NCBI GenBank assembly: GCA_021791655.1
Contig: JAJYWD010000001.1
Coordinates: 32,655-96,654, forward strand
Direction of reading: 5' to 3'
Length of the DNA: 64,000 bases
Origin: Nanobdellota archaeon
GTDB taxonomy: Archaea > Nanobdellota > Nanobdellia > Parvarchaeales > Parvarchaeaceae
Shown here: positions 1 through 64,000 of the stretch, piece after piece
How the letters are laid out: every line of letters begins with the position of its first letter
Position numbering within the stretch: the first letter of the stretch is position 1
Made by a program: the position numbers and the translations under genes
Notes under the pieces: model-generated
Told to the model about the DNA's origin: nothing
Database searches by the model: none
Seen by the model: the letters and a program-made list of their open reading frames with translations, nothing else

Positions 1-59
1 ATAGCATTTGTACTTCGCTTGATGCTCACTTTTATATCTTATGAAGTGATAAAGCATTT

Positions 60-1157
60 ATGGTCCTTTTGTTAGAATACGAGGGAAAGCGTTTGTTCGA
101 GGCTTATGGCATTCCAGTACCAACGCATCATCTTGTAAAGGGCATTAGGGACATAAGGTCTATCAGAACTGCTTCTGTAATCAAAGCCCAAGTACCCACC
201 GGGGGGAGGGGTAAACTAGGCGGAGTTGTAGCAGTTCGCACGGTAAGGGCTGCAAAGGCCGCACTAGAAAAGATAAAGACTATAGATTTCAACGGGTTTC
301 ACTCAAAATATTTTCTTATAGAAGAAGAAATCAGAAGGCAAGTCGAGCTTTACATAAGCATAACGCTCGACAGGAGCAAAAGGTCTGCTGTGCTGATAGT
401 CTCTAAGAAAGGGGGAATAAATATAGAGGAGGTTCCGGCTACTTTGATAAGCACGTATGAAGTGAATCAGTTAATAGGACTGCCAGAATACATAAAACGT
501 AACGCATTTGATAGGCTGGAACCTCCCGAAAAATTTAGGGACCAATTTTACCATATTTTAGACGCTCTTTGGCACCTGTATGTAAGCGAAGATGCGGAGC
601 TTGTAGAAATAAACCCCCTGGCCGTCACAGCAAATGGGTTGGTCGCTCTGGATTCAAAAGTTGTAGTGGAAGATGATTCACTTTTCAGACATCCTAATGT
701 AAAGGCACAGGTTAGTGGAGATGAGATAGAGCGTAAGGCCTCTGCGATGGGGATATCATTTGTCCGACTCAGTGGGGACATCGGACTCATCGCGAACGGC
801 GCAGGGCTAACAATGGCAACGATAGATCAAATTTCTACGAACGGAGGTAAACCTGGCGACTTTCTGGATTTGGGGGGTACGGACGACCCAGCAAGGGTAT
901 ATGACGCTTTTTCTATAGTTGCACTGTCAAAACCTAGAGTATTACTAGTCAATATATTTGGGGGAGTAACTAAGTGCGATACTGTAGCTATGGGAATAGT
1001 AAGAGCTATTGACAAGTTCAGGCCGGTTTTTCCAGTTGTAGTGAGATTGAGCGGCTTTAATGAGGAGAAAGGCGTAGAACTACTCAAAGCTAGAAATATA
1101 ACTGCCTTTAGGGAAATGAACGTTGCAGTTACAGAGGCGATTAGGCTATCCGTTTGA
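60..1157 (+). CDS. sucC: Succinyl-CoA synthetase (ADP-forming) beta subunit
   Basis: 365 aa with an ATP-grasp N-terminus (MVLLLEYEGKRLFEAYGIPVP...) and a CoA-ligase C-terminal domain. Stop overlaps the sucD start by 4 nt (ATGA). Confidence 0.85.
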   Translation: MVLLLEYEGKRLFEAYGIPVPTHHLVKGIRDIRSIRTASVIKAQVPTGGRGKLGGVVAVRTVRAAKAALEKIKTIDFNGFHSKYFLIEEEIRRQVELYISITLDRSKRSAVLIVSKKGGINIEEVPATLISTYEVNQLIGLPEYIKRNAFDRLEPPEKFRDQFYHILDALWHLYVSEDAELVEINPLAVTANGLVALDSKVVVEDDSLFRHPNVKAQVSGDEIERKASAMGISFVRLSGDIGLIANGAGLTMATIDQISTNGGKPGDFLDLGGTDDPARVYDAFSIVALSKPRVLLVNIFGGVTKCDTVAMGIVRAIDKFRPVFPVVVRLSGFNEEKGVELLKARNITAFREMNVAVTEAIRLSV

Positions 1158-2026
1158 TTATGGCAATTCTATTAACCGGCAACAGCAAAATTATAGTGCA
1201 GGGAATAACTGGCCATCAGGGACAATTCCATACCAAAGCCATGCTAAATTTTGGCACAAACGTGGTAGCAGGTGTAACTCCAGGAAAGGCTGGTGAAAAC
1301 GTGTATGGCGTAAAAGTTTATGATAACGTAAGGTCTGCCGTTGACGAAACTAAAGCAGATACCGCCGTTGTGTTTGTGCCTGCCCCTTTCGTTAAAGATG
1401 CTGTTATAGAAGACATTGATGCCGGGTTGAGTCTCGTGGTTATAGTAACCGAACACGTCCCTTTTCATGATGTTATTGACCTCTTGGAATACGGCCAAAG
1501 CAAAGTTACTAGAATAATAGGACCTAATTGCCCAGGCATAGCTTCTTCCGGGCTTTCCAAAGCAGGAATAATCCCCAATAGCATCTTAAAGCCCGGTAAT
1601 ATAGGTGTTCTTTCTAGGAGTGGCACCCTCACCTATGAAATAGTGAATCAGATAACAAAAGCTGGCCTAGGCGAGAGTACTGTAATAGGTCTCGGCGGGG
1701 ATAAGGTGGTCGGTAGCACATTTACAGATCTGTTATCATTGTTTGAAAATGATGCGCAGACATCTGCGGTTGTTATGGTCGGCGAAATAGGGGGCAGCGC
1801 AGAAGAGGATGCGGCGGACTTCATAAAGAAAAATTTCTCAAAACCTGTAATAGGTTTCATAGCCGGAAAGTATGCACCTCCGGGTAAAAGGATGGGTCAT
1901 GCGGGTGCGATAATATCTGGCAATAAAGGCACTGCCAATAGCAAGATAACTGCCCTGGAAAGTGCAGGCGCACTAATAGCGGCCTCACCCGAAGAGGTTC
2001 CTAGACTCCTTCTCGAATCTATCTGA
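1154..2026 (+). CDS. sucD: Succinyl-CoA synthetase alpha subunit
   Basis: 290 aa with a CoA-binding Rossmann N-terminus and the phosphohistidine loop MGHAGAIISG. Translationally coupled to sucC. Confidence 0.9.
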   Translation: MIMAILLTGNSKIIVQGITGHQGQFHTKAMLNFGTNVVAGVTPGKAGENVYGVKVYDNVRSAVDETKADTAVVFVPAPFVKDAVIEDIDAGLSLVVIVTEHVPFHDVIDLLEYGQSKVTRIIGPNCPGIASSGLSKAGIIPNSILKPGNIGVLSRSGTLTYEIVNQITKAGLGESTVIGLGGDKVVGSTFTDLLSLFENDAQTSAVVMVGEIGGSAEEDAADFIKKNFSKPVIGFIAGKYAPPGKRMGHAGAIISGNKGTANSKITALESAGALIAASPEEVPRLLLESI

Positions 2027-2755
2027 AGTTATAGATACTTCAAGAAGGTCTTTTGCGATTATAAGTTCCCCATCGTAATATTTGGACGCTTCTTCTATGT
2101 ACTCTTTTTCATCGTCTTCCACTGGGGAAAAATGTGTGAGGACAAGTTTCTTTATGTTTATATCACTTGCCATTCTGGCGACCTCTTCTGCCGTGGAATG
2201 ATTCACTTTGTGTGCGTATTCTGCATGTCTATATAGAAAAGTAGCCTCGTGTATCAGCAAATCGCCTCCGGCAGCCAAATCTGCGATTGCCTGAGACGGC
2301 GCAGTATCTCCGGAATAAACTATGGTGACGCCATCAAAACTTATTTTATAAGCAAAACTTTCTGGCTTGTGTATTCCCCTTACGAATTTTACACCTAATT
2401 CATTTGGTGCCTTGAATAGAACCATAAATTTTATTGCCTGTTTTGGGAGTGCCGAAAGCCTAAATGCCGCCTTTAATGCCCTTCGTACGCTTTCTGATGA
2501 GATTACTGTGAGGGGTTTTGTTCTTTCCTCTAAAGCCATAGCCCATAAAAAGCTTACGAAATCCCAGTAATGATCTGCATGAAGATGCGAAATATATATC
2601 TCTTCTATTTGATCAAGTTCTAATCCTAACTTTCTGAAGTTGGATAGGCTGCCAAATCCGCAGTCGATCAGCTTATTTCCGAAAATAAAGCTTGCACACG
2701 CTCGCCTCTCTGACACATACCCTCCGCCACTGCCGAGTATCACTAACTCTACCAT
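1985..2755 (-). CDS. Metallo-beta-lactamase fold hydrolase
   Basis: 256 aa with the motif HLHADHYWDF (HxHxDH) and downstream D and H ligands. Its 3' end overlaps the sucD 3' end by 42 nt (convergent). Confidence 0.7.
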   Translation of the reverse strand: MVELVILGSGGGYVSERRACASFIFGNKLIDCGFGSLSNFRKLGLELDQIEEIYISHLHADHYWDFVSFLWAMALEERTKPLTVISSESVRRALKAAFRLSALPKQAIKFMVLFKAPNELGVKFVRGIHKPESFAYKISFDGVTIVYSGDTAPSQAIADLAAGGDLLIHEATFLYRHAEYAHKVNHSTAEEVARMASDINIKKLVLTHFSPVEDDEKEYIEEASKYYDGELIIAKDLLEVSITSDRFEKESRNLFG

Positions 2756-2978
2756 ATGAACATTAGGCTTTCTTGATTTAATTATTTTGCTCTTGATAAA
2801 GAGACATATATAAGACGAGCCTATAATTTATAATTGTGGGCTTAACTCTTAAAGCATACAGCACTCTCAGTGCCAACAGTCGAAGCACTTTATAAGTCAT
2901 AAGAACCTAATTTTGAACGGTAAGTATAATATGTCTATATAATTATCAAAAAATCTTAGGTCTTTATGTTAATATTAA

Positions 2979-3060
2979 CGCCGGGTGCAGGATTTGAACC
3001 TACGAACCCTTTCGGGAACTCGCTCTCAAGGCGAGCGCGTTGCCACTCCGCCAACCCGGC
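2979..3060 (-). tRNA. tRNA-Ser (anticodon UGA)
   Basis: Reverse complement reads GCCGGGTTGGCGGAGTGGCAACGCGCTCGCCTTGAGAGCGAGTTCCCGAAAGGGTTCGTAGGTTCAAATCCTGCACCCGGCG. It has a 7-bp acceptor stem, anticodon loop CTTGAGA, a long variable arm and a TTCAAAT T-loop. No encoded CCA. Confidence 0.8.
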
Positions 3061-3099
3061 AATACTAATATATAATTTGTTTCGATTTTATAGTTAAAT

Positions 3100-3912
3100 A
3101 TGATACTGAGAGTTACTGATTTCAGTTTGGATAAAACTTTGAATGCCGGGCAAACTTTTGCCTGGGAGAAAAAGGACGGGGTATGGCTGTCCGCCACTAG
3201 TAACCCGATTATAGTCCGTCAGACGAACCCGGAGGAGCTTGAATATTACGGTGTAACAGAAAATGTAATCAAGGAGAAACTGGGCATGAACGATGACATT
3301 GACTCAATAAATGCTGAAATAGACAAGGACGATTTCATAGATAAGGCCATAGAGTACTCTAAGGGGTTAAGAGTCGTACAAGACGGCATTTGGCCCGCCA
3401 CCTTAGGTTTTTTATTGTCTATACAATCGAACATTCCATTGATTCTTAAGAGAATACGCGTTTTATCTGGAAAGTACGGTGAACATAAAGAACTAGAAAG
3501 TATAAAATTTAACGGGTTTCCAGATTACACTAAGATTTTTGACGGCGGCATAGAAGCACTTAAAGAACTTAAATTAGGCTTTAGATACAAGTTTGTATTC
3601 TCGGCTGCGAAATTCTTCGCCGAGACCGAAATATCAAATGACATAGAAGAGATTAAGGTGCAGCTCTTGTCTATAACCGGTGTGGGAGAAAAAGTTTTGG
3701 ATTGTATACTTCTCTACGGTCTGCACGATCTATCGGCGTTTCCGATGGATGTCTGGATAAGCAGGATAATTTACAAACATTATAGTCACATCCTAAAAGA
3801 CGCTAAAAAGTACGCTGATGCTAGGGAGCTTATGGCGGGATATTTCGGTAGGTACGCTGGCTATGCCCAGCTCTTTCTCTATAACTACTCAAGGTTAAAC
3901 AAGCTAAAGTGA
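3100..3912 (+). CDS. ogg: 8-oxoguanine DNA glycosylase/AP lyase (HhH-GPD superfamily, Ogg-like)
   Basis: 270 aa with the HhH-GPD motif ITGVGEKVLDCILLYGL and the catalytic Asp region AFPMDVWISR. N-terminal beta domain contains TFAW. Confidence 0.65.
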   Translation: MILRVTDFSLDKTLNAGQTFAWEKKDGVWLSATSNPIIVRQTNPEELEYYGVTENVIKEKLGMNDDIDSINAEIDKDDFIDKAIEYSKGLRVVQDGIWPATLGFLLSIQSNIPLILKRIRVLSGKYGEHKELESIKFNGFPDYTKIFDGGIEALKELKLGFRYKFVFSAAKFFAETEISNDIEEIKVQLLSITGVGEKVLDCILLYGLHDLSAFPMDVWISRIIYKHYSHILKDAKKYADARELMAGYFGRYAGYAQLFLYNYSRLNKLK

Positions 3913-3919
3913 CCGAATT

Positions 3920-5026
3920 CTACAACTGCCTCACGGACATCTTGGAAATAGACTCTTCTATCAATTTATCCATACCAATCTGTATTTCCAACGCCTTTAG
4001 AATGTCTCTTTTTGCGCTCGTTATCGGGTTGCTTGAAACTATTGAGCAACAATCGCGGTATTTTTCTATGGAATTTTCGTACGTCCCGTAAGTCCTTGCT
4101 AGACTTATTATTTCTTCCTTGTTTTTGGTGATTAATGGCCGAAATACCGGAACGTTTATACCGTAACTTACTGCATTTAGGTTGTCTAATGTCTGCGATG
4201 CAACTTGGGATATGGAGTCGCCGGTTGCTACCCCTTTGTAGTCGTATGTGTCTGCCAGCTTCTCTGCTAGTTTCAATAAGAACCGCTTGAAAAGCACAAG
4301 CTCGTATCTACTGTTTATCTCAGCGGCTCTTATAGCAAAGTCGTGGAATGGAACCAGATAAAGCTTTGCCTCTGAGGTTTCAGAAATTGTCCTGGCTATG
4401 CTGAATATCTTACTGTTTAGGACTCCGTCAACGGTGGGTAGCGCATATACATGCAACAAGTCGACCACACATCCGCGTTTCATAAGCTCGAACGGTATAA
4501 CCGCCGAATCTATACCACCCGAGAATAAACTTAAGACTTTACCTGCGCTCCCAATAGGCATTCCGCCCATGCATCTCTTAATATTATAGTTAATTACGAA
4601 GTTGTCTTTCATTATTTCTACCCTTATTTTGTATCCTAAACTGTCAGACTTTAATTTTAGAGCCTTCATTATTTCCCCCTTTACTAGCAGAGAAGTGCTT
4701 CCAAAGCTCTTGTCTATGCGCCTTACGTCTATGTTAACCGCCTTTGCTCCGTTCAGCGACAAAAGGCTTCGTATGTTTTCTTTCAGCGCCTCAAGGTCCC
4801 TTTCCATTATAATTGCGTCGCCAATCCAAGAGATCCCGGGTGTAAGTGCTAATTTCTTTGTCGTTCTGTCATCCCAACGCTCCAAAAATAGTCTTCCTCG
4901 CGATTTTGTGGGCGTTATTTCCGTAGCACTTTTTATGTTATCGTATAGTAGCTTCTCGAATTTGGGTCTCAGTTTTCCCTTGAGCGTAAGCTCGTCATAG
5001 TGCACGCTTATTACTTCCTTATTCAT
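3920..5026 (-). CDS. thiI: tRNA 4-thiouridine synthase ThiI (THUMP + PP-loop, no rhodanese domain)
   Basis: 368 aa with the PP-loop SGGIDS. An N-terminal THUMP-like region precedes it. Overlaps the archease stop by 4 nt. Confidence 0.8.
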   Translation of the reverse strand: MNKEVISVHYDELTLKGKLRPKFEKLLYDNIKSATEITPTKSRGRLFLERWDDRTTKKLALTPGISWIGDAIIMERDLEALKENIRSLLSLNGAKAVNIDVRRIDKSFGSTSLLVKGEIMKALKLKSDSLGYKIRVEIMKDNFVINYNIKRCMGGMPIGSAGKVLSLFSGGIDSAVIPFELMKRGCVVDLLHVYALPTVDGVLNSKIFSIARTISETSEAKLYLVPFHDFAIRAAEINSRYELVLFKRFLLKLAEKLADTYDYKGVATGDSISQVASQTLDNLNAVSYGINVPVFRPLITKNKEEIISLARTYGTYENSIEKYRDCCSIVSSNPITSAKRDILKALEIQIGMDKLIEESISKMSVRQL

Positions 5027-5454
5027 ATATCAAGAACTGCTCTAGCAAACCATCCTTTATCTGTTTTCTCAATCTCAAACATGTGCATTGTAACTGCCTT
5101 TACGTCCACCAAGAACTCGTGCCTTTTAGGATCAAGTTTGTCCCCGTAAACAGAGAATATACCGTTCCAATTGCCCGAAGATTCGCGTATATCGGATTCG
5201 AACCTGTTAAACACAAGCTGTTCAGTGTCCTTATAAAATACAAGTTTTTCTAGAAAATCGAAAAGGAGTTTTTCTATATCTTCAGTCTCGATTGAGAATA
5301 CACGCTTTATTCTCGGTTTTATGTCGGCTAGATTCTTTATCATGGTATTTATAAGCGCAGCCCCGCACGATGCAAACAGCTCTTGCACCGTAGGCGCCTC
5401 CGCTTCGAAAGCTACGTCCGATACAGTCGTATCCTCCACAAATTTGTAAGCCAT
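5023..5454 (-). CDS. Archease (RtcB cofactor)
   Basis: 143 aa, MAYKFVEDTTVSDVAFEAEA..., of typical archease size and N-terminus. Lies immediately downstream of rtcB. Confidence 0.8.
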   Translation of the reverse strand: MAYKFVEDTTVSDVAFEAEAPTVQELFASCGAALINTMIKNLADIKPRIKRVFSIETEDIEKLLFDFLEKLVFYKDTEQLVFNRFESDIRESSGNWNGIFSVYGDKLDPKRHEFLVDVKAVTMHMFEIEKTDKGWFARAVLDI

Positions 5455-5455
5455 A

Positions 5456-6925
5456 TCAGCCCTTCACGTTGGCGAGCGGTATGAATTTGCATACCTTTTT
5501 AGACAGCCCTGCTTTGTCTACCGAATTTACCACCTCATCTATATCCTTGTAGCTCTCACCGCCCTCCTCCGCTAATCCAGACCAGGATACGCTCTTTACA
5601 TAGATGCCGTTCTTTAGCATCTTTTGGAAGAGCTCTTTGCCGTTAGTTGTTTTTCTAGCCCTTGTGCGACTCATAGTTCTTCCGCTGCCGTGTGCGGTAG
5701 AGTCGAAAGTATCATCCGCATTTGATCCTCCTACAAGTAGGTACGATCCGGTTTCCATGCTACCACCTATTATAACTGGCGACCCGTCTGCCCTGAACTT
5801 CTTTGGTATCTCTCTGCGTCCCGGCGGGTAAGAACCGGTGCTTCCCTTTCTGTGTACAAGCAATTCTTTAGCCTCGCCGTCTACCTCGTGCTCTTCGAGC
5901 GAGGCTCTGTTATGGGCTATGTCAAATAGCTGGCGCAGCCCGAGTTTTTCTGCATCTTTCTTGAACGTTTCTGAGAAAGCCTCCCTTATCCTGTGAAGGA
6001 TTAACTGTCTATTGGCGAAACTTATGTTTATGCCACAGCCCATCGCTTTATAGTAATCCCGACCCTCATTAGAGTTGAACGGTGCGCACGCGAGTTCTTT
6101 ATCGTTGACTTTTATTTTGTATTTCCTTTCCATTACTTTAAGAAATATCTGGATATAATCGCTCGCTATCTGATGGCCAGCACCTCTCGAGCCCGTGTGG
6201 AACATTATAACTACTTGGTTAGGGAAAAGACCCCACTTTTTTGCGATGGCGCTGTCTTTTATGTTTTCAGGTTTTATATATTGTATCTCTAGGTAATGAT
6301 TTCCTGAACCCAAAGTCCCTATCTGTGTTACCCCTCTCTGCACTGCTTTCTCTGATATCTTTGAGTCGTCTGCCCAGTCGGCAATGCCGTTCAGTTCCGT
6401 TGCGTCTAAGTCTTCCTTCCAGCCGTACCCCTTTTTTATAGCCCATTTAGAACCGCTTTCAGCGAGTTCAACGAAGTCCTGTTTTGATAGGGCCAATTTG
6501 CTTTTGCTTCCGACGCCTGCAGGGACCTTCTTGAACAGAGCGTCTGTAAGTTCTTTTATCTTTGGTCTTATATCTTCTAATGTAAGACTGGTTAATACCA
6601 ATCTCATTCCACAATTAATGTCGAATCCCACGATGCCAGGCGATATTACTCCCCCCTTGTGTATGTCAAAAGCAGATACACCGCCGATTGGACTACCGTA
6701 ACCGCTGTGCCCGTCCGCCATGACAAAAGAGTATTTCGTTATGCCGGGTATCATTGCTATGTTAGCGGCCTGGTCGAATACCTGTAAATCCATCTCTTTT
6801 AAAAGCTTCTCTGATGCATACACCCTGACCGGCACGCGCATTCCTTCTTTGAAAGTTTCTGGGATTTCCCAGGTAACATTAGAGACTCTTTTGAACTCCG
6901 GTTTCTTTAAATCGACGTTTTGCAT
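5456..6925 (-). CDS. rtcB: RNA-splicing ligase RtcB
   Basis: 489 aa. RtcB signatures are present throughout (…GHSGYGSPIGG…, …FHTGSRGAGHQIASDY…, …AHGSGRTMSR…). Confidence 0.9.
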   Translation of the reverse strand: MQNVDLKKPEFKRVSNVTWEIPETFKEGMRVPVRVYASEKLLKEMDLQVFDQAANIAMIPGITKYSFVMADGHSGYGSPIGGVSAFDIHKGGVISPGIVGFDINCGMRLVLTSLTLEDIRPKIKELTDALFKKVPAGVGSKSKLALSKQDFVELAESGSKWAIKKGYGWKEDLDATELNGIADWADDSKISEKAVQRGVTQIGTLGSGNHYLEIQYIKPENIKDSAIAKKWGLFPNQVVIMFHTGSRGAGHQIASDYIQIFLKVMERKYKIKVNDKELACAPFNSNEGRDYYKAMGCGINISFANRQLILHRIREAFSETFKKDAEKLGLRQLFDIAHNRASLEEHEVDGEAKELLVHRKGSTGSYPPGRREIPKKFRADGSPVIIGGSMETGSYLLVGGSNADDTFDSTAHGSGRTMSRTRARKTTNGKELFQKMLKNGIYVKSVSWSGLAEEGGESYKDIDEVVNSVDKAGLSKKVCKFIPLANVKG

Positions 6926-7034
6926 ACCCCTAAAAGGTAGTTATGACTTATTATATTTTTATGATCAGGACACGGCGTGCGGATTATCTTGTGCCACATC
7001 ACGCGCAGGATAATCCCTATGTGTCTATTGCGGG

Positions 7035-7811
7035 TTACTCCTTTGAACTTTTCATCCCTTCATACTGCTCTATTACACCGTGGTTCTCTTTTGTCATTTT
7101 AAAGTTCTTTTTAATCTGCTCTACGATGGCTTCTTTTTCTAGTCTTTTTGACGCTATCACGATTATATTTCCTGATAGTAACGGCCTTATCTCATATACT
7201 TTGAATAGCCTTTCAAGTCTGTATAAGTAGCTCTGAAGGTTTATGAAAGCCTTGAAATTCAGCGCATAATTTATTGCCAGTATTCCATCATCGCTTAAGG
7301 CGTTGAAGGCGTCTTTTACGAATTCTTCCCCAAGAAAGACTTCCGGTATGTAATCCGCTTCGTACGCGTCCAGTATCACCACGTCATAACCGCTAGCCCT
7401 TTTTATGTACTTTGCTCCGTCATCCAGTAGTATTTTGAATTTCTTTGCATCATTACCGAGAAATTTCTTGGCCAATTTTATTATTTTCTCATTTATCTCG
7501 ACCGTATCCACTTTTATGCCCTTTTTGTATATTCTAGTCAGCTGCATAGCTACGGTTCCGCCGCCGAGACCTATCATGAGTACCTTCGGCTTTTTGTATA
7601 AGGACGGCAGTGGCGTGAAATAATCCCAATAATAACCCGTGTAAATAGAGTTCTTTATTATCCTAGAATATACTATGTCATTGAATTTGAGTGTCTTGCC
7701 CTCATCCGAGCCTGCAATCCACAGCTTATCTTCGCCGTAGCGCTCTTCGGCCAGCGTCTCATCGCCCTTTATGCGCTTTAGCACTTTTTGAAATACGTTC
7801 ATATAAATCAC
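7035..7811 (-). CDS. Spermidine/spermine synthase-like SAM-dependent aminopropyltransferase
   Basis: 258 aa with a Rossmann Gly-rich loop VLMIGLGGGTVAMQL and an acidic DVVILD motif typical of the polyamine aminopropyltransferase fold. Confidence 0.5.
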   Translation of the reverse strand: MIYMNVFQKVLKRIKGDETLAEERYGEDKLWIAGSDEGKTLKFNDIVYSRIIKNSIYTGYYWDYFTPLPSLYKKPKVLMIGLGGGTVAMQLTRIYKKGIKVDTVEINEKIIKLAKKFLGNDAKKFKILLDDGAKYIKRASGYDVVILDAYEADYIPEVFLGEEFVKDAFNALSDDGILAINYALNFKAFINLQSYLYRLERLFKVYEIRPLLSGNIIVIASKRLEKEAIVEQIKKNFKMTKENHGVIEQYEGMKSSKE

Positions 7812-10069
7812 TTAGCGCTCCAACCGGGCCACCAATTGTATTTGGATAATACGAACATCATGGCTGGTATAACGAATAAGATCGATATAAAAGTATCCAG
7901 AAGTATACCTATAGCTACAACAAAGCCTATCTCCGACAGCATAGGTATACCGCTGACTGAAAGTGAAAGGAACATAGCCGCAAGTATCACACCCACGCTT
8001 GCTATCACTGGCCCATTCTTCACAAGACCCTCCTTTATCGCTTCCTCGTTCCCCCCCTTTAGGTTTTCCTTTATCCTCATGACCAAAAAGATGTCGTAGT
8101 CTACGCCGACGCCCATTATATTCGTTATGAGGAAAAGCTGGGCTATAATTATTATCGGAAGTCCCAATGCATAGCGGAATAGAAGCGTCATCACAGCATT
8201 TGCTATAAAGACGATTGCTGCCAGCATTAATACGAGTCTAATCGGAGTGTAAAGAGAATAAATCTGAACGAATAGAATCAGAAATATGATCACTCCTAGT
8301 ATCAAAAGCAGCAGCGGAATATCCGCATGTATCGGATTAAAACCTTGTGCCATAGAAGCGGCAGTTCCTGATATTGTATAGTTGATTTTCCGATTTGAAA
8401 GCTGGCTATCTATGGAATTATACGCATTTATTGCTACCTTGGAGAATGCGGTATTGTTGATGAATGCCGTTATCTGTAATGTAGATGAGTTAATAGAAGT
8501 CTTAGTAAGTGCAATCCCCGGTGTTCCGTTTACCAGACTTATTATCGAACCAAAGGGCAGTGTGCCGGTTGTCGTCCTATTGACTCTTATCAACAGCGGC
8601 TCCAGCACGTCATAGCCGAATCCCTTAGTTTCTACGTAAAACGCATTTTTTGCCGCAGAGTTTGGTAGCAAACCCAGGAAGTTGAAGCCGGGTGCAACGT
8701 TTAGGAACACATAAATCGATGCGACCGCGACCGTAATAAAAATACCGATTATTAGTTTGCTGTGTTTATTATCAAACTCCACTATGCGTTCCAATATGCG
8801 TCTGGAACTCAGTCTTACGCTCTTATTGGGATACAATAGTTTATCTCCAAACACGTGCAAAAGTGCTGGCATGAGCGTTAGGGCGGAGACTAGGACTATG
8901 CTTACGCCTATCGCGTTTATAAGACCGGATGGGCCCAAGAACGCTAGATTGAACAAGTATAGAACTATATACGCCCCTATTACCGACAGACCACTGGTCA
9001 ACACCGCTCTTCCGGCCTTTGTTAGCGATGTTCTTGCCGATTTGGACTTGCTCGCCCCCGCTCGTCTCTCCTGTCTGTATCTGTACATTAGGTATACTAG
9101 GTAATCCGTCGCTAATCCCAGCATCAAAATCGAAGTCACGGCTGGGTCAAAGAATGACAGCGTACTGTTCAGAATGTACTTGAAAATTATGTAAAACACG
9201 CCGTATGCCATCGCGATATCCAATCCCACTATCGCTAATGGGACGAATGCTCCGACAAACGAGAAGAATAGCAGACCGGTTATTATCACAGCTATTATCA
9301 CACCGAAAAGCAGGGCTGTGGATGTCCCGGTGGACGTTGTGCTTTCGAGCGCGCTTACTAGCGGCCCGGAACCGGTGACATAAGCCCCTACTCCGAAGTC
9401 TTGGGATAGGTGTAGTGCTACAGAGCTAGAGTAACTGTCGTTCTCGTTTATTAAGTATACTATAGTCGTGTTGTCGCCGCGATTTATGAACGAAGCCATG
9501 GTGGTTGCATTTGGCAGAATTGGGTAGGAGCTGAGAGCGTATCTATGGCTTATGTACTGCGGTGTGGAATTGCTGTAATTATTTACTACGTCATTTATAA
9601 AAGAGGACAGCCCTTGGCCTACTGAAAATGCCCCCGCCTCACTATAGTTTACAGTACTGTTATACTCTAGTTCTTCGGTCTCACTGGTTATTAACTGCCT
9701 TAGTGCGGGACTCGCTGTGCTTGGTGACTGGTTGTACTGTGCATAGAGCAGAAGTTCGGTAGAGTCAGAAGAAATCTTTATTTGTCTGTACATAGCCGTT
9801 AAAAGGCTTAGCCCGGCGGAATAAATGGATCCATAACCTTCATTGTAAAAAGACTGGTTTAGCGCGGAGAACAACGGTTTCGACTGGTTTGACAGAAGAT
9901 TCGTTCCGTTTATGACAAGAACAGGGTCGTTTCCGCCGGTTATGTTGTACGACACGACATTAAAGAGTTTTACAGAAAATGGTAGCAGGACAAGAAAAGC
10001 AAGTAGCCATACGATCACTATGTACTTAGCGTTTTTCTCAGTCCAGATATCAAAATCTAAACCCATCAT
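7808..10069 (-). CDS. MMPL/RND-family membrane exporter
   Basis: 753 aa with two repeats of a roughly 6-TM bundle separated by large N-glycosylation-sequon-rich extracytoplasmic loops, the typical MMPL architecture. Overlaps the upstream gene by 4 nt. Confidence 0.75.
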   Translation of the reverse strand: MMGLDFDIWTEKNAKYIVIVWLLAFLVLLPFSVKLFNVVSYNITGGNDPVLVINGTNLLSNQSKPLFSALNQSFYNEGYGSIYSAGLSLLTAMYRQIKISSDSTELLLYAQYNQSPSTASPALRQLITSETEELEYNSTVNYSEAGAFSVGQGLSSFINDVVNNYSNSTPQYISHRYALSSYPILPNATTMASFINRGDNTTIVYLINENDSYSSSVALHLSQDFGVGAYVTGSGPLVSALESTTSTGTSTALLFGVIIAVIITGLLFFSFVGAFVPLAIVGLDIAMAYGVFYIIFKYILNSTLSFFDPAVTSILMLGLATDYLVYLMYRYRQERRAGASKSKSARTSLTKAGRAVLTSGLSVIGAYIVLYLFNLAFLGPSGLINAIGVSIVLVSALTLMPALLHVFGDKLLYPNKSVRLSSRRILERIVEFDNKHSKLIIGIFITVAVASIYVFLNVAPGFNFLGLLPNSAAKNAFYVETKGFGYDVLEPLLIRVNRTTTGTLPFGSIISLVNGTPGIALTKTSINSSTLQITAFINNTAFSKVAINAYNSIDSQLSNRKINYTISGTAASMAQGFNPIHADIPLLLLILGVIIFLILFVQIYSLYTPIRLVLMLAAIVFIANAVMTLLFRYALGLPIIIIAQLFLITNIMGVGVDYDIFLVMRIKENLKGGNEEAIKEGLVKNGPVIASVGVILAAMFLSLSVSGIPMLSEIGFVVAIGILLDTFISILFVIPAMMFVLSKYNWWPGWSAK

Positions 10070-10213
10070 AAATACACTCGCTTTCGCGTTTTATAAAAGG
10101 CGCTGCCCGTTTATGCAGTATTTGAAATTTTCAAATTTAAAGTAGTAAACTTTAAATACTAGTTAAGCTCTACTTAAACTATAAAGAAATATCACTATTA
10201 AAAGGAGTGAATT

Positions 10214-11020
10214 TTGGAGGTTGATATGGCAATGAATTTCAGCGAGGATTACATAGGGAAGATAAGGCGGTTGTTTGGCCTTAACCTGTACGAGGCTAAG
10301 GTATGGCTTGCTCTACTTTCGCAAGGAAAAGCCACTACGGGAAGGCTTAGTGATATAGCTAACATACCAAAATCCCGTTCTTACGATATACTGGTGTCGC
10401 TCGAAAACGGGGGCTTCATAGTGAGAAATCTAAGTAAGCCCATAAGTTACAGTGCTATACCACCCTCAGAGCTATTGGATAGACTGGAAGAAAAGGCAAA
10501 GGAAGCGGTAGAGGTGCGTTTGGACAAACTAAACAAGCTTCGGGAGAGTGTGGTCATAAAGGATTTACAGAGCTTGTACGAAAAGGGCATAAAATTCACA
10601 AGTGAGGAAAAGGTTGCCACTTCGTATCAGGGTTCTGATGCAGCTTACTTCAGGATAAAGAAAAGCATAAAGGGCGCAAAGGAAGAGGTGATTCTGGTAA
10701 GCACGGGCACCGCTTTGGGTAGGAAAATAAAGGCCCTTGGCAGGACCCTAAGGCAGGCAAAAGAGAGCGGCGTAAATGTCAAAGTATTTGCTCCCGCTTC
10801 CCAATTGAGTGAGGACGTTGTTTCGGAACTAAAGGACATAGGCAAGGTTAACAAGCTAAACATGGAGCTAGGTAGGTTTATACTCGTTGACGGAGACGAA
10901 GCTTTTGTATTCACGGAAAATGATGTAGAAACACATCCAAGCAGTGAAGTCGTGTTGCATCTGAAAAGCAAGTACTTGACAGATAAGCTTAAGAAACTGG
11001 CGACTGCGCACTCTGTTTAA
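10214..11020 (+). CDS. TrmB-family transcriptional regulator
   Basis: 268 aa. The N-terminal wHTH YEAKVWLALLSQGKATTGRLSDIANIPKSRSYDILVSLENGGFI matches the TrmB signature. Alternative start at 10226 (MAMNF) sits behind a GGAGG motif. Confidence 0.7.
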   Translation: MEVDMAMNFSEDYIGKIRRLFGLNLYEAKVWLALLSQGKATTGRLSDIANIPKSRSYDILVSLENGGFIVRNLSKPISYSAIPPSELLDRLEEKAKEAVEVRLDKLNKLRESVVIKDLQSLYEKGIKFTSEEKVATSYQGSDAAYFRIKKSIKGAKEEVILVSTGTALGRKIKALGRTLRQAKESGVNVKVFAPASQLSEDVVSELKDIGKVNKLNMELGRFILVDGDEAFVFTENDVETHPSSEVVLHLKSKYLTDKLKKLATAHSV

Positions 11021-11550
11021 GGAGTGTTCGCTGCCCTGTACACCGCTCTGAGTTCGCGTATGCGTGTCTTTGCATATCCTCTTATCGGAAAATGCATAAC
11101 GTACGCCTTGGAACCGCTAATACGTTTTTGCCACCCAAATACTGCGTCTTTGCTTCCGCGGAACTTCAGAAATGTAACCTTACCTACGAAACACACGACT
11201 TTAGGTTTTGAGTGTTTTATGGCTGACGTTATTTGTAGTCTTCCTTCCATTTCTTCGCCTCGTCTCAGTTCGGAAACATCCCTGCTCGGCCGGTTTACCA
11301 CGTTCAGCAGGCCGAATCTATACACTCTGCCAAATTTATTATGATACATCTTCCTGAGCCTTTCGTCGTCCCTAACTTCAGATTCGGTCTCTTTTATAAG
11401 GCCACTTCTGCTGAGGAGATACCAGAACATCTTGTTATTGGAGAACGGTACTCCTCTTTTGAATGAGCCATGATGGGGGTTTATACCTATAAAAAGTATT
11501 TTCGGATTTTTAGGGACAAAATACCTTATCATAAGCCAAATAAATGTCAC
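11017..11550 (-). CDS. Mug/TDG-family (UDG family 2) mismatch uracil/thymine DNA glycosylase
   Basis: 177 aa. ILFIGINPHHGSFKRGVPFSNNKMFW matches Mug motifs GINPG...NRFW. Confidence 0.6.
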   Translation of the reverse strand: MTFIWLMIRYFVPKNPKILFIGINPHHGSFKRGVPFSNNKMFWYLLSRSGLIKETESEVRDDERLRKMYHNKFGRVYRFGLLNVVNRPSRDVSELRRGEEMEGRLQITSAIKHSKPKVVCFVGKVTFLKFRGSKDAVFGWQKRISGSKAYVMHFPIRGYAKTRIRELRAVYRAANTP

Positions 11551-11580
11551 CGTATTAAATAATAAGGTAATCTAGTTAAT

Positions 11581-14500
11581 ATGACGTATATCAAGCAGCT
11601 GGAACTCGAGAATTTCAAGTCGTTTGCAGGAAGGACTAAATTTTCCTTCGTAAAGGGGTTCAATGCCATAGCCGGTGCTAACGGTTCTGGAAAGAGCAAC
11701 GTGATAGATGCCTTTCTGTTCGTTTTCGGGGGCCTGTCAAAGAAAGAAATGAGGAGCGAGGTACTCACAGATTTGATATTCAACGGCGGGAAAGCGCAGA
11801 AGCCGGCTGACAGTGCAAAAGTCAGTGTGGTATTCGATAACTCAGATCACTCGTTCGCCAAAATCGCGGAGACCGAGATGGAAATATCGCGTAGAGTAGA
11901 CCAGAACGGTAAGAGCATGTTCAGGGTAAACGGCAGTGCAACAACCCGCGAAGAGGTCTTGAATCTGCTTTCGGATGTTAAGGTGAGACAGGAAAGCTTC
12001 AATGTTATCCCTCAAGGGAAAATTAATGATATAATCGGATCAACCTCCGAAGAGAGGCTTGGGATAATAAACGATATCTCGGGGATAAGTGTATTCGAAG
12101 AGAAAAAGAAAAAAGCACTATCTGAGCTGGAAAAGGTAGAGGGAAATATCTCAAAGATAGAAACCATACAACGCGAGAAGAAGCGGCACATGAACGAGCT
12201 AGAAGAAGAGAAAAAGAAAGCAGAGGAATTCAAGAAGCTTAAGACCGAGAGATACACCGTATTTATGCACCACTTGGTGGCTAGGAAGAAGATAGCCAGC
12301 GAGGCGTTCAATAAAGTTAATGATCAGGTAAAAGAAGCCGAGGAAAAAAATGGCTCGCTATCTTTAGAGAGAGACACGCTAACTAAGACTGCAGAAAGAA
12401 TGAATTTAGACCTGGAAAACATAAACAACGAAGCTGAGGCTAGAGGCGAACAAGAATTGCGTTCCGCAGAGGAAAAGCTAAATCAGGCGGATTTGGAACT
12501 TACAAAGATGCATTCTGTTTTGGATGCCGACAAAAGGAATATAGTAGAGCTAGAAAATTCTATAGCCTCTGCAGATGCGTCTTACAAAGAACTCGCTTCA
12601 CAAATAGCCGATGAAGACGCTAAATTAAAAAACGTATCAAAAAACTTATCAGAGCTGAATGCTCTAAGGGCTGACCTGATAGAAAAATCATTCAAGAGCG
12701 AACAATTCGTTAATGACAGAGGAGATCTAGAACGCAAAATAGCAGACGTAACAGAAAAATCGTCAGAACTAAGAATTGCTCTACTGGAGTACCCGTCTGT
12801 TTCAGAGTTCCACACTAAGCTGATAGAATTAGGCGAGAAAAAGAGACGGCTTGAGTCAGAAAAAAGGGAGCTAACCGTGAAGTTCTCAGAATTGAAGCTA
12901 CTGGTTGACAAGACAAAAGCAGAGGCCAACAGGGAGGACGCTCTGGTATTTAGTCTTAGAGAGAGCGTGATAGCTCAAAGAGGCGTAATTGAGAGCTTCA
13001 GCAGGGCCTCAGAAGTTGTGAAGCGGTTGAAAAGCAGCGTTGCCGGTGTTTATGACGTGGTTTCGTCGCTGTTCACCGTGAAGGACGATAAATACTACGA
13101 TGCAATCTTAAATTCAATTGGTCGACGTTCGGATTTCATAGTGGTAGATTCGGATTTGACAGCAAGAGAGTGCATATCGAAGCTTAAAACAGAAAAGTTG
13201 GGCACATTCACATTTATACCACTTAACAGAATGTCGGTTGTGAACCCGGTAAACAAGCCTGATACTAAGGGTGTGCTAGACAACGTTATAAACCTTGTAA
13301 ATTTCGATGAGAAGTTTAGCGGTGCGATGTCGTTCGTTTTCGGTGACACAATCCTTGTTGATAATTTCGAGACTGCCAGGGGACTACCAAAGAGCTATAG
13401 AGCTGTCACGATGGACGGCACAGTGTTCGAGAAGAGCGGAGTTATATACGGCGGTAATTTCGACAGAGAAGGGCTGGTGACTGCCAGGAAAAAATATGCG
13501 AAACTTCAGGAAGATCTCAACAAACACAATGAGTCCAAGAAAAACTATGCAGACGGACTTATGGCTATGGAGCCTACACTGAGTCATTACCTTTCTCGTC
13601 TTAAGGACCTAGATGCCGATCTTAAAAATGTGGATTTTGAAATGAACACGATTAACACAAAGCTATCCAGAGTTTCCGGTTCCGAAGCCGAAATTTCAGC
13701 ACGTTTGGCTCATATGGAAAAAGATAAGTTAGGCCTTGTGGATAAACTAGAAAGGCTGAAAGCTGAAAACGTCGGCATAGACCTGGATTACAAGAAGCCC
13801 GTAGAAGAGCTTGATTCTAAGATACGTAAGTTGCAAGTGGATCAGGAAATAGCGGAGAGCAAGATAGAACATTCCTTACGGATCGAAGCTGATCGCCTTG
13901 GCGAGCGAATAACAGGGTTAAGGGACCAGAGAGTGGAGTTCGGTAAACATTTCGACTACCTGTCACAAACAATAGCCAAAGCGGACAGCGACTTACGCTA
14001 TCTTAAAGAAGAAGTAACCTCTAAAGCAAGGAATCTTGAAGATATAAGGAAGCGCCGCGACGCGCTTAACAAGGACATTGCAGCCACGGCAAGCGATATA
14101 ACCGCCGTGACCAGCAAATTGCAAATTAGCTCTAATCACCTAAACGAGCTTAAAGTAAAGCAGGCCGAAGCAAAGGTAAAGTTTCAGACAATAGAAGAGG
14201 AGATATCAAAGTACGTGATAAACATAAACGAAGAGGCCGTTACGGAAACGCCAGAGGTTATAAATAAGAGGCTACAACAACTCGATTCTAAAATTTCTTC
14301 CTTTGGCGGAATCAATGAGCTCGCTGTAAGCAAGTTCGATGAACTAATGGTAGAATACACCGAGTTCGACCAAAAACTGGTAAAGCTGGTAGAAGAGAAA
14401 ACGAAGATAAACGGGGCGATAGCAGACATAGAGAAGAAGAAAGTGGAGTCCTTTATGTCTACTCTCTCGAACATAAATGCCATATTTTCTAAGACCTTCA

Positions 14501-14916
14501 ACTCCTTCAGCGGTGGCAATATAGAGTTGGTGCCAGACAAGCCGGAGAGCATTTTCGACGGCGGCTTAGATTTCAAGGTAGAGCTGCCAAACAAAAAAGT
14601 GCACAACATACGCGGACTCAGCGGCGGTGAGAAATCGATTGTAGCGATATCCCTTATACTTTCTATATCACGTTACGTGGAAGTTTCATTTTATCTTTTG
14701 GATGAGGTTGATGCGGCGCTGGACCCTGTAAACGCGTCGAAATTCGCCTCCCTGATTAAAGCATTCTCTCCAGATTCGCAGTTCATTTTGATTTCCCACA
14801 ATGAGACTACTCTTATAAATGCGGACGTTATGTACGGTGTCACAATGACATCCGGCGGCCTTAGCAAGATAGTTAGCGTAAACCTTCCCAAGGAACAGCA
14901 CGCATCTAAGGCGTAG
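11581..14916 (+). CDS. smc: Chromosome segregation protein SMC
   Basis: 1111 aa. Walker A GANGSGKSN at the N-terminus, long coiled coils, a hinge, and the C-terminal signature LSGGEKS plus Walker B LLDEVDAALD. Confidence 0.9.
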   Translation: MTYIKQLELENFKSFAGRTKFSFVKGFNAIAGANGSGKSNVIDAFLFVFGGLSKKEMRSEVLTDLIFNGGKAQKPADSAKVSVVFDNSDHSFAKIAETEMEISRRVDQNGKSMFRVNGSATTREEVLNLLSDVKVRQESFNVIPQGKINDIIGSTSEERLGIINDISGISVFEEKKKKALSELEKVEGNISKIETIQREKKRHMNELEEEKKKAEEFKKLKTERYTVFMHHLVARKKIASEAFNKVNDQVKEAEEKNGSLSLERDTLTKTAERMNLDLENINNEAEARGEQELRSAEEKLNQADLELTKMHSVLDADKRNIVELENSIASADASYKELASQIADEDAKLKNVSKNLSELNALRADLIEKSFKSEQFVNDRGDLERKIADVTEKSSELRIALLEYPSVSEFHTKLIELGEKKRRLESEKRELTVKFSELKLLVDKTKAEANREDALVFSLRESVIAQRGVIESFSRASEVVKRLKSSVAGVYDVVSSLFTVKDDKYYDAILNSIGRRSDFIVVDSDLTARECISKLKTEKLGTFTFIPLNRMSVVNPVNKPDTKGVLDNVINLVNFDEKFSGAMSFVFGDTILVDNFETARGLPKSYRAVTMDGTVFEKSGVIYGGNFDREGLVTARKKYAKLQEDLNKHNESKKNYADGLMAMEPTLSHYLSRLKDLDADLKNVDFEMNTINTKLSRVSGSEAEISARLAHMEKDKLGLVDKLERLKAENVGIDLDYKKPVEELDSKIRKLQVDQEIAESKIEHSLRIEADRLGERITGLRDQRVEFGKHFDYLSQTIAKADSDLRYLKEEVTSKARNLEDIRKRRDALNKDIAATASDITAVTSKLQISSNHLNELKVKQAEAKVKFQTIEEEISKYVININEEAVTETPEVINKRLQQLDSKISSFGGINELAVSKFDELMVEYTEFDQKLVKLVEEKTKINGAIADIEKKKVESFMSTLSNINAIFSKTFNSFSGGNIELVPDKPESIFDGGLDFKVELPNKKVHNIRGLSGGEKSIVAISLILSISRYVEVSFYLLDEVDAALDPVNASKFASLIKAFSPDSQFILISHNETTLINADVMYGVTMTSGGLSKIVSVNLPKEQHASKA

Positions 14917-14961
14917 GTTTGGACGCCGTGTGCTTTGACGAGGCGAAAAGCTATTCCAGAT

Positions 14962-15762
14962 TTACGGTGCTATTAGCGTATCTATTAGCTTCTGCAACTG
15001 CTCCTTTGATAATTTCTTTACCTGGATGTTCTGCATGTCATTTAATGATTTGGATACATTCCCAAAGCTATTTAGACTCTCGCGTTTGCTGTTTTCGAAC
15101 ATTTCTTCATATGCACGTCTTATTGCGTTCTTTACGGTCATCTCGTCCCTCCTAAGTACCTCTTGTAAAAGATTCGTTTTTATACGCTCGATTTTTACCA
15201 TCTCGCTTGTCACGCGTGGGGACGGATAGAAAGCCTCTTTTTGGACCTCAGTTATTATGCTGAGCCTAAAGAAAGAATTTATAATAAGCGATAAGTTCGT
15301 AGATTTTTCTCCCGTCTTGTCTACCAGCCTTTCGGTTATGGTCTTGGGCATTATAAGTACACCGGATTCGAAATCGTATCTCGTTAGCTTCGCCAATATC
15401 CGGTCAATTATAGGATACGGGGGGTTGGCTATTATTTTGTTGAACGCCGGTATCACTAGTTTCATTATATCCGCGTTTATAAGGTGAACATTAGCGTTAA
15501 GTTCATATTTGTTTATCAGGTATGAGTAGAGCTTTACATCCTTCTCCACCGCGATAACTTTGCACACTTTGCTGACCATCTCTTCTATCGAACCGAACCC
15601 CGCGCCTATGTCGAGCACTGTATCGTTTTGATCGAGTGCAGAATAAGCTATCTCGGTTTCTAGGATCTTCTCATCCACCAGAAAATTTTGCCCCTCGGCC
15701 TCTAGATTAGAAAGATTGTATCCCTTTACCAAAAGAGAGATTTGCGTCTTTAAATCGGGCAT
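14962..15762 (-). CDS. ksgA: 16S rRNA (adenine1518/1519-N6) dimethyltransferase KsgA/Dim1
   Basis: 266 aa with GQNFLVD, the SAM loop VLDIGAGFGSI and a NPPY-type motif IV. Confidence 0.75.
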   Translation of the reverse strand: MPDLKTQISLLVKGYNLSNLEAEGQNFLVDEKILETEIAYSALDQNDTVLDIGAGFGSIEEMVSKVCKVIAVEKDVKLYSYLINKYELNANVHLINADIMKLVIPAFNKIIANPPYPIIDRILAKLTRYDFESGVLIMPKTITERLVDKTGEKSTNLSLIINSFFRLSIITEVQKEAFYPSPRVTSEMVKIERIKTNLLQEVLRRDEMTVKNAIRRAYEEMFENSKRESLNSFGNVSKSLNDMQNIQVKKLSKEQLQKLIDTLIAP

Positions 15763-15766
15763 ATAT

Positions 15767-16048
15767 TTAAGCCCTTTTTCTTGCCTTGAACTTTTCCACT
15801 TTGAACTCGGCGTTGCAACTGTTGCAATTCAAGAATATGTACTCCTTGGTCTTGCCGCCCTCTTTGATTTTTTTTGTGTTTAGTTCACCGGCGAGCTCGT
15901 TGTTTTTCGAGCACATGGGACACACAAATACGAACCTGTAAGATGGAGCCCCCTTTAATCTGTATATCAGTAATTTCTCGCTTCTTCCGTTCGTGTTTAG
16001 TACGCTCTTTTTAAAATAACTGCAGTCATTTAGGTTTGGCAGTTCCAT
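15767..16048 (-). CDS. Small zinc-ribbon protein (two CxxC pairs), function unknown
   Basis: 93 aa, CPMCSKN...CNSCNAEF. Tightly linked to ksgA (4-nt gap). Confidence 0.4.
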   Translation of the reverse strand: MELPNLNDCSYFKKSVLNTNGRSEKLLIYRLKGAPSYRFVFVCPMCSKNNELAGELNTKKIKEGGKTKEYIFLNCNSCNAEFKVEKFKARKRA

Positions 16049-16099
16049 TGTTTATAGTTAAAAATACAGGCTTTTAAATTTTCGCCTGCTCATACATCT

Positions 16100-17209
16100 A
16101 TGGACACAATGGTACATAATCGCGCCGGAAAATTTTTTGCTATAGCCGGTAAGAGTGGTGCGGCAGCTTTAGTACTCGTCAATGGAGAAGCGCCAAATTT
16201 GGACCCTACTTTTTTCTATTTCACTGGACTAAGAAGCGGTCTGTTTGAGGGTTGTTACGCTGTTCTGTTTCCAGACGGAAAAGTAGATCTGGTGGTTTCA
16301 ACATTGGAGGAACAGAGCGCGAGGGAAAGTGGGTTGAATCTCCGCGTGTTTAGGAGTAGCGATGAAAGGGGCAGATTGCTGGATGAAGCGTTGCGCGGTG
16401 TGGGAGTTATAGGCATAAACTCGGCAGGTTTATTGACGAGCGATTACCTCTACCTTCACGAGCGCTTTAAGGACAGGAAGCTTGTTGACCTAAGTAAGTA
16501 CATAGAAACTTGCAGGGGCGTAAAGGACGCGAATGAGATAGAACAATTGAGAAAATCCGCAGACATAGCAAGCAACGCCTTTTACGATATAAGGGGCCTT
16601 ATAAAGGAGGGAAAGAAAGAGACGGAATTGGCCGCCGATATAAATTATCTCCTTCTAAAAGGAGGCGCATCCTCCACGTCTTTCGATACTATCTGTGCGT
16701 TTGGAAAGAACAGTGCAGAGCCGCATTATTCACCTTCCGCCGGAGCTCTAAGGCGCGAGGAGATAGTCCTCTGCGACTACGGCGCCATATACAACAGGTA
16801 CTGCTCCGACATTACGAGGACTTTCGTGTTTAGATCTGACAGCGATAAATACAAAGACATGTACTCTACGGTTTTTGAAGCGCAGAAAGCCGCGTTCGGA
16901 ATGATACGGGTGGGGGCGAAAGGTTCTGACGTGCACAATGCAGCCCTTCGTGTGATAGACGGAAAATACAATGGCAGATTCATCCACGGCTTGGGGCACT
17001 CTATAGGCGTTGCTGTACACGACGGGCTCAGGATGGGCCCCGGTAGCGATTTGGTACTGGAGAAGAACATGGTTCTTACGGTTGAACCCGGCGTTTATAT
17101 CCCCGGATATGGGGGCGTAAGGATAGAAGACGATATCGTGGTCAAAGAGGAAGGATTCGAGTTACTTACAAAGGCACCTAAAGAGTGGGCCGAAATAAAC
17201 ATCCAATAA
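16100..17209 (+). CDS. Xaa-Pro aminopeptidase/dipeptidase (M24B)
   Basis: 369 aa. HGLGHSIGVAVHDG and the downstream E/E metal ligands match the pita-bread fold of M24. Confidence 0.8.
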   Translation: MDTMVHNRAGKFFAIAGKSGAAALVLVNGEAPNLDPTFFYFTGLRSGLFEGCYAVLFPDGKVDLVVSTLEEQSARESGLNLRVFRSSDERGRLLDEALRGVGVIGINSAGLLTSDYLYLHERFKDRKLVDLSKYIETCRGVKDANEIEQLRKSADIASNAFYDIRGLIKEGKKETELAADINYLLLKGGASSTSFDTICAFGKNSAEPHYSPSAGALRREEIVLCDYGAIYNRYCSDITRTFVFRSDSDKYKDMYSTVFEAQKAAFGMIRVGAKGSDVHNAALRVIDGKYNGRFIHGLGHSIGVAVHDGLRMGPGSDLVLEKNMVLTVEPGVYIPGYGGVRIEDDIVVKEEGFELLTKAPKEWAEINIQ

Positions 17210-17217
17210 ACGAACGT

Positions 17218-17448
17218 TCAGTGCTTTTCCTTTTTAGAGGAGAACTTCAGAACTACTTCACCCGATAACTTTATCGGTTCGTGCTTTGCTGACCATCTGA
17301 GCTCTACATTATTCAGGTCCAGCGTCAACTCCTTGTAGCCGCTCAACATTGTCGCTATCAGGTTTTCCGAGAGTTTTCTCATTATTGGTTCCTTTATGTC
17401 CATACCCAATGATGGACGATTCTGATATTTAAGTTTTAAAATACTCAA
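17218..17448 (-). CDS. Hypothetical small protein
   Basis: 76 aa ORF whose start overlaps the stop of the upstream SHOCT gene (ATGA). No recognisable motif. Confidence 0.3.
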   Translation of the reverse strand: MSILKLKYQNRPSLGMDIKEPIMRKLSENLIATMLSGYKELTLDLNNVELRWSAKHEPIKLSGEVVLKFSSKKEKH

Positions 17449-18308
17449 GCCACTAAGTCGAACAATGTTTCAAGCTGCGCCCTCCTCATCTCTAATCTCT
17501 CCTTTAGCTCTTTATACTGGGCTTCGCTTATCTTTCCAGATACAAAGTTTCTCTCCAGATCGGACAATTCTTTTTCAACGTCCTTAAGCTTCTGGGTAAG
17601 GTTCTGGCTCGGCCTGCCGCGCAGTGACAGTGTATCCGACAGCTTCTCGTCCACGGCTCTTTTGTTCAGCTTGTTAGAGTATTTTCTAGAGAGTTCACTG
17701 TACATTTCGGTAAGATCGCTTTCAAGCTTTGCGTATGAATCTTTATCCTTGAATCTACAGTCCCCAGCCATAACCACCCTTACATTCGCTGCGGTCTCTG
17801 TCGGGTCATACACGCCTATAATCTTTATCCACACGTAAAGAGGGACTACTTTCTTTACGATCCAGAACAATAAGGCCAAGAAGAGCAGTACTATAGTACC
17901 ATATAGCAAGTATCCGGATGGTGCGTAATTAACCGTAGTAACGCTTTGGTATATAGTGTCTCTGTAAGACGCAAGTAGGACCGCTAGGAGTATCACACCC
18001 AGTATAAGACATATTTTCCACAACGTGGGGAACTTAGAACCCTTTACGTTGTCCTTAGCGGACTTCACGAACGACCTTATCGGCTTCACGTTTCCGCCCC
18101 TGAAGGTTTCCTCGAGTTCGCTGTCATCAAACTTAGTCAATTCGTTCAGCAGGTTCTTGTAGCCAAGGTCCGCCAGCATCTCGGAAAGCTCGTTTCTGAG
18201 TTCCTGCGGGTCGTCGCTTTTTATGTACAAATCGTAGAAGACGTGGTGGTTTTCAAGCTCCTCCGTCCTGAATTCTTTCTCGTATTTCCTTATTACTGGT
18301 CCGAACAT
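17445..18308 (-). CDS. Membrane protein with C-terminal SHOCT-like domain
   Basis: 287 aa with two central TM helices. A C-terminal coiled coil ends in GKISEAQYKELKERL (SHOCT-like GxIS/T-EEY-K). Confidence 0.5.
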   Translation of the reverse strand: MFGPVIRKYEKEFRTEELENHHVFYDLYIKSDDPQELRNELSEMLADLGYKNLLNELTKFDDSELEETFRGGNVKPIRSFVKSAKDNVKGSKFPTLWKICLILGVILLAVLLASYRDTIYQSVTTVNYAPSGYLLYGTIVLLFLALLFWIVKKVVPLYVWIKIIGVYDPTETAANVRVVMAGDCRFKDKDSYAKLESDLTEMYSELSRKYSNKLNKRAVDEKLSDTLSLRGRPSQNLTQKLKDVEKELSDLERNFVSGKISEAQYKELKERLEMRRAQLETLFDLVA

Positions 18309-18390
18309 AATAATTAATAGAAATGCGTTACAATAAATACGCTTTTTTCCGCATTTTGCGTCGTTTTTGCCGTAAAATTGACAACTAAAA

Positions 18391-18400
18391 TTTTATAATA
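18391..18400 (+). promoter_or_regulatory. Putative TATA box for the nuoJ operon (leaderless)
   Basis: TTTTATAATA centred about 25 nt upstream of the nuoJ ATG at 18420, in an A/T-rich intergenic region. Confidence 0.3.
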
Positions 18401-18419
18401 GCCCGCTGCAATAAAATTT

Positions 18420-18902
18420 ATGGACTTTGCGACCGTCGGTTTTTGGGTGCTTTCTGCTCTGCTGATAGGCATGTCGCTGGTGATGGTGCTTGAGAGCAAG
18501 AGGCTTGTCCATTATGTGCTGTTCCTGTTCGTTTTCTTGCTATTGGTAGCGGCGATGCTTATCCTATTAAACGCAGTGTTCTTAAGCATCGCGGAGCTGA
18601 TCGTATACAACGGCGGGATAGTGCTCCTGCTTGCCATAGGCATATCCTTCATGCCGGAGGGGACTGTGAACAAGAGCGATGCTAAGTATCTGGCAGTAAT
18701 ACCTGCCCTTGTGCTTGTTCTTATAACCGTGATACTGTACGGCGCGAGCAACGGCGGCGTAAATACAAGTCTGGACTATGGCAGTCTAGGCGTTTATCTT
18801 TTTACTAATTACGCAGTTTTGCTCGGGCTGCTTGGAGTAACCTCCGTAGCCACCTTGATATCCGCGCTTTACTTCATAAGCGAGGAGGATGTAACAACAT
18901 GA
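18420..18902 (+). CDS. nuoJ: NADH-quinone oxidoreductase subunit J
   Basis: 160 aa with five TM helices. Position immediately upstream of nuoK/L/M/N supports the call. Confidence 0.7.
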   Translation: MDFATVGFWVLSALLIGMSLVMVLESKRLVHYVLFLFVFLLLVAAMLILLNAVFLSIAELIVYNGGIVLLLAIGISFMPEGTVNKSDAKYLAVIPALVLVLITVILYGASNGGVNTSLDYGSLGVYLFTNYAVLLGLLGVTSVATLISALYFISEEDVTT

Positions 18903-19201
18903 TCTCTTATCAAAATTTAACCATAGTGACGTCCATCCTCTTTGCAGTGGCGGTTTATGGGATTTTGTCAAGAAGGAATGGTGTTACGTTCATAATATCT
19001 GCGGAGATAGCGCTTAACGCAGCCATTTTAAACTTCGTAGGCGGGTCCGATGAATTCAGCAGCTTGGGTGGCGCAAGTTACGCGCTAATGATACTTGTTA
19101 TAGCGGTAATAGAGACCGTTGTAATAATAAGCATGCTTATAACTTATTACAAGAGGACTGGCTCCATATCTTTTTCTAGTCTAAAAGATCTAAAAGGTTG
19201 A
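18899..19201 (+). CDS. nuoK: NADH-quinone oxidoreductase subunit K
   Basis: 100 aa with three TM helices and a conserved Glu-containing helix. Overlaps nuoJ by 4 nt. Confidence 0.8.
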   Translation: MISYQNLTIVTSILFAVAVYGILSRRNGVTFIISAEIALNAAILNFVGGSDEFSSLGGASYALMILVIAVIETVVIISMLITYYKRTGSISFSSLKDLKG

Positions 19202-19208
19202 CCGGTTT

Positions 19209-20969
19209 ATGCTACAGCTTATCCTAATCCTCATTCCAATGTTGGCCTCGCTTGTGCTAGTAGCTTTGATAGACGATAAGACGATAAGGAGCGGTTACAT
19301 AGCCGTGGCGGGGGCTTTAGCGTCGTTAATCTTCTCGCTTTATTACTTTTCCGTTTTAGGGGGCGGTACCGCGGTTGCCGTTTACAGCTGGTTCTATATA
19401 GGAAGTTTCAATTTCCAGGTCTCTACCCTTTCAAGCTACGTAAGTGTGTTTGCAACTATCATAGTGTCATTCATTTCACTGATGGTAATAATTTTCTCTC
19501 TCTTCTACATGAAGAAAGAGCCGCAGAAAAGGTATTACGCAGAAATGTCACTCTTCGTGTTTTCGATGCTGGGGCTGGTTATCTCGGACAGCCTGCTTCT
19601 TCTTTACGTTTTCTGGGAACTGGTGGGTATTTCGTCGTTTTTGCTTATAGGTTTTTATTATGAGAGGGAGAAGGCTGCGGCTGCTGCGAACAAGGCACTT
19701 ATAATGACGAGAATTGGTGACATGGCTCTGTTCGCTGCGATAGTAATCCTGTTCGTTAATTACGGCACGTTGTCCCTTACATTCATACTCTCGAACCTGC
19801 AGCTTCTATCGAGCGGCATGCTTTTGCTCGTGGCGTCACTGGTTACTATAGCGGCTATATCAAAATCTGCACAATTTCCCTTTTACCCCTGGCTACCGGA
19901 TGCGATGGAGGGTCCAACTACCGTTAGTGCGTTGCTTCATTCTGCCACTATGGTGGCCGCCGGTGCCTATATCCTTATTCTACTCTCTCCACTTCTATCG
20001 TCGGCCGGCATGGGGACCGTGATTTCAGTCATCGCGATCATAACCGCGTTCATAGGTGCGTTCCTAGCTTTACACGTTGTGGACATGAAGAGGATACTTG
20101 CATACTCAACAATAGAAAGCTTGTCTTTCATGTTCCTCGCTATAGGCTCTCTTAATGCGGGCGGCGCTCTTTATTATCTTATAACCCACGCGATTTTCAA
20201 GTCGTTGCTTTTCCTAATAACGGGTGCACTCATGGTATTTTTCGGCACTCAAGACATTCGTAAGTTGGGGACAAAAGGGCTGCAGAATAGCTGGCTGTTC
20301 CTACCCTTCCTCGCAGGTATACTGTCACTGGCAGGATTTCCCCCCTTTATGGGATTCTTCGCACACCTGACGCTCTCTCACGCCTTTGGTGTATATGGAC
20401 AAGCGCTGTTTGTCGTCCTGTCCTTCCTTACATCGCTTTTCGCCTTTCGTCTGCTTTTCACCGTTTTCAGAAGTGGCGCGCTACCCTCCAAAAAGATGTA
20501 TTACACGCTGAGTTCAGCCTTGCCGATATTTTTACTCGCTGCTATCACACTATTTGGCGGCATATCTCTGTTTTACATGTACGGTCTTATAAACGCCAGT
20601 TACTCGCTCGATGTCTCCACACTTATAGATTTGATTGCTAGTTTCGTGGGCGTACTGTCGGCATTTTGGCTGTTTGGCAGCGTAAATAGGAATTATTGGG
20701 TATCGCGACTGAGTTCGTTCGCCGATAGCCTAAGTTCGTTCAGTTACAATGTTATTTTGCAGTTGATAGGCGCGTCTGTAGTCTATCTTGGCCGTTCGTT
20801 CGCCGATTTTGACGATGCCCTAACGTCCTTTTACGAGAGCGTGGCAAAGTACTCTCTGATTCTGTCGTTCAAATCTAGGAGGATCGAAGACGGTGATGTC
20901 CAGACGTACATAAGTGTTATGCTCATCGGTCTGATAATAGTGCTGGCCGTTGCCGTGGTGTTCTTATGA
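19209..20969 (+). CDS. nuoL: NADH-quinone oxidoreductase subunit L (antiporter-like)
   Basis: 586 aa. Contains the Mrp-antiporter-like core WLPDAMEGPTTVSALLHSATMV. Confidence 0.85.
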   Translation: MLQLILILIPMLASLVLVALIDDKTIRSGYIAVAGALASLIFSLYYFSVLGGGTAVAVYSWFYIGSFNFQVSTLSSYVSVFATIIVSFISLMVIIFSLFYMKKEPQKRYYAEMSLFVFSMLGLVISDSLLLLYVFWELVGISSFLLIGFYYEREKAAAAANKALIMTRIGDMALFAAIVILFVNYGTLSLTFILSNLQLLSSGMLLLVASLVTIAAISKSAQFPFYPWLPDAMEGPTTVSALLHSATMVAAGAYILILLSPLLSSAGMGTVISVIAIITAFIGAFLALHVVDMKRILAYSTIESLSFMFLAIGSLNAGGALYYLITHAIFKSLLFLITGALMVFFGTQDIRKLGTKGLQNSWLFLPFLAGILSLAGFPPFMGFFAHLTLSHAFGVYGQALFVVLSFLTSLFAFRLLFTVFRSGALPSKKMYYTLSSALPIFLLAAITLFGGISLFYMYGLINASYSLDVSTLIDLIASFVGVLSAFWLFGSVNRNYWVSRLSSFADSLSSFSYNVILQLIGASVVYLGRSFADFDDALTSFYESVAKYSLILSFKSRRIEDGDVQTYISVMLIGLIIVLAVAVVFL

Positions 20970-22372
20970 TATCCCTTTTATACCTCCTGATTGTACCCTT
21001 GCTCGGTCTTATCGCGCTTCTGGTAAACAGAAGGGAAAAGCGCATCTCGGACATGTTTCTCCTTCTTTTGGTATTCATTGTCGATTCCGCGCTATTTTTT
21101 GTGGGCATTATCGTAGGGTTCTCAACATTTAACCTGATGCTAGTCCCAAGCATAGATTTCGCCTTTTCATTGGGAATAACCGGCATAAGCCTGCCATTTT
21201 TGCTGCTCGCAGTTGCGCTCCCCGCTCTTGGTCTTGTCTCGCTTTACGATGAGATAAAAGACGACAGAAACCTGTTTTCTATAGTTTATTTGATTTCCTA
21301 TCTCTCTCTCATAGGCGTATTCGTGTCCACGAATCTGCTGTCTTTCTTTATATTCTGGGAGTTCATACTCGTTGCGTTTTTCTTCGTTATAGCTTTCTGG
21401 GGCGAAGAGGAGAGGAGACGGATAGCAAGTATGAAATTCCTTATTTTCACCCAGTTTGGTAGCCTTACCCTGCTAGCGGCTTTTATATTGTTATTCATAT
21501 ATACCGGCTCTTTCAACCTAATCACGATACAGAGTGCGAGCAGCTCATTGCCGGCGTTCATCGCGCAGGTTTGTTTCTTTCTGGTCTTGGTAACTGCACT
21601 CATAAAAATGCCCATATTCCCATTTCACAGCTGGCTGCCGGATGCGCATGTTACGGCACCCACGGCAGGGAGCATACTGCTTGCGGGCGTGCTTCTTAAG
21701 ATGGGTGGTTATGCCCTCATACAATTTGGTGTGCTGTTGTTTCCTTCGGTGGTTAGGTCGTTCCAAGTCCCATTGCTGATTCTCGGGATATTCACCACTA
21801 TTTATATAACGCTTGTAGCATCAGCACAGAAAGATTTGAAGAAAATAATCGCGTATTCGAGCATATTTTATATGTCCCTGGCGTTTATAGGGGCAGTATC
21901 ACTGTCTAATCTTGGGCTGGACGGCGCAATCTTTCTTATGGTCAGTCACGGTTTTATAGCAGGCATGCTATTTGCCCTCGCGGGGATATTGAAAGAAAAG
22001 ACCGGCACTAGGCTCATAAACGAACTGGGAGGGCTTGCCAAAAACCTACCAATGTTCGCTTTCTTTATAATGTTCTCTGTTATAGCAACGCTCGGTGTGC
22101 CTGGCCTCAGCAATTTCATCGGAGAGTTGGTGGTGTTTTTCGGCTCTTATCAGGTTTACCCCTTCGTGCTTCTTGCTCTGATAGGCGCACTAGTGGCTAC
22201 TTTCTATTACACAAACGCTGCGAAGCTGATGCTATTCTCGGCGCAGAATAAGAAGTTTTCCGGTGTGACAGACATATCTACGTTAGAAATGTTGCAGCTG
22301 GGTCTGTTCTCGGTTTTCATACTCGTGCTTGGCATTTTGCCCGGCATACTGTTCGGGGGAATAACTTTATGA
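20966..22372 (+). CDS. nuoM: NADH-quinone oxidoreductase subunit M
   Basis: 468 aa with WLPDAHVTAPTAGSILLAGVLLK. Overlaps nuoL by 4 nt. Confidence 0.85.
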   Translation: MISLLYLLIVPLLGLIALLVNRREKRISDMFLLLLVFIVDSALFFVGIIVGFSTFNLMLVPSIDFAFSLGITGISLPFLLLAVALPALGLVSLYDEIKDDRNLFSIVYLISYLSLIGVFVSTNLLSFFIFWEFILVAFFFVIAFWGEEERRRIASMKFLIFTQFGSLTLLAAFILLFIYTGSFNLITIQSASSSLPAFIAQVCFFLVLVTALIKMPIFPFHSWLPDAHVTAPTAGSILLAGVLLKMGGYALIQFGVLLFPSVVRSFQVPLLILGIFTTIYITLVASAQKDLKKIIAYSSIFYMSLAFIGAVSLSNLGLDGAIFLMVSHGFIAGMLFALAGILKEKTGTRLINELGGLAKNLPMFAFFIMFSVIATLGVPGLSNFIGELVVFFGSYQVYPFVLLALIGALVATFYYTNAAKLMLFSAQNKKFSGVTDISTLEMLQLGLFSVFILVLGILPGILFGGITL

Positions 22373-23718
22373 TAACGCCTAATCCTCAGTACGCTTTGGT
22401 GTTCGGTGCGCTGCTATTGATAGTCCTAGACGCCATACGGCTAAACAGGAATTCCAGTATCACACGCACCCTGCATTATTTCGTATTAGGAGTGCTCGTG
22501 CTGGCCCTTGTTTTGGAAATCGCATTCGGTAATCTCTATGTCTCTTACTTCCAGTCTACACAGTATTCATACTTCGTGAACGGGTTCATACTATTCATAG
22601 CTACGCTCATATACGCGTTTATGCTTTTTGATAACCGGGAGCACAGTGTTTCAATTGATATTGTGTTCATAATAAGCGTTCTCGGCGCGACACTCACGGT
22701 ACTTGCAAGCAATTTTATGTCTCTCTTGATTTCCGTGGAGATGCTATCGGTTTCGGCTTATGCCATGGTTTTCTTCGAAAAGAATAAGGCTAGACTTGAG
22801 GGGGCAATGAAATATATTGTCACCAGTGTACTCGCATTTATTCTGCTTATTTTCGGTATTTCACTGATATATGTCAGTTCGGGTTCTCTTTCTTTTTCTA
22901 GTACCGCAAGCGCCCCCCTAATCCCTACGCTGGCAGGTATAGCGCTGGTAGTGGCCGGGCTGGCATTCAAAGGTACTTTGGTCCCATTTCATATGTGGGC
23001 ACCCGATGTATATCAAGCCTCATTTACTCCGATTACCGCCTTTCTTACGTCCGTTTCGAAAGCAGCGGTACTAATTGCAATGATACGCGTTTTCTTCGTC
23101 GGCCTGAACTTTGCGGCACCGTTCATGACTGTAATGTTTATGATTCTTGCTGTTGCTACAATCTTTTTGGCTAGTTTTCTTGCTATGGTGCAGGAGAACA
23201 TAAAGAGGCTTTTAGTTTACTCCAGCATAGCGCAGGCTGGATTTGCATTTATAGGAATCGCGTTGCTGAATTCAATAGGAGTAGCAGCCGCCGTTTTCTA
23301 CGTATTCTCTTTTGCCATAGCGGATGCGCTGGTTTTCCTAGCGTACAGCGTGTTTGAAGACAGCGGAATAATGGACAGAAAAGACGCCCACAAGATGTCT
23401 GGCGTGTCAAAGCTGTCAGAAGTGAGTCTTTTTATTGGAGTGTTATCACTGGCGGGCGTGCCCCCCACCATAGGCTTCTTCGGAAAACTGCTTATATTCG
23501 CTTCCCTACTGACTTACGGCTACTTGTATATCGTGTTGTTGATCTTCTTTATAATCCTTTTCTCCACGTTTTTCTATCTCGGTCTTTTGAGGGATATGAA
23601 ACTGTTTTCTCCGTACGATAAGAGAACCGTAGCACCCAGAGTCGGTAGTCTCCGGATAAAGGAAATTATAATAATGATACTACTGATTGCGCTTTTCGCC
23701 GGGGTTATTTTCGCCTGA
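22369..23718 (+). CDS. nuoN: NADH-quinone oxidoreductase subunit N
   Basis: 449 aa with WAPDVYQASFTPITAFL. Overlaps nuoM by 4 nt. Confidence 0.8.
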   Translation: MITPNPQYALVFGALLLIVLDAIRLNRNSSITRTLHYFVLGVLVLALVLEIAFGNLYVSYFQSTQYSYFVNGFILFIATLIYAFMLFDNREHSVSIDIVFIISVLGATLTVLASNFMSLLISVEMLSVSAYAMVFFEKNKARLEGAMKYIVTSVLAFILLIFGISLIYVSSGSLSFSSTASAPLIPTLAGIALVVAGLAFKGTLVPFHMWAPDVYQASFTPITAFLTSVSKAAVLIAMIRVFFVGLNFAAPFMTVMFMILAVATIFLASFLAMVQENIKRLLVYSSIAQAGFAFIGIALLNSIGVAAAVFYVFSFAIADALVFLAYSVFEDSGIMDRKDAHKMSGVSKLSEVSLFIGVLSLAGVPPTIGFFGKLLIFASLLTYGYLYIVLLIFFIILFSTFFYLGLLRDMKLFSPYDKRTVAPRVGSLRIKEIIIMILLIALFAGVIFA

Positions 23719-23910
23719 TTTTGGCTGCTGTTCTACAGTCTGTCTTTTCTCTGGCTGAGCCTGCACCCCGCTCTTGCCTTCTGCTTTCAGTTTGGCTATC
23801 TTTTTCTTAAGGCGCTTGTATTTTCCCGCATCAGCTGGCTGTAACCCCTGTGTTTTCTTTATGTTCATTTTCAGGAGTTCCATTTCCAGGTCCTTCAGAT
23901 TTTCTTCCAT
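23680..23910 (-). CDS. Possible divergent ribosomal protein uL29 (Lys-rich)
   Basis: 76 aa. LKDLEMELLKMNIKKTQGLQPADAGKYKRLKKKIAKLK can be aligned to the L29 pattern EELxxxLxELRxELFxLRxQ..G.LENPxRIRxVRRxIARI. It sits in the expected position after uS3, but overlaps the uS3 3' end by 38-80 nt depending on start. Confidence 0.4.
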   Translation of the reverse strand: MEENLKDLEMELLKMNIKKTQGLQPADAGKYKRLKKKIAKLKAEGKSGVQAQPEKRQTVEQQPKSGENNPGEKRNQ

Positions 23911-24499
23911 CCATTTGCACCTCTCCAGGCATTTGTGCCTTTACGACTATTGTGACCTTTATTCCTATCATTCCCCTCTTTAGTAGTAATTGTTTCTTCG
24001 TCGTCCTGACACCGTACTGTTCGGGTTGGCCAGACTTTGGTAGGACGCTCCCTGGCGGTTTAAATTTGAAGTGTGCCGCCCTTTCTTTTATTACACCACC
24101 TATTTCTATTTCTGCACCGCGCGCTCCCGCTCTCATTATATCTTCCAGGGCGCCGTGCGCTATGGTCTTGTACCGCATCGGTCCGTATTTCGAAATTTTG
24201 AACGCTATAGAATCGGCTATAACCTCTGGGTTCAACATTGGGTCGTCCGTTGCTTCTACGTCTATGTGCGGCGGCTCTTGTTTAAAGTATTCACCGAGTT
24301 CCTTAGAAGCCTCTTTTATGAGTTGAGATGCGCGCGTTACGAGGAAACCTGGTTTTGATGTCCTTAGGATAACCTTCATTCCTAACGGCGTCTTCTCTAT
24401 CTTTACCTCGCTTACGCCGAAGTTGCTGAATTTTTTCAGCAGTTTTTCTTTGGCTATCTGTTCACTTATTCTGGTTGCTATTATTTTCCTTGCTAACAT
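23831..24499 (-). CDS. rps3: 30S ribosomal protein uS3
   Basis: 222 aa with an archaeal S3 KH domain plus C-terminal domain (…GVRTTKKQLLLKRGMIGIKVTIV…). Confidence 0.9.
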   Translation of the reverse strand: MLARKIIATRISEQIAKEKLLKKFSNFGVSEVKIEKTPLGMKVILRTSKPGFLVTRASQLIKEASKELGEYFKQEPPHIDVEATDDPMLNPEVIADSIAFKISKYGPMRYKTIAHGALEDIMRAGARGAEIEIGGVIKERAAHFKFKPPGSVLPKSGQPEQYGVRTTKKQLLLKRGMIGIKVTIVVKAQMPGEVQMDGRKSEGPGNGTPENEHKENTGVTAS

Positions 24500-24992
24500 C
24501 CTTTACCTCTTTTTCTGTTTTCTGAACTTCCGCCTGCGCAGCAGTCGCTTCCACCGGTTTTACCGGAGTTTCCTCTTTTTTCTCCTTTGTTTCCTTCTTC
24601 TTCTCAACCTTCGTATAAATAACTATGTTGGTCTTTTTCCCGCGTTTTGAAATTCTTCCGCTGGCATATCTTGGGTAGCCCCCACGCCCTAGATCGTATC
24701 TGCTTATACTCAGCTTTTCAGAAACTCCGCTGAAATTCTCCGCATTACTCTTAAGCTCGTTTAGCATCTTTATTATGCTGAGTGAGGCCTTTTTTGGGTA
24801 ACCGACCGGAACCCCCGCTTTGTGACCGCCACTGGGATATCTTTTGAAAGGAATAGGTGTCGAGCCGCTGCTGACATCCTTTAGTAAAGACACCGCCTTA
24901 TCTATCTCCATCCCTCTTATCCTGACGAGTATTTCATGCACCTGTTTTGTTGATATCGCGAGCCTGTCTCTTCTAACTGAAATTTCTGCCAT
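24462..24992 (-). CDS. rpl22: 50S ribosomal protein uL22
   Basis: 176 aa, archaeal L22 (L17e-like), with a Lys/Glu-rich C-terminal tail. Confidence 0.85.
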   Translation of the reverse strand: MAEISVRRDRLAISTKQVHEILVRIRGMEIDKAVSLLKDVSSGSTPIPFKRYPSGGHKAGVPVGYPKKASLSIIKMLNELKSNAENFSGVSEKLSISRYDLGRGGYPRYASGRISKRGKKTNIVIYTKVEKKKETKEKKEETPVKPVEATAAQAEVQKTEKEVKDVSKENNSNQNK

Positions 24993-24994
24993 AT

Positions 24995-25372
24995 TTACTT
25001 GATAGGAACGAACTCACTAGAACGTGTTGCTCTCATTCCAGGGGTGCCGTGCCTAACCTGTTTCGTTGTCAGAATGAACTCCCCAAGACGATGGAAAACC
25101 ATCTCTGGCTTTACTTCTAATGATATGAATTCCTTTCCATTGTAAACTTTTACCGTTTTGCCCACAAATTCCGGCATTATAAACATTTCTCTGCTGTGTG
25201 TCTTCGCTTCTTTGGGATTTTTGCGCAGTTTTGCAATTAGTTTCTTTTCCTCTGGCGAGAACCCTCTTCTGAGTACGCGCCTTAGGTCAGCATTTACAAT
25301 CTTCTTCAAGTCCTCATCGTTCAGCTTCTTAAGTTCTTCGACCGTCTTCCCTCTGTAATAGAATTCTGCCAT
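24995..25372 (-). CDS. rps19: 30S ribosomal protein uS19
   Basis: 125 aa. …VKVYNGKEFISLEVKPEMVFHRLGEFILTTKQVRHGTPG… matches archaeal S19. Confidence 0.9.
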   Translation of the reverse strand: MAEFYYRGKTVEELKKLNDEDLKKIVNADLRRVLRRGFSPEEKKLIAKLRKNPKEAKTHSREMFIMPEFVGKTVKVYNGKEFISLEVKPEMVFHRLGEFILTTKQVRHGTPGMRATRSSEFVPIK

Positions 25373-25374
25373 AC

Positions 25375-26076
25375 TTATCGTATTCCAGTCCTCTTAGGGG
25401 CTATTGTTCCCACCTTGGCACCGGGTGATGCGTGTCTTGACACGCTTTTGGACTTGTGCTGTGTACTCCTTCTTTTCCCTCCGAATTTATGTTCGTAAGC
25501 ATTCATCGCGACCGCTGCGTTCATGGGCCAGTACCTCCCACGAGCACGTATCATGTGGTAAACGTTACCGGCCTTGTAGAACGGTTTTTCGACCCTCCCT
25601 CCGTTGGCAACTCGGCCCACTATGGCTCTGCAATTCGGGTCCAATGATATAATGTGAGTACTTGGCAGTGCTACGGTTACTCTGTCAGCGTTAACTTCCA
25701 TGATTTTCGCGCTACCGCCACCGCTCCTCACCATCTTACCTCCGTCATTCGGCCTGAGTTCTATGTTGTATACATTAGTTCCTGGCGGCATATCCTTAAG
25801 CCTTAATATTGACCCGTCTTTGACCGAGTCGCTTTTCATGTAAGTTATTAATTGGCCTTCGTATGCACCAGTGAAGGAGGGGAGGAACGCCTTTTCTCCG
25901 TTTTCGAATTTTAGTTCCATTAACGGCACCGTCCTGTACAAATCGTGTAAAAAGCCCACTATCTTTGCATTCATGGAGTCTTCCGAGTTTATTAATCTCG
26001 CTTTAGCCACGGCTCTGAAACTGTTTACTCTAAAAATCCTGCTTTTGCCGCGTCTTCTCGATCTTGGTACTTTCAT
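25375..26076 (-). CDS. rpl2: 50S ribosomal protein uL2 (divergent)
   Basis: 233 aa with an archaeal L2 fold. The near-universal HPHGGG motif reads EHKFGGK here. Confidence 0.85.
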   Translation of the reverse strand: MKVPRSRRRGKSRIFRVNSFRAVAKARLINSEDSMNAKIVGFLHDLYRTVPLMELKFENGEKAFLPSFTGAYEGQLITYMKSDSVKDGSILRLKDMPPGTNVYNIELRPNDGGKMVRSGGGSAKIMEVNADRVTVALPSTHIISLDPNCRAIVGRVANGGRVEKPFYKAGNVYHMIRARGRYWPMNAAVAMNAYEHKFGGKRRSTQHKSKSVSRHASPGAKVGTIAPKRTGIR

Positions 26077-26100
26077 AACTCTTTTTTATACAATTGCTCA

Positions 26101-26112
26101 TATTTAAATAAA
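26101..26112 (-). promoter_or_regulatory. Putative TATA box for the uL2-uS19-uL22-uS3 operon
   Basis: TTTATTTAAATA on the minus strand, 25-36 nt upstream of the uL2 ATG at 26076. Confidence 0.3.
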
Positions 26113-26170
26113 CTTACAAGTGTGCATCTGCCCAAATTTAAAATATTCGAACGGTGCAAAGCGTTTCATT

Positions 26171-26184
26171 AAAACTATTTATAG
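26171..26184 (+). promoter_or_regulatory. Putative BRE/TATA for the M16 peptidase gene
   Basis: AAAACTATTTATAG, about 30 nt upstream of the ATG at 26211. Confidence 0.3.
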
Positions 26185-26210
26185 CTGTGCACTTCTAAAC
26201 TAAAGTTAGT

Positions 26211-27455
26211 ATGCACTCAAAAATGGTAAAATTAGACAACGGGCTCCCGGTGATGTACAAAAAATATCCCATAGATTCATTCAGCATGGTTTTTGTTGTA
26301 AACTACGGTTCCCTTTACGAGAGTAAAAAGGAGAACGGGATAGCCCACTTTCTAGAGCACCTGTTGACAAAACAAACTAAGAATATACCCAGCGAAAAGC
26401 TAAAGAACCGGCTGTTTGATAATGCTATCTTTTGGAATGCAATGACTGGATATGAGCAGATTCAATTCCTTTTTAAGGCACACAAGTCCAAATTCGATAC
26501 GATAGCGAGCACATTGTCTGATATCCTGATAAACCCGAATATCGATGAAAAGGCGGTACGGCTCGAACGTGGGCCGGTTATCACTGAAATGAGGGGGGGA
26601 GACGACAAGTCTCCAGATGCCGTGGCCAGCAGCAAAATAACAAGGGCTGTTTTGGGCGAGCATCCAGCAACCTTTACTGTAGCTGACAGCATGCGTGCAC
26701 TTAGAAATTACATAAACGTCAGCAAGGTTAAAGATACGTACAGTAAGTATTTTACGCCGGACAATTCCGTTCTTTCTGTTACGGGCGGGATAGAGCTTGA
26801 AAAAATGCTACCGGTTGTTAATGATCTGTTTGGTTCCTGGAGTGGGAAGTTTTCTGGCAAGACACTTTCGCCGGCCGAATATCTCCCCCCGTCTAGACGC
26901 ACTTTCAGACTTCGTGGCGTGGATGAAAGTATGGTCGTCCTTGGGAAAGGACTTCCACCGGCGTCCAAGCAGAATTATGACGACGTAAATTGCCTTACTA
27001 TCGCTAATTCCCTGTTGGTCAAGAGCCTGATGCTAGAGCTCAGAGAAAAGACTGGTATAACTTATACCCCCAGCTCTGACAATTCGCACATGACGTCGTT
27101 CGGCATCAATGAGACCAGTGTTTCCGCTTTCAGCCCCAAGTACCTTAACCTAATAGAAAATACAATTTTAACGGAAATTGACAAACTTTATAAGGGTGAG
27201 ATTTCCCATGAAGCCGTTGAAAAAGTAAAGGAAAACACAGTGCTCTCGGGTTTGGTATCCCTCGGAGAAGAGAGTTTCGAGATCGCTGAAGAACTTGGTA
27301 TGGCATATGCAGTGCTTAAGGATCCCACTTATCCCGAGGCTTTGCCGCATCTATTCGAAAGCATAACCATGGATGATATGAGACGAGTCTGTAGTAACCA
27401 TTTAAACCCGGACGATTTTTCGGTCGTGGTGCTTAAGCCGTACAAAAAATGTTAG
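26211..27455 (+). CDS. M16-family zinc peptidase (inverzincin, HxxEH)
   Basis: 414 aa. HFLEHLLTK is the HxxEH zinc motif. Two-lobed M16 architecture. Confidence 0.75.
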   Translation: MHSKMVKLDNGLPVMYKKYPIDSFSMVFVVNYGSLYESKKENGIAHFLEHLLTKQTKNIPSEKLKNRLFDNAIFWNAMTGYEQIQFLFKAHKSKFDTIASTLSDILINPNIDEKAVRLERGPVITEMRGGDDKSPDAVASSKITRAVLGEHPATFTVADSMRALRNYINVSKVKDTYSKYFTPDNSVLSVTGGIELEKMLPVVNDLFGSWSGKFSGKTLSPAEYLPPSRRTFRLRGVDESMVVLGKGLPPASKQNYDDVNCLTIANSLLVKSLMLELREKTGITYTPSSDNSHMTSFGINETSVSAFSPKYLNLIENTILTEIDKLYKGEISHEAVEKVKENTVLSGLVSLGEESFEIAEELGMAYAVLKDPTYPEALPHLFESITMDDMRRVCSNHLNPDDFSVVVLKPYKKC

Positions 27456-28132
27456 GCAATCATTCTAAGTTGAAGTTAGTATTCGGTGAGCCCGTAGCAT
27501 TTTCCAGCGACTACGCCATAATCGGAGATTTGCATCTGGGATTTGAGGAAGAAATGATAAAAGAGGGATTCAACGTGTACAATCAAAATAATAATATACT
27601 GAAAAAGATACGGCAGATCAAGAAAGAAAAGCTTATCCTCCTAGGAGACCTCCGAGCGGAACACGGCGAAATCGGTGTGAGGGAGGCGGGTTTTCTTCTG
27701 CACGCCGTATCGCAGATTTCTAGCGCGTTTTCTCACGTCGTCATAACAAAGGGCAATCACGATGGAGGTCTTGAAAAGATAACCGGTAGGTTCAAAAACG
27801 TCTCCTTGGTAAAGGAATTCATAGACGGGGGTATCGGATTCCTGCACGGTCACGCTCTCCCGTCTAAGGCACTGGTAGAGACGTGCGATACGATGTGCAT
27901 AAGCCACTTGCATCCAATGGTCAAAGTTTACGATGCAAATAATGTGATGTACAAGAAAGACTGCTGGATGCTATTTGACTTTAAACCGTCAAAGAAATCG
28001 GAATCTATCCGGGGAATCGTTGTTCCTAAGTTCAATCCTTACATAGGAGGCACGGATAATATAAAGAACGCCGGGATAATGTCAAGAGCCAGCAATATAA
28101 TGAGGCTCACAGAAGATTTTGTGATGGTCTAG
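27449..28132 (+). CDS. Calcineurin-like metallophosphoesterase
   Basis: 227 aa with motifs GDLHLG, GDL, GNHD and GH. Confidence 0.7.
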   Translation: MLGNHSKLKLVFGEPVAFSSDYAIIGDLHLGFEEEMIKEGFNVYNQNNNILKKIRQIKKEKLILLGDLRAEHGEIGVREAGFLLHAVSQISSAFSHVVITKGNHDGGLEKITGRFKNVSLVKEFIDGGIGFLHGHALPSKALVETCDTMCISHLHPMVKVYDANNVMYKKDCWMLFDFKPSKKSESIRGIVVPKFNPYIGGTDNIKNAGIMSRASNIMRLTEDFVMV

Positions 28133-29139
28133 CGTTTTTCCTTCGTTAGTGCACCCGCCCGTTTCTTTATAGCATCGAGCAGCTCCCTTTCGGTCCTGAA
28201 CATCTTGTCCACGAAATAGGGTGTGAACGGGCTGTATGTGTCAAATGGGAAGTACAGTAGGACCGGCTTTCCGGTCGTGTGCGCGTGCATCCGCTCGCTG
28301 TCCACGCCGCTCGAGTAGTTAAGTGCCGAAAGGTGTATGACCACCATATCGACCTGGTCGACCATCGCATAGTCCCGTCTTACGGTCTGGTTAAATACCA
28401 ATTCCCTGAGTCTCGGTTCTACCTGGTACCCTGCCTTGTAAAAGTCGATATCCGCACCCTTTGGATCAAATACTGTCACGTATTTTTTCAATTTCCTTAC
28501 AAATCGCTTCAGGTTAGCGTATGAGTTGACCCGGTGTTCTATGCTGTAGCTTATGTACACCTTAGGCTTGTTTGGTTTGTATATCAGGTCGTATAACGTC
28601 TGTGGGTCCTCTTTTGAGCCCATCACATAATTTTTCCTACCGATTGCCTTACTTATGAGGTTAACTGTGTACAATTCGACTTCTGACCATATCGCTATCT
28701 CGTACTCGTCTATCTCCTTGTCGGACCATTCCACCTTTGATTTTAGGTTCCTTAGTAGCTTGTCCGGGGAAGCCAGGATGGTTACGAAAAAGTCCGGCTT
28801 TACCTGCTTGAAATCGTCTATGTTAAGTAGGCTCAGAGGCCCATTTTTCCACCAGAAAGACGTCCTTCCATCTATTATGAAGTCGGTGTCTTTGTTGTAC
28901 TTAGTTTCATCCGCTATACGGTGAAGTGCCGCCGCTTTCACAATCTCTAGGGTCTTTATGTCAAGATTAGGCAGGGTTACTGCACTTATTTCTGTGTTTA
29001 TGTCCTTGCCACTCTCTATCATGAGGTCTACAAGGTTCACTATCTTGAGCTTCTTGTTCCTGCTAGAAGCCATTTTTATGACTTCATTCTCCAACTTTAT
29101 CCTGTTGGTCCCTGCTACTGCAGAACTGAACACTAGCAT
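28129..29139 (-). CDS. Two-domain protein: unknown N-terminal domain plus nucleoside 2-deoxyribosyltransferase-like (NDT/Rcl/TIR-like Rossmann) C-terminal domain
   Basis: 336 aa (alternative start at 29073, MASSRNKK). The C-terminal KVYISYSIEH…DMVVIHLSALNYSSGVDSERMHAHTTGKPVLLYFP matches the NDT-family pattern: an N-terminal flavodoxin-like strand, then Glu followed 8 residues later by GKPV. Confidence 0.4.
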   Translation of the reverse strand: MLVFSSAVAGTNRIKLENEVIKMASSRNKKLKIVNLVDLMIESGKDINTEISAVTLPNLDIKTLEIVKAAALHRIADETKYNKDTDFIIDGRTSFWWKNGPLSLLNIDDFKQVKPDFFVTILASPDKLLRNLKSKVEWSDKEIDEYEIAIWSEVELYTVNLISKAIGRKNYVMGSKEDPQTLYDLIYKPNKPKVYISYSIEHRVNSYANLKRFVRKLKKYVTVFDPKGADIDFYKAGYQVEPRLRELVFNQTVRRDYAMVDQVDMVVIHLSALNYSSGVDSERMHAHTTGKPVLLYFPFDTYSPFTPYFVDKMFRTERELLDAIKKRAGALTKEKR

Positions 29140-29239
29140 ATCAATTCATAACCCCATGTATTATATAGCGATTTCATAATTAATAATTACTATTCGTAGA
29201 TATCACTTATTTATAAACAGTTGGTTTCTAATATAAAAT

Positions 29240-30178
29240 ATGACCCCGAGAGAACTTGGTGCTTATGCCATTGCCGCCCTGCTTATAGTGATCCTTTTCG
29301 CGCTAGGCTCGATATACGCAGTTGCGTACTACTTCTTTATAATAATACTTTTCATAGTTCTATTCTCTGTCTTCTTTGTGACCAGCGTAAAACAGTATTC
29401 GCAGTTTGAAAGGGGCATAATATTCCGTTTGGGCAGGTTTAATAGGATCGCAGGGCCCGGCTGGGCAGTAGTCCTCCCCTTCTTTGAAAAGGAGTATCAG
29501 AGGATAGATGTGCGTGTTAAGATGATGGATCTGGGTCTCAATGATGTTTTTACACAGGATGACATAAGATTGTCGATAGAAGGAACAATATATTACCAAG
29601 TCGTGGACCCCGAGAAGGCTACGTTACAGATAGATAATTACGGCCAAGGGTTGAGTAATCTTGTCCAGTCAGCAGTAAGGAACGAAATGGCCTCTTTATC
29701 GATGAGGCAGGTGTTTGGTAGTCTTGATAAGATGAATGATTTATTGGCAGATGCAATAAGGCACACGACATGGAAATGGGGAATAGACGTGCCAACCGTG
29801 CAGATAAGGACGGTCGCCCCTCCGCAGGAAGTTATTCAGGCCATGCAGCAGCCCGAGATAGCCGCAAATCTGCTTCAGGCACAGAGATTTAAGGCCGATG
29901 CCCAGAGGATTGTGATGGAAGCAATAGGAGAGGGGGGTAAGGCGCTTGATGATAACTCAATAATGTATCTATACCTCCAGGCCCTGAAGCAGATGGGCGA
30001 GTCTAGCTCTTCGAAAATAGTTCTTCCAATGCAGTTTATGCAGGGGCTTGGTGGCATGGCTGGCGGGATAGCCGGTCTGTCAACCGCAGCATTGGCTTCG
30101 CTTGGTGGGCAACAGAACGTACAGAACGTGATTTCCCAGATAAAGACAAAGATAGCAAGCTCTGGGGCTCAGAAGTGA
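29240..30178 (+). CDS. SPFH/band-7 (stomatin/prohibitin-like) membrane protein
   Basis: 312 aa with N-terminal TM helices followed by a GIIFRLGRF…VPTVQIRTV SPFH core and a coiled-coil, Gly-rich C-terminus. Confidence 0.8.
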   Translation: MTPRELGAYAIAALLIVILFALGSIYAVAYYFFIIILFIVLFSVFFVTSVKQYSQFERGIIFRLGRFNRIAGPGWAVVLPFFEKEYQRIDVRVKMMDLGLNDVFTQDDIRLSIEGTIYYQVVDPEKATLQIDNYGQGLSNLVQSAVRNEMASLSMRQVFGSLDKMNDLLADAIRHTTWKWGIDVPTVQIRTVAPPQEVIQAMQQPEIAANLLQAQRFKADAQRIVMEAIGEGGKALDDNSIMYLYLQALKQMGESSSSKIVLPMQFMQGLGGMAGGIAGLSTAALASLGGQQNVQNVISQIKTKIASSGAQK

Positions 30179-30188
30179 GTTAATTAAT

Positions 30189-30956
30189 TCAACGTTTGGA
30201 ATCTCGACGCTTTAGGTGTCTGTGCACGTGATGTTCCTTGCCCGTCGCATTAACTATATCAAGGATTTTCCTGAGATCATTTACAACATAATCTGGTTTA
30301 CTCTTTCCAAGTTGCTTCGGGTAGCTCCTGAAGGCATTGAAAAGCACGGTCGACATCCCCGCTGCCTTTGAATTATCGATGTCGATATCTGGTCTGTCAC
30401 CAACAAATAATATCTCAGAAGGTCGCAGATCGCATATATCCGCTGCTCTGGTAAATGCAGCCCGGTCTGTTTTGGCTTCAGGTATGGTTTCGCCCGCTAT
30501 TATAACGACATCCAGCAGTTTGTATACCGGTAAATTTTTCAGACGCCGTGTTTTCACGCCATCCGGGATTCCAGCCCCGGTTAAAATTCCAACCTTTAGA
30601 CCAGAGCGCCTAAGACTTGTTATGACTTCTTCCATATGGAGTGCGAATTCCATGTCATTTACGAGTCCCTCATCAAACAAGTCTGCGTATCTTTTCACGT
30701 CTTCATTTACGAACTTTATCCCGCTTTTGGCAGCCATCAGCTCGTAATACAGTTCGCGTGTCCTTTGTGCGAAAGGGATTTTATCGTATTGTGAGGAAGT
30801 TGCGCTCAATGCCTTTTCGTATTTTTCTCTGCCGATTCCATAGTCACGCTGCATTTCCGTGAATACCCTTTCTCTGGCAAGTTTTATGTTATGAGAAGTG
30901 TTAGTAAGCGTGTCGTCAAAATCAAATAGAACGCCCCTTATTTTTATATTTTCCAT
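30189..30956 (-). CDS. HAD-superfamily hydrolase
   Basis: Start set to MENIKIRGVLFDFDDTL (DxDxT motif I), followed by a motif II T and motif IV GDRPDIDID. The 75-nt upstream extension in the raw ORF overlaps tRNA-Thr and was discarded. Confidence 0.7.
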   Translation of the reverse strand: MENIKIRGVLFDFDDTLTNTSHNIKLARERVFTEMQRDYGIGREKYEKALSATSSQYDKIPFAQRTRELYYELMAAKSGIKFVNEDVKRYADLFDEGLVNDMEFALHMEEVITSLRRSGLKVGILTGAGIPDGVKTRRLKNLPVYKLLDVVIIAGETIPEAKTDRAAFTRAADICDLRPSEILFVGDRPDIDIDNSKAAGMSTVLFNAFRSYPKQLGKSKPDYVVNDLRKILDIVNATGKEHHVHRHLKRRDSKR

Positions 30957-30974
30957 ACGAGACACATTTGGATA

Positions 30975-31045
30975 AGCCTCTAGTGGGAATTGAACCCACG
31001 TCGCCTCATTACAAGTGAGGTGCTCTGCCACTGAGCTATGGAGGC
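30975..31045 (-). tRNA. tRNA-Thr (anticodon UGU)
   Basis: Reverse complement reads GCCTCCATAGCTCAGTGGCAGAGCACCTCACTTGTAATGAGGCGACGTGGGTTCAATTCCCACTAGAGGCT. Anticodon loop CTTGTAA, T-loop TTCAATT. One C·A mismatch in the acceptor stem. Confidence 0.75.
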
Positions 31046-31086
31046 ATAGTATCTTTTATTCCTAGGAGTCTTTATAATTTTAATCT

Positions 31087-31863
31087 ATGGACATATCAGA
31101 GCCTAAAATACCCCCCGGTACCAAGTTCGTCGACGTGCACGCCCACATAAGCGACAAGGCATTCGACGGCAGTCGCGGTGAGCTTCTTGGTAGATTGAAA
31201 GACACTGCCATCCTAGACTCCGGTGAAGACGCTGAAGAAGATGAAAAAGTGTTGGAGAACGGCAATAAATTTGTTAATCTGCGACCGTGCATAGGTCTGC
31301 ATCCCAATAAATTGGTCGGGCTGGGAAGCGAAGCCGTAGAAAAGGAATTGTCATATCTGGAAGACAACATCAGTAAGGCGTTTGCAGTGTCAGAAATCGG
31401 TCTGGATTTCAGAAACAAGGACGAGACGCAGATAAGTACGCAGATAGCCGTACTCGAGAAAATACTTGAGCTGGCCGAAAAGAACAGGAAAGTGTGCATA
31501 CTCCACAGCAGAAAATCTATAAGCGAGCTTATTCCCATCTTGATGTCGAGTTTCAAGGTTAGAGCTGTGATACATAATTTTGAGGGCGGGGTAATCCAGT
31601 ACAGAAAAGCTGTGGAAGGCGGCGTATATATTAGCATTTCTACCGGGTTCATGCGGTACAAGAAAGACAATCTGATAAAACAATTGGACCCCCACATGAT
31701 GTTCGTGGAGACGGATTCGCCAGTATTAAGTCCGGATGAAAATATGAACACTCCACTTAATATACCAAAGTTATTAAACTATATCTCCTTGCTTATTAAT
31801 ATGAACGAATCGGATCTTAGAGAGACTATGCTTGATAATTTCAAAAGAGTATTTTATGGATGA
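31087..31863 (+). CDS. tatD: TatD-family metal-dependent DNase/hydrolase
   Basis: 258 aa. A TIM-barrel with the N-terminal VDVHAHI (HxH) and downstream E, H, H and D ligands. Confidence 0.75.
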   Translation: MDISEPKIPPGTKFVDVHAHISDKAFDGSRGELLGRLKDTAILDSGEDAEEDEKVLENGNKFVNLRPCIGLHPNKLVGLGSEAVEKELSYLEDNISKAFAVSEIGLDFRNKDETQISTQIAVLEKILELAEKNRKVCILHSRKSISELIPILMSSFKVRAVIHNFEGGVIQYRKAVEGGVYISISTGFMRYKKDNLIKQLDPHMMFVETDSPVLSPDENMNTPLNIPKLLNYISLLINMNESDLRETMLDNFKRVFYG

Positions 31864-32776
31864 AGTACTAGTTTTGGGGACTTCTTCTGCGTTTCCCACA
31901 AAAACAAGAAATCACCCTGCTGTCTACGTCTTGCTGGACGGAAAACACATTCTGCTCGACTGCGGGGAAGGAACGCAGAGACAAATAAGGCTTTCGGGTT
32001 TAAGCCCTTCACTCGATTCGGTATTTTTGACTCACTGGCATGGAGATCATTCCCTCGGTCTGGGCGGTTTAATACAGAGTCTCAATATGATGGGATCTGA
32101 CAGGGAGCTGCACGTATACGGGCCACCCGGAACCGGTAAAAGGATAAATAGGTTGTTGAAAACGTACGAATTTTATTCCAGGATAAATGTAATGGCCGTC
32201 GATATAAACGCTCCGAAGGAGAGACGCATAGCGTCATTCCCAACACACGATATATTTTCAATCAATGTAAAACACGTTGTAAAGTGCCTTGGTTACAAGG
32301 TGAAAGAAAAAGACACGCTAAATATAAGAGAGGATCTGCTAGTCAAGTACAAAATCAAGAGTGGGCCTTTCTTGAAGAAGCTAAAGGCTGGGAAAAATGT
32401 AGTTTATAACGGCAAGACACTCCTATGGAAGAAGTTTACGTATCCCAAAAAAGGGAAGACTTTTGTTTATCTCACGGACTTAATCTACGACGGTAAGCTG
32501 TCAAGATTCGCTGACGGGGCCGATGCCCTTCTGATAGAATCGACATTTACATCTGATTCAGAAGATAAAGCTAGGGAATCTTTCCATCTCACGGTAAAGC
32601 AGGCTCTAGAAATAGCGAAGGCTGCCAGCGTGAAGAGACTGTATCTCACGCACATAAGTCAGAGATACGAGGATACCGATAAAATAATGAAAGATGCAAC
32701 TCATTGGAAGGAAAGGCTGAAATGTAAGTTCGATGTTTCGGTTGCACAGGATTTTACTAAGATACGCCTATCATGA
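31856..32776 (+). CDS. rnz: Ribonuclease Z (tRNA 3' endonuclease, MBL fold)
   Basis: Start moved to MDEVLVLGTSSAFPTK (typical RNase Z N-terminus), overlapping the tatD stop (ATGGATGA). Motif LTHWHGDHSLGL (HxHxDH). Confidence 0.8.
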   Translation: MDEVLVLGTSSAFPTKTRNHPAVYVLLDGKHILLDCGEGTQRQIRLSGLSPSLDSVFLTHWHGDHSLGLGGLIQSLNMMGSDRELHVYGPPGTGKRINRLLKTYEFYSRINVMAVDINAPKERRIASFPTHDIFSINVKHVVKCLGYKVKEKDTLNIREDLLVKYKIKSGPFLKKLKAGKNVVYNGKTLLWKKFTYPKKGKTFVYLTDLIYDGKLSRFADGADALLIESTFTSDSEDKARESFHLTVKQALEIAKAASVKRLYLTHISQRYEDTDKIMKDATHWKERLKCKFDVSVAQDFTKIRLS

Positions 32777-32911
32777 CAGCATAGCGCTGCGCATAAAGTA
32801 CCTAGAATCAAGTATCTCATTTATCAACAACTCGCGACTTAATAAGTCGCTGCACGCATTTAGAAATAAAAGATAAGATTAAATATGCCACAGTATTATA
32901 ATAAAAATAAT

Positions 32912-33502
32912 ATGCAGCTAGAACGCACATTGGTCGTTGTTAAACCTGACGGCGTAAAGAGGAGACTCATCGGTAAGATAATCCAGAGACTAGAAGAGGC
33001 GGGTTTAAAACTGGTTGCTCTAAAGATGTTTACGCCGTCGGTAGACCTTGTAAAAAGTAACTATCCCGAAAGCGATGAATGGTTTAAGAAGGCTGGAGAC
33101 AGAAGTATAAACACTTTCAAGGAGATGGGCGTGAATATAGAGCAGAAATTCGGCACTGATAATCCAATAGAAGTCGGTAAAATAATAAAGAAGTGGATAG
33201 TACGATTTATGACCTCTGGGAATGTAGTGGCTATGGTTTGGGAAGGAAACAGGGCGGCAGATAACGTCAGGCGTTTGATAGGCGAGACAGATCCGTTAAA
33301 GGCGCAGCCTGGAACCATAAGGGGGGATTTTTCGGTGGATAACGTCATACTGGGAAACAGTTCGAATAGACCTATGGCAAATGTCGTTCACGCTTCTGGC
33401 AATAGAGAAGAGGCACTAACCGAGATTCCACTGTGGTTTAAGTCGGAGGAGATTCTCAGATACACGCGGGAAGGGGAGGATGCATTTTACAAGCAATGGT
33501 AA
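32912..33502 (+). CDS. ndk: Nucleoside diphosphate kinase-like protein with internal insertion (paralogue 1)
   Basis: N-terminus MQLERTLVVVKPDGVKRRLIGKIIQRLEEAGLKLVALKM matches the NDK N-terminus and His region NVVHASGN. A roughly 45-aa insertion is present relative to the canonical roughly 150-aa NDK. The raw ORF begins 27 nt upstream (32885). Confidence 0.7.
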   Translation: MQLERTLVVVKPDGVKRRLIGKIIQRLEEAGLKLVALKMFTPSVDLVKSNYPESDEWFKKAGDRSINTFKEMGVNIEQKFGTDNPIEVGKIIKKWIVRFMTSGNVVAMVWEGNRAADNVRRLIGETDPLKAQPGTIRGDFSVDNVILGNSSNRPMANVVHASGNREEALTEIPLWFKSEEILRYTREGEDAFYKQW

Positions 33503-34029
33503 CTTCAGAAAAAACGTTCGTGATGATAAAACCCGATGCAATTTCTCGAGGATTGGTGGGTGAGATAGTGGGGCGTTTCGAGCGTGCAGGCCTAAATATA
33601 ATAAAGATGAACATGGTACGGCTCGAAAGAGTGAAAGCAGAAGCTCTCTATCAATCTGATGAAGCGTGGCTTAACATGCTGACTTCTAAGGCTAAAGAAG
33701 CATTCGAAGCAGTCGGTGATAAGCTTGAGATAGGAGATACACTTACTTACGGTAAGCAGATAAGGGCGTGGCTCATAGATTATGTCACCTCAGGGCCAGT
33801 AATTCTCATGGTAATAGAAGCGACTAAAGCAGTATCTGTTGTCAGAAAGCTCGTAGGTTCAACAGACGCGTCAATTGCTGCGGCTGGAACGGTAAGGGGA
33901 GATTTGTGTAGCGATTCGCTTTATGTAGCAAATGTAGAAAAGCGCGCTATAAAGACGCTACTTCATGCCTCTGGTAACCTAAAGGAAGCGAAAAGGGAAA
34001 TCTCCTTGATGTTCGGAGACCCTGTATAA
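33496..34029 (+). CDS. ndk: Nucleoside diphosphate kinase-like protein with internal insertion (paralogue 2)
   Basis: 177 aa, TFVMIKPDAISRGLVGEIVGRFERAGLNIIKMNMV, with His region TLLHASGN. Overlaps paralogue 1 by 7 nt. Confidence 0.7.
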   Translation: MVTSEKTFVMIKPDAISRGLVGEIVGRFERAGLNIIKMNMVRLERVKAEALYQSDEAWLNMLTSKAKEAFEAVGDKLEIGDTLTYGKQIRAWLIDYVTSGPVILMVIEATKAVSVVRKLVGSTDASIAAAGTVRGDLCSDSLYVANVEKRAIKTLLHASGNLKEAKREISLMFGDPV

Positions 34030-34036
34030 ACAGCTT

Positions 34037-34573
34037 ATGGTTATAGGAACGGAAGAGTTACTGAAACTCGTCAGAGAAAATAAGCTTGTTGAGAATCTTT
34101 CTGAAAGAGAGTTAACTAATCCAGAGGGCGCGGGTCTTGAGGTAAGAGTTGGTGAGATTTATGCCTTAAGCGATAGTACGGCATTTCTTGGCGTTATCGA
34201 GCGACAGACGCCTGAAATAAAACTTATTGCTAAATATGGGGTACAAAAAGATTACGTTCTGGAACCAAATGAGTACGTTCTGATAAAGACAATCGAGAAA
34301 GTAAATCTTCCAAAAGAAATACAGGGCCTTACAATGCCACGCAGCACTCTTCAGCGGTGTGGAATCATACTGATCAGCACGCAGATGGATCCAGGTTACT
34401 CGGGAGAGCTAACGTTCGGAATGAAAAACCTGGGCGGAAATAAATTCCGCTTGGAACTTGGTGCAAGAGTGGCAAAACTGCTTTTTGTCAAAGTAGATGG
34501 TTCTGCAAATCTATACCGCGGGCAATGGAAAGGCGGCAGGGTTTCAACTGACGGTCGCGAAAAACAGGTTTGA
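34037..34573 (+). CDS. dcd: dCTP deaminase / dUTPase-family protein
   Basis: 178 aa jelly-roll with …LTMPRSTLQRCGIILISTQMDPGYSGELTFGMKNLG… (dUTPase motif-3-like). Confidence 0.7.
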   Translation: MVIGTEELLKLVRENKLVENLSERELTNPEGAGLEVRVGEIYALSDSTAFLGVIERQTPEIKLIAKYGVQKDYVLEPNEYVLIKTIEKVNLPKEIQGLTMPRSTLQRCGIILISTQMDPGYSGELTFGMKNLGGNKFRLELGARVAKLLFVKVDGSANLYRGQWKGGRVSTDGREKQV

Positions 34574-34629
34574 CAGTCCATTATCGAAATACGTTTATAA
34601 ATAAATTATGACTTTAATCATTTGTCGTT

Positions 34630-35670
34630 ATGAATGCTATTTCGGTTGCTGTAATAGGCCCGTACAAGTCAGGAAAAACGTCTCTAGTGAATAAGCTCCA
34701 GCAGAGGAAAGAGCAGCGCAGGGAAGTAGAAGGGGACGTTTCGTTCTTTAGCTTTAGGTACGGGGGGAGGGACGTCAATCTTATAGATACGCCAGGAGAC
34801 GTAGATGCGCCTACGCTTATAGCGTCTTCATTATGTATTTCCGATGCGGTCATGCTGTGTATAGCTGCAGATTCCGGCATAAATTTTCAACTAGGGGAGC
34901 TTGTGGTTCTTACGGATTCTCTGCGCATAAAAAATGGTTTGGTGTGCATGACAAAAGTTGATACAGCCACCGCCGCCGACATAGACAAGATCAAATCCAA
35001 CCTATCCCTGCTCTTTAAGGGCACCACGCTCGAAAGTTTCGCAATAATCGAAACTAATATAAACAACGACCAGACCATCGCTGACTTGCGTGCAAAGATA
35101 GCCGGGTTTTCTTATGACCAAAGCAAGATTTCTATGCCATTTAGACTTGCGATAGACGGCGCGTTCGAGTCAAAAGGATCCACGATAGCGGTGGGCACCC
35201 TGCTCAGCGGCAAGATAAGTATTCATACCGATGCAATCATAGCGCCCACTCCATTTACGAAGGAAATCTCTCTTAGTTCTGTTCAAGTAAACCAAGCCGA
35301 TGTTCAATCGGCGGAAGCGGGTGACAGAGCCAGTGTTGCGCTGAAAGGGGTGTGGCCGTGGGATTTGCCGCGCGGTGTGGAGATAAGACAGCCTAAAAGT
35401 TTTAAGGATTTGAAGAGCGGAACCATAAGAGCGAATGTAAACAAGTTGTATAAATTTGATATAAGTGACGGTTCTAGATTTACTTTGGTGTGCAACTGGC
35501 AGAGCACAGAGATTACATTATCAGCTGTAAAACGCGAAGGAAATCAGTTGACTGCAAACTTCGCGTCGGAAAAGAACATATGCTTTGACGTAAATGACAG
35601 AATGATACTAATAAACAAGGACCTACCAATACGTACTCTGCGGGTCATAGGCAGGGCAGAAGCTCTTTAG
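34630..35670 (+). CDS. Divergent, truncated EF-Tu/EF-1A-family GTPase (G domain + beta-barrel domain 2 only)
   Basis: 346 aa. G1 reads GPYKSGKTSL (atypical versus GHVDHGKT), G3 reads DTPGD, G4 reads TKVD. A domain-2-like beta barrel follows, and there is no room for domain 3. Confidence 0.55.
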   Translation: MNAISVAVIGPYKSGKTSLVNKLQQRKEQRREVEGDVSFFSFRYGGRDVNLIDTPGDVDAPTLIASSLCISDAVMLCIAADSGINFQLGELVVLTDSLRIKNGLVCMTKVDTATAADIDKIKSNLSLLFKGTTLESFAIIETNINNDQTIADLRAKIAGFSYDQSKISMPFRLAIDGAFESKGSTIAVGTLLSGKISIHTDAIIAPTPFTKEISLSSVQVNQADVQSAEAGDRASVALKGVWPWDLPRGVEIRQPKSFKDLKSGTIRANVNKLYKFDISDGSRFTLVCNWQSTEITLSAVKREGNQLTANFASEKNICFDVNDRMILINKDLPIRTLRVIGRAEAL

Positions 35671-36068
35671 TCATATGATGAATGGGCTGCTATCTTCCCT
35701 CAAACCAGACGCGGTAGCACGGCGTTACGTGGGCGCTAGAGTCATAAGGACTCTGCTCGATGTGGACATTAAAATAGTCCATTTTGAAGAGATAAATGTG
35801 ATGAGACAATTTGCAGAATAAAAGCATTACGCGCATATAAGAGATAAACCTTATTTCAGGCGGAGCGTTGATTTTCTTGGCCCCTCTTCGATTTCCGAGG
35901 CTGTTATAGAGGACGAGGATCTAATAAATAAAGTGCGAGTTGCCTTGGGAGTGTAATCGTATAGAAGGCCGATAAAGGCACAATACGAGAACGGTACAGT
36001 GCATACGCAAGAGTGAATGTGGCATACGCGTCTGACTCTGCTGCGGGCGCAGAAAGAGAGTTGACACT

Positions 36069-36329
36069 ATGGGGCCCCTAATGCGAACTTCTAATCTTAA
36101 CTACGAAGAAAAGGCCGAAGAATTTGTATCTAAATACATAGACTACCTGATGGTGGATTCACTCAGGTATCGTGAAGTATCAGAAGCCATACGGGCGGGA
36201 GATATCGCTACTGATTTAGAGCATAACCTATTCGTTAGATTCTTAGAGGGGGAGAGCGACCTCCACCCAACGACTTTGGAGAGAGTAGCAGAAGGATTAG
36301 TTGACAATTGCAGATTGCAACATCAGTGA
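36069..36329 (+). CDS. Hypothetical acidic small protein
   Basis: 86 aa ORF inside an otherwise non-coding 730-bp gap. No recognisable motif; may not be real. Confidence 0.2.
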   Translation: MGPLMRTSNLNYEEKAEEFVSKYIDYLMVDSLRYREVSEAIRAGDIATDLEHNLFVRFLEGESDLHPTTLERVAEGLVDNCRLQHQ

Positions 36330-36402
36330 ATAGATACAAAATACTGGTAGCAAAGCACGGATGTTATGCTTTTATTTTATTCCCTTCTATGAAGAGTAAA
36401 GG

Positions 36403-38139
36403 GTGATTATTATGATTGATAAAATTAGGTCCCCCATATGTACTTTCTTGGGACACGTAGACGCGGGAAAGACCAGCGTAATGGACGCTATAAGAAACAC
36501 GTATTTCGCTTACAAGGAAAGCGGAGGATTGACGCAGAACATAGGTTTGACGGAAGTTCCTACGGAGAAGATAAAGGAAATAGCCGGTGAACTGCTTTCT
36601 AAATTCAAAGTCGAGGTAAAAGTGCCCAGCATCATCTTCATAGACTCTCCCGGTCATGAGGCTTTTGTTACCCTGCGTGAGAGGGGCGCATCCATCGCTG
36701 ATTTGGTGATATTAGTAATCGACGTAAGCGAAGGCATACAAAAGCAAACCATAGAATCCATGGAAATATTGAAATCGTACAAGACCCCATTTTTGGTTGC
36801 TCTTACGAAGATAGACACGATCGAAGGATTTACAAAAGTGGAAAACAAGCCGTTTTTAGAATTCTTGAACGGACAGGACAAAAAATTCTCAGAAGCATTG
36901 GATAAAGCCGTTTATGACCTGGTTTCTGACTTCTCAAACTACGCCTTTCAAGCAGAACGCTTTGATCGTGTTTCTGACTTTACCAAACAGGTTGCAATAA
37001 TACCGGTATCAGCCGTGAATAATGTCGGTATAGAGGATTTGCTTGTGATGATAATCGGACTTAGCCAGAAGTACATAAACCCCATAGAGAGTGGTAGAAA
37101 CGAGGCCGCTATACTGGAGGAGAAGCCTCTAAGGGGCGTAGGAAAGGTGTACGATGCTATCGTGTACTCCGGGAAACTTAGTGTTGGTGACAATGTTTTG
37201 GTTCATACGTACGAGGGGGTAGCCGCCACAAGAGTAAAGATGCTTATGGAGCTGGAACCTTTGGTAGAGAGCAGGGAAAATTTCGGTGAATACCGTTCTG
37301 TTAAGTCTGTGCCCGCAGCTAAGCCGATAAGACTGGTGTTACAAGAGCCTGTAGCTTTGATAGGCACGTCCGTATCAGTTTTTTCGAGCGAAAAGGAGCG
37401 GGCGGAAAAAGAGATGGAAATGAAGACCATGATTAGTAGCATGTCCGCTAGCGATTCCTCGGGTGTTGTTGTGTGTGCGGATTCGATAGGCAGTACCGAT
37501 GCTATAACCAAGATAGCTGCTTTGAATGCAATGAAAGTTGGTAAGACAAAACTAGGCGAGCCTACAAAAGGCGAAATATCCGCCGCTAAACTGGATGAGA
37601 AACTGGTCCTATGCTTTAATGTCCCGGTTCAGAAGAGTATAAGCGAACTCGCCATGTCAGAAGGCGTTACGATAATCCAGAGTAAATCCATATACGATCT
37701 TTTCGAAAGATACAAGGAATTTATTTCGGTAAGAAAGCACGATGAACTAGAAGAAAAGACCGCGGGGCTTCTGTTGCCCGCTAAAATAGTATTTCTTAAA
37801 GGCAATATCTTTCGGAAGTCTGACCCGTGTATCTTCGGTATAGAAGTTCTTGGGGGGGAGATACGACCAGGGTATCCTCTTATTAACGCTGATGGTACCA
37901 AACTCGGAAGGATAATAGAAATACAGGGGGAAAAGAAGAAACTTATGAGGTCATTTAAGGGAGACAAAGTAGCTATAAGCGTGGCCTCGGCGGTTTATGG
38001 CAGGAATCTGCGGGAACAGGACGTGCTCTATACCGACATGGGAGTACAAGATATAATTAAGTTCGGAGATATAGAAACTATGCTACATAGTGATTATGCC
38101 GATGTTGAGGCCGAAATACGGCGAATAAAGAAGCTTTAA
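36403..38139 (+). CDS. infB: Translation initiation factor aIF5B (IF2-like GTPase)
   Basis: 578 aa. G domain RSPICTFLGHVDAGKTS…DSPGHEAF…TKID, followed by a beta barrel, a helical linker and C-terminal barrel domain IV. Confidence 0.85.
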   Translation: MIIMIDKIRSPICTFLGHVDAGKTSVMDAIRNTYFAYKESGGLTQNIGLTEVPTEKIKEIAGELLSKFKVEVKVPSIIFIDSPGHEAFVTLRERGASIADLVILVIDVSEGIQKQTIESMEILKSYKTPFLVALTKIDTIEGFTKVENKPFLEFLNGQDKKFSEALDKAVYDLVSDFSNYAFQAERFDRVSDFTKQVAIIPVSAVNNVGIEDLLVMIIGLSQKYINPIESGRNEAAILEEKPLRGVGKVYDAIVYSGKLSVGDNVLVHTYEGVAATRVKMLMELEPLVESRENFGEYRSVKSVPAAKPIRLVLQEPVALIGTSVSVFSSEKERAEKEMEMKTMISSMSASDSSGVVVCADSIGSTDAITKIAALNAMKVGKTKLGEPTKGEISAAKLDEKLVLCFNVPVQKSISELAMSEGVTIIQSKSIYDLFERYKEFISVRKHDELEEKTAGLLLPAKIVFLKGNIFRKSDPCIFGIEVLGGEIRPGYPLINADGTKLGRIIEIQGEKKKLMRSFKGDKVAISVASAVYGRNLREQDVLYTDMGVQDIIKFGDIETMLHSDYADVEAEIRRIKKL

Positions 38140-38843
38140 AGCCAGTTCTTCTGCGCGAATTCGTACAGTTCTAGCGTGTCACACTGCAACAGTCTGCCTT
38201 TGCACACAACCGCGTTTAAACTCCCATCCTTTATGAGAACAGGGAAAATCTCCTTCTCAAGAGAGTGGTGCCCAGCAGGTATATAATCAAATACGCGTGG
38301 ACTAAGCATCATTACCCCCGCGTTTATTAGGTGTGAACCGATGTCTTCTTTCGGCTTCTCAACGAATTTCGTTATCCTCTTTCCGTCCAAGAACGCAACT
38401 CCGTATCTCGAAGTGTCCTCCACGCTTATCAAGCCCATAGTTCCTATCGGCTTATACGTTTTGTGTTCGGTGTATATGCCGGAGATATCAAAATCAAACA
38501 GGGTGTCCCCATTAACGAAAAAGAAGTCTTCGTCAAAATTTTCCCTGGCAAGCTTAAGCGCCCCGGCCGTACCCAGTGCTATTTGTTCCATAGAATACTT
38601 TATGTCGACACCAAGAGAGCTCCCGTCCTTGAAATATTTTTCTATTTTATCGCCGAAGTAACCGATCCCTATTACTATGTCTGTCAATCCTTGGGATTTT
38701 AGCTGCATTATAACGTGCTCCAAAATCGGTTTTCCATTTATTGGCATCATAGGTTTGGGCGTTTCTAGGGTGAATGGTTTGAGTCTAGTGCCTAACCCGC
38801 CCGCAAGCAGAAAGACCTTGGCGTTAAGTTTCTCGCTGTTCAT
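38136..38843 (-). CDS. Sugar-1-phosphate nucleotidyltransferase (G1P thymidylyl/uridylyltransferase family)
   Basis: 235 aa with N-terminal LAGGLGTRLKPFT (the GxGxRL nucleotide-binding signature). Confidence 0.75.
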   Translation of the reverse strand: MNSEKLNAKVFLLAGGLGTRLKPFTLETPKPMMPINGKPILEHVIMQLKSQGLTDIVIGIGYFGDKIEKYFKDGSSLGVDIKYSMEQIALGTAGALKLARENFDEDFFFVNGDTLFDFDISGIYTEHKTYKPIGTMGLISVEDTSRYGVAFLDGKRITKFVEKPKEDIGSHLINAGVMMLSPRVFDYIPAGHHSLEKEIFPVLIKDGSLNAVVCKGRLLQCDTLELYEFAQKNWL

Positions 38844-38876
38844 GCGATAGTTAGCGTAATGCGCGATTAAAAATCC

Positions 38877-40043
38877 TTATGCGCGTCTTTTTCCCCGTCT
38901 TACCGCAGTATCAAGGTTTTTATCAAACAGTGTTATGAACTTTGCGTCGTCATATCTCGGCGATTTCAAAGCCCCTGCCACCAACCGCTTGTAAAGCCTT
39001 TTGTCTAACACTTTCTCCATAGCCGATGCGATGCTATCGGGGTCGTCGTTTACCAGTAGTCCGTTTGTACCGTTTTTTATGAACTCACGTGGTCCGCCCT
39101 CATTTATGCATATGACTGGTTTACCGTATGCGAGGGATTCCAGCGGAACGAATCCAGTGTCTTCATTAAACGCGAGAAACAGCGTAGCGTAGCATTCTCT
39201 ATATAGTCTCGAAACCATTTTATCGTCTATGTTTTTCATCACTATTACGCTGTTATCACCCGCGGACAGCTCTTTTATCCGTTCAAAGTAGCCCTCGTCC
39301 TCTGCAAATCCGCTAAGAACAAGCTTGAATCCCCTGCTTTTGAGACTAGACGCTTTAAACGCAGAGATAGCCAGATCCTGCCTTTTGTAGTCGATATATC
39401 TGCTGTTATAAAGCAAGAACTTCTTGGTCGTTTTCGACCTTGAAACGCGAGTGTAGTTTATGTGCGGTCTATCTTTCAGTATGTGCGATGCGTCGATAAG
39501 CCCGGCAGCGAGAAGGCGTTTCTTGACCTCTTCGCTGTGTACGAATGCAAAATCTACCTTTTTCCAAGCCGCTCGCTCAAGAAGCCTGTATACACTTACG
39601 AATAAAGGCAGCTCAATTTTGTACGCTAAACTTTGCTTCTTGTAATAATCGTACATATTATGGGCTATTCTTAATGGTGTGTGAGTCATGGCTATAGTAA
39701 CGATTTTGCTAACGTCCCTGTTTAATAGTATAAGTTCGGATATGCCGGCCGTCGATATTACTAAGGCATCATACCTAGACAAATCAATGTTAGCAGAGCG
39801 CGAGTCCTTTAGGAACAGCGCCCCCCTCAATATCAATGAGCGTCTTACCTTTTTGCCGTAATCGGTAATCTTGAATCTCTTGTATTCATCGAATGTAAGA
39901 CTCTGGTTAAACGAAAGGGTATAAACGTCTATGTCGTGTCTGCTTCCCTTTAATAGGGCTAAAATCGTACGTTCTATTCCGCCCTTACTTTTTATCCAGG
40001 GCACGAAAAGCGCCACCCGCAACTTCTTTTTAATCATATGCAC
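38877..40043 (-). CDS. GT4-family glycosyltransferase
   Basis: 388 aa GT-B fold. The C-terminal EDTGFVPLESLAYGKPVI matches the GT4 E-x7-E region. Confidence 0.75.
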   Translation of the reverse strand: MHMIKKKLRVALFVPWIKSKGGIERTILALLKGSRHDIDVYTLSFNQSLTFDEYKRFKITDYGKKVRRSLILRGALFLKDSRSANIDLSRYDALVISTAGISELILLNRDVSKIVTIAMTHTPLRIAHNMYDYYKKQSLAYKIELPLFVSVYRLLERAAWKKVDFAFVHSEEVKKRLLAAGLIDASHILKDRPHINYTRVSRSKTTKKFLLYNSRYIDYKRQDLAISAFKASSLKSRGFKLVLSGFAEDEGYFERIKELSAGDNSVIVMKNIDDKMVSRLYRECYATLFLAFNEDTGFVPLESLAYGKPVICINEGGPREFIKNGTNGLLVNDDPDSIASAMEKVLDKRLYKRLVAGALKSPRYDDAKFITLFDKNLDTAVRRGKRRA

Positions 40044-40717
40044 ACCGCACTGAATACATTGTAGTTTCCTGCTACTATGTACACATGGTACTGCGACGCA
40101 GATTGGCTTAGCGACAAGCTACCGGAGTAGGTTCCAGAAGTGGATGCCTCCCGCTGGCTACCGGCAAATGTACCGCCCGCGGTATAAGCTGAGATATTAA
40201 AGGTAACATCCTTCACCAGTATGTCATTCACGCTCAGGAACTGCAGGTCGTAATTTAGCGCGCTTCCGCTAACAGAATATGACGCATTTATGAATGCGAG
40301 TGGGGCGTCTATCCAGTTCTGCACTGTAAGATTATCCTCGTAGAGTGCAGCTTTAGCGTAGAATGTGTACAATCCTGGCAACAGTGGTAGAACGCCACTT
40401 ATGTTTACTGTGGTCGGCCTTATAGAGGAAGTAGTATCACTGCCAATCTTTACAAATTTACCGCAGAATAGAGAGTTAGTATAGTTTATTGTTCCCACCT
40501 TTACCTGAAATGCGATGCTGGAGCCCAATCCCTGCGACGCTACGTAATCGGCTTCCGTCGCTATCTGGCCCACAGCAGTGTCATATGAAGCATATGTTAC
40601 CCCGCTGCTGTATGCGTAATAGTATACGACTGCAAATACCACAAGTGCGAAAACTATAAACATAGCTATGCCTGTTATAACCAAATACTCAGTTGAGAAT
40701 TGTGCCCCTTTATCCAT
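40034..40717 (-). CDS. Pilin-like surface protein with class III (prepilin) signal peptide
   Basis: 227 aa. MDKG|AQFSTEYLVITGIAMFIVFALVVF carries a [K]G cleavage motif, a QxSxEY DUF361-like start and a hydrophobic helix. The mature part is Ser/Thr- and sequon-rich. It overlaps the GT4 start by 10 nt. Confidence 0.55.
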   Translation of the reverse strand: MDKGAQFSTEYLVITGIAMFIVFALVVFAVVYYYAYSSGVTYASYDTAVGQIATEADYVASQGLGSSIAFQVKVGTINYTNSLFCGKFVKIGSDTTSSIRPTTVNISGVLPLLPGLYTFYAKAALYEDNLTVQNWIDAPLAFINASYSVSGSALNYDLQFLSVNDILVKDVTFNISAYTAGGTFAGSQREASTSGTYSGSLSLSQSASQYHVYIVAGNYNVFSAVCI

Positions 40718-40859
40718 AGCTGTAGCAATAACAGAAATAATATGTGTGTAGATTTAAAGCGAAGCACGTCGTTTATTAGCACAAAGTAACAGTGGCCCGC
40801 TCGAAAACACTAAAATAGAAAGCTTTATATATAAGTTGTGCACCTTATATATAAGGTTT

Positions 40860-41783
40860 ATGAGAGTGATAACTAACAAGTCAAATACTATCTGCCCCTC
40901 TTGTAAGAGTGATTCTGTGCTTTATGATAAGACGACTGGAGAACAGATATGCCAGAAGTGCGGTTACGTTATAGAGAGCGACATGATAGACTACGGGAGG
41001 GAATGGCGCTCATTCGAAGATGAAAGGGATGAGGGTAAAGGTAGGATGGGTTCCCCGCTGAGCTATGCCAAGTACGACAAGGGTACGAGCACCGTAATAG
41101 GAAAAGCCAGTGAATCTATCAAACTATCAAATGTAAACAGACGCACGTTCTATAAGTTAAGGAAGTGGCAACCCCGGATATCGACCGCTTTTGAAAGGAA
41201 CCTAAAATTCGCGCTTACCGAGCTTAGACACGCGAGCAACCAGCTTCATGTGTCAAGCGTTATACAAGAAGAAGCGGCCAAGATGTATAGGGAAGCGATA
41301 AATCTGAGGCTCGTGAGGGGGAGATCTATGGAAAGTGTAATCGCTGGAGCCCTCTATGCGGCTGCAAGAAAGTATTCCCGGCCCATAACACTGGACGAGA
41401 TATCCGAGACGTTCGGCGTTGAAAGAAAAGAGGTTGGGAAGGCCTATAGACTTCTTTGCAGGGAACTAGGTATCAAAATACTTCCGACGTCACCGCACGA
41501 TTATGTTTACAAGATAGCTGCAACATTGAGCGTCTCCAATAGTACGGTATCCGACGCAATCAGCCTTCTTAAGGAAGCTGAGGGCAAGGGATTAACCAGC
41601 GGGAAGGGGCCTATAGGTATCGCCGCCGCGGTCATATACATCGGTACACTGATAAATTCGGAAAAGAAAACGCAGCGCGATGTAGCGAAAGCCGCTGGTA
41701 TAACAGAAGTAACCATACGCAACAGGTACAAGGAACTTTACGACGCTTTACATCTGAAGGACCGATACAAAATCGAAGAGTAA
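40860..41783 (+). CDS. tfb: Transcription initiation factor B (TFB)
   Basis: Zn ribbon CPSCKS…CQKCG, a B-finger and two cyclin repeats. Start chosen at MRVITNK; the raw ORF begins 24 nt upstream. Confidence 0.9.
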   Translation: MRVITNKSNTICPSCKSDSVLYDKTTGEQICQKCGYVIESDMIDYGREWRSFEDERDEGKGRMGSPLSYAKYDKGTSTVIGKASESIKLSNVNRRTFYKLRKWQPRISTAFERNLKFALTELRHASNQLHVSSVIQEEAAKMYREAINLRLVRGRSMESVIAGALYAAARKYSRPITLDEISETFGVERKEVGKAYRLLCRELGIKILPTSPHDYVYKIAATLSVSNSTVSDAISLLKEAEGKGLTSGKGPIGIAAAVIYIGTLINSEKKTQRDVAKAAGITEVTIRNRYKELYDALHLKDRYKIEE

Positions 41784-41792
41784 GACTTAAAG

Positions 41793-42866
41793 GTGCATAT
41801 GCGCCGAAATGTGGAATTGTTTCAAGAAGGCGCAGTGAGGTTTTTTGCTCAAAATAAGCAGACGCGCAGCTCTGAGGTGTTTTTTAACCCTACAAGGAAA
41901 TTCGACAGGGATTTGAACGTTTCAATTTTTAATTGCTTAGGTAAGAAGAAATTGGTAGGACTCGATCTGCTCGCGGCCAGCGGGGTAAGAGGTTTGCGGC
42001 TTGCAGTTGAAACAAACGCATTTAGGAAGATTATTATTAATGACATCAAAACAACTGAAATAATAAAAAAGAACATAAAATTAAACAGTCGCTCTCTTAA
42101 TTCTCGTGTATCAGCAACCGATTTAAACGCTCTTTATTTGGGCAGGTTAGAGGAAAAGCTAGATTACATCGATATAGATCCGTTTGGATCTCCCGTAAGG
42201 TACTTACCTTTTATTATAAGCAAAGTGAGGACTGGCGGCATAGTCTCCATAACGTCTACCGATACCGCGGCCCTTTTCGGCAAGGCTAGAAAAGCATGCT
42301 TGCTGCGATACAGTGCAGTTTCTTTTAAGACAGGCTATTACAATGAACTTGGTTTGCGTATACTCATAAAAAGAAGCGAAGAAATCGCTAATGTGTACGA
42401 ACGTTCCGTATCCCCCTTGCTTTTTGACGTTAGACAGCATTATGTGCGTGCCTATCTTAAAGTAACTAGCCCGGTATTGAGCGATTCCAGAATAGGGTTT
42501 CTTTACCAGTGCAGAAGATGCCCGTACAGAACAATAAGCGAGGTCGCTGTTTGCCCGCACTGTGGTGGCAGTACTATAAGACTCGGCCCCATCTGGTTGG
42601 GCAAATTGTTTGACAGGGCTCTAGTAACGGCTATCGCTAGCGGATGCTCTAATGGGACTGTAAGGGAATATCTTTACGCATTGAGTGCCGAGAGTTACAC
42701 TCTATCCTACTACACTACGCCCGAAATTGCCTCGTTTTTCAAGTTACGAGAAGTGGGCCCGCTTAAATTGGGTTTGAGAACGGTATTCAATCCAAAGGGT
42801 TTCAGAACAGACAATAGTCTCGAAGAAATTCAAATAGCCCTTCTTAAAGAAAATGCGAACGGCTAA
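41793..42866 (+). CDS. trm1: tRNA (guanine26-N2)-dimethyltransferase Trm1
   Basis: 357 aa. A Rossmann MTase (LDLLAASGVRGLR, DIDPFGSP) with the C-terminal Cys cluster CRRCPY…CPHCG typical of Trm1. Confidence 0.8.
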   Translation: MHMRRNVELFQEGAVRFFAQNKQTRSSEVFFNPTRKFDRDLNVSIFNCLGKKKLVGLDLLAASGVRGLRLAVETNAFRKIIINDIKTTEIIKKNIKLNSRSLNSRVSATDLNALYLGRLEEKLDYIDIDPFGSPVRYLPFIISKVRTGGIVSITSTDTAALFGKARKACLLRYSAVSFKTGYYNELGLRILIKRSEEIANVYERSVSPLLFDVRQHYVRAYLKVTSPVLSDSRIGFLYQCRRCPYRTISEVAVCPHCGGSTIRLGPIWLGKLFDRALVTAIASGCSNGTVREYLYALSAESYTLSYYTTPEIASFFKLREVGPLKLGLRTVFNPKGFRTDNSLEEIQIALLKENANG

Positions 42867-43144
42867 GTGTTCTTCTTTGTGGCTACTACGGCTAGATTTA
42901 TTTCCTTATTTATGGCCTGGCCTGGCAGACCTCTCCGGAATCTGACAACGACGCGGCCAGAATCCCCGTGTGGATGCATAACCACTCCTATTATGTAGGC
43001 TTTTGAGAACTTTATCTGTACCTTTTTACCGGTGTACTCCTTTGCTTTATCCCTGTCGTTAACACCGTCGATTTTGACTATTACTTGATTTACTCTCTGT
43101 GTCTTCCTCCCGCGCCTAAACGATACTATCTTCATCATAGTCAC
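42863..43144 (-). CDS. rpl35ae: 50S ribosomal protein eL33 (L35Ae)
   Basis: 93 aa. …KIVSFRRGRKTQRVNQVIVKIDGV…KFSKAYIIGVV… matches L35Ae. Confidence 0.8.
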   Translation of the reverse strand: MTMMKIVSFRRGRKTQRVNQVIVKIDGVNDRDKAKEYTGKKVQIKFSKAYIIGVVMHPHGDSGRVVVRFRRGLPGQAINKEINLAVVATKKNT

Positions 43145-44217
43145 TGCTTGGGCTGATAGTTGCCCTTTTGTTCCGTGGCTTTCAGAGACTCCTTGTCTAT
43201 TATCGGGTGAGGCGCACCTTTCTTTTCTCGCTCTTTGTCAAGGACTTTCATTATCTTATCAACCACTTCCTTTGCTTCGGTATACTTCTTGTGGAATTCC
43301 TCACCGTTGACTCTCTTTATTTCTCCGTGCTCGATGCTTTTGTACCACTTTATAACATCGTCCGCTTTGGTTACGTCCTCCTTTGTTAGTAGCTTTTCTT
43401 TTTCAACTGCAGCGGCCAGCAATCCGTTCGTTGTCTCTTTTGGAACCGGTGGCAAGTATCCCAATTCCATAAGGAGGGCCTGCCCAGCAGCAACAACCGA
43501 ATCGAAAAGATCACGGGATAGCTTAGTAGACATTGTGTCTTCAGCCCACACAAGGAACGCCTCTGCGCTGCTCATGTTGCTGTCTATAGTCTCTCTGGTC
43601 GGTATAATACCACCGGCTTTGTAAAGCATTTGTATCGGTACGAAGTATCCCGTATCGTAGACTGCTACCCCGTCACGAAGCAGGGTCAGTATGACGGGAT
43701 TGGGCTTTATTATCGATGCCCAGAACTCTGCTAGAGGGTAAGTCTGAGCGTGTATCTTGTCCGAAAAATCCTTTGCTATCTCCGCCATTTTTACGAACAG
43801 CCTCTCTTTCAGCTGTTCGAGTGTGAATCTCTTTATATCGGTATCATCCACTATAAAAGCCACGTCTATATCGGACGAAGAAGTCATCCCAGTCTTTGTC
43901 TTCGAGCTTCCGAACACAACTATCGATTTTATGTATTTCCTGAAAAGACTGAGTACGCGCAGAAAATACGCCCTTAAGCTGTTGGCATCTTTCGCGCCCA
44001 AAACCTTGTTTAGGATGTCAAATGATACACCTGCAAGTTGTCCCGGTGGCTCGACATGTTCCGTCTGTTCTTCATCCCCGACATCAAGCCCGACAAAAGA
44101 GCCCATATAGTCAACTCTTTCATTGAGTTCATCGATCTTTGCGGACAACAGCTCTATAGTCGAGAACAACTTGTTTAATGCGGCTTCTGCAGGATTAACG
44201 TTTTGCGTCTGATTCAT
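43141..44217 (-). CDS. Pol-beta-superfamily nucleotidyltransferase (MNT/KNTase-like) with N-terminal coiled coil and C-terminal helical domain
   Basis: 358 aa. VVFGSSKTKTGMTSSSDIDVAFIVDD gives the GS…DxD minimal NTase motif. The C-terminal roughly 150 aa is helical and KNTase/HEPN-like, but no Rx4-6H motif was found. Confidence 0.6.
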   Translation of the reverse strand: MNQTQNVNPAEAALNKLFSTIELLSAKIDELNERVDYMGSFVGLDVGDEEQTEHVEPPGQLAGVSFDILNKVLGAKDANSLRAYFLRVLSLFRKYIKSIVVFGSSKTKTGMTSSSDIDVAFIVDDTDIKRFTLEQLKERLFVKMAEIAKDFSDKIHAQTYPLAEFWASIIKPNPVILTLLRDGVAVYDTGYFVPIQMLYKAGGIIPTRETIDSNMSSAEAFLVWAEDTMSTKLSRDLFDSVVAAGQALLMELGYLPPVPKETTNGLLAAAVEKEKLLTKEDVTKADDVIKWYKSIEHGEIKRVNGEEFHKKYTEAKEVVDKIMKVLDKEREKKGAPHPIIDKESLKATEQKGNYQPKQ

Positions 44218-44327
44218 ATTATCATACCCCCGTATCTGATTATTATTGTATTGGCTTATATAAACGTTTTCCAGTTATTTGCTTTCTCGATGTAGCAATA
44301 TAAATAGAGTCCTTCATAATTAGTAGT

Positions 44328-46061
44328 ATGAACAAGAGAGAACTGGAGGAGTACTCGAAACTTATAGGAGACAAGCCGGGTGACTGGCTAAAGGAGCTAA
44401 GAAAGAGAGCCTCCACTCTAGATGCTCATTACAGCGGAAAGTTGAATGAATTCCGGTTTGCGGGGGGGAAAGAAGTTGCACCGACCGGGCTTTTGGGCAA
44501 TCCTAACGGCTTCTTCATGAGTAAGGATGTTCTTAAGCGACATCAGTTCCTTGGGGAATACATGTCATTTATACAGGAACTCAGCGCATTCGGCTATACT
44601 GATCGATTGAAAGAAATGGAAATCATAGATCCCAGTGCGATGTCAAATATGTTTACAATGATATTTGATAAGCGCAAGAACCTGGAAGACAGAACCATGC
44701 AGCTTTTGGGCAGCATAAATCAGGTTTTGAAGAGTGTAATCTCAATAATATACGAATTGAAGGAATTGGACAGGAACGTGTCCTTCTATGAAAAAGCTAA
44801 GGTTAAGGCCGACCCAAAGACCGCTGAGGCGGGCGAGCTTGGATTGAAGAGGATATTCATAGACAATGTTGACTCGAGAAAGCGCGAGGCCAGTCTTTTG
44901 TCCCTTTCGCGAGCGCCTTCCCAAGGGGGTGGCGGAGGCGGCGGATATATCGATATAGTGTCGGTCTTTTATTCTATAAAGAAACTTTCCGACATAGAAA
45001 CGCTCAACAGGAACGAGCAGTACAAGAACGTGTTGAAGAATAGATTCCTGGAATATGAGGACTGGAAGAAGCTGAGCGAAAAAGACCTCAAAACTAGAAG
45101 AGAAATGCTGTTGCAGTATCTTAAAAGTCAAAACGCTTCTTTCGAAATGTATCTGCAGTGGGCTTATCAGTACATGACGATACTTAAACGCATAAATCTA
45201 AAATCCTCAGGTATGAATGCAGGAAGCGCTGCCAGTGCTTATACAAACGCTTCTACCAATCTAGACGTTTCCGAATTCGCAGCCTTCACAGTAAACTTAG
45301 TAGCCGGCAAGCAGATTTTAATGAAGGAATACGACGTCTCATGGGAAAAGGCATTTGGAAACGCAGGTCCATTGATACCTGTGGCTGCTTCGCCAAAGTC
45401 ATCCTCTGTCACACTGGAAACCCGCGGAGGTAAGTTAAGTGAAAGAAGATTCATGTACGACAGAATAAAACAGTATGGTCCAAAAGTCATAGCAGCTATA
45501 GAGGCAGAATTTAAGTTTAAGGAAAAACCTTTCTTTTCTGAGCAGATGCCGCAGACCCCAATGCAGTACGAGGGCGCTCTGGACATAAGGCTTAATCCGT
45601 ATTGTTTTTCCTTGGATGAATGGTACCTGTTTAAAAAAGCGATACAGACGCAGGTGCAGAGTAGCGTCTTCAGCGGACTTGACAGCGTTTTGGTCACTTC
45701 CCTTAAACCTATGAAAGACGATCTGGACAAGTACATAAAAGAGGCAGAGAACCTTAATAAGCCCTCGGAAAAGGCGACACCTTCATTTGCCTTTTTAGAC
45801 ATATTCCAATCCTTCAGAGAGGATCTTCGTGGCATAACCAGCGAATTGTCTTCTGCGAAAGGCAGCAGTTCCGGTAAACGCGCGTCTGATTCACCAGAGA
45901 TGTATGAAATTGCCGTTAATAATCGATTGAATCGCTCCCTTCACAGGGATGCGCTGGCCCTGGGCACTTTCGTCGTCAACGAGGACGTGTCGTTGATATA
46001 CGAAGAAGCAAAGAGAAGATCGAAGTTGCTCAATAGTTTGGACCACACGGACATATTTTGA
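44328..46061 (+). CDS. Uncharacterised 577-aa soluble protein with internal Gly7 linker
   Basis: Long clean ORF with no TM segment, no Walker motifs and no domain I recognise. It heads a run of four tiny membrane-peptide genes. Confidence 0.5.
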   Translation: MNKRELEEYSKLIGDKPGDWLKELRKRASTLDAHYSGKLNEFRFAGGKEVAPTGLLGNPNGFFMSKDVLKRHQFLGEYMSFIQELSAFGYTDRLKEMEIIDPSAMSNMFTMIFDKRKNLEDRTMQLLGSINQVLKSVISIIYELKELDRNVSFYEKAKVKADPKTAEAGELGLKRIFIDNVDSRKREASLLSLSRAPSQGGGGGGGYIDIVSVFYSIKKLSDIETLNRNEQYKNVLKNRFLEYEDWKKLSEKDLKTRREMLLQYLKSQNASFEMYLQWAYQYMTILKRINLKSSGMNAGSAASAYTNASTNLDVSEFAAFTVNLVAGKQILMKEYDVSWEKAFGNAGPLIPVAASPKSSSVTLETRGGKLSERRFMYDRIKQYGPKVIAAIEAEFKFKEKPFFSEQMPQTPMQYEGALDIRLNPYCFSLDEWYLFKKAIQTQVQSSVFSGLDSVLVTSLKPMKDDLDKYIKEAENLNKPSEKATPSFAFLDIFQSFREDLRGITSELSSAKGSSSGKRASDSPEMYEIAVNNRLNRSLHRDALALGTFVVNEDVSLIYEEAKRRSKLLNSLDHTDIF

Positions 46062-46066
46062 GAGAT

Positions 46067-46237
46067 ATGCACAGCAAAGGACAAATGCCGGTAACAGAGG
46101 TTGTATCCATAATACTTGCCATAATAGTGTTTGTGGTCGGCGTAATAATCGCACTGTATCTCTCGCACACGGGAACCAATTTAGGGGCGGAGATAATGAA
46201 AGCACTCTCCTTTAGCTGGCTTTTTGGTGGTTTATGA
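46067..46237 (+). CDS. Small single-TM peptide with prepilin-like N-terminus (1 of 4)
   Basis: 56 aa, MHSKGQMPVTEVVSIILAIIVFVVGVIIALYL…. Its stop overlaps the next start (ATGA). Confidence 0.35.
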   Translation: MHSKGQMPVTEVVSIILAIIVFVVGVIIALYLSHTGTNLGAEIMKALSFSWLFGGL

Positions 46238-46413
46238 ATACCAGGGCTTCGGTCCCCGGGACTGTAATGGTTTATATAATCTTACTTATCGCGGGTATGA
46301 TAATTCTTATAATACTTTTCCAGTTGTTCACACCGTACAAGATAACTTCGCTGCTGGACGGACTTTTTAACTCCAGTGGCAAATTCACCAATAGTTCTGG
46401 GAGGCTGACATAG
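46234..46413 (+). CDS. Small single-TM peptide (2 of 4)
   Basis: 59 aa, MNTRASVPGTVMVYIILLIAGMIILIILF…, with a sequon-containing tail. Confidence 0.35.
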   Translation: MNTRASVPGTVMVYIILLIAGMIILIILFQLFTPYKITSLLDGLFNSSGKFTNSSGRLT

Positions 46414-46418
46414 ATAGC

Positions 46419-46571
46419 ATGTATAAACGGGGCGTCACCGATTTTGTCTGGATGCTTATAATAATCCTGATAATAAGTCTGGTAATAATATTGGTATATC
46501 TGCTTGTTTTCTCACCTTCGTTCTTGCTCGGCATACTGCCGCACGCGCCGTCAACGTCATCTGGCTATTGA
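46419..46571 (+). CDS. Small single-TM peptide with KRG-hydrophobic N-terminus (3 of 4)
   Basis: 50 aa, MYKRGVTDFVWMLIIILIISLVIILVYLL…. Confidence 0.35.
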   Translation: MYKRGVTDFVWMLIIILIISLVIILVYLLVFSPSFLLGILPHAPSTSSGY

Positions 46572-46572
46572 T

Positions 46573-46758
46573 ATGCTAACGCAAAAAAAGGGTGTGTTAG
46601 AGGCTTCTTTGTTCTATATAATCGCGATAATACTTGGTATAGTTCTTATAATAGTTTTCGTTTTGATTGCCGGTCCTAATCGTATCCTAGCCGCGATAAC
46701 GCAAGCCATCTCTGGTTTTGCCGGAACGATTTTTGGCGGACTCAACAGTACAATATGA
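46573..46758 (+). CDS. Small single-TM peptide with KKG-hydrophobic N-terminus (4 of 4)
   Basis: 61 aa, MLTQKKGVLEASLFYIIAIILGIVLIIVFVLIAG…. The raw ORF extends upstream from a TTG, but this ATG is 2 nt after the preceding stop. Confidence 0.35.
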   Translation: MLTQKKGVLEASLFYIIAIILGIVLIIVFVLIAGPNRILAAITQAISGFAGTIFGGLNSTI

Positions 46759-46880
46759 GCCTGTTCTTCATGGATTCCTTGTCTCCATTTAAAAAGAACT
46801 CGCCGGTAAAATTTATTTATAAGAGCGTTTACATCTAAAAATGTGTAGGGGGAAAAGAGAAACAAAATTGATTTTAGTTT

Positions 46881-47459
46881 ATGCTTACCTATAACGATTT
46901 CATAAGGATAAGACGTAGCGAGCAAGAGGACAGTCGCGTCATAACCGACTTAACCGATAAACTAATCGAGGATATGAAGGATTACATCGCTTTAAGTAAA
47001 AGTGTTCTTGAGGAGGCTAAGAAAAACAGGGACGATAAGCGCGTCGAGGAAGTCTCAGCCCAGACAAAGAACGTAGTAAACTCGCTGACACAGATAATAA
47101 ACTTCCGCCTTATAAAGTTCGCGCAGATAGCAATATTCGGTTCTCCAATAGAACAGATGCGCCAGAAGATGTCCTCAAGCGAGCTGATATTTTTTGATAG
47201 TTTGCAGAATCTGATAAACGAGCACAAGAAGAGAGTGATAGGAGAAATAACGGACGTGACGCCCCGCGCGCCCGTTATGCAAGAGCAACCAGATGAAGAG
47301 AGTGCGGATAAGGTTGTCGTAAAGATAATAACTAACGTGCCACGTTTTGTCTGGAAAAATGATAAGTCATACGGCCCATTTTCTTTTCCGAGCGTCGTTG
47401 AGCTGGACAGGGACGTGGCTGATATTCTTATAAGGAGCGGAAAAGCCCAGAGTGCATAA
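46881..47459 (+). CDS. Hypothetical helical protein (possibly GINS-like; weak)
   Basis: 192 aa. Its stop overlaps the hef start by 1 nt. The C-terminal …FPSVVELDRDVADILIRSGKAQ resembles the B-domain ending of GINS subunits, but this is recollection only. Confidence 0.35.
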   Translation: MLTYNDFIRIRRSEQEDSRVITDLTDKLIEDMKDYIALSKSVLEEAKKNRDDKRVEEVSAQTKNVVNSLTQIINFRLIKFAQIAIFGSPIEQMRQKMSSSELIFFDSLQNLINEHKKRVIGEITDVTPRAPVMQEQPDEESADKVVVKIITNVPRFVWKNDKSYGPFSFPSVVELDRDVADILIRSGKAQSA

Positions 47460-48985
47460 TGTTCCTTGACAGATCTAAAATAGAAGAGCGTACGTATCAA
47501 ACCTCTATATTTGAGAATACTAAGGATAAAAACTCTCTAATAGTTCTACCAACGGGACTGGGTAAGACGATAATCTCTGCCATGCTTATAGATTACAGAC
47601 TGTCTGAGTTTCCCGGCTCTAGGGCACTGTTTCTTGCGCCCACTAAACCGCTGCTAAACCAGCACGGAAAGACGCTTTCAAGGCTGATGAACTTGAAGCT
47701 TGCAGTTGTGAGTGGCTCAGTCAGCAAGGCCGAGAGAGGGGGGACGTATAAAGATAACGACCTGATACTTGCGACGCCACAGACGATAGAGAATGACATT
47801 GCTTCCGATTTGATTGATTTGTCTGCATTCAGCATAATAATAGTCGATGAAGCGCATCATTCCATAGGCAACTACGCATACGTCAAGGTAGCGGATGAAT
47901 TCCTTCGCAGGTCCTCGAAACCTAACATAATCGGGTTGACGGCTTCTCCAGCCTCCGACCAAGGTAAGATAATGGAAATCTGCAAGAATCTGCACATATC
48001 AACAGTTGAAATACGCGGAGAGGATGACTCGGATGTGTCCCCATACATAAAGACAAAGATAGTACAGGAAGAACGGATTGAACTGCCGAAGGAAATAAAA
48101 AGTATAATCGCAGAAATAAAAGGGATAATCGCTGACCAAGTGACTGCGCTGAAGGGCGTAGGTATATTGGCGGAGGTCCCAGCCAGCAGGATAAACCGCG
48201 TGACTATCCTGAAAGTTCAGAACGGTCTAATAAAACGTCTTAGATCCGACAGGAAATCGTGGTACGCCATCCGCGGCATAATAATAACGTCTAAGATACT
48301 AAAACTGTACCACGCACTGAATCTTGTATCTACCCAGAGCGTAGAAGCCTTTTATTTATTCTTATCCCGGCTCATGGCTGGGAAAGCAAAATCCGATAAG
48401 GAGCTTGCGAAGTCCGAGGCCGTCGCACACGTAATCGAGTCCGCTAGGGCACTCTTGGACAACGGAGAAGAGACTCCCAAGATAGAAAGGCTTAAGGAGA
48501 TACTGCAAAAGTCCGTAACCAAGGATAAACGTGCGATAGTTTTTACCCAGTACAGGGACAATGTTGATGTATTGTACAAGTATCTATCTAAGATGGATGG
48601 AATACGGCCCGCTAAGTTCATAGGCCAGGGCAGGAAAGGGCTCTCCCAGAAAAATCAATTGGAGATAATAAGGCAGTTTGAGGAAGGGACGATCAACGTT
48701 CTTATCTCCACCAGCGTTAGCGAGGAGGGCATTTCTATCAAAGGTGTTGATACCGCCGTATTCTATGAGACAGTATCCAGTGCTATAAGGATGATACAAA
48801 GAAAAGGGAGGGTTGGCCGATTTGATGTCGGGAAGATATACCTTTTAATAGCGGAAGACACCAATGACGAGGGTTATTTCTGGCTCTCTAAGAGAAGAGA
48901 GAAAGCAATGAGGAAAATAGTGTCAAAGATAAAGGACAATCCTTCTATGATAACCAACGACGGCACGCTCCGACCTTTCACTTAG
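47459..48985 (+). CDS. hef: Hef/ERCC4-family SF2 helicase (helicase domains only, no nuclease domain)
   Basis: 508 aa. Walker A LPTGLGKT, DEAH box IIVDEAHHSIG, then motif VI QRKGRVGR. It ends directly after helicase domain 2. Confidence 0.8.
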   Translation: MFLDRSKIEERTYQTSIFENTKDKNSLIVLPTGLGKTIISAMLIDYRLSEFPGSRALFLAPTKPLLNQHGKTLSRLMNLKLAVVSGSVSKAERGGTYKDNDLILATPQTIENDIASDLIDLSAFSIIIVDEAHHSIGNYAYVKVADEFLRRSSKPNIIGLTASPASDQGKIMEICKNLHISTVEIRGEDDSDVSPYIKTKIVQEERIELPKEIKSIIAEIKGIIADQVTALKGVGILAEVPASRINRVTILKVQNGLIKRLRSDRKSWYAIRGIIITSKILKLYHALNLVSTQSVEAFYLFLSRLMAGKAKSDKELAKSEAVAHVIESARALLDNGEETPKIERLKEILQKSVTKDKRAIVFTQYRDNVDVLYKYLSKMDGIRPAKFIGQGRKGLSQKNQLEIIRQFEEGTINVLISTSVSEEGISIKGVDTAVFYETVSSAIRMIQRKGRVGRFDVGKIYLLIAEDTNDEGYFWLSKRREKAMRKIVSKIKDNPSMITNDGTLRPFT

Positions 48986-49406
48986 TTAGTATTACTTGGA
49001 ACTCACCACCAGGTCCATAGGAGCTTCCGCCGGTTGTATTGCATACGTAGCGCTCAGTTCCTGTAACCAACTCGGTAAAGCTAAGGCCCTTAAGTCCCGC
49101 CTCGTAGCTGCCTATTTTGCCAGAATTATTATAAAGCGAATATGTTAGTCCGGGACTTCCCTCCGAAGCATTTACCTGATAATAGCAGCTCTGTGTGTTG
49201 CAGCTTAGATTTGCCGCTGATATCTGGCAAGGCAACGGGCTGTTTCCTGAGGTCGGCGTGGTCTTTCCCAAGCCCGGTAACGATGCAATGAATGAATGAA
49301 ATATTATTATTATTGCAAATACGGCGAACGCTATGAGTATGATCAAGACGATTATCGTCTCTACAGCCGAAGCGCCGGCCTTATCGCCTAAGAAGTTTCT
49401 GCGCAT
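48978..49406 (-). CDS. Surface protein with prepilin-like N-terminus
   Basis: 142 aa. MRRNFLGDKAG|ASAVETIIVLIILIAFAVFAIIII (Glu at +5 after the Gly) is followed by a sequon/Cys-containing domain. It overlaps the upstream gene by 19 nt. Confidence 0.5.
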   Translation of the reverse strand: MRRNFLGDKAGASAVETIIVLIILIAFAVFAIIIIFHSFIASLPGLGKTTPTSGNSPLPCQISAANLSCNTQSCYYQVNASEGSPGLTYSLYNNSGKIGSYEAGLKGLSFTELVTGTERYVCNTTGGSSYGPGGEFQVILTK

Positions 49407-50869
49407 AAGTATATCTGATTTCTGCCTAGGAATGAAGTGGATCCCGTGTATAGACCCCCCAACGTCGTAATATAATTAAATATCCCCTCTGCGCACTGCT
49501 GCAAGCCGCTCGATGTAAGTAATGCTGTGCTTATTGCGTTTAGTATTGGGGGTATGATATATTGATTACATGGTTGATTAGAGGCGCAAGCTGCCGTAGC
49601 AAAACCACCCGCTACTGATGCGAGTGCGACTTTTCCCATTATAACTCCGCTATCACCAGTACCGCCTACGCCCAAAACTGCACCACTATAAACGATTATT
49701 GCTCTTGTGCACTCATCTCTTATGGAGTTAGTTGGATAGTTATTGAAAAACGTCTGCGGTGTGCACTCTTGCGGTAAAGAGACGGTCGCAGGTGGGAATC
49801 TAGTATTTGTGAACGAATTCATATAGACTAAATAAAGATCTGCGTGACTTATGCTCTGAGAAGAATTAATCCGACTGAAGTTCGATATGCCACTAGTCTT
49901 GTTTTTATAGCTGTATATGAGATCAAGGCCGGGCTTTAGGTAATTGAAATAGCTTTCATTTTCTATTGCGGTCGGATTTACCGATTCTGTGAGGAGACAA
50001 GACGGGGGCGATTGATAAGAGTCTATTGTGGGATTGTAATCCACCGTACAATTGTATACGCCTTCCGGGTTTTTAGTGCAGAAATTTTGATAGCTCTGCG
50101 TGCACGCGTCTATTTTATTATCGGTCGTGTTTACGCAGGATTGCTGTGAATCATTGAAATAGCACCCCTGCGACGGCTCGCACAGCTCTGTGGACATGTT
50201 TAGGCTGGCCGAGGGATTCGCCCCAGTGAGAGGGATGTGCGTAGTAACGTATCCTTGGTACACATTGTTATAATTCGGTTGCGTCTTGCAGATTGAATAA
50301 TTCAACTCAGTTTTTTGGCAAAGCGTAGGCGTATTGGTGTCGCACACGAAACCCTGCTGGTAGTTTGGACAGGCCTGTTGCGGCGTGTACCCTGTGCAAC
50401 TTATGTGCGAACTAAAGGTGCTGTCTTCCAGGTATTTGGTCAAATTATTGAATGTGATGTTCGTATTTGTGTTTATAGACAATACGCTGCAAAGTCGGGG
50501 CTGTGCGCTGACGACTAGGCTTTGGTTCGCCCCAAACTGGTACCAGCACGTCGATAATGCGGTGGTTATGCCCCCCAATGTCTGGGCCGGAGAGCTCTGG
50601 GAATCATAGTTTAGCGTTGATGTGCTACATCCCAACAGAGGAGGGACCAATCCAAGATTAGAAAGGGAAGAAGACAGGCAGAAGAATTGCGGCACTACGC
50701 ACAGATCTTGATAGAAGAAATTACGCACGTTGGAGCTGACGAAACAAGCGGAACCCGAAGCGAATCCGAAGCCGAGTATCAAAAAGTAGCCGAAAACTAC
50801 TATTATAACGAACGCTATGACCGCAAATAGTATGAGTAGTGCAGCCTTCTCCAAGCCGGTTTGAGCCAT
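49388..50869 (-). CDS. Cys-rich, sequon-rich secreted/membrane-anchored protein
   Basis: 493 aa with an N-terminal hydrophobic helix, about 30 Cys and many N-x-S/T sequons. No recognisable domain. Confidence 0.55.
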   Translation of the reverse strand: MAQTGLEKAALLILFAVIAFVIIVVFGYFLILGFGFASGSACFVSSNVRNFFYQDLCVVPQFFCLSSSLSNLGLVPPLLGCSTSTLNYDSQSSPAQTLGGITTALSTCWYQFGANQSLVVSAQPRLCSVLSINTNTNITFNNLTKYLEDSTFSSHISCTGYTPQQACPNYQQGFVCDTNTPTLCQKTELNYSICKTQPNYNNVYQGYVTTHIPLTGANPSASLNMSTELCEPSQGCYFNDSQQSCVNTTDNKIDACTQSYQNFCTKNPEGVYNCTVDYNPTIDSYQSPPSCLLTESVNPTAIENESYFNYLKPGLDLIYSYKNKTSGISNFSRINSSQSISHADLYLVYMNSFTNTRFPPATVSLPQECTPQTFFNNYPTNSIRDECTRAIIVYSGAVLGVGGTGDSGVIMGKVALASVAGGFATAACASNQPCNQYIIPPILNAISTALLTSSGLQQCAEGIFNYITTLGGLYTGSTSFLGRNQIYLCAETS

Positions 50870-50940
50870 ACCTCATATCCACACGGATAATTAAAATACT
50901 TTAGATTGCTAAAAGTGCCAACTGAATGGCAACTAAAACC

Positions 50941-52185
50941 TTAGCACGTGGCTAGATTGTTCCCGCTGCTCTGTACCGTTAAGGAGCCAGCAGGAGAATT
51001 TGTCGTTTCGTTCGGGTATTCTCCACTGACACTCGAACAGAAATAGCCGTTGGAATTCGTCGTGGCAGTTACTACCTGTTTCTGATAGCTTCCGCTATTT
51101 GGAAAGGATATGCTTATTGTTTGGCCGCTTGCCGGCACGCCGTTGTATAAAAGGGTGCCGTTTGCATACGTATAAGGACACAGCGCCCTCGGAGAGCAGT
51201 TGTGGAACCATTCCTTAGCGCTCGATACAACGTATCCAGAAGCGGTCGAGACAGTGGAATTTGTTACGCACACGAACACTCTGTCCTGCCCAACTGTCAT
51301 TGCATTTATAAGATACCCGCAGAACGATACAAAGTAAGCGTTCTGGCACACTTGCTGTGGGTTGGTAGAGCTTCCACCGAGTGCGAATTCGCCGTTTGTA
51401 AGCGAACTCACCGGCTCGTAGGCTTGGCTCACGGTGCTATTGCCAAAAGAACATGAGGAGTCTGGTACGGATGGCTGGCCGTACTGGCTAACGAACTGGC
51501 ACCTCTGGACGAAAGGCACGTAACAGCCGGTAGGTGGCTTGTTGTACGGGTATCCAAAGTAGGCCACCTGATAATTCGAATTGTTATAGACTATCTGGTT
51601 TAAATCAGGGTATGCCGCTGGACGAGGAGTCTGTGCACTCGATCCGTTCGTTATGAATACGATCTGCAGAGGATTTTGTGGTGAGTAATAATTCTGGTCT
51701 ATGTAATTTATGCCGTAAGCGAAAGTGGTTAAGTTGCTGGTCTCATAATTGTAGATCCTTCCCACATAACACGTGAATACGTTATTTAGTTCGTTGCTGC
51801 TTAGTAGGCTTATTCCGGTGCTGTAATCATTTCCTTGGAACAGGTTGAAGCACGACGACGCCTTAGTGTAAAGCTGATTGGCTATATCCGTCGTGCTGTA
51901 CGCGTTGATGTTACTTGTTTGAATGCATGCAGACTGCAGGGATGTCGCTCCGAATCCCGCTGGCGGCACAAGGTTCAGCGTGCTTCCAAAGGAATACAGG
52001 AGGGAAAACGCGGGGTTATTTATTACGCTGTACGCCAGAAAATCGAAATAACATTTTATCCCGAAACTTTGAGCCCCAACCGACGTTCCAAGTACGAAAA
52101 CGAACGTAAACAGGATGACGGCGGCTATGATTATGAGTACCAGCTCCAGAATAACCGATACAGTTGGAAAAGCTATCGCCATCAT
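50941..52185 (-). CDS. Cys-rich, sequon-rich secreted/membrane-anchored protein
   Basis: 414 aa. MMAIAFPTVSVILELVLIIIAAVILF recalls the bacterial pseudopilin FTLIELLVV segment. The rest is Cys- and sequon-rich. Confidence 0.55.
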   Translation of the reverse strand: MMAIAFPTVSVILELVLIIIAAVILFTFVFVLGTSVGAQSFGIKCYFDFLAYSVINNPAFSLLYSFGSTLNLVPPAGFGATSLQSACIQTSNINAYSTTDIANQLYTKASSCFNLFQGNDYSTGISLLSSNELNNVFTCYVGRIYNYETSNLTTFAYGINYIDQNYYSPQNPLQIVFITNGSSAQTPRPAAYPDLNQIVYNNSNYQVAYFGYPYNKPPTGCYVPFVQRCQFVSQYGQPSVPDSSCSFGNSTVSQAYEPVSSLTNGEFALGGSSTNPQQVCQNAYFVSFCGYLINAMTVGQDRVFVCVTNSTVSTASGYVVSSAKEWFHNCSPRALCPYTYANGTLLYNGVPASGQTISISFPNSGSYQKQVVTATTNSNGYFCSSVSGEYPNETTNSPAGSLTVQSSGNNLATC

Positions 52186-52340
52186 CTGCCTCCGAATATG
52201 TTGGATAAAGTCGAAAACGGCGAGGCGCCGTGTATGCTAGCGTAATATACGGCGTAGACTATCAGTATAGCGACAGCCAAGGAAACCAGCACCACTATCA
52301 GCCATATCACTCTCCATTCTAGACTGCCCTTTGGGTTCAT
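52182..52340 (-). CDS. Small single-TM peptide with KG-SLE prepilin-like start
   Basis: 52 aa, MNPKGSLEWRVIWLIVVLVSLAVAILIV…, not in the supplied ORF track (below 60 aa). Its stop overlaps the start of the 414-aa gene, and its start is 2 nt after the upstream stop. Confidence 0.35.
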   Translation of the reverse strand: MNPKGSLEWRVIWLIVVLVSLAVAILIVYAVYYASIHGASPFSTLSNIFGGR

Positions 52341-52341
52341 A

Positions 52342-52857
52342 TCATTGTCCTGCGCAAGGCGGGCAGAACTTGCTGTCGCCCGCTACGCACGTGGGGATGT
52401 TTATCGCACAGTTCTCTATGTTGGTGGAATTGTCCGCGACTATCGTGCTTTTCTGGCAGCTTTCCAGCGCTGCAGTATTTGCCGGAGAAAGGTCTCTACA
52501 GCCCTGTATGACTTGCGGATATGCAGAAGGGAACTGTATGCAAGTCTGTACGTTCGTTACTTCGGAACCTGGTTGTTTTGATAGATAATAGCACCAGTGG
52601 GTTATGCACGTCTGATTGGCTGTCGCTTGGTCGTAACATGCGTCCGTTAGGTAACACCTGAAAAGAGGCGTGCCTTCCATTCTGTTCGCGTAGCCGTATT
52701 CTGCCTGCGTGAACTGGTTTTCGATTATGTTATTATTGTTACATCCGACGGGGAAGACTGGGGAAAAATCAGCCAGGAATACGTAAAATATCACCACTAT
52801 CACTATAACTGCGAACACTACTCCTATCAGTATGAATTCCTCTACATTCTCCTGCAT
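52342..52857 (-). CDS. Cys-rich membrane-anchored protein
   Basis: 171 aa, MQENVEEFILIGVVFAVIVIVVIFYVF, followed by about 14 Cys including a C-terminal CPPCAG. Confidence 0.5.
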   Translation of the reverse strand: MQENVEEFILIGVVFAVIVIVVIFYVFLADFSPVFPVGCNNNNIIENQFTQAEYGYANRMEGTPLFRCYLTDACYDQATANQTCITHWCYYLSKQPGSEVTNVQTCIQFPSAYPQVIQGCRDLSPANTAALESCQKSTIVADNSTNIENCAINIPTCVAGDSKFCPPCAGQ

Positions 52858-52908
52858 AGAGTTAGATTGAAATACTCGATTAAATCCTTTTTATGTCAGG
52901 CGGTTGGC

Positions 52909-53316
52909 TCACTTTGCAAGGCGGTCGTGCATTACGACCTCATACCACTGGTATTTTCCATTGTCTCCTAGGAAATAGGATCCAAGTATGTCCATGTTCG
53001 GATAGCGTTTTGATGCTCTGTTCTCCGCGATTTTCTTTTTGCTTATGCTTAAATTGTAGTATATACCGGTCTTACTGGGCCTCCTCGCGTGCACCGGTCT
53101 TGCCCTTCTGAAGCTTCCTCGATTCACTCTAACCCGAACTACAATATAACCCCTTTTTGCCTTGTAGCCTATAGATCTCGCTTTGGCGAGTTTTGTTGGC
53201 CCGTCGGGCCTCTCGATGGACGAACTTCGCGCCAGTGCGTATACCAGTTCTCTTTGGCGGTCCTTGTCCTTGTAAATGGACTGCTCGTTCTCACGTATGT
53301 ATTTGAAGGCTCCCAT
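52909..53316 (-). CDS. rpl15e: 50S ribosomal protein eL15
   Basis: 135 aa. MGAFKYIRENEQ…YKAKRGYIVVRVRVNRGSFRRARP… matches L15e. Confidence 0.85.
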   Translation of the reverse strand: MGAFKYIRENEQSIYKDKDRQRELVYALARSSSIERPDGPTKLAKARSIGYKAKRGYIVVRVRVNRGSFRRARPVHARRPSKTGIYYNLSISKKKIAENRASKRYPNMDILGSYFLGDNGKYQWYEVVMHDRLAK

Positions 53317-53393
53317 AAAAATCTTATAACGTTAACTTTCGCGATACTTACTTTTTAGTGAATTAACATATTTAAGCCTTAATCACAGCGCTT

Positions 53394-53834
53394 TCAGTTG
53401 GTAACCTGTCCTTTTATCGCTATAGTCTGACTGAATGAGCTGTTTGACGGGGTATAGGTAATTATTATTTGTGCGTTGAAATTGGAGGGCAGCGAAACCG
53501 TTAGGTTGCACGAATCTGAATCCAAGGGCGGCATGTACGCCGGCAGTGTGGTTTCGCACGTGAACGCGTTCGAATTCACGCTTCCAGAGACGAATGAAAT
53601 TCCGTCAACGTTTATATTCTCATTCAGCAGATTTTGGAAATCCAGGGAAAACGTGCCGCCAGAGTATCCCTGCGATACTATCTTTAAACCCTGGAATCCG
53701 CTTACCGTGGGTGTGCTATACGGTGAGAACAAAGCTGGGTCAAGCACGAATATTAATGCGACTGCAAAGCCTACTATGAAAAGGACAATTCCATAAATCG
53801 TAAGATACTCGAGTGCGCTTTGACCAATCCTCAT
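53394..53834 (-). CDS. Archaeal type IV pilin-like protein (DUF361-like N-terminus)
   Basis: 146 aa, MRIG|QSALEYLTIYGIVLFIVGFAVALIF. This is the classic archaeal prepilin Q-x-S-x-E-Y start, followed by a small beta-rich domain. Confidence 0.6.
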   Translation of the reverse strand: MRIGQSALEYLTIYGIVLFIVGFAVALIFVLDPALFSPYSTPTVSGFQGLKIVSQGYSGGTFSLDFQNLLNENINVDGISFVSGSVNSNAFTCETTLPAYMPPLDSDSCNLTVSLPSNFNAQIIITYTPSNSSFSQTIAIKGQVTN

Positions 53835-53880
53835 ATCTTATACAGCACAGCTTCCCAATTAATAAGCCGCGGATAGTTCA

Positions 53881-53963
53881 AGCCTTGGATGGGACTCGAA
53901 CCCACAACCTCCTGCTTTTTCAGATTGTACGAAGCAGACGCTCCGCCATTGAGCTACCAAGGC
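53881..53963 (-). tRNA. Intron-containing tRNA, probably tRNA-Thr (anticodon CGU) with an 11-nt intron in the anticodon loop
   Basis: Reverse complement reads GCCTTGGTAGCTCAATGGCGGAGCGTCTGCTTCGTACAATCTGAAAAAGCAGGAGGTTGTGGGTTCGAGTCCCATCCAAGGCT. Acceptor, D and T arms are perfect, with T-loop TTCGAGT. The anticodon stem TCTGC/GCAGG encloses 18 nt (TTCGTA + 11 nt + A). Confidence 0.6.
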
Positions 53964-54127
53964 TCAGTTGAACCCCACATTTTTATTGGTATCCTTTCTG
54001 TATACACTCTCATTAGTAGCGTGCTCTAAAGCTTTAAATGATTTTCCGCAGAAAAAACATCTTACGCTGGACGTGGAACTTGTGCGGCGGTACTTCCCGC
54101 ATGCGGGACATCTAACAATATACGTCC

Positions 54128-54844
54128 TCATATGCCTCTACGTATAGTGTCCGCTAATTTAAGGAATTCCTTTGATGCCCTGCTCCTAGAATTTAGGTGA
54201 GTGACCGGCATGCCGCTGTTTAGCGCATCCGTCAGTTTATCGTCCTCCGATATCGTACCGATTACATCGCCACCCATAGACAGCACCGCATTTTCCGCAA
54301 GTTTCTGCTTTCGTCTATTAGATCTATTTACGATTATCCCCAGCAATTTTATCGCGTTTTCTCTCAGTTCCTTTGCTAGCTCTTTTGCTTCCAACAAGGA
54401 TGTAAGGTCCGGGTTTACAACTACCACTATCTCTGCATTTGGTATAAGCCTGATAAAGTCGATGTCAGTTGCAGGTCTGGTGTCGATTATCACGAAATCG
54501 TAACTGTTAACGACCCGGCCTATGTGAAAGAACAGGTTTATCAGCTGGTAATTTGCCGCTTTATCGCCCTTTTTCCTGAATACACGCGATGGCAGAATAT
54601 CCAGCCCGTATCGTGTATGGTATATGGCGCGGTCCACCTGTACAATACCATTGAGCACGTCCTGCAGGGCCATTTCGTAGTCATCGAGCCCATAGTGCAC
54701 GGCTATGTGCGAGGTCTCCATATTCGCATCTATAAGAAGCACCCTAGACTTTTTTGTCGCTAGTGCGGATGCTAGATTCGCCGAAACGGTAGTTTTTCCG
54801 ACGCCGCCCTTTCTCGACATTATCACTATTATTCTGGCGACCAT
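54128..54844 (-). CDS. ParA/MinD-family P-loop ATPase
   Basis: 238 aa with the deviant Walker A SRKGGVGKTT and Walker B FVIIDT. Confidence 0.85.
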   Translation of the reverse strand: MVARIIVIMSRKGGVGKTTVSANLASALATKKSRVLLIDANMETSHIAVHYGLDDYEMALQDVLNGIVQVDRAIYHTRYGLDILPSRVFRKKGDKAANYQLINLFFHIGRVVNSYDFVIIDTRPATDIDFIRLIPNAEIVVVVNPDLTSLLEAKELAKELRENAIKLLGIIVNRSNRRKQKLAENAVLSMGGDVIGTISEDDKLTDALNSGMPVTHLNSRSRASKEFLKLADTIRRGI

Positions 54845-54907
54845 GTCTATTTTATAATTGTTATACTTTATATCTTTGAATCTTGTTAGCTATCCTGAGA
54901 TTAATTT

Positions 54908-55423
54908 ATGGCTGAAATATGTTACAGCTGCGGCAGGTCCGCTTATTTCTATTCACCATATCTTAAGTACAATCTGTGCAAAAAGCACTTTCAGAAGATG
55001 GTGATAAGACGCATACGTTCCGGCTTGATAGCCAGCGGTATAAAAGACAAAAAGTTCAGATTTGCAGCCGATGATTCCTTAGGTTTTAAGCTGAACCGCC
55101 TTATTTTTAAAGAGGATAAAAACTCCGGCACCATGCTGATGAATTGCCTGTTGGAAGATTTCGCTATGGAGACAATAACCTACTTTATATCCGGTTCGGT
55201 CCCTGCGATAAAGATAAAGGGCAAGGGATACGTTAGTCCCCTCTTTTTGATATCAGAGGCAGAGGCTATTAGGTTCGTTGAGAGCAAGAGTGGAAATGTG
55301 GGGCTGGTGCAGAGAAGGGCTCAGGATGCCGTTATTTTTAATCTGCTAACAACCGTGGAAAAGAAAAGGCCGGGTGGCCTCATATCTCTCGTGAAAATGG
55401 GCCAACGAATGGAAATAATCTAA
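54908..55423 (+). CDS. Hypothetical protein with N-terminal zinc ribbon
   Basis: 171 aa, CYSCGRS…CKKH, then an alpha/beta domain with no motif I recognise. Divergent from the ParA gene. Confidence 0.4.
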   Translation: MAEICYSCGRSAYFYSPYLKYNLCKKHFQKMVIRRIRSGLIASGIKDKKFRFAADDSLGFKLNRLIFKEDKNSGTMLMNCLLEDFAMETITYFISGSVPAIKIKGKGYVSPLFLISEAEAIRFVESKSGNVGLVQRRAQDAVIFNLLTTVEKKRPGGLISLVKMGQRMEII

Positions 55424-55683
55424 GTGTGCTTTGCTTTATTGTAATATTTTTTGTGTACGGTGTCGCCCCAGCTGAACTTGCCGTGTTCTATTTTTTCTAT
55501 GACTATCAGGTCTCCTCTGGCAAGTGCGGTTTTAAGATAGTGATAAACCAGTCTGCTGGAAAGTCCCTCGTACTTTTCCTTTAGTGCCTTGTAGATCCCA
55601 TACCCGGTGAGCTGTTCACTGCCGACCGTATTTATTATGTCATTCAATAGCTCTTCATTGATTTTTTTAGCCATGTTACCCAC
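55420..55683 (-). CDS. Small winged-helix DNA-binding protein
   Basis: 87 aa. …TGYGIYKALKEKYEGLSSRLVYHYLKTALARGDLIVIEKIEHGKF is wHTH-like. It is the last gene of the secFD-extended operon. Confidence 0.4.
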   Translation of the reverse strand: MGNMAKKINEELLNDIINTVGSEQLTGYGIYKALKEKYEGLSSRLVYHYLKTALARGDLIVIEKIEHGKFSWGDTVHKKYYNKAKHT

Positions 55684-56185
55684 ACTGCGGAGCCGAATTA
55701 TTAATAGATTTGCAGATGTACTCCAGTATTCCGGAGTCTGCAGCGGAAAGGCTAGGGTAGCTGCCTATCTTGGAATAAGCCCCGCCAAAGATAAAGAGCG
55801 GCACGCTGCCACCAGAAGTATTTCGCAGTATACTGAGCGCTTCCGGGGGGATGGAGACGCTGCCGTTCGTGCTGTAGCCGCTCATATTAAACGCATACGC
55901 GCAGAAATAACCGCTGTAAAAGTCCTGTCCGGTCCATATACCGAAAAGAGAGGTGTCGTTTCTGAATGCGGCATATTCGCCAAAGCAGTCTTCACAAGTA
56001 TTGTCATAGTACATCAGCATGGAGGGCTTTCCTAGGCCGCACAGAGACGACGTGTTTATGTTCGCATTGTGCACCGAGTAATAACTGTTTAGATAGCTAA
56101 CGTTCTCGTATAAGACGGCAGAGAACACGGCCAATCCCGCTATCAGGACGATGTAAACGACAATATACGCCTTTGCTCTATACAT
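55676..56185 (-). CDS. Membrane-anchored CxxC protein, putative extracytoplasmic thiol-disulfide oxidoreductase
   Basis: 169 aa with an N-terminal TM, then …YYDNTCEDCFGEY… (CxxC) in a thioredoxin-like context. Sequon-rich. Confidence 0.4.
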   Translation of the reverse strand: MYRAKAYIVVYIVLIAGLAVFSAVLYENVSYLNSYYSVHNANINTSSLCGLGKPSMLMYYDNTCEDCFGEYAAFRNDTSLFGIWTGQDFYSGYFCAYAFNMSGYSTNGSVSIPPEALSILRNTSGGSVPLFIFGGAYSKIGSYPSLSAADSGILEYICKSINNSAPQCG

Positions 56186-57128
56186 AAAACGAAGCGTTTA
56201 CATCCGGCTTCGCGCTGGTACAGTTATTACTAGCAGTATCTATGCAGATGTTTGTTACGTTAGCCCCCAATGTTGAGAACATGTATTTGTATGCGAAGGG
56301 ATCGTACACGTTTTCATTCGGTATGAAATTGAATATGTTAATGGTAGAGTTACACGGCTTTATCTGCGGAAAATAGTAGACTAGGTTCTGGAACGGCCCA
56401 GTTATGTAAATTCCCTTTACGAGAGTACCGTTCGGCATGCTTATTACTTCCTGCTCTAGCTGCGTTATGTTTATAAGTGCGCTTAGCATTGAAGCCGTGC
56501 TATTCGATGTGCTATTGAGTAGGTTTATGTCATCTCGCACGCCGCTTAACAGATTGTATAAATCAGAGCCATTAACCGACTGCACGATGCTACTGTTATA
56601 AAGCGTCTCAAATTCGTATTTTGTGAAATTGTAGAGTTCGGATGTATAAGCATAGTCTGTGTTGTTGATGAAAAGGGAGTATAGCTGCTGCTTAATCGCA
56701 CCGCACGCCGTAGAATTATAAATAGAACATACTGTGTACTCGTTGATCTTTTCATTTATGCTGTTAAGATTGTTGAGTGCGTTCTCTTGCGTCTTGTTGA
56801 GATAATACGAGAGGTTTCCCACCCCCGGCAGTGAGCCGCTCAGGTTAAATACCGGGAGCGGGGTAAATTCTCTATTGCAGTTTACCACCAGATTCTCGGT
56901 ATCCAGATTACCGCTAGAATTGTAGAGGACGAACAGATTTGAGTCGTTGGACAGGTTGTAGTAATCCAGAAAGTCGTTTACCTTTATCGAATTAGCTGAT
57001 AACTGTTTTGTCGTGTTATAAGACGTATTCGTGAAAGATGAAATGTCGCTGGAGTAGACCAAGACGGTTAACACCAAGGCAATCACCAAAAAAATCGCAA
57101 GCGTCAGCGTTTTTCTATCGGTTTTCAT
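56178..57128 (-). CDS. Heavily N-glycosylation-sequon-rich secreted protein (signal anchor)
   Basis: 316 aa, MKTDRKTLTLAIFLVIALVLTVLVYS, then more than 30 N-x-S/T sequons. No recognised domain. Confidence 0.5.
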   Translation of the reverse strand: MKTDRKTLTLAIFLVIALVLTVLVYSSDISSFTNTSYNTTKQLSANSIKVNDFLDYYNLSNDSNLFVLYNSSGNLDTENLVVNCNREFTPLPVFNLSGSLPGVGNLSYYLNKTQENALNNLNSINEKINEYTVCSIYNSTACGAIKQQLYSLFINNTDYAYTSELYNFTKYEFETLYNSSIVQSVNGSDLYNLLSGVRDDINLLNSTSNSTASMLSALINITQLEQEVISMPNGTLVKGIYITGPFQNLVYYFPQIKPCNSTINIFNFIPNENVYDPFAYKYMFSTLGANVTNICIDTASNNCTSAKPDVNASFYV

Positions 57129-57913
57129 ACGCTTAATCTTTCTCTTAGGGCCTTTGCGAGCAACTCCGGTTCTGTGTTTATAGTTCTTATGCCGAGTATT
57201 TCCATATTTGAAACATCTCTTCCATATAGTTTTACCGTGAAGTGTCCATACTCCCTTTCTACGAGTGCAATCGTTTCGAATTTACCGGCATTCAGCAATC
57301 TTTTTATTAGTCCCGCAAGATCAAATGATAGCACAGAATCCATGTCTCCGATCTTCAGGTGCTTGATTGGGGCTATCTCCACCTCTATTTCTTGATGCGG
57401 AGAGTAAGGGACAAAAGCCACGAAATTTTCCGTCTTTTTTATCTCCCTGTTCGCTGTGTTTTTCGTGTTCTGACACACCCGGCAGGTGCCGCCGTTTAAG
57501 TGTGGAATTTCGGTGATCGTAATATCGAAGTACCCGTGTCCGCCGACTCTTCTGGATATCACCAAGTTTTTGCCAAATTCATACGCAGACAATGAATTTG
57601 TCCTGTCCTTTATCAGCATTAGCAGGTCGGATAGGTCCTCAGCAGAATAAACCGACAGTCTGTCGCGGTGATCGTCATTTTCTACAAGTATCTCTTCGTA
57701 TCCATCTGCGTTAGAGTGCTTGAAAGTGTCGCCTTCGAGAGCGTACTTTGACGGCTGTATACTGTCCTTTATGTCATAAACTTTCAGCTTTGCTCTTGCA
57801 GCTTCCAGTACAATCGGAGCTTCCTTAGGGTGGTCGCACGCCTTGCAGTTTTTCTCTTTACCTGCCACAAGTGCAAACGAAAGATCCGAATTATCCAGTC
57901 TAAATTCGTTCAT
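57125..57913 (-). CDS. HIT-superfamily GalT-like nucleotidyltransferase/phosphorylase
   Basis: 262 aa. NCKACDH provides a CxxC/His zinc site like GalT, and a …VPYSPHQEIEV… second half-domain follows. Assignment tentative. Confidence 0.4.
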   Translation of the reverse strand: MNEFRLDNSDLSFALVAGKEKNCKACDHPKEAPIVLEAARAKLKVYDIKDSIQPSKYALEGDTFKHSNADGYEEILVENDDHRDRLSVYSAEDLSDLLMLIKDRTNSLSAYEFGKNLVISRRVGGHGYFDITITEIPHLNGGTCRVCQNTKNTANREIKKTENFVAFVPYSPHQEIEVEIAPIKHLKIGDMDSVLSFDLAGLIKRLLNAGKFETIALVEREYGHFTVKLYGRDVSNMEILGIRTINTEPELLAKALRERLSV

Positions 57914-57914
57914 A

Positions 57915-59486
57915 TCAGCTTAGCGCCACCCCCACCATCTTTGCATAGGCCGGTCTGGTTATCAACAAACCAACAAGCGACGCCAGTATTGTCGTCAGTG
58001 CAAAGCCGGTGAACAGGCTGGCCGTTGAGAAGAACAATGGAAACATGATCGCCGCAAAGGATAGGAATGATACCGTGATTATGAAAAAGGCCCTCTGTAT
58101 TCTTTTCTTTACACTCGCGCCCTCCGCTATGGTTGAGCCCCTGCGTATCTCATCGGTTATTATTATCTGGTCATCCACTGATATACCTACGCTTGCTATT
58201 ATACCGGCTATGCTAGGTATATCAAGTGTCCAGTGTATGAGAGCAGCTAAGCCTATGACCACGAATATCTCCGCTGCACTCGTCATGAGTATCATCGCTG
58301 ATATCTTGTAATTTCTGTACCTAAGGAATATCACTATGCTGGTTACAACGAAGGCGGACAAAAGCAGTATGTAAATCTGGCCTATGAACTGTGTACCTTC
58401 GACCGGCGAAACCGAATTTATTGAGACTATCTTTACGGCTATAGGCAGGCTGCCGCTCTCCAGTATGGCCTGCAGTGTCTTCATATTATTATACGCCTGC
58501 TGGTAAGTTGCGCCGTAACCCTGTATCTGTATCACTTGCTGTACTTGTCCCTTAAGGTTTGAATTGACCTGCAGGGACGACACCTGTTTGTTGTTTAGGA
58601 AAAGCAATATCGGATGCTTAAGGTAGCCGTTGACAATCGGAATCGTCTTTGTTGCGTTCGCAAACGTTTCTGCTGCAAGTTTGCTTATCTGTATGCCAAA
58701 ATCGAATTGGTACCCGCCGTTCGATTGCGTGGGCGGCTGAAGCCCTCCGTACGGACAACTGGAGGTAAGACACACGTTAAGTATGCCCTCGTTAGGGTTA
58801 CTATTGTTTATTACTGTAACGTTGTTTATCTGTGCGTAGAAAGAGCCCTGGTTGTTTACCAGTGAGAAAGCCTCGGCTTCGCTCACGCTGGGCATGCTGA
58901 CCTGCACGAACGAACTGCCGGACACTGTTTGTATGGAGTTTACAGAGATGCCGCTTATGCCGTATGTGTTAAGCCTTGCGTTTAGTATGGTCTGTATCTG
59001 CGATATATCGGTACTGTTGTAGTGTGTGGAATTGGGTGCCAGCAGTATCTGCGTACCGCCTATTATGTCGAGTCCGTAATTTAGGTTTGAGCTTGGGACG
59101 TCCTGCACCTGTATGTAAGTGGAGTTTATCGGCGCCGCGCCGGATACCGGCACTTTTACCTGCTGAGGTACGAATATGTACGGAAATATCTGGTTGCTGT
59201 AGCTTATGGTTATTGTCGAGTTCGGGAGTGCGGTCCGGTTTAGCACGGAATAGAACTGCTGCGCATTTTGTGTGCTCAGCCCATTTATCGATGTTATTAC
59301 TGAACCAACTCCCAGCGTTGTAGCACCGTTTGCGCTGAGGTTTCCGAGCAGAGAATAAGGAGATAGGTATATGATTTCTGCACCCCCTATGCCGAAGTTG
59401 GGTTCTATCGCCAGGAACGCTATTATGAGTGTGGCTATGAGCACCAAGATCCTCCAATCTTTAAGCACGCTTTTCGGGTTTTCCAT
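57915..59486 (-). CDS. secD: Protein-export membrane protein SecD
   Basis: Start set to MENPKSVLKDWRILVLIATLI. One TM helix, a large sequon-rich periplasmic domain, then six C-terminal TM helices with …GISVDDQIIITDEI…. The raw ORF extends 63 nt upstream. Confidence 0.8.
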   Translation of the reverse strand: MENPKSVLKDWRILVLIATLIIAFLAIEPNFGIGGAEIIYLSPYSLLGNLSANGATTLGVGSVITSINGLSTQNAQQFYSVLNRTALPNSTITISYSNQIFPYIFVPQQVKVPVSGAAPINSTYIQVQDVPSSNLNYGLDIIGGTQILLAPNSTHYNSTDISQIQTILNARLNTYGISGISVNSIQTVSGSSFVQVSMPSVSEAEAFSLVNNQGSFYAQINNVTVINNSNPNEGILNVCLTSSCPYGGLQPPTQSNGGYQFDFGIQISKLAAETFANATKTIPIVNGYLKHPILLFLNNKQVSSLQVNSNLKGQVQQVIQIQGYGATYQQAYNNMKTLQAILESGSLPIAVKIVSINSVSPVEGTQFIGQIYILLLSAFVVTSIVIFLRYRNYKISAMILMTSAAEIFVVIGLAALIHWTLDIPSIAGIIASVGISVDDQIIITDEIRRGSTIAEGASVKKRIQRAFFIITVSFLSFAAIMFPLFFSTASLFTGFALTTILASLVGLLITRPAYAKMVGVALS

Positions 59487-59487
59487 A

Positions 59488-60414
59488 TCACCGCGTAGCC
59501 TGATGCGGCTCTTCAGAATAGTGCATGGCTGCCAATTGTATGGATCCATTCAGTATCCATACGGTGAAATCGTCGAATATCACGCCGATTATGAGTATGA
59601 TTGCTATACTCTGTATAGTCGTATTGGTGGTGCCCAAGAACAGGACTATGAACGTAAGCAGCGCTGCAGCGTCCATCGTCAGCGATGTCTTTATGGTATG
59701 GGACAGACGGTATTTTACGCTCGCTTCTTTTCTTTTCAGGATGTTGGTGGCAAGTATTATGTTCCTATCCGCGGAATATCCCATTAGCATAAGTATCCCC
59801 GCTATGGAAGCGGTAGAGAACGAAATGGCGAGAAGATCCATGACCCCTATGACGTTTATTACGTCGCTTATTATGCTTATGACATTGGAAAAAGACTGTG
59901 CAGGGTTTCTGAAGTAGAACAGTGATACGAACGCCACCAGTATGAATGCGGCGCCGAGGAGTATGAATGAGTCATATATAGAGTTCTGAGCTATTGCCGG
60001 GCTGACAAAGTTTATGTTGGAATTCGTACTGGTCACTGGTGCTAGGAACGATGACACCGTGCTGTTTAGCGCCCGGGTTGTGGAGTTCTTTGCGGTTATT
60101 GTATAGCCTATTATGTTATTCGAGAACTGGGAGTGGAGGACCGCCACGCTGACCTCCGTCTTAAGGCTTGACGCCAGTTCGTTTGTCAGCGTCTGCACAT
60201 TGACGCTCTTGTTTGTGTTTATTGTGAGGGAAATCCCTCCGGACAGTGAGATGTCCTCGTTAACAGGAGTGCCGTGCTGTAAGTAATAAGTCGCGATTAT
60301 GCCCCCGAATACGACCACCAGTGCTATGGGTAAGAACACCATCTTCTTGTAGTGCCTTACGTAGAAAGCTACAAACTCCTCTATGCGTGAATTAACAGCG
60401 CTCTTTACGCCCAT
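59488..60414 (-). CDS. secF: Protein-export membrane protein SecF
   Basis: 308 aa. One TM helix, a periplasmic domain, then six TM helices with …GYSADRNIILATNILKRK…. In the archaeal secF-secD order. Confidence 0.8.
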   Translation of the reverse strand: MGVKSAVNSRIEEFVAFYVRHYKKMVFLPIALVVVFGGIIATYYLQHGTPVNEDISLSGGISLTINTNKSVNVQTLTNELASSLKTEVSVAVLHSQFSNNIIGYTITAKNSTTRALNSTVSSFLAPVTSTNSNINFVSPAIAQNSIYDSFILLGAAFILVAFVSLFYFRNPAQSFSNVISIISDVINVIGVMDLLAISFSTASIAGILMLMGYSADRNIILATNILKRKEASVKYRLSHTIKTSLTMDAAALLTFIVLFLGTTNTTIQSIAIILIIGVIFDDFTVWILNGSIQLAAMHYSEEPHQATR

Positions 60415-60451
60415 AACATTTAAGTATCAAATATACACATAAGGGCGCTAT

Positions 60452-61159
60452 TTAAGAATTTAAGCCTTCTACGATAATCTTCGGACCTTCTCTGGTCGCA
60501 TACTCCTCGCATGCTTCTTCCGGCCATGAAGATGGCATTCCGTCGAAGGCACCTTCAAGCTCTCGGCGTTTCCCGTGGTAATTGTTCCCGCTGTAGCGCC
60601 TTCCAGGGCAGTACTTGAACAGGTCGTCCTTTACCAGCAGAACGGAGCTTGTCTTCATGCCGTACTGTGTTTTAAGTTTGCCTAGTCTTCTTGCAAGTTT
60701 GTATGCACCCGCCTCCGCTTTCGCCTTGTCCATTCTGGTTGTGGATATCGCGATAGAAAACCTTACCTCATCCGCACCGTACAGGATATGATTCAGGTTT
60801 CTGTACGGCAACGCCTCCTCTGCCATGCTAAGTTTCTTCTTTATCTTGTTCGTTCCCAAGCGGAACGTATTTGTCGTCATCGTCCTGACTTCTATAATCT
60901 CGACTATCCTCTTGTTCCCTTCGTTATACCTTATCACGACGTCGGCAGGCCACATCTTCTTTGACTGCATTCTGCCCTTTCCTTTCCCGTTTCTGTAGAA
61001 GTAGAACATGTACTCCATTCTGGCGGCTTCCAGGTCTCTGCGTGATGACTCGTACTTATAAACCGCCATCTGTGTTAGTTTGTGGTATAAGGATGCGCCA
61101 GAAGTAGCTACGTCGTCTATTAGAACTTCCTCTAATCTGCTACGGGCTTTTTGTATCAT
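60452..61159 (-). CDS. Hypothetical basic protein (possible PD-(D/E)xK-like nuclease fold; weak)
   Basis: Start chosen at MIQKARSRLEEV. …WPADVVIRYNEGNKRIVEIIEVRT… resembles a D…E-x-K core. Lys/Arg-rich. Confidence 0.35.
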   Translation of the reverse strand: MIQKARSRLEEVLIDDVATSGASLYHKLTQMAVYKYESSRRDLEAARMEYMFYFYRNGKGKGRMQSKKMWPADVVIRYNEGNKRIVEIIEVRTMTTNTFRLGTNKIKKKLSMAEEALPYRNLNHILYGADEVRFSIAISTTRMDKAKAEAGAYKLARRLGKLKTQYGMKTSSVLLVKDDLFKYCPGRRYSGNNYHGKRRELEGAFDGMPSSWPEEACEEYATREGPKIIVEGLNS

Positions 61160-61218
61160 TGGATACAATATGTGATAGAGAGGATATACTATTAATATAT
61201 TATACAGCATCTCTTTCT

Positions 61219-61860
61219 ATGCGCGCGCAGTTCTCATCAGAATTCGTGATAGACGCTTCTATAGTGGTGATAGTGGTCAGTTTTCTACTGCTTTTCTTTA
61301 GTCCGTTGCTAAGCCAGAACACCGGCTCCATTTATCTTTCTTCTGCCTGCACTGAAGTAGCGGATTCTGTCAATACCGTCGCCGACTCAAACGGCGCATC
61401 TGCGATAATATACACCCCGCTGCTTAACGAGACGCCGTTCGGTTATTACAATGTTACCCTATCAAACGGCATAATCACGGTATATTCGAATCTTTCCAGG
61501 TACACCACGCAGCTGGTCTCCTGCGGCGCCGACACTTATAGAACGGGCAGTGAGAGCTTCCTGCTGTCCAATCTCGCTGTTTATTCGTCTGGCAGTACGG
61601 TTGGTGCCGCTTACCTTTACGGCAGCAGCGCAAGTTCCAGTGCGCCGCCCTCGGTGATTTACGGGGGGGGTTTCCAGTCCTCGGTCACCTTGTACTTGAT
61701 CAGCGCTGCCTCTTACATCAAAAACTATTCGGAGTCGCAATCGTTCTCTCAGAGTGTTAGTTCGGAGATCTCGACATTAGCTGATGGCAGTTATGCTTTC
61801 TTAGCAGTGCAGAATAACAATACGCGCATAAGGGTCTTGTTCCCGTTCTCAAAGGGTTAA
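61219..61860 (+). CDS. Pilin-like surface protein (class III signal, QFSSEF start)
   Basis: Start chosen at MRAQFSSEFVIDASIVVIVVSFLLLFF. The mature part is Ser-rich with sequons. The raw ORF starts 60 nt upstream. Confidence 0.5.
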   Translation: MRAQFSSEFVIDASIVVIVVSFLLLFFSPLLSQNTGSIYLSSACTEVADSVNTVADSNGASAIIYTPLLNETPFGYYNVTLSNGIITVYSNLSRYTTQLVSCGADTYRTGSESFLLSNLAVYSSGSTVGAAYLYGSSASSSAPPSVIYGGGFQSSVTLYLISAASYIKNYSESQSFSQSVSSEISTLADGSYAFLAVQNNNTRIRVLFPFSKG

Positions 61861-61963
61861 ACCGGTTTCTTGAGTTATAGTGCATACAATATAAATGATT
61901 GCAATGACTTTTACATCGACAGCAAAAGGATAGGTTTAAATATGGTAGATCAGTAATTATGAT

Positions 61964-62434
61964 ATGCCAAAAAATGCCCAATCAGCATTAGAGTACATGA
62001 TGACCTATGGCTGGGCGATACTTATCATCGTCATAGTGGCCGCGGTCCTGTACAGTCTAGGCATTTTCAATCCAAGCAGCAGCGCTGGCAATACGGCTAG
62101 CGGCTTTGGCGGCTTTACGGTGCAGCAGGGTGGATTCACGTGCAATTCTACTGGCGTGTTCCTAGCATTAGGAAACTCGCAAGGTACGCAAGTTACAGTG
62201 CTAAACGCAAGTATAACGTCTTCAACTGGTTTGAGTACCCCTACGGGTAGCAATGGTTCTATCAATAAACTTGTAAATCCGCAGAGTACGATTACAATAA
62301 AATTCACATCAAACACCTGTTCCATCACTGGTGCAAGATACAGCGCTAACATACAGATCTATTACAGTACGACTGGAGCTCTAGGCACACAAACACAGCC
62401 GACTACCGGTACAATCTCAGGATCTTCCAGTTGA
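61964..62434 (+). CDS. Archaeal type IV pilin-like protein (DUF361-like N-terminus)
   Basis: 156 aa, MPKNA|QSALEYMMTYGWAILIIVIVAAVL, with a Thr/Ser-rich mature domain containing sequons. Confidence 0.55.
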   Translation: MPKNAQSALEYMMTYGWAILIIVIVAAVLYSLGIFNPSSSAGNTASGFGGFTVQQGGFTCNSTGVFLALGNSQGTQVTVLNASITSSTGLSTPTGSNGSINKLVNPQSTITIKFTSNTCSITGARYSANIQIYYSTTGALGTQTQPTTGTISGSSS

Positions 62435-62464
62435 GCAGGTTTTGGCCTTTTTAAGAACGCATTT

Positions 62465-63391
62465 TTACTTAATTATTCCTTTCTCTTCTAGTAATTTTCT
62501 TGTCGATATAGCGGACATGCAGCCCCAGCCAGCAGCGACTACGGCCTGTTTGTACATATGATCCTGCACGTCCCCAGCAGCAAAGACACCCTCCTTGCTA
62601 GTTTTTACATTATCATGTGTTATAATGTAGCCATTTTTGTCGAGATCTAACTGGCCCTTGAACAGTTCTGTGCTCGGGTCGTGTCCTATAGCTACGAACA
62701 GTCCACCGCATCCCTCTGTCTTCTCGTTGCCGGTATCAATGTTACGTAACCTCACGCCAATTACGTTGTTATCACCCATTACATCTGTTACTTCCGAGTT
62801 CCAGATGACCTTTATTTTTTCGTTTTTGAGCACCCTCTCCTGCATTATTTTGCTTGCCTTGAACTCGTTTCTCCTGTGTACTATCTTTACACTCTTTGCA
62901 AATTTGGTGAGGTACAGAGAATCTTCCATTGCGCTGTCACCGCCGCCAACAACAATAACGTCCTTGCCCCTGAACAAGGGTCCATCGCATACAGCACAAC
63001 CGGATACGCCCTTTCCTACAAGCCTTAGTTCGTTCTTCAGCCCCAACCATCTTGCACGTGCGCCCGTCGCGATTATGAGCGTATAAGTCTTGTACTCCGT
63101 GTCTCCTACGAAAATGGAATATGGATATGCCGACAGGTCGACTCTGGTAACGTCATCGTTTAGCATTCTTGTCCCGAGTTGCGAAACTTGGTCATCCATG
63201 GCCTGCATCAGGTCCGGCCCGAGTATCGATTTGAAAGCAGGGAAATTCTCCACCGCAGAGGTCAGCATTAGTTGCCCGCCGTACTCCTTTCCTCTTATTA
63301 ATAACGGGTCTAGGTTATCTCTTGAAGCGTATATCGCAGCAGTGTAGCCCGCGGGCCCGGAGCCTACTATTATAACTTTTTCAACCATCAA
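62465..63391 (-). CDS. trxB: Thioredoxin reductase
   Basis: 308 aa with FAD motif IIVGSGPAGYTAAIY, redox centre CAVCDG and NAD(P) motif VVGGGDSA. Confidence 0.85.
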   Translation of the reverse strand: MMVEKVIIVGSGPAGYTAAIYASRDNLDPLLIRGKEYGGQLMLTSAVENFPAFKSILGPDLMQAMDDQVSQLGTRMLNDDVTRVDLSAYPYSIFVGDTEYKTYTLIIATGARARWLGLKNELRLVGKGVSGCAVCDGPLFRGKDVIVVGGGDSAMEDSLYLTKFAKSVKIVHRRNEFKASKIMQERVLKNEKIKVIWNSEVTDVMGDNNVIGVRLRNIDTGNEKTEGCGGLFVAIGHDPSTELFKGQLDLDKNGYIITHDNVKTSKEGVFAAGDVQDHMYKQAVVAAGWGCMSAISTRKLLEEKGIIK

Positions 63392-63522
63392 ATTAAAAGC
63401 AGACGCTGACTTAAATAAAATTTGTTTTTAGCATAGCGTGCTGTATTAACTTATTTTTGTAAGTTATCACAGCGCTTTAAAAAGTAAGTATATAATAAAC
63501 AAAATCGCTTTTATCTGATTGT

Positions 63523-63595
63523 GCCCCGATAGTCTAGAGGCCAAGGACATCGCCCTTTCGAGGCGATGACCCGGGTTCGAATCCCGGTCGGGGCA
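63523..63595 (+). tRNA. tRNA-Glu (anticodon UUC)
   Basis: GCCCCGATAGTCTAGAGGCCAAGGACATCGCCCTTTCGAGGCGATGACCCGGGTTCGAATCCCGGTCGGGGCA. All four arms pair, with anticodon loop CTTTCGA and T-loop TTCGAAT. Confidence 0.85.
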
Positions 63596-64000
63596 GGCCT
63601 TGATTAGTTAATGTTTCTTGTCGTCTTTAAATTAAGTAAAATTTGAGGTGTGAATATGAAAGACGATGCGAGAAAAAGAATCTTTGATAATGAAATCAAA
63701 GACATTACAAACGGCTCTGATATCTTAAATATAAACAAGAAGATTCTTTTATAGTTCTTAAACTTCAAGCAAAGCCAAGGCCTCACGTTCAATCGGGTGA
63801 ATCGAATATCCGTGGCCCTTAAACATATCTTTAGAAGCGTCAAGTATAATGTGCGGGCCATAGATTAGAAGAAGGCCCAAGGAATAGTCATAGCCATCAA
63901 TAGCAATTCCAAATGGAAAGACTGGACAAAGAACTCTAATGTAAAAGTCTTCAAGAACTTCCTTCGATGGCTCAACAAAACATATAAGACAACGATAGAT

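Follow-up and report, generated by a model that had tools for sequence, protein, structure and literature searches.

An adenylate kinase-derived domain fused to an NDT/DNPH1-like domain in Parvarchaeales and other prokaryotes, and its possible role in deoxynucleotide breakdown

Described relatives of the two domains

Nucleotide hydrolysis of the DNPH1 type has been studied best in mammals, where it is of interest as a drug target. In DNPH1/Rcl (2'-deoxynucleoside 5'-phosphate N-hydrolase 1), the role of D80 and the binding of the phosphate by S98 have been described (PMC10603095). The CMP N-glycosidases MilB, BcmB and BlsM are likewise nucleotide hydrolases of the NDT superfamily, present as single-domain enzymes in antibiotic biosynthesis, with a Ser and a Gly as phosphate ligands six and four residues before the Glu. 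In MilB, these 5'-phosphate ligands are Ser97 and Gly99, and the exchange F17Y switches the substrate from CMP to dCMP (PMC4081090). The residue at this position of the first strand acts as a selector, with Tyr being the determinant of 2'-deoxy and Phe of ribo substrates (PMC4081090, PMC7308715). A further element of the active site, NLM in the nucleoside 2-deoxyribosyltransferases (NDTs; PF05014) and S128' in DNPH1, is donated by the partner subunit (PMC7308715, PMC10603095). Unlike the hydrolases, NDTs use nucleosides and transfer the sugar instead of releasing it. Fusions are also known, as effectors of type II retrons such as Retron-Sen2 and Retron-Eco1 combine an NDT-like domain with a second domain (PMC7736814).

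The gene presented here was found in the window, i.e. the whole 64-kb stretch of DNA that was analysed, originating from an ultra-small ARMAN/Parvarchaeales archaeon. It occupies positions 28129..29139 (-), starts with ATG and comprises 336 codons and a stop, in agreement with the open reading frame given in the initial annotation; the encoded protein of 336 aa is identical to one already on record (P0001). It consists of an adenylate kinase (AK)-like N-domain and an NDT/DNPH1-like C-domain. The AF2 model of the full-length protein has a pLDDT of 88.3 and a pTM of 0.89. With DNPH1/Rcl, the fusion shares the fold, the positions of the Tyr/Asp/Glu triad, the phosphate-binding Ser six residues before the Glu and, by prediction, the 2'-deoxy 5'-phospho substrate and 2-deoxyribose-5-phosphate (dR5P) as the product. 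It differs from it in sequence (~15-20% identity), in the 185-residue AK-like N-domain, which is absent from DNPH1, in its occurrence in prokaryotes (DPANN, CPR, Chloroflexota) and in its linkage with genes for DeoC, ThyA and NUDIX proteins.

The C-terminal domain and its active site

The C-terminal ~150 residues (residues 186-336, 28132..28584 (-)) are an NDT-superfamily domain. The window protein scores 18.1 bits on PF05014, below the gathering threshold of 28.8 bits, and no NDT protein was matched when PDB sequences were searched with the single C-domain sequence or with a close-family profile. As the window sequence alone is sub-threshold, the assignment needs family profiles, relatives at the cut-off and the predicted fold. 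PF05014 was matched sub-threshold by 26 of 33 close family members (best E 6.7e-5), while the distant relatives P0096 and P0084 score 28.8 and 28.5 bits, at or close to the threshold. With a C-domain profile built from diverse relatives (A3), the first 14 matches among PDB sequences all belong to the NDT superfamily and include 7o62, BcmB, DNPH1, LlNDT, Rcl and YtoQ, with BcmB (4jen) in second place. In structural comparison by Foldseek, the top 50 PDB matches of the isolated C-domain model are all NDT, DNPH1/Rcl or YtoQ structures, with TIR and SLOG structures absent among them. The best match is 7o62, the NDT of Desulfotalea (E 4e-6, TMt 0.79; TMt 0.76-0.79 across models), which was also matched by the full-length model. 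The NDT/Rcl-type character of the C-terminal third, initially recognised from motifs, is therefore borne out by predicted structure, by the diverse profile and by the relatives at the PF05014 cut-off.

Conservation was counted in 114 diverse relatives, sharing ~25% identity, and four residues of the C-domain, Y195, D256, G278 and E282, are invariant in all 114. Y195 (28555..28557 (-)), located in the strand-1 segment KVYISYS (residues 193-199, coordinates verified), is the counterpart of the catalytic Tyr of NDTs and DNPH1; in the profile alignment it is paired with the Tyr of 'PKLYLAAP' in 7o62 and with the Phe of BcmB. Alignment of DNPH1 and LlNDT (L. leichmannii NDT) by hmmalign left the strand-1 Tyr and the C-terminal Ser region unaligned, so the equivalence of Y195 is drawn solely from the alignment with 7o62. 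In its central part, the DNPH1 sequence used for this purpose is consistent with the profile alignment. Whereas MilB, BcmB and BlsM have Phe at this position, the fusion family has an invariant Tyr, and 2'-deoxy substrates are therefore predicted. D256, in the pair R255-D256 (28372..28377 (-)), corresponds in the alignments to the general-acid Asp (DNPH1 D80, LlNDT D72), and R255 is kept in 108/114 relatives.

The segment SSGVDSE (residues 276-282, coordinates verified; 28294..28314 (-)) holds the phosphate-binding positions S276 and G278 and the predicted nucleophile E282, which aligns to DNPH1 E104, LlNDT E98 and the Glu of 7o62 and BcmB, and which lies, in the predicted model, in helix 277-288 following strand 265-269. 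The Glu singled out as catalytic in the initial annotation is thus the invariant counterpart of the nucleophile, with a corrected spacing of 7 residues instead of 8 between it and G290, where GKPV begins. Position 276 is occupied by Ser in 100 of the 114 relatives and by Thr or Ala in the others; it aligns to S98 of DNPH1 and to the Ser of BcmB, but to Asp in NDTs. Further downstream, SPF (residues 303-305, 28225..28233 (-)) aligns to 'NPM' of 7o62 and is well kept (P304 in 113, F305 in 112 and S303 in 93 of the 114 relatives); pLDDT dips to 64 there in the monomer model. Judging from this one profile alignment and from the spacing, SPF is the probable counterpart of the NLM/S128' element, with S303 probably equivalent to S128' of DNPH1 and given to the site of the partner subunit; NDTs have the Asn of the NLM motif at this place. 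The DNPH1-type phosphate loop GSIRGGR was not found after strand 1, where the window protein reads YISYSIEHR and the family consensus YLSYPMTH. This loop is closer to the nucleoside-type NDT motif YLAGP than to GSIRGGR, and the strand-1 pattern Y-L-x-x-P is shared with NDTs, as are the aligned Asp and the Glu nucleophile.

The evidence favours a DNPH1-type N-glycosidase, and we give somewhat more credence than doubt to the full proposal of a dNMP N-glycosidase that feeds dR5P to DeoC and carries a non-catalytic, kinase-derived nucleotide-binding domain. An Rcl/DNPH1-type activity had been among the initial candidates, and it is the one to which Tyr195, Ser276/Gly278 and the DeoC-type gene context lend weight. 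According to this proposal, the C-domain would be a retaining N-glycosidase similar to DNPH1/Rcl, in which E282 would attack C1' of a 2'-deoxynucleoside 5'-monophosphate, D256 would protonate the leaving base and Y195 would position the sugar and exclude a 2'-OH. The 5'-phosphate would be held by S276 and G278, probably also by S303 from the partner subunit, and water would then free 2-deoxyribose-5-phosphate from E282. In the cell, scavenged or unwanted dNMPs could be turned in this way into a reusable base and dR5P, the latter being converted by DeoC into glyceraldehyde-3-phosphate and acetaldehyde. The substrate and the product that we infer here would extend DNPH1-type hydrolysis to a large prokaryotic family of new architecture.

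The same covalent-intermediate chemistry would also serve a transferase, exchanging bases on deoxynucleosides, as classical NDTs do, or on dNMPs. The closest structural match, 7o62, is a true NDT, motif 1 (YLSYP) resembles the YLAAP of NDTs, and the carriers are DPANN and CPR organisms with reduced genomes, in which such an enzyme would allow interconversion of deoxynucleotides where de novo synthesis is poor. However, S276 stands in place of the 5'-OH-binding Asp of NDTs (LlNDT D92). Furthermore, the tight coupling with DeoC described below implies that free sugar phosphate is released, and transglycosylation by NMP/dNMP glycosidases was unreported as of PMC7308715. Base exchange is, in our view, improbable.

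The N-terminal adenylate-kinase fold

The N-terminal domain (residues 1-185, 28585..29139 (-)) was initially described as matching nothing recognisable, but it forms the whole fold of an archaeal adenylate kinase, with degenerate catalytic motifs. Pfam AAA_17 is hit over its cut-off (E 1.9e-8), a close-family profile (A1) matches the archaeal adenylate kinases 1ki9 and 6pjw (E ~1e-6), and Foldseek aligns the full-length model with 6ln3 and 6pjw over ~190 columns (E ~1e-11, target-normalised TM 0.82-0.86). In spite of this likeness to archaeal adenylate kinases (NF003122/PRK04040; 1ki9, 6pjw, 6ln3, 1nks) in whole-domain fold and at profile level, the score on the NCBIfam model NF003122 is 20.3 bits, far under the equivalog cut-off of 155. 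The degenerate Walker A, SSAVAGTNR (residues 5-13, 29101..29127 (-)), aligns to GVPGVGGTT of archaeal kinases, whose consensus is GxPGxG(K/G/S)(S/T)T. In Parvarchaeales, S5, A9, G10 and R13 are invariant and the clade pattern is SxAxAGSNR, in which two of the three Walker glycines are gone and the Lys is absent. The loop of the wider family reads TGISGSG(R/K), with Arg in 50 and Lys in 34 of the 114 relatives at position 13 and no conserved S/T at position 14. Equivalents of the AMP-site residues (DRDxMR) and of the LID arginines (RR..R.RD) are not conserved across the family. The domain descends from archaeal adenylate kinase and has lost the phosphotransfer residues; it most likely serves in regulation, in oligomerisation or in the binding of a nucleotide or phosphate, and not as a kinase.

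At the same time, parts of the domain are under strong conservation. Its most conserved motif is WSEVE (residues 151-155, coordinates verified; 28675..28689 (-)), with W151 kept in 110/114 and E155 in 105/114 relatives, and H92, F95 and W97 are strongly conserved as well. This pattern shows a specific task of the N-domain, beyond what the N-glycosidase proposal accounts for; a place of WSEVE at the domain interface or in a ligand pocket is a guess. An adenylate-kinase fold without catalytic residues, yet strongly conserved, would neatly exemplify the recruitment of a pseudo-kinase by a glycosidase.

The retention of the whole fold could alternatively reflect a bifunctional enzyme, in which the N-domain would still phosphorylate (deoxy)nucleosides or nucleotides and so make or channel the dNMP for cleavage by the C-domain, leading from deoxynucleoside to dR5P in two steps without phosphorylase and mutase. 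In line with this, 84/114 relatives keep a loop rich in glycine in which the Walker Lys position is basic (Lys in 34), the pTM of 0.89 suggests tight and confident packing of the domains in the model, the fusion is near-universal in the family, and Tmk and NDK genes lie near it in some loci. On the other hand, the loop of the window clade, the unconserved S/T after the basic residue, the unconserved AMP-site and LID arginines and the low score on the kinase model all argue against phosphotransfer, and we assign this possibility a low probability.

Many family proteins are named "adenylate kinase" (including the JGI annotation) or "AAA family ATPase" in databases. That the protein is a genuine adenylate kinase with an accessory C-terminal domain would agree with these names, with the fold and with the AAA_17 match. 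Furthermore, no canonical adk turned up in the 64-kb window when adenylate kinases were used as tblastn queries, a result that speaks for the window alone and says little about the genome as a whole. However, the protein lacks the catalytic residues of the P-loop, the AMP site and the LID, the NF003122 score stands at 20 bits against 155, and the family-invariant residues sit in the C-domain, which makes a genuine kinase scarcely credible. The labels are probably wrong, and they could mislead metabolic reconstructions of the carriers.

Distribution, gene neighbourhoods and flanking genes

The two-domain architecture comprises at least 401 clusters at 50% identity and is carried by Parvarchaeales (44 species genomes), Woesearchaeota, Patescibacteria and Chloroflexota, with the AK-like/NDT-like fusion being nearly universal within the family. 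This large, unnamed family is spread widely over the DPANN archaea and the CPR bacteria. In Parvarchaeales, one copy is present in nearly each of the 44 species genomes, at 46-61% identity, a pattern like that of core genes with vertical inheritance; this count comes from a scan of representative genomes with the close-family profile (A1), which returned only the Parvarchaeales clade. Our searches found no characterised member of the family and no literature on the AK-like/NDT-like fusion or on a link between DeoC and DNPH1.

Such a distribution also bears on the suggestion that the protein is an NDT/TIR/SLOG-like effector or sensor of nucleotide-based immunity or signalling, which had been raised initially in view of its C-terminal domain. 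NDT-like effectors do occur in type II retrons (PMC7736814), and one relative (P0070) has a weak mSLOG match (E 0.029). However, in those retrons the partner domain binds DNA and an RT gene and ncRNA are adjacent, whereas the partner here is AK-like, and neither RT, ncRNA nor other defence genes were seen near the gene in the inspected loci. PADLOC gave no match for the protein, its two neighbours and two relatives, and a PHROGs search returned trivial matches only; on these results the defence-system reading was rejected. The lack of TIR or SLOG folds among the top 50 matches, the near-universal single copy in Parvarchaeales and the housekeeping neighbours leave it very little probability.

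In regard to the neighbourhoods, ~57 loci were inspected for adjacency of DeoC, which is the immediate neighbour of the fusion gene in 4 of them, with translational coupling in 2. It adjoins the fusion gene in L056 and L057 (134-215 bits on the TIGR00126 equivalog model, cut-off 117), and in two Parvarchaeal loci (L018, L021) it overlaps the start codon of the fusion gene by 4 nt (ATGA). No DeoC gene lies next to the fusion gene in the window. ThyA and Tmk are found near the fusion gene in L053 and L057, and L053 also carries DHFR, dCMP deaminase and NUDIX nearby. NUDIX genes are present in the vicinity in five Parvarchaeal loci, and in P0119 a NUDIX domain is fused. A link to ThyA-like genes has also been described for genes of the MilB type (PMC4081090). 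The neighbourhood, with DeoC, ThyA, Tmk, dCMP deaminase and NUDIX, points to the function of the fusion, and hydrolysis of dNMP to base and dR5P by the C-domain receives indirect support only, through the adjacency and translational coupling of DeoC.

DPANN archaea and CPR bacteria are commonly portrayed as limited in biosynthesis and reliant on scavenged material, and their processing of scavenged DNA and nucleotides is only partly mapped. The classical route to dR5P runs through DeoA/DeoD and DeoB. If the N-glycosidase proposal is true, it would supply a concrete step of salvage in these organisms, from dNMP to base and dR5P and further to glyceraldehyde-3-phosphate and acetaldehyde. A bolder version, which we regard as unlikely, would make the fusion an unrecognised point of entry by which ultra-small symbionts (DPANN archaea, CPR bacteria) draw carbon and bases from DNA, in which an enzyme releasing base and dR5P from dNMP or deoxynucleoside, together with DeoC, replaces DeoA/DeoD-DeoB, and in which the AK-derived domain is either a switch that senses the ATP or dNTP pool and gates dNMP destruction, or a residual kinase giving true bifunctionality.

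Some neighbours would also fit a different substrate, the enzyme being an N-glycosidase of ribonucleotides or modified nucleotides (MilB/BcmB- or LOG-like), or an NAD/ADP-ribose-type glycohydrolase whose AK-like domain holds the adenylate half. A LOG-like gene adjoins the fusion gene in L056 and a Macro-domain gene lies nearby in L055; BcmB is the second-best sequence match, and the two nucleotides that an AK fold binds lie head to head, as would suit a dinucleotide. Nevertheless, with Tyr at the Phe/Tyr selector throughout the family, 2'-deoxy substrates are predicted, and the context of DeoC, ThyA, Tmk and dCMP deaminase is deoxy-specific, so that only a small probability is given to such substrates.

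In the window itself, the genes on both sides of the fusion gene are those named in the initial annotation. Their joint presence with the fusion gene is kept in only one Parvarchaeal subclade (11-12 loci), and nothing was found to connect them with the function of the fusion gene. Because of this restricted conservation the flanks were given no functional weight and a functional link with them was rejected. The convergent calcineurin-like phosphoesterase is a Metallophos gene at 27449-28132 (+) (Pfam E 3e-7), the stop codon of which overlaps that of the fusion gene, while the divergent SPFH/Band_7 gene is located at 29240-30178 (+) (E 4e-31), separated from the fusion gene by a spacer of 100 bp.

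C-terminal domain and active site

The gene at 28129-29139 (minus strand) is listed as an ORF with an ATG start and 336 residues, and its product (P0001) has an identical record from three contigs. Its C-terminal domain (residues 186-336) had been described in the initial annotation as NDT/Rcl-like (nucleoside 2-deoxyribosyltransferase-like) with a conserved glutamate, and this core claim was right. Taken alone, the protein scores below the threshold of PF05014 (18.1 bits vs 28.8), and a profile of the close family did not find NDT among PDB sequences. The domain is assigned to the NDT superfamily because weak PF05014 matches occur in 26 of 33 close homologues, and because the C-domain, run as an HMM in an exhaustive search, recovered 401 cluster representatives (134 with E<=1e-10), some of which are at or near the 28.8-bit cut-off of PF05014 (P0096, 28.8; P0084, 28.5). 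Likewise, the first 14 PDB matches of a profile built from 32 diverse C-domains were all NDT-superfamily structures (comprising 7o62, BcmB 4jen, DNPH1, LlNDT, 7m5h, 6evs, Rcl and YtoQ), and the best 50 Foldseek matches of the isolated C-domain model were all NDT, DNPH1 or YtoQ, headed by 7o62 (E 4e-6, TM 0.79). The initial annotation had also allowed for a defence module; no TIR or SLOG structures were present among these 50 matches, and such a role is very improbable.

The motifs KVYISYS and SSGVDSE were found at residues 193-199 and 276-282, as previously placed, while the spacing of 8 residues between Glu and GKPV has to be corrected to 7 (between E282 and G290). When 114 full-length relatives (about 25% identical to the protein) are aligned, only Y195, P226, D256, G278 and E282 are fully invariant, and P304 and F305 nearly so. 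E282, the glutamate singled out before, aligns with DNPH1 E104 and LlNDT E98, and D256 with D80 and D72 of the same enzymes. Y195 corresponds to the strand-1 Tyr of 7o62, a position occupied by Phe in BcmB, and S276 to DNPH1 S98 and a Ser of BcmB, where true NDTs have Asp. The DNPH1 triad consists of Y24, D80 and E104, with a covalent glycosyl intermediate on E104, and the phosphate is held by S98 and by S128' from the partner subunit (PMC10603095). In MilB, the phosphate ligands Ser97 and Gly99 occupy the Glu-6 and Glu-4 positions, and the F17Y change switches preference from CMP to dCMP (PMC4081090). NMP and dNMP glycosidases are told apart by Phe vs Tyr, and the NLM motif acts in trans (PMC7308715). 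Under these rules, the substrates of the family are predicted to be 2'-deoxy and 5'-phosphorylated. The SPF motif (residues 303-305), aligned to NPM of 7o62 in a region of low monomer-model confidence, fits as a candidate in-trans element. Unlike DNPH1, the family lacks the hallmark phosphate loop GSIRGGR. A different nucleotide substrate is rather unlikely, given the Tyr at position 195.

Adenylate-kinase-like domain and spread of the fusion

The N-terminal domain (residues 1-185), initially regarded as unknown, is recognisable as adenylate kinase (AK)-like. It exceeds the Pfam AAA_17 threshold (E 1.9e-8), and a profile of 33 homologues matched the archaeal AKs 1ki9 and 6pjw (E ~1e-6). In the AlphaFold model of the whole protein (pLDDT 88.3, pTM 0.89) the domain aligns with archaeal AKs over ~190 columns (E ~1e-11, target-normalised TM 0.82-0.86). 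Where archaeal AKs carry GVPGVGGTT, the protein has SSAVAGTNR, of which S5, A9, G10 and R13 are invariant in its clade. In the 114 diverse relatives the loop reads T-G-I-S-G-S-G-[R/K] (R in 50, K in 34), the following residue is variable and not kept as S/T, and the arginines of the AMP site (DRDxMR) and of the LID (RR..R.RD) have no conserved equivalents. A true adenylate kinase would agree with the fold, but the protein reaches 20 bits on the curated archaeal-AK model, vs a cut-off of 155, and this reading is the least credible. The kinase machinery is lost, and by its motifs the domain would be a kinase-derived module without phosphotransfer; a bifunctional kinase-glycosidase, to which the AK fold would lend itself, is unlikely in view of the same motifs. 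The conserved N-domain set is aromatic/acidic, with H92, F95, W97, W138, W151 (110/114) and E155 (105/114). Residue 92 (28849-28851) is Arg in the protein itself and His in 91 of the 114 relatives and in nearly all other Parvarchaeales members, where it belongs to a 'DGH' motif, the counterpart of the archaeal AK 'DTH'.

All 69 close homologues (46-60% identity) share the two-domain length. A scan of species-representative genomes placed the close family in 44 genomes, all of them Parvarchaeales-type DPANN archaea under varied NCBI labels, including ARMAN-4 and ARMAN-5. Among the best 150 of the 401 distant representatives, most have 320-430 aa and a C-domain starting from residue ~180-200, so that the fusion is, judging from these sequences, the rule in the family. 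The distant representatives split into two large groups, one including Chloroflexota and unclassified bacteria, the other mostly Patescibacteria/CPR (Niyogibacteria) plus a Woesearchaeota archaeon. Source names are limited to 'ATP-binding protein', 'AAA family ATPase', 'adenylate kinase' and 'hypothetical'. In Pfam and NCBIfam the whole protein had no match; generic AAA_17 alone was over its cut-off, and neither the archaeal-AK model nor PF05014 reached theirs. Literature searches did not find the architecture described. The family to which the gene belongs is large and unnamed, and combines known folds in a new architecture.

Several variants were also observed. P0190 (566 aa) and P0192 (614 aa) apparently have two tandem AK-like domains followed by one NDT-like domain, although Pfam reports a single AAA_17 stretch in P0192, and P0119 (491 aa) carries a NUDIX domain fused at the C-terminus (E 1e-12). 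ARMAN-4 has two separate full-length copies, on scaffolds GG730042 and GG730059 (L019 and L029; 55% and 53% identical to the protein), which could be a paralogue pair or the result of a mixed-population bin.

Gene neighbourhoods and predicted reaction

The neighbourhoods surveyed cover about 57 loci, a part of the whole family. In a complete Niyogibacteria genome (L053), Tmk, ThyA, DHFR and an unknown ORF lie upstream of the homologue and co-directional with it, NUDIX follows after 3 bp, and then dCMP deaminase on the opposite strand. At L057, deoxyribose-phosphate aldolase (DeoC) adjoins the homologue, with an unknown ORF, ThyA and Tmk next in order, and DeoC again adjoins it at L056, a locus with archaeal-looking neighbours; at 215 and 135 bits, both DeoC assignments exceed the cut-off of the TIGR00126 equivalog (117). 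In two Parvarchaeales loci, L018 and L021, detected by tblastn across 58 sequences, DeoC (150 and 148 bits, again over the TIGR00126 cut-off) is directly upstream on the same strand, and its stop overlaps the homologue's start as ATGA, which indicates translational coupling. NUDIX genes are near the homologue in five Parvarchaeal loci, besides the fused form.

DeoC acts on 2-deoxyribose-5-phosphate (dR5P), the exact product of a dNMP N-glycosidase, and its presence therefore fits such an enzyme. The same context argues against a nucleoside transferase or a ribonucleotide hydrolase, neither of which yields dR5P; a transferase is improbable. Assuming, as our rough estimate, a chance DeoC adjacency of about 2 in 1000 per genome, at least three independent adjacencies among about a dozen independent contexts would be very unlikely. 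We slightly favour a C-domain that hydrolyses dNMPs and feeds DeoC, joined to a non-phosphotransferring AK-like domain. Hydrolysis would proceed via a covalent E282-deoxyribosyl-phosphate intermediate, with D256 as the acid, Y195 positioning the sugar, and the phosphate bound by S276/G278 plus S303 in trans. Released dR5P would pass to DeoC and the base to salvage. The dNMPs may come from (non-canonical) dNTPs through NUDIX enzymes. As a regulator or oligomerisation scaffold, the AK-like domain could bind nucleotide or phosphate; archaeal AKs form trimers, and enzymes of the NDT type dimers or hexamers. For DPANN and CPR organisms, this predicts a specific and testable role in breaking down deoxynucleotides.

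Other arrangements were also noted. At L056 the homologue, which is also next to DeoC, has as its divergent upstream neighbour (4375-4950, minus strand) a Rossmann protein of the TIGR00725/LOG-like kind (88 bits vs cut-off 107), another nucleotide-N-glycosidase-type fold. Two bacterial loci, L005 (6001-9479) and L004 (6001-9584), share a block headed by the family gene, followed by a 165-aa Cys-rich protein (62% identity between loci, no Pfam match), a 348-aa ORF with a weak PF05014 match, probably a tandem paralogue, and a hexapeptide-repeat (LbH) protein.

The gene in its window

The flanks named in the initial annotation are present, with a convergent Metallophos phosphoesterase (27449-28132, plus strand) on one side and a divergent SPFH/Band_7 gene (29240-30178, plus strand) beyond a 100 bp spacer on the other. 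Among Parvarchaeal loci, 11-12 have the order Band_7, family gene, Metallophos, which is absent from other subclades and looks like subclade synteny; no functional tie to the gene was found in the loci examined. DeoC is absent from the window.

The stop codons of the gene and the Metallophos gene overlap at 28129-28132 (CTAG), and these two genes are paired in 12 Parvarchaeal loci. The models nearest to the Metallophos protein are TIGR00024, for an archaeal SbcD-related putative phosphoesterase (79 bits), and PdeM-like ones, all under the cut-off. An M16 peptidase (26211-27455, plus strand) separates the Metallophos gene from the L2 side of the ribosomal protein run L2-S19-L22-S3 (23831-26076, minus strand), which ends after S3 and does not run on into the long cluster usual in archaea; the relative L006 has the same L2 to S3 block after Metallophos. 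The rest of the window is archaeal and housekeeping in appearance, with these ribosomal proteins, SMC, RtcB, TatD, Mrp/Nuo antiporter subunits and two NDKs. The NDK genes (32885-33502 and 33496-34029, plus strand), each with a split Pfam match, form a diverged tandem pair, 34% identical to each other and overlapping at their ends. Together with a dCTP deaminase/dUTPase-family ORF (34037-34573, plus strand; TIGR02274, 88.6 bits vs cut-off 92.8), they make up a small deoxynucleotide cluster (32885-34573) 4-5 kb from the gene.

Follow-up and report, generated by a model that had tools for sequence, protein, structure and literature searches.

Two overlapping genes in the 64,000-nt window (the whole stretch of DNA that was analysed) encode a pair of long-form, Pyrobaculum-type nucleoside diphosphate kinases (NDKs), of which the upstream member, NdkA, is a standard enzyme and the downstream member, NdkB, a stripped-down one. 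NDK is a housekeeping enzyme that in prokaryotes is usually single-copy and homo-oligomeric. The unusual part of this locus is that such a pair has been kept across a small archaeal clade; the proteins themselves are of a known type, and the locus is a modest new form of a known enzyme. Taking sequence, structural models and conservation together, we favor, with a probability of roughly 0.55, a reading in which ndkA and ndkB are translationally coupled and specify two NDP kinases that are made together, with NdkB active, perhaps more weakly, and most likely co-assembling with NdkA. The genes and their junction lie as follows.

32912-33502, + strand: ndkA, a 196-aa long-form nucleoside diphosphate kinase (ORF list, Pfam, PDB 1XQI and AF2 model).
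33496-34029, + strand: ndkB, a 177-aa divergent long-form NDK paralogue without the C-terminal tail (ORF list, Pfam, 1XQI and AF2 model).
33496-33502, + strand: the 7-nt overlap of ndkA and ndkB, ATGGTAA, made up of the ndkB start and the ndkA stop (read from the sequence).

A preliminary description of this DNA had proposed tandem NDK paralogues overlapping by 7 nt, and both points were borne out: the ORFs lie on the same strand, each product matches the Pfam NDK family, the two are 34% identical to each other, and the overlap can be read directly. We interpret it as translational coupling. An alternative upstream ATG for ndkA at 32885 would give a protein of 205 aa; ATG 32912 is the likely start, because the orthologues begin M(M)ERTLV. 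The gene overlap is also the sole hint, with no other support found, that a single ndk has been split by a frameshift or a mis-assembly, or that a recent duplicate is decaying here, and we give this practically no chance of being right. Each protein holds a complete NDK domain despite the low mutual identity; the locus DNA was found at at least 99.98% identity in four independent assemblies and is therefore no assembly or frameshift artefact; and the orthologous pairs and the selection on NdkB described below refute the artefact equally.

Both proteins scored well above the Pfam gathering cut-off that defines membership of the NDK family (PF00334, EC 2.7.4.6; 27 bits), NdkA with 131.4 bits (E 2.5e-38) and NdkB with 115.0 bits (E 2.9e-33), and in each the match is broken into two stretches by an insertion. 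The NCBIfam ndk equivalog cut-off was missed by both, the best model (NF001908) giving 135.7 for NdkA and 116.3 for NdkB vs 155, because the insertions split the match and the models were built on short NDKs. By comparison with the NDK of Pyrobaculum aerophilum (Pa-NDK), which has been crystallised (PDB 1XQI; Pedelacq et al., 2005, as cited in PMC7554756), NdkA aligned in one gapless stretch over residues 1-182 (E 2.5e-53, 48% identity) and NdkB in one stretch over residues 4-174 (E 9.6e-37, 41% identity). The AF2 models of NdkA (pLDDT 94.2) and NdkB (pLDDT 96.2) were matched to 1XQI by Foldseek with TMq values of 0.91 and 0.92 and rmsd values of 0.8 Å and 1.8 Å, respectively. No short canonical ndk was found within the 64-kb window. 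Two insertions were located in each protein.

33080-33178, + strand: NdkA insertion 1, W57-G89, 33 aa (alignment to human NME1, Dictyostelium, E. coli and Pa-NDK).
33667-33753, + strand: NdkB insertion 1, W58-G86, 29 aa (alignment and AF2 model).
33341-33370, + strand: NdkA insertion 2, N144-R153, 10 aa, from the end of the Kpn loop to strand beta4 (alignments).
33916-33945, + strand: NdkB insertion 2, S141-R150, 10 aa (alignments).

According to the alignment and the AF2 models, insertion 1 is flanked by helices alphaA and alpha2 of the nucleotide-binding hairpin, and the modelled helices around it span residues 55-71, 76-80 and 85-100 in NdkA and 56-72 and 82-97 in NdkB. Insertion 2 directly precedes the catalytic His in both proteins and is also found in Pa-NDK and in the Borrelia NDK 4DI6. 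What had been described as one insertion of about 40 aa, perhaps in the Kpn loop, thus proved to be shorter (~33 aa in NdkA and ~29 aa in NdkB) and accompanied by an overlooked second one of 10 aa, and placement in the Kpn loop was ruled out by alignment and models, insertion 2 lying after that loop. The proposal that the insertion is older than the duplication was supported, because the whole long-NDK subfamily carries it.

The hallmarks of this large subfamily, namely both insertions and the HAS(G) motif, occur in Patescibacteria/CPR, DPANN and Pyrobaculum. The insertion and HAS(G)N, once taken to make the window proteins unusual, are therefore standard in long-form NDKs (NLVHASDS in 1XQI, NLVHASGN in Patescibacteria/DPANN), and HASGN was discarded as a novel motif, being common among long NDKs. 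Pa-NDK resembles NdkA and NdkB in its end-to-end alignment, in both insertions and in HAS (HASDS vs HASGN); it was compared as a single chain, whereas the window holds two paralogues, and NdkB departs from it in having no residues past 'WF' and in replacing Asn115 by Thr and the K-pn Pro by Ala. The review PMC7554756 ascribes the extra subdomains of Pa-NDK to hyper-thermostability, a rationale that need not apply here, since in this case the subdomains are found in apparently ordinary environmental metagenomes. The long NDKs of Patescibacteria/CPR and DPANN, which are uncharacterised and annotated as 'nucleoside-diphosphate kinase', share the two insertions and N-x-x-H-A-S-G-[NDST] with the window proteins (NLVHASGN in P0014-P0024, NLIHASGN in P0009). 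A single ndk was present within 3-4 kb in 157 of 158 such loci examined, the sole exception, L030 from Saccharibacteria, having a tandem pair, and the tail-less T-x-x-H type represented by NdkB was seen at none of these 158. A scan of metagenomes with a profile of NdkB likewise returned none of that type among the matches listed (80 long NDKs, all single-copy). The Borrelia burgdorferi NDK (4DI6) is like the window proteins in insertion 2 and in its HAS motif (NVIHASAN) but has no insertion 1, so that it aligns in two stretches, with a TM of 0.76-0.78 to the window models.

The two proteins part company around the active site and at the C-terminus.

33389-33391, + strand: codon CAC of the NdkA catalytic residue His160, in motif NVVHASGN (invariant column H160).
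33955-33966, + strand: NdkB codons for T154-L-L-H157, ACG ... CAT, with Thr at the Asn115 position and then the catalytic His.
33440-33499, + strand: NdkA C-terminal extension, K177-W196, ending FYKQW (alignment).

An NxxHASGN motif had been reported for both proteins; HASGN is indeed common to the two, but NxxH is found in NdkA only, since NdkB reads TLLHASGN, with T three residues before the His. In human numbering, the nucleophile H118 and the residues that bind phosphate and ribose (K12, Y52, R88, T94 and R105, phosphate binding being assigned to all but Y52) have their equivalents in NdkA and NdkB of the window and are kept in 10/10 paired NdkA and 11/11 NdkB. NdkA has the full catalytic set, including the equivalents of Asn115, Ser120 and Glu129, and its FY-x-x-W tail end is conserved in all paired NdkA-type proteins. 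Window NdkB, with Thr154 in place of Asn115, retains the Ser120 and Glu129 equivalents, has Ala at the K-pn Pro and ends at the 'WF' motif. Across the 11 NdkB orthologues, Asn115 is kept in two and is T in nine, Ser120 is kept in six and is A in five, and Glu129 is kept in five and is Q in six; the K-pn proline P96 is lost in nine and W133 in ten, and the C-terminal tail is found in none. Pro72 is altered in all paired NdkA (SGP to SG[N/K/E]) and is retained in one solo A-type protein.

The importance of these positions can be gauged from NME1, where a hydrogen-bond network joins Ser120, Glu129 and His118 and the helix bearing Glu129 fixes the C-terminal domain in place; the hexamer is held together by this domain and by the Kpn loop, residues 64-75 adjoin the C-terminus of the neighbouring subunit, and Asn115 is described as the key residue for holding the nucleotide phosphate (PMC8080780). 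The NME1 mutants P96S and S120G drop to dimers and retain NDPK activity (PMC8080780). N115T and S120A are also seen in other lineages whose NDK is presumably the only one (L149, L161 and L169); they consequently say little on activity, either way, and were dropped as firm markers of inactivity.

The order ndkA-then-ndkB recurs in 11 divergent lineages including that of the window, the two genes meeting at -7 to +2 nt while the flanking genes differ; in the 10 others, too, the ndkB orthologue lies directly downstream of ndkA. Two of the paired lineages (L013 and L014) are labelled Micrarchaeota; on the strength of these two related MAGs and of synteny with L175, the window probably comes from a Micrarchaeota-group (DPANN) archaeon. 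In a neighbor-joining tree of 203 NDKs, the A clade received 100% and the B clade 78% bootstrap support. NdkB has a dN/dS of ~0.07-0.16, similar to that of NdkA, which on sequence grounds marks it as under purifying selection and functional. It evolves faster than NdkA, with 35 invariant columns vs 74, and this lower number would also fit a subunit drifting to a different function. One A-type protein occurs without a B partner (L173/L174), so B is no strict requirement for A, an observation that counts against co-assembly.

The earlier suggestion of a nucleotide-metabolism neighbourhood was upheld by a gene that starts 7 nt after ndkB.

34037-34573, + strand: dCTP deaminase/dUTPase-superfamily gene, directly downstream of ndkB (Pfam DCD 2e-25, dUTPase 4e-13).
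36403-38139, + strand: aIF5B/InfB-like translation GTPase (Pfam IF-2 and GTP_EFTU_D4 on the identical gene in L001).

The product of the first of these falls under both NCBIfam equivalog cut-offs, and its best PDB matches are dCTP deaminases and dUTPases; the gene is probably in the same operon as ndkA-ndkB. The window order is ndkA-ndkB-dcd/dut-GTPase-small ORFs-aIF5B, and the ndk-dUTPase-infB arrangement has been described as a cluster in archaea (PMC10833476), so that the ndk, dcd/dut and infB portion of the archaeal L7ae-S28e-L24e-ndk-(dut)-infB cluster is present here. Among the 11 paired lineages, infB is 1-3 genes away in six and a dcd/dut-like gene at most one gene away in seven, and NUDIX or Ham1 genes adjoin the pair in two others. 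The usual site of the pair is the canonical archaeal ndk-dut/dcd-infB locus. A scan of the window for sigma-70 promoters and intrinsic terminators, which are bacterial-type signals unsuited to an archaeon, gave hits at chance level.

The favored reading assembles these observations as follows. The ndkA-ndkB bicistron, which stands at the canonical archaeal ndk-dut-infB position and probably includes the dcd/dut-like gene as well, would yield NdkA and NdkB together and in similar amounts, and the overlap and the narrow -7 to +2 nt junctions support such co-expression. Both products are predicted to work through a phospho-histidine, formed on His160 in NdkA and His157 in NdkB, that passes the gamma-phosphate from an NTP to an NDP. 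NdkA is the orthodox enzyme, with every catalytic residue and the conserved C-terminal tail. NdkB, which appears to stem from an old duplication inside the clade, has kept the nucleophile and all phosphate-binding residues but lacks the tail and the K-pn proline and, in most cases, the second shell of Asn115, Ser120 and Glu129, elements that in NME1 couple the active site to the hexamer contacts. It would still act as an NDP kinase, if perhaps a weaker one, and would most likely join NdkA in a mixed oligomer rather than form a normal hexamer by itself. Very tight coupling with a fixed gene order is more typical of the subunits of one complex, although this is not proof. Charge (pI) complementarity between NdkA and NdkB, of the kind seen between acidic NME1 and basic NME2, was looked for and not found, both being mostly basic, which counts against co-assembly.

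A functionally diverged or heteromeric pair, as originally suggested, is a live possibility, and the alternatives turn on what NdkB does. The two could be sub-functionalised, independent enzymes, with NdkA as the housekeeping hexamer and NdkB as a dimer or tetramer of its own with a different job, such as other substrates (dNDP/dUDP flux tied to dcd/dut) or protein histidine phosphorylation; we regard this as possible, if on the unlikely side. NDKs with a short C-terminus are typically tetramers or dimers, and the NME1 mutants mentioned above are active as dimers (PMC7554756, PMC8080780), the ndk1-ndk2 paralogues of Waddlia and Estrella have diverged in role (PMC13318545), and the solo A-type gene and the recurrent dcd/dut, NUDIX or Ham1 neighbors fit as well. 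On the other hand, NdkB, which begins straight at strand beta1, shows neither a signal peptide nor an additional domain, giving no hint of another location or partner, the base-contacting positions that are comparable show no systematic difference between NdkA and NdkB (at position 60 each has I or V), and the tight, fixed arrangement of the genes leans toward one complex.

It is quite improbable, in our view, that NdkB is instead a dead or near-dead pseudo-enzyme serving NdkA in a purely structural or regulatory capacity, like the eukaryotic group II NME domains. Such a role would account for the faster evolution of NdkB, for the replacement of Asn115, the described phosphate holder (PMC8080780), in most orthologues and for that of the His-positioning Ser120/Glu129 pair in about half. 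However, the loss of the His or of core residues that characterises degenerate group II NME-type domains is seen in none of the 11 lineages; invariance of the nucleophile and of K12, Y52, R88, T94 and R105 would be unexpected in a dead enzyme, window NdkB retains both Ser and Glu, and the N-to-T and S-to-A changes recur in single-copy NDKs elsewhere. A bolder form of the mixed-oligomer idea, which we hold unlikely, is an obligate asymmetric hetero-hexamer, for example two stacked rings, a tailed A3 and a tail-less B3, joined through A-B dimers, in which the altered active-site shell of B (N115T, S120A, E129Q) would create an additional active site that differs in kinetics or specificity and perhaps serves the deoxynucleotide flux coming from the adjacent dcd/dut.

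If true, an obligate NdkA/NdkB hetero-hexamer would give prokaryotes their first described heteromeric NDK, and the pair would be a prokaryotic counterpart of the mixed NME1/NME2 hexamers. An orthodox enzyme beside a stripped but catalytically intact one would be a natural experiment on how NDKs can do without their quaternary structure and without the Ser120-Glu129-His118 network. The pair, found beside pool-sanitising genes of the dcd/dut, NUDIX and Ham1 types, also bears on the upkeep of nucleotide pools in very small DPANN genomes. The stakes are moderate: the known chemistry is unchanged, and the insertion and HAS motif are already structurally characterised.

Two known systems offer the closest parallels. 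Eukaryotic NDK isoforms are reported mainly as heterohexamers, and mixed NME1/NME2 (NDPK-A/B) hexamers as the predominant form in vivo (PMC7554756). Human NME1 and NME2 resemble the window pair as co-expressed, paralogous subunits that both carry the catalytic His, but they are 88% identical, each with the full catalytic set, Kpn loop and C-terminus (PMC8080780), whereas NdkA and NdkB, for which co-assembly is an inference, are far more diverged and NdkB is without the hexamer-stabilising elements. The ndk1-ndk2 pairs of the environmental Chlamydiota Waddlia chondrophila and Estrella lausannensis, probable operons arising from a lineage-specific duplication with a divergent second copy (PMC13318545), already provide prokaryotic examples of tandem ndk genes, against the suggestion that such a pair is unusual. 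Those proteins are short and canonical, with HGSD, and 54% identical; pabA lies between ndk1 and ndk2 in Waddlia, whereas the window genes overlap; and Ndk2 carries a signal peptide and has a role directed at the host (PMC13318545), whereas the window proteins are cytoplasmic-looking and, unlike in the chlamydial pair as described, the second copy is stripped of oligomerisation elements. The chlamydial paralogues are apparently separate in role and location (PMC13318545), a precedent that counts against co-assembly.

The tandem nucleoside diphosphate kinase (NDK) genes of the preliminary description are borne out as two ORFs overlapping by 7 nt, the ndkB start ATG and the ndkA stop both being read within ATGGTAA. 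The region comprises:

30189-31031, minus strand, HAD-hydrolase ORF, 280 aa
30975-31045, minus strand, tRNA gene (Rfam, 69.9 bits)
31087-32776, plus strand, TatD-family hydrolase and RNase Z-like metallo-beta-lactamase genes, directly upstream of ndkA
32885/32912-33502, plus strand, ndkA, ORF of 205 or 196 aa by the start chosen
33496-34029, plus strand, ndkB, ORF of 177 aa
34037-34573, dCTP-deaminase/dUTPase-superfamily gene, 7 nt after ndkB (Pfam DCD 2e-25, dUTPase 4e-13)
34630-35670, plus strand, EF-Tu-like GTPase gene, 346 aa, after the dcd/dut-like gene and before infB
36403-38139, aIF5B/InfB-like gene, after the GTPase gene

The start of ndkA likely lies at 32912, because orthologues start M(M)ERTLV. 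An assembly or sequencing artefact was ruled out for this arrangement, since the same DNA recurs at ≥99.98% identity across 6-12.5 kb in four independent assemblies (Logan SRR22746127, Logan SRR13203224, JGI 3300039716 and ENA ERZ27237177). Window positions 27496-40029 are 99.98-100% identical to these segments (L001-L004), which stem from four samples of different sequencing projects, and this indicates a source population that is widespread and nearly clonal. No NDK gene besides ndkA and ndkB was found in the 64-kb window.

Both products match Pfam NDK (PF00334) far over threshold (E 2.5e-38 for NdkA and 2.9e-33 for NdkB), the match being split in two stretches in each, and, since the NCBIfam ndk equivalog models represent short NDKs, both score under the cut-offs of these. 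The two proteins share 34% identity. Their best solved relative is the Pyrobaculum aerophilum NDP kinase (Pa-NDK; PDB 1XQI), which aligns in one stretch without a large gap to residues 1-182 of NdkA (E 2.5e-53) and 4-174 of NdkB (E 9.6e-37); all short NDKs align to either protein in two pieces. AlphaFold2 models built on an input alignment of 72 sequences are confident (pLDDT 94.2 for NdkA and 96.2 for NdkB), and 1XQI is the top Foldseek hit in the PDB for both (TMq 0.91, TMt 0.98 and rmsd 0.8 Å for NdkA; TMq 0.92 and rmsd 1.8 Å for NdkB), with short NDKs scoring about 0.65-0.78.

It had been proposed that each protein carries one insertion of roughly 40 aa, possibly in the Kpn-loop region, together with an NxxHASGN motif, and that these features are unusual. 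Insertion is indeed common to both proteins, but alignment to human NME1, Dictyostelium and E. coli NDKs places two in each rather than one. The first (33 aa in NdkA, W57-G89; 29 aa in NdkB, W58-G86) lies between helix alphaA, just past Tyr52 (human NME1 numbering, used for conserved residues throughout), and helix alpha2. The models show it as an additional long helix together with an N-terminal lengthening of alpha2; it sits in the nucleotide-binding helix hairpin, outside the Kpn loop. The second, of 10 aa, is located between the end of the Kpn loop, past the GDF motif, and strand beta4, which bears the catalytic His, and is also present in Pa-NDK and Borrelia NDK 4DI6. The motif holds for NdkA but not for NdkB, which reads K-T-L-L-H-A-S-G-N. 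Pa-NDK likewise has both insertions and a His-Ala-Ser motif (NLVHASDS), as do a great many uncharacterised NDKs of Patescibacteria/CPR, DPANN archaea and other groups, often with exactly NLVHASGN or NLIHASGN; in one metagenome scan, N-x-x-H-A-S occurred in 62 of the 77 NDKs among the matches listed. Because of this distribution, the insertions and HASGN are hallmarks of a known, structurally solved NDK subfamily, which already explains what had seemed unusual. The additional subdomains of Pa-NDK have been ascribed to hyper-stabilisation (PMC7554756).

The non-ordinary part of the locus is the conserved pair. The closest relatives of NdkB (170-172 aa, 50-55% identity) each have their gene immediately after that of an A-type NDK of 194-198 aa, with flanking genes that differ by contig. 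Searching with NdkA gave about 15 A-type clusters (58-69% identity), and a B gene lay immediately downstream in all five of the further clusters looked up. A scan of GTDB representatives added a new A-B locus (L013), in a MAG titled Candidatus Micrarchaeota, and re-found one lineage (L008, as L014) that is also titled Micrarchaeota. The A-then-B order holds in 11 lineages, with junctions of -7 to +2 nt, and one A-type gene stands without B (L173/L174). A single ndk within 3-4 kb is found at 157 of 158 loci of other NDKs, the sole exception being a Saccharibacteria contig (L030) with two tandem long NDKs. The B family is small, because an exhaustive B-profile search of 1.84 billion cluster representatives gave one B-type representative at 242 bits, its contig encoding A (194 aa) and B (177 aa) with a 4-nt overlap, before a drop to ordinary long NDKs at 191 bits and below; a handful of higher scores belong to long proteins with multiple NDK domains. 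Neighbour-joining analysis of 203 NDKs groups the A proteins (bootstrap 100%) and the B proteins (78%) in two clades that hold the same lineages, a pattern pointing to a single ancient duplication, after which both copies were inherited together.

Several of these loci have features of their own. At L013, a further long-form NDK gene that has diverged much more, 'C', lies directly upstream of A-B (L013:2825-3370; JAKAST010000019.1, Candidatus Micrarchaeota archaeon YP1.bin76), making three in tandem; its product keeps K12, Y52, R88, T94, R105, N115, H118, S120 and E129 and is without the WF motif and the tail. The independent tandem in the CPR bacterium (L030:3926-5257; uncultured Saccharibacteria, CAZYBJ010000009.1) pairs an NDK with a shorter '...EYG' insertion type, HCS at the catalytic His and a long C-terminal tail with one of the 'TDD...IG' insertion type and HAS. 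The solo A-type gene (L173:4001-4588, Logan SRR29366204; L174:3038-3625, Logan SRR29366192) has a start that abuts an AAA_17 kinase-like gene, and its product has the catalytic motif H-S-A-G, Ala for Glu129 and the tail FYKKWS. Four multi-domain hits (P0125-P0127 and P0130; 1400-1500 aa, 10-13 separate NDK-domain matches each) are presumably eukaryotic and unrelated to the ndkA-ndkB locus.

Comparison of 10 paired A proteins with 11 B proteins separates the two lines. Lys12, Tyr52, Arg88, Thr94, Arg105 and His118 are invariant in both. Asn115, Ser120, Glu129, Pro96 (the K-pn proline) and Trp133 are kept in 10/10 A proteins, whereas in B Asn115 is Thr in 9/11, Ser120 is Ala in 5/11, Glu129 is Gln in 6/11, and Pro96 and Trp133 are replaced in 9/11 and 10/11, respectively. 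A proteins have a tail of ~20 residues ending F-Y-x-x-W, while nearly all B proteins stop a few residues from the (W)F motif. Conversely, Pro72 is kept in 11/11 B proteins and is Asn, Lys or Glu in 10/10 paired A proteins, unlike the solo A-type protein, which retains it. With 35 invariant columns against 74, and 49-55% identity between lineages against 58-64%, B is less constrained overall than A. It is not decaying: its dN/dS among closer lineages (0.07-0.16, a rough estimate with synonymous sites near saturation) is in the same range as that of A.

In NME1, Asn115 secures the phosphate of the nucleotide, Ser120 hydrogen-bonds to Glu129 and Glu129 to the catalytic His118, the helix bearing Glu129 anchors the C-terminal domain, and that domain stabilises the hexamer by wrapping onto the neighbouring subunit's Kpn loop; P96S and S120G mutants form dimers that keep NDPK activity, and residues 64-75 border the neighbour's C-terminus (PMC8080780). 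Given these roles, the changes in B fall on the network tying the active site to the hexamer contacts and leave the phospho-transfer core untouched. B may still be a nucleotide-binding, His-phosphorylatable kinase subunit that alone would be unable to form the trimer contacts normally made through the tail and the Kpn loop, and that would co-assemble with A. We infer co-assembly as the most economical reading, because the genes are tightly coupled in translation and keep a fixed order, and because paired A shows a reciprocal change at Pro72. Eukaryotic NDK isoforms are reported mainly as heterohexamers (PMC7554756). Counting against it, no charge complementarity was found between A and B, one A-type gene stands alone, and single-copy NDKs, too, can carry the N-to-T and S-to-A changes. 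The former change is thus not confined to the B family, as two single-copy long NDKs on metagenome contigs (L149:28-657 and L161:357-1019) have Thr at Asn115 (HTLVHASG) and full C-terminal tails. A further point against is the one precedent known from prokaryotes: the paralogues of the ndk1-ndk2 operons in environmental Chlamydiota have separate roles (PMC13318545). The earlier suggestion of a diverged or heteromeric pair nevertheless gains support, as a conserved two-gene module of a seemingly orthodox A and a tail-less B that is predicted to be interface-relaxed and catalytically intact. A literature search returned no description of this archaeal ndkA-ndkB pair.

The nucleotide-metabolism trio noted earlier is real, as an instance of a known neighbourhood. 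Its third gene could encode either a dCTP deaminase or a dUTPase, because its product falls under both NCBIfam equivalog cut-offs and its PDB hits include both kinds. The order ndk-(dUTPase)-infB belongs to the described archaeal cluster L7ae-S28e-L24e-ndk-infB, whose examples include a DPANN genome with ndk-dUTP diphosphatase-infB (PMC10833476), and ndkA-ndkB thus takes up the canonical archaeal ndk position. Among the 11 lineages, a dcd/dut-like gene is at most one gene from the pair in 7 and infB is within 1-3 genes in 6; other neighbours encode NUDIX and Ham1-type pyrophosphatases. A related contig (L175, GCA_021807125.1) has in common with the window the order HAD-TatD-MBL ... ndkA-ndkB ... 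infB-NTP transferase. Together with the two related lineages titled Candidatus Micrarchaeota, this makes a DPANN archaeon of the Micrarchaeota group the probable source of the window. In L175, the counterpart of the EF-Tu-like GTPase gene lies immediately upstream of ndkA; the window's GTPase weakly matches archaeal SelB domain III and SRP receptor beta. The TatD and RNase Z-like genes, in the same order in L175, overlap by 8-32 nt according to the start assumed, and the RNase Z-like protein has a sub-threshold match to Anti-Pycsar Apyc1. The long start of the HAD-hydrolase ORF is probably wrong, because the tRNA gene overlaps its first ~19 codons and one gene caller gives a 255-aa version.

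Follow-up and report, generated by a model that had tools for sequence, protein, structure and literature searches.

Five very short genes of a Parvarchaeota (ARMAN-4/5-like) archaeon encode peptides whose N-termini, as read from their translations, have exactly the layout of the archaeal class III (prepilin) signal. Four of these genes, which we designate s1–s4, stand in tandem in the window, i.e., the whole stretch of 64,000 nucleotides that was analyzed, and are real genes under purifying selection; the fifth, s5, is a paralog on the opposite strand. We interpret s1–s5 as helix-only, class-III-signal prepilin-like proteins that are specific to the Parvarchaeum/ARMAN-4/5 family and that are probably very short pilus subunits, and we give this interpretation as a whole about an even chance of being correct. 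We further infer that the peptides are cleaved, that they are incorporated into a filament and that large pilin-like proteins are their partners.

Four packed short genes and a fifth paralog

The gene s1 (46067..46237, plus strand) starts 5 nt downstream of a gene for a 577-aa protein and encodes a 56-aa single-helix peptide that begins with MHSKG|QMPVTE, where the bar marks the predicted cleavage site, and carries the conserved motif SFSWL[FY]G in its C-terminal part. It overlaps by ATGA with s2 (46234..46413, plus strand), which encodes a single-helix peptide of 59 aa that begins with MNTRA|SVPG and has FTPYK as a conserved motif past the helix. After a further 5 nt, s3 (46419..46571, plus strand) encodes a single-helix peptide of 50 aa (MYKRG|VTDF) with a Pro-rich tail, and it is separated by 1 nt from s4 (46573..46758, plus strand), which encodes a single-helix peptide of 61 aa (MLTQKKG|VLEAS) with conserved (V/A)GP and FF.G in its tail. 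In all four peptides, the N-terminus is short and charged and precedes a single uncharged stretch (family median, 24–29 residues), which is followed by a short tail. The paralog s5 (52182..52340, minus strand) encodes 52 aa (MNPKG|SLEWR...SPFS..FGG) and lies between pilin-like genes of 171 and 414 aa.

According to the sequence-only reading of this DNA, four closely packed genes of 50–61 aa come after a 577-aa ORF, and all five ORFs were recovered at the coordinates reported here. The conservation and synteny of the four peptides, which had been proposed as a check on that reading, are evident in the relatives. The peptides s1–s4 form four 1:1 orthologous families (29, 32, 32 and 31 distinct orthologs, respectively) that 31 of 36 species-level genomes, ARMAN-4 and ARMAN-5 included, carry in the same gene order, and their dN/dS values are 0.23, 0.09, 0.09 and 0.11. 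The s5 family was detected with the HMMs of s2 and s3; it has 24 orthologs and a dN/dS value of 0.16. All five families are single-copy and fixed in order, their mean identities are 53–64% compared with 57% for the 577-aa protein, and in profile comparisons they align with one another above reversed controls.

At first sight, such small ORFs might be chance hydrophobic reading frames in an AT-rich spacer and not genes, and s3 and s4 are indeed skipped by some gene callers. However, four distinct families in constant order show protein-level conservation even among relatives in which the identity of the 577-aa protein is no higher than 43–56%, and together with dN/dS values of 0.09–0.23 this conservation places the array far beyond chance. 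Moreover, the family-specific C-terminal motifs are kept, and an Rfam scan identified only four tRNAs and no match in the peptide locus. The conservation of the orthologs and the dN/dS values therefore already refute the chance-ORF explanation, whose probability we consider negligible. An SD-like motif was found upstream of the peptides at only 1–7 starts per family, which is no evidence either way, and bacterial-type promoter and terminator scans gave results at chance level and are irrelevant to an archaeal host.

The expectation that the peptides would be missed by routine annotation holds in part. On public contigs that carry an identical 577-aa protein, s3 is uncalled, s4 appears among the gene calls of just one of the two records, and s1 is called from an internal Met, so that its leader is lost; however, other relatives have all four genes called. 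Routine gene calling thus leaves out these genes or assigns them a wrong start.

A class-III-like signal and the neighboring pilin-like genes

Archaeal prepilin peptidases require that position −1 be occupied by G, A or S and position −2 by a charged residue, and that the cleavage site lie ahead of a hydrophobic H-domain (PMC4371748); a short leader and an uncharged H-domain of approximately 20 residues are also characteristic of class III signals. In s1–s5, the leaders are short (mostly 5 aa) and end in residues of the required kinds, and the uncharged stretch that follows the predicted site has a median of 24–29 residues. The [K/R]G-hydrophobic, class-III-signal-like N-termini that had been claimed from the single sequence are thus found across the orthologs, with K/R at −2 in 119 of the 129 leader-bearing distinct sequences of s1–s5 and strictly G/A at −1 (129/129). 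Both positions are invariant in s1 (29/29 each) and in s5 (23/23 each), and G/A at −1 is accompanied by K/R at −2 in 25 of 32 orthologs for s2 (G/A in 32/32), in 31 of 32 for s3 (G/A in 32/32), and in 11 of the 13 leader-bearing sequences for s4. All four Gly codons as well as Ala codons occur at −1 in s1–s5, and the same is true of all Gly and Ala codons within s1; codon choice is therefore free at this position, and the constraint acts on the translated residue.

The alignment of orthologs also corrects two of the cleavage sites that were originally predicted: the conserved site of s1 is KG|Q and not KGQ|M, and that of s2 is RA|S and not PG|T, where RA|S lines up with the KKG|S and KKA|S of relatives. 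Beyond the site, s1 has Q or E at +1 and E at +6, s3 has D or E at +2/+3 followed by Y or F at +4, and s5 has E at +3 in 21 of 23 orthologs, with W at +4 and R at +5. The G|xxxxEY motif (E at +5 and Y at +6) is missing in s1–s5, the acidic residue being at +2/+3 (s3, s4 and s5) or +6 (s1), or absent (most s2). An N-x-S/T sequon is present in the C-terminal tail of 18 of 32 s2 orthologs, which fits an external C-terminus.

The leader is always present in s1–s3 and s5 and is not a constant feature of s4, which has lost it in about half of the lineages. Only 13 of 31 distinct s4 sequences have a leader, and the other 18 begin at ME[SA][VI]WFY without an upstream in-frame start codon and therefore cannot be peptidase substrates. 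The leaderless variants start one residue past the point at which the mature peptide is predicted to begin, in agreement with a dispensable leader that is otherwise cut off. That s4 functions without a leader in these 18 sequences also favors an alternative explanation, in which s1–s5 are uncleaved single-pass membrane proteins that form or tune a hetero-oligomeric complex other than a filament, and K-K-G is a positive-inside topology signal combined with a small interfacial residue. However, a topology signal fails to explain why G or A occupies one position in every leader-bearing sequence of five diverged families in which the codons are free.

Furthermore, s5 is paralogous to s1–s4 and is embedded among larger proteins with prepilin signals of the KG|xxxxEY type. 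These proteins are class-III-signal-like and Cys-rich, and their operon (48978..52857, minus strand) is transcribed in the order 171 aa, s5, 414 aa, 493 aa and 142 aa. The N-termini are KG|ASAVEY in the 142-aa family, MAET(P/G/A)G|E... in the 493-aa protein, MEEG|ILL... in the 414-aa protein and MQENVEEFILIG... in the 171-aa protein. In relatives, the operon is kept beside the block that contains s1–s4 and the GINS and helicase genes. Additional canonical pilin-like genes occur elsewhere in the window: a 227-aa class III signal protein (40034..40717, minus strand; MDKGA|QFSTEYL) whose orthologs share an invariant [KR][GA]|Q[YF][ST].EY; a 146-aa protein (53394..53834, minus strand) read from the translation as MRIG|QSALEYL; and two genes at 61219..62434 (plus strand) that encode 213 aa (MRA|QFSSEF) and 156 aa (MPKNA|QSALEYM) according to translations and public gene calls. 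A MinD/FleN-type ATPase (54128..54844, minus strand; Pfam AAA_31, CbiA and ParA) is also encoded here, and FleN-type ATPases are commonly found with archaeal type IV pilus loci (PMC4858521).

When the profiles of s1, s2 and s5 are aligned with the 142-aa and 227-aa families, they fall in register with the N-termini of these families and score 23–35, compared with 14–17 for reversed controls. The s3 and s4 profiles score no better than reversed controls against the N-termini of the large prepilins, which is in favor of the uncleaved membrane complex. However, such a complex leaves unexplained both the same motif in the adjacent KG|xxxxEY proteins and the position of s5 among them.

Pilus subunits or an uncleaved membrane complex

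The comparison of the array with Flp/Tad pilins or archaeal minor pilins, which was made in the sequence-only reading, stands with respect to the class III signal, the location of s5 among prepilin-like genes, and the FlaK, ATPase and TadC genes reported for the lineage; the s4 leader losses, the Pfam results and the surroundings of the locus count against it. A pilus ATPase, a TadC/platform protein and a peptidase were all missing from the 64-kb window and the 10 kb on either side (84 kb in total), as were T2SSE, T2SSF and Peptidase_A24 domains, and the only ATPase of interest nearby is of the MinD/FleN type. Adjacent genes for an assembly ATPase and a TadC/PilC platform protein, which define a type IV pilus cluster, are therefore lacking at the s1–s4 locus. 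The Pfam pilin models Flp_Fap, Class_IIIsignal, Flp1_like and TadE gave no significant match to s1–s5, and matches to any one family came from at most 3 of 45 members; the Flp1_like match in 1 of 45 members reached 16 bits against a cut-off of 33.5. The canonical pilins of the window are equally without a Pfam match.

The machinery is nevertheless reported for the lineage. FlaK (K07991) is present in 41 of 44 genomes, including ARMAN-4 and ARMAN-5, the ATPase arCOG01818 is present in all of the genomes tabulated, and the TadC arCOG01812 is present in the Parvarchaeum columns (PMC10134863 Table S6). In the same table, one of the two tabulated pilin arCOGs (arCOG03871) occurs in no Parvarchaeales column and the other (arCOG02420) occurs in only one. 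The near absence of the tabulated pilin arCOGs indicates that the subunits of this machinery are essentially unannotated in the Parvarchaeales.

The lack of a Pfam pilin match and of pilus machinery nearby can also be cited for an uncleaved membrane complex, as can the strict 1:1 orthology, the constant gene order and the moderate, housekeeping-like conservation of the families. Single-copy, fixed-order conservation of this type indeed makes s1–s5 resemble the subunits of a defined complex more than fast-evolving major pilins of variable copy number. Given the evidence on both sides, we consider the uncleaved complex unlikely, albeit to be taken seriously. Several known classes of small membrane proteins were also considered and rejected: s1–s5 are without the hinge and the amphipathic helix of TatA; their TM segment is N-terminal and not C-terminal as in SecE/Sec61beta; and holins and type I toxins do not fit an array that is chromosomal, syntenic and ancient, the holin-type matches being sporadic and sub-threshold.

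Among known systems, helix-only pilins are represented by the Epd major pilin arCOG06620, and the Epd-type system 1 occurs in DPANN (bioRxiv 10.64898/2026.04.22.720090). The Epd-type pilins (M. maripaludis EpdE/MMP1685, arCOG06620) resemble s1–s5 in being very short, in lacking a globular domain, and in having a short basic leader that ends in KG, and the KG|Q of s1 is a site of the Epd type, KGQ[VIL] (PMC4371748). However, the Epd pilins are approximately 70 aa long, carry E at position +5 and are classified in Class_IIIsignal/arCOG06620, whereas s1–s5 are 46–62 aa long, have D/E at +2/+3 or +6, have no Pfam match, and constitute five fixed, non-interchangeable families and not variable paralogs. 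The bacterial Flp/Tad pilins (Flp_Fap; tandem flp genes upstream of tadV-rcp-tad) are also single-helix peptides, with a mature length of 40–60 aa, are often in tandem, and are cleaved after Gly before the helix. Unlike these pilins, s1–s5 have no Flp_Fap match, no G|xxxxEY and no adjacent tad-like genes, and they occur in an archaeal host whose peptidase is of the FlaK type; the Flp-type G|xxxxEY motif is, however, carried by their 142-aa and 227-aa neighbors. With archaeal minor pilins (FlaFind-type rules), s1–s5 have in common that −1 is G/A and −2 is charged, that the site precedes the H-domain and that they cluster with class III proteins. In the known archaeal minor pilins, however, the external globular domain comprises at least 100 aa, and s1–s5 have only a tail of 15–25 residues.

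If s1–s5 are pilus subunits, each would be made with a leader of approximately five residues (M-x-K-K-G) and inserted into the membrane with the N-terminus inside, and the FlaK-type class III signal peptidase of the lineage would cut after the invariant G/A. The mature peptide of 41–56 aa would then consist of one hydrophobic helix and a short external tail, with an acidic residue close to the new N-terminus. Such peptides may pack helix against helix, together with the Cys-rich neighbors of 142, 493, 414 and 171 aa, to form the core or base of a filament that resembles a type IV pilus, and this filament would be assembled by the one pilus ATPase/TadC pair of the genome, whose genes are located elsewhere.

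The 577-aa protein and the biology of the lineage

The 577-aa gene (44328..46061, plus strand) encodes a soluble orphan protein of a DPANN-wide family. It has 39 close homologs with 43–56% identity, all from Parvarchaeota-type MAGs, and the family comprises 254 clusters (50% identity) at E ≤ 1e-3, although a profile search with a 92-sequence alignment recovered the close family only, and the distant homologs have diverged too far for their alignments to be usable in the locus scan. It was originally described as a protein with seven consecutive Gly residues and no recognized domain, and this description is correct: profile searches of Pfam, NCBIfam, PADLOC, PHROG and PDB sequences gave no match, and the G7 run is located at residues 200–206, where relatives have only a G-rich loop. 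The AlphaFold2 model (pLDDT 87.3, pTM 0.79) has a mixed alpha/beta fold, for which Foldseek searches of the PDB and BFVD returned nothing at E ≤ 1e-3 and TM-scores of at most 0.18.

The divergent neighbor of this gene encodes a 358-aa nucleotidyltransferase (43141..44217, minus strand) that is MNT-like according to weak matches to Pfam Polbeta/NTP_transf_2 and NCBIfam MntA and has a mean pairwise identity of 81%. The divergent pair, with L35Ae beyond it, recurs in Rehaiarchaeum and in one more distant relative, and the nucleotidyltransferase is also near in an additional locus (L043). In these respects, the family resembles by description the DPANN "dark matter" families cls.004340 (NEQ484, alpha-helical, housekeeping context) and cls.004259 (NEQ050, MNT-HEPN) of Makarova, Wolf and Koonin (2019): it is likewise DPANN-wide, helix-rich and unannotated, and it is located next to an MNT-type nucleotidyltransferase and among housekeeping genes (L35Ae, aaRS, TFB and Trm1). 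However, the mixed alpha/beta model differs from the alpha-helical description of cls.004340.

The arrangement in which the 577-aa gene is followed by s1–s4 occurs in 30 of 31 peptide-bearing loci of the genome scan as well as in the window itself, and the distance from the 577 stop to the s1 start is at most 9 nt in all of these genomes except one. This very tight packing is compatible with one module, in which the peptides would anchor or recruit the soluble 577-aa protein as a scaffold to the membrane in Parvarchaeum-type archaea, and no separate promoter space is obvious between the 577-aa gene and the peptides, so these genes are probably co-transcribed. However, gaps of approximately 32 nt also connect s4 to the GINS gene in most genomes; tight packing is usual in these genomes and is therefore uninformative on this link. 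The 577 family is also far wider than the peptides: in Rehaiarchaeum and more distant DPANN, convergent cytoplasmic genes come next and the locus has no s-like peptides, and Acidifodinimicrobium-type loci keep the 577-aa gene in a neighborhood from which the peptides, the GINS gene and the pilin-like operon are absent. Moreover, an inversion in two lineages (L001/L007 and L049) separates s1–s4 from the 577-aa gene. The peptides move with the housekeeping genes for GINS51 (46881-47459, plus strand; Pfam Gins51_C) and a Hef-like helicase (47459-48985, plus strand; helicase domains), and they come to lie downstream of the 493-aa and 142-aa pilin-like genes, 7–31 nt after the latter.

A single module thus seems improbable to us, and the functional link that the original description implied does not hold up beyond gene position. 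The 577-aa protein is a separate, cytoplasmic and probably non-enzymatic DPANN-wide protein that shares a compact transcription unit with s1–s4, and a functional link is probably absent. Because the family is confidently foldable and DPANN-wide and has no structural relative in the PDB or BFVD, it represents a good target for the characterization of "dark matter" proteins.

ARMAN-type Parvarchaeota are uncultivated nano-archaea. [quoted passage not shown] More speculatively, s1–s5, once processed, might together assemble into the core of a heteromeric filament, or into a conduit across the membrane, that corresponds to this link to the hosts, and the 577-aa protein might have been recruited in Parvarchaeum as a cytoplasmic scaffold; we give this extended proposal only a slim chance. 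If true, the structure would be unlike any described type IV filament, with five fixed, non-redundant mini-subunits and large Cys-rich tip proteins. If s1–s5 are pilin-like proteins, they would be, at 41–56 aa in mature form, the shortest known in archaea. The locus and its neighbors provide approximately 12 candidate class-III-signal proteins for a lineage that has the peptidase, one pilus ATPase and TadC, and s1–s5 and their neighbors are testable targets for work on the host-contact apparatus.

Four small conserved genes

The window belongs to a DPANN archaeon, a member of the Parvarchaeota that resembles ARMAN-4/5. The 577-aa protein that it encodes shares 43–56% identity with the 39 closest homologs, and those that are named belong to Candidatus Parvarchaeota, Parvarchaeum or Acidifodinimicrobium MAGs; an identical locus lies on contig DAHWOI010000002.1 of GCA_027335275.1. 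The 577-aa ORF (44328-46061) is followed on the same (+) strand by s1 (46067-46237), s2 (46234-46413), s3 (46419-46571) and s4 (46573-46758), exactly as the sequence-only reading had placed all five. Gaps of 5 nt precede s1 and s3, s1 and s2 overlap by ATGA, and a single nucleotide separates s3 from s4. Each peptide has a short basic N-terminus, a single long uncharged stretch and a short tail.

We consider s1-s4 to be real genes. HMMs built from the first five loci were run on 36 loci, one genome per species and including ARMAN-4 (L031) and ARMAN-5 (L035), and recovered s1, s2, s3 and s4 in 31 of them as four separate orthologous families in invariant order. They lie directly 3' of the 577-aa gene in 30 loci and in an inverted block in one (L007, which shares its contig with L001); they are missing from three Acidifodinimicrobium-type loci, and two further contigs stop at the 577-aa gene. 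Each family carries its own C-terminal signature, SFSWL[FY]G (s1), FTPYK (s2), FSPS..LIP.VP (s3) or VGP...FF.G (s4), and the dN/dS values (Nei-Gojobori) are 0.23, 0.09, 0.09 and 0.11, respectively. Mean pairwise identity is 53–64% for the peptides, 57% for the 577-aa protein and 47–55% for the neighbouring pilin-like proteins; thus, the peptides are conserved about as well as the 577-aa protein and slightly better than the pilin-like neighbours. An Rfam search of the peptide region matched no family. The expectation that routine annotation would miss such genes held in part. In two public records whose 577-aa protein and sequence are those of the window (L051, 4758-5086; L052, 4758-5431), s3 is uncalled, s4 is called in one of the two, and s1 is begun at an internal Met, which yields 50 aa and loses the leader, whereas the public gene calls of other assemblies include all four.

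Elsewhere in the window, two tandem overlapping nucleoside diphosphate kinase genes (32885-33502 and 33496-34029, +) each match the NDK model in two stretches and therefore each carry an insertion. A 287-aa protein (17445-18308, −) has two central TM segments, a C-terminal coiled coil and a weak CdvA-like Pfam match (E 3e-4, below threshold). A tRNA-Glu gene (63522-63596, +), with a phage-type integrase and a 924-aa protein without family match just past the window end (L044, 5632-9350), may mark an integrated element.

The predicted cleavage site

Among the distinct leader-bearing sequences of s1-s4 and their fifth paralog, s5, the residue at −1 of the predicted class III signal cleavage site (drawn |) is G or A in 129 of 129, and that at −2 is K or R in 119 of 129. 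Most leaders are five residues long (M-x-K-K-G), the uncharged stretch after the site has a median length of 24–29 residues, and the predicted mature peptides are 41–56 aa. All four Gly codons and Ala codons occur at −1, and AAA, AAG, AGA and CGN occur at −2; therefore, it is the encoded amino acid that is constrained, and the leader is translated, that of s1 included, against its public start call. Archaeal prepilin peptidases require G/A/S at −1, a charge at −2 and a site ahead of the hydrophobic H-domain (PMC4371748), and the N-termini of s1-s5 have this layout. Two sites proposed earlier were shifted by the ortholog alignment, that of s1 from KGQ|M to KG|Q and that of s2 from PG|T to RA|S; the s1 site matches the sites of the form KGQ[VIL] in the Epd pilins of Methanococcus (PMC4371748).

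We propose that s1-s5 would be made as helix-only class-III-signal proteins, would be processed by FlaK and would assemble, with the large pilin-like, Cys-rich proteins encoded next to them, into a structure resembling a type IV pilus, a reading to which we give an even chance. Pilins that consist of a helix alone are already known: neither the Epd major pilin (arCOG06620) nor bacterial Tad/Flp pilins have a globular domain, and Epd-type system 1 is found in DPANN (bioRxiv 10.64898/2026.04.22.720090). The peptides would work like Epd/Flp-type mini-pilins but by sequence fall in none of the Pfam pilin families, and we therefore class them as a variant of mini-pilins.

The leader of s4 provides a natural experiment that points both ways. 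In the ARMAN-4/5 clade, 18 of 31 distinct s4 sequences begin at ME[SA][VI]WFY, one residue past the predicted mature N-terminus of leader-bearing s4, and no in-frame start codon is present upstream. These proteins have no leader and so cannot be peptidase substrates; the position of their start is consistent with a dispensable leader that is cleaved off. Leaderless s4, together with the fixed single-copy orthology, favors the main alternative, in which s1-s5 remain uncleaved and serve as small components of one defined complex in the membrane; however, the invariant G/A at −1 argues against it, and we regard it as rather unlikely. An ATG at 46085 encodes a Met at +2 of predicted mature s1 that is kept in 28 of 29 orthologs, and by analogy with leaderless s4 it could be an alternative leaderless start.

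Linkage to the 577-aa gene

The 577-aa gene and the peptides are separated by at most 9 nt in all genomes but one. The distance from s4 to GINS is also short, approximately 32 nt in most genomes; therefore, tight packing is the norm at this locus. The block of s1-s4, GINS51 and the Hef-like helicase is inverted in L001/L007 (8288-9557) and in an independent metagenomic contig (L049, 812-3658). There the 493-aa and 142-aa pilin-like genes precede the peptides by 7–31 nt, and the 577-aa gene and the helicase gene converge. The Acidifodinimicrobium-type loci L013, L014 and L037 keep the 577-aa gene with a convergent helicase directly after it; these 13-kb loci contain neither the peptides nor GINS51 nor any of the pilin-like operon, and have unrelated 334-aa and ~500-aa membrane proteins in their place. 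The inversion and these absences indicate that the association of the peptides with the pilin-like genes is no weaker than that with the 577-aa gene. A single module made up of the 577-aa protein and the peptides appears improbable to us.

The 577-aa protein matched nothing in family libraries or PDB sequences, and an exhaustive search at E<=1e-3 returned 254 clusters (50% identity) that consist mostly of proteins of 450–550 aa. Its confident AlphaFold2 model (92-sequence alignment; pLDDT 87.3, pTM 0.79) has four long helices of 26–59 residues and two beta-sheet regions, and Foldseek searches of PDB and BFVD gave no hit with E<=1e-3. Residues that are invariant or almost so across the wide family are mostly hydrophobic or aromatic, and no acidic residue is invariant, which suggests a structural rather than catalytic role. 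The gene has two conserved partners, L35Ae and a divergent nucleotidyltransferase of MNT type (43141-44217, −). All three are together again in Rehaiarchaeum (L042) and the related locus L041, with convergent cytoplasmic genes 3' of the 577 homolog, and both partners are also near the homolog in the more distant L043; no s-like peptides were found in these three loci. The nucleotidyltransferase is the best-conserved protein of the neighbourhood (mean identity 81% vs 71% for L35Ae). Among the DPANN-specific dark-matter clusters of PMC6393860, the 577 family fits cls.004340 (NEQ484, "alpha helical, housekeeping context") and the nucleotidyltransferase fits cls.004259 (NEQ050, MNT-HEPN in housekeeping context), both by description only; the latter correspondence is probably correct. 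This orphan-fold family is a separate item, of interest independently of the peptides.

Pilin-like neighbours and the pilus machinery

The paralog s5 (52 aa, MNPKG|SLEWR...SPFS..FGG; 52182-52340, −) was detected with the HMMs for s2 and s3, is kept in 24 related loci and has a dN/dS of 0.16. It sits between the 171-aa and 414-aa pilin-like genes, in an operon (48978-52857, −) ordered 171 aa, s5, 414 aa, 493 aa, 142 aa, whose products carry pilin-type N-termini; that of the 142-aa family, KG|ASAVEY, shows the classical motif G|xxxxEY. The window also encodes canonical class III proteins of 227 aa (KGA|QFSTEY), 146 aa (RIG|QSALEY), 156 aa (KNA|QSALEY) and 213 aa (MRA|QFSSEF), and a MinD/FleN-type ATPase is encoded at 54128-54844. 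In profile-profile alignments, s1-s5 score 23–51 among themselves vs 14–33 for reversed controls. The 142-aa and 227-aa families align at their N-termini, in register, with s1, s2 and s5 (23–35 vs 14–17 for controls); s3 and s4 score no better than the reversed control. By sequence the peptides fall in no Pfam pilin family: of 45 members scanned, at most three matched any one family, and Flp1_like was matched by one, below threshold. Such a search carries little weight here, since the window's canonical pilins likewise gave no Pfam match.

The 493-, 414- and 171-aa proteins (49388-52857, −) are very Cys-rich, Asn/Ser/Thr-rich and secreted, with an N-terminal hydrophobic helix. Acidic or neutral mini-leaders occur among them (MAETPG|E, MEEG|I), and no family match was found for the three, which may be tip or adhesin-type pilins.

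Genes for a pilus ATPase, TadC/PilC or an A24 peptidase were not found in the 64-kb window or within 10 kb past either end. According to Table S6 of PMC10134863, which covers 44 genomes, FlaK (K07991) is present in 41, ARMAN-4 and ARMAN-5 included, the ATPase arCOG01818 in all 44, TadC arCOG01812 in the Parvarchaeum columns and FleN arCOG00589 in most; the pilin arCOG03871 appears in none of the Parvarchaeales columns and arCOG02420 in only one. Therefore, the subunits of the lineage's processing and assembly machine are essentially unannotated, and the class III proteins encoded in the window offer obvious candidates for them.
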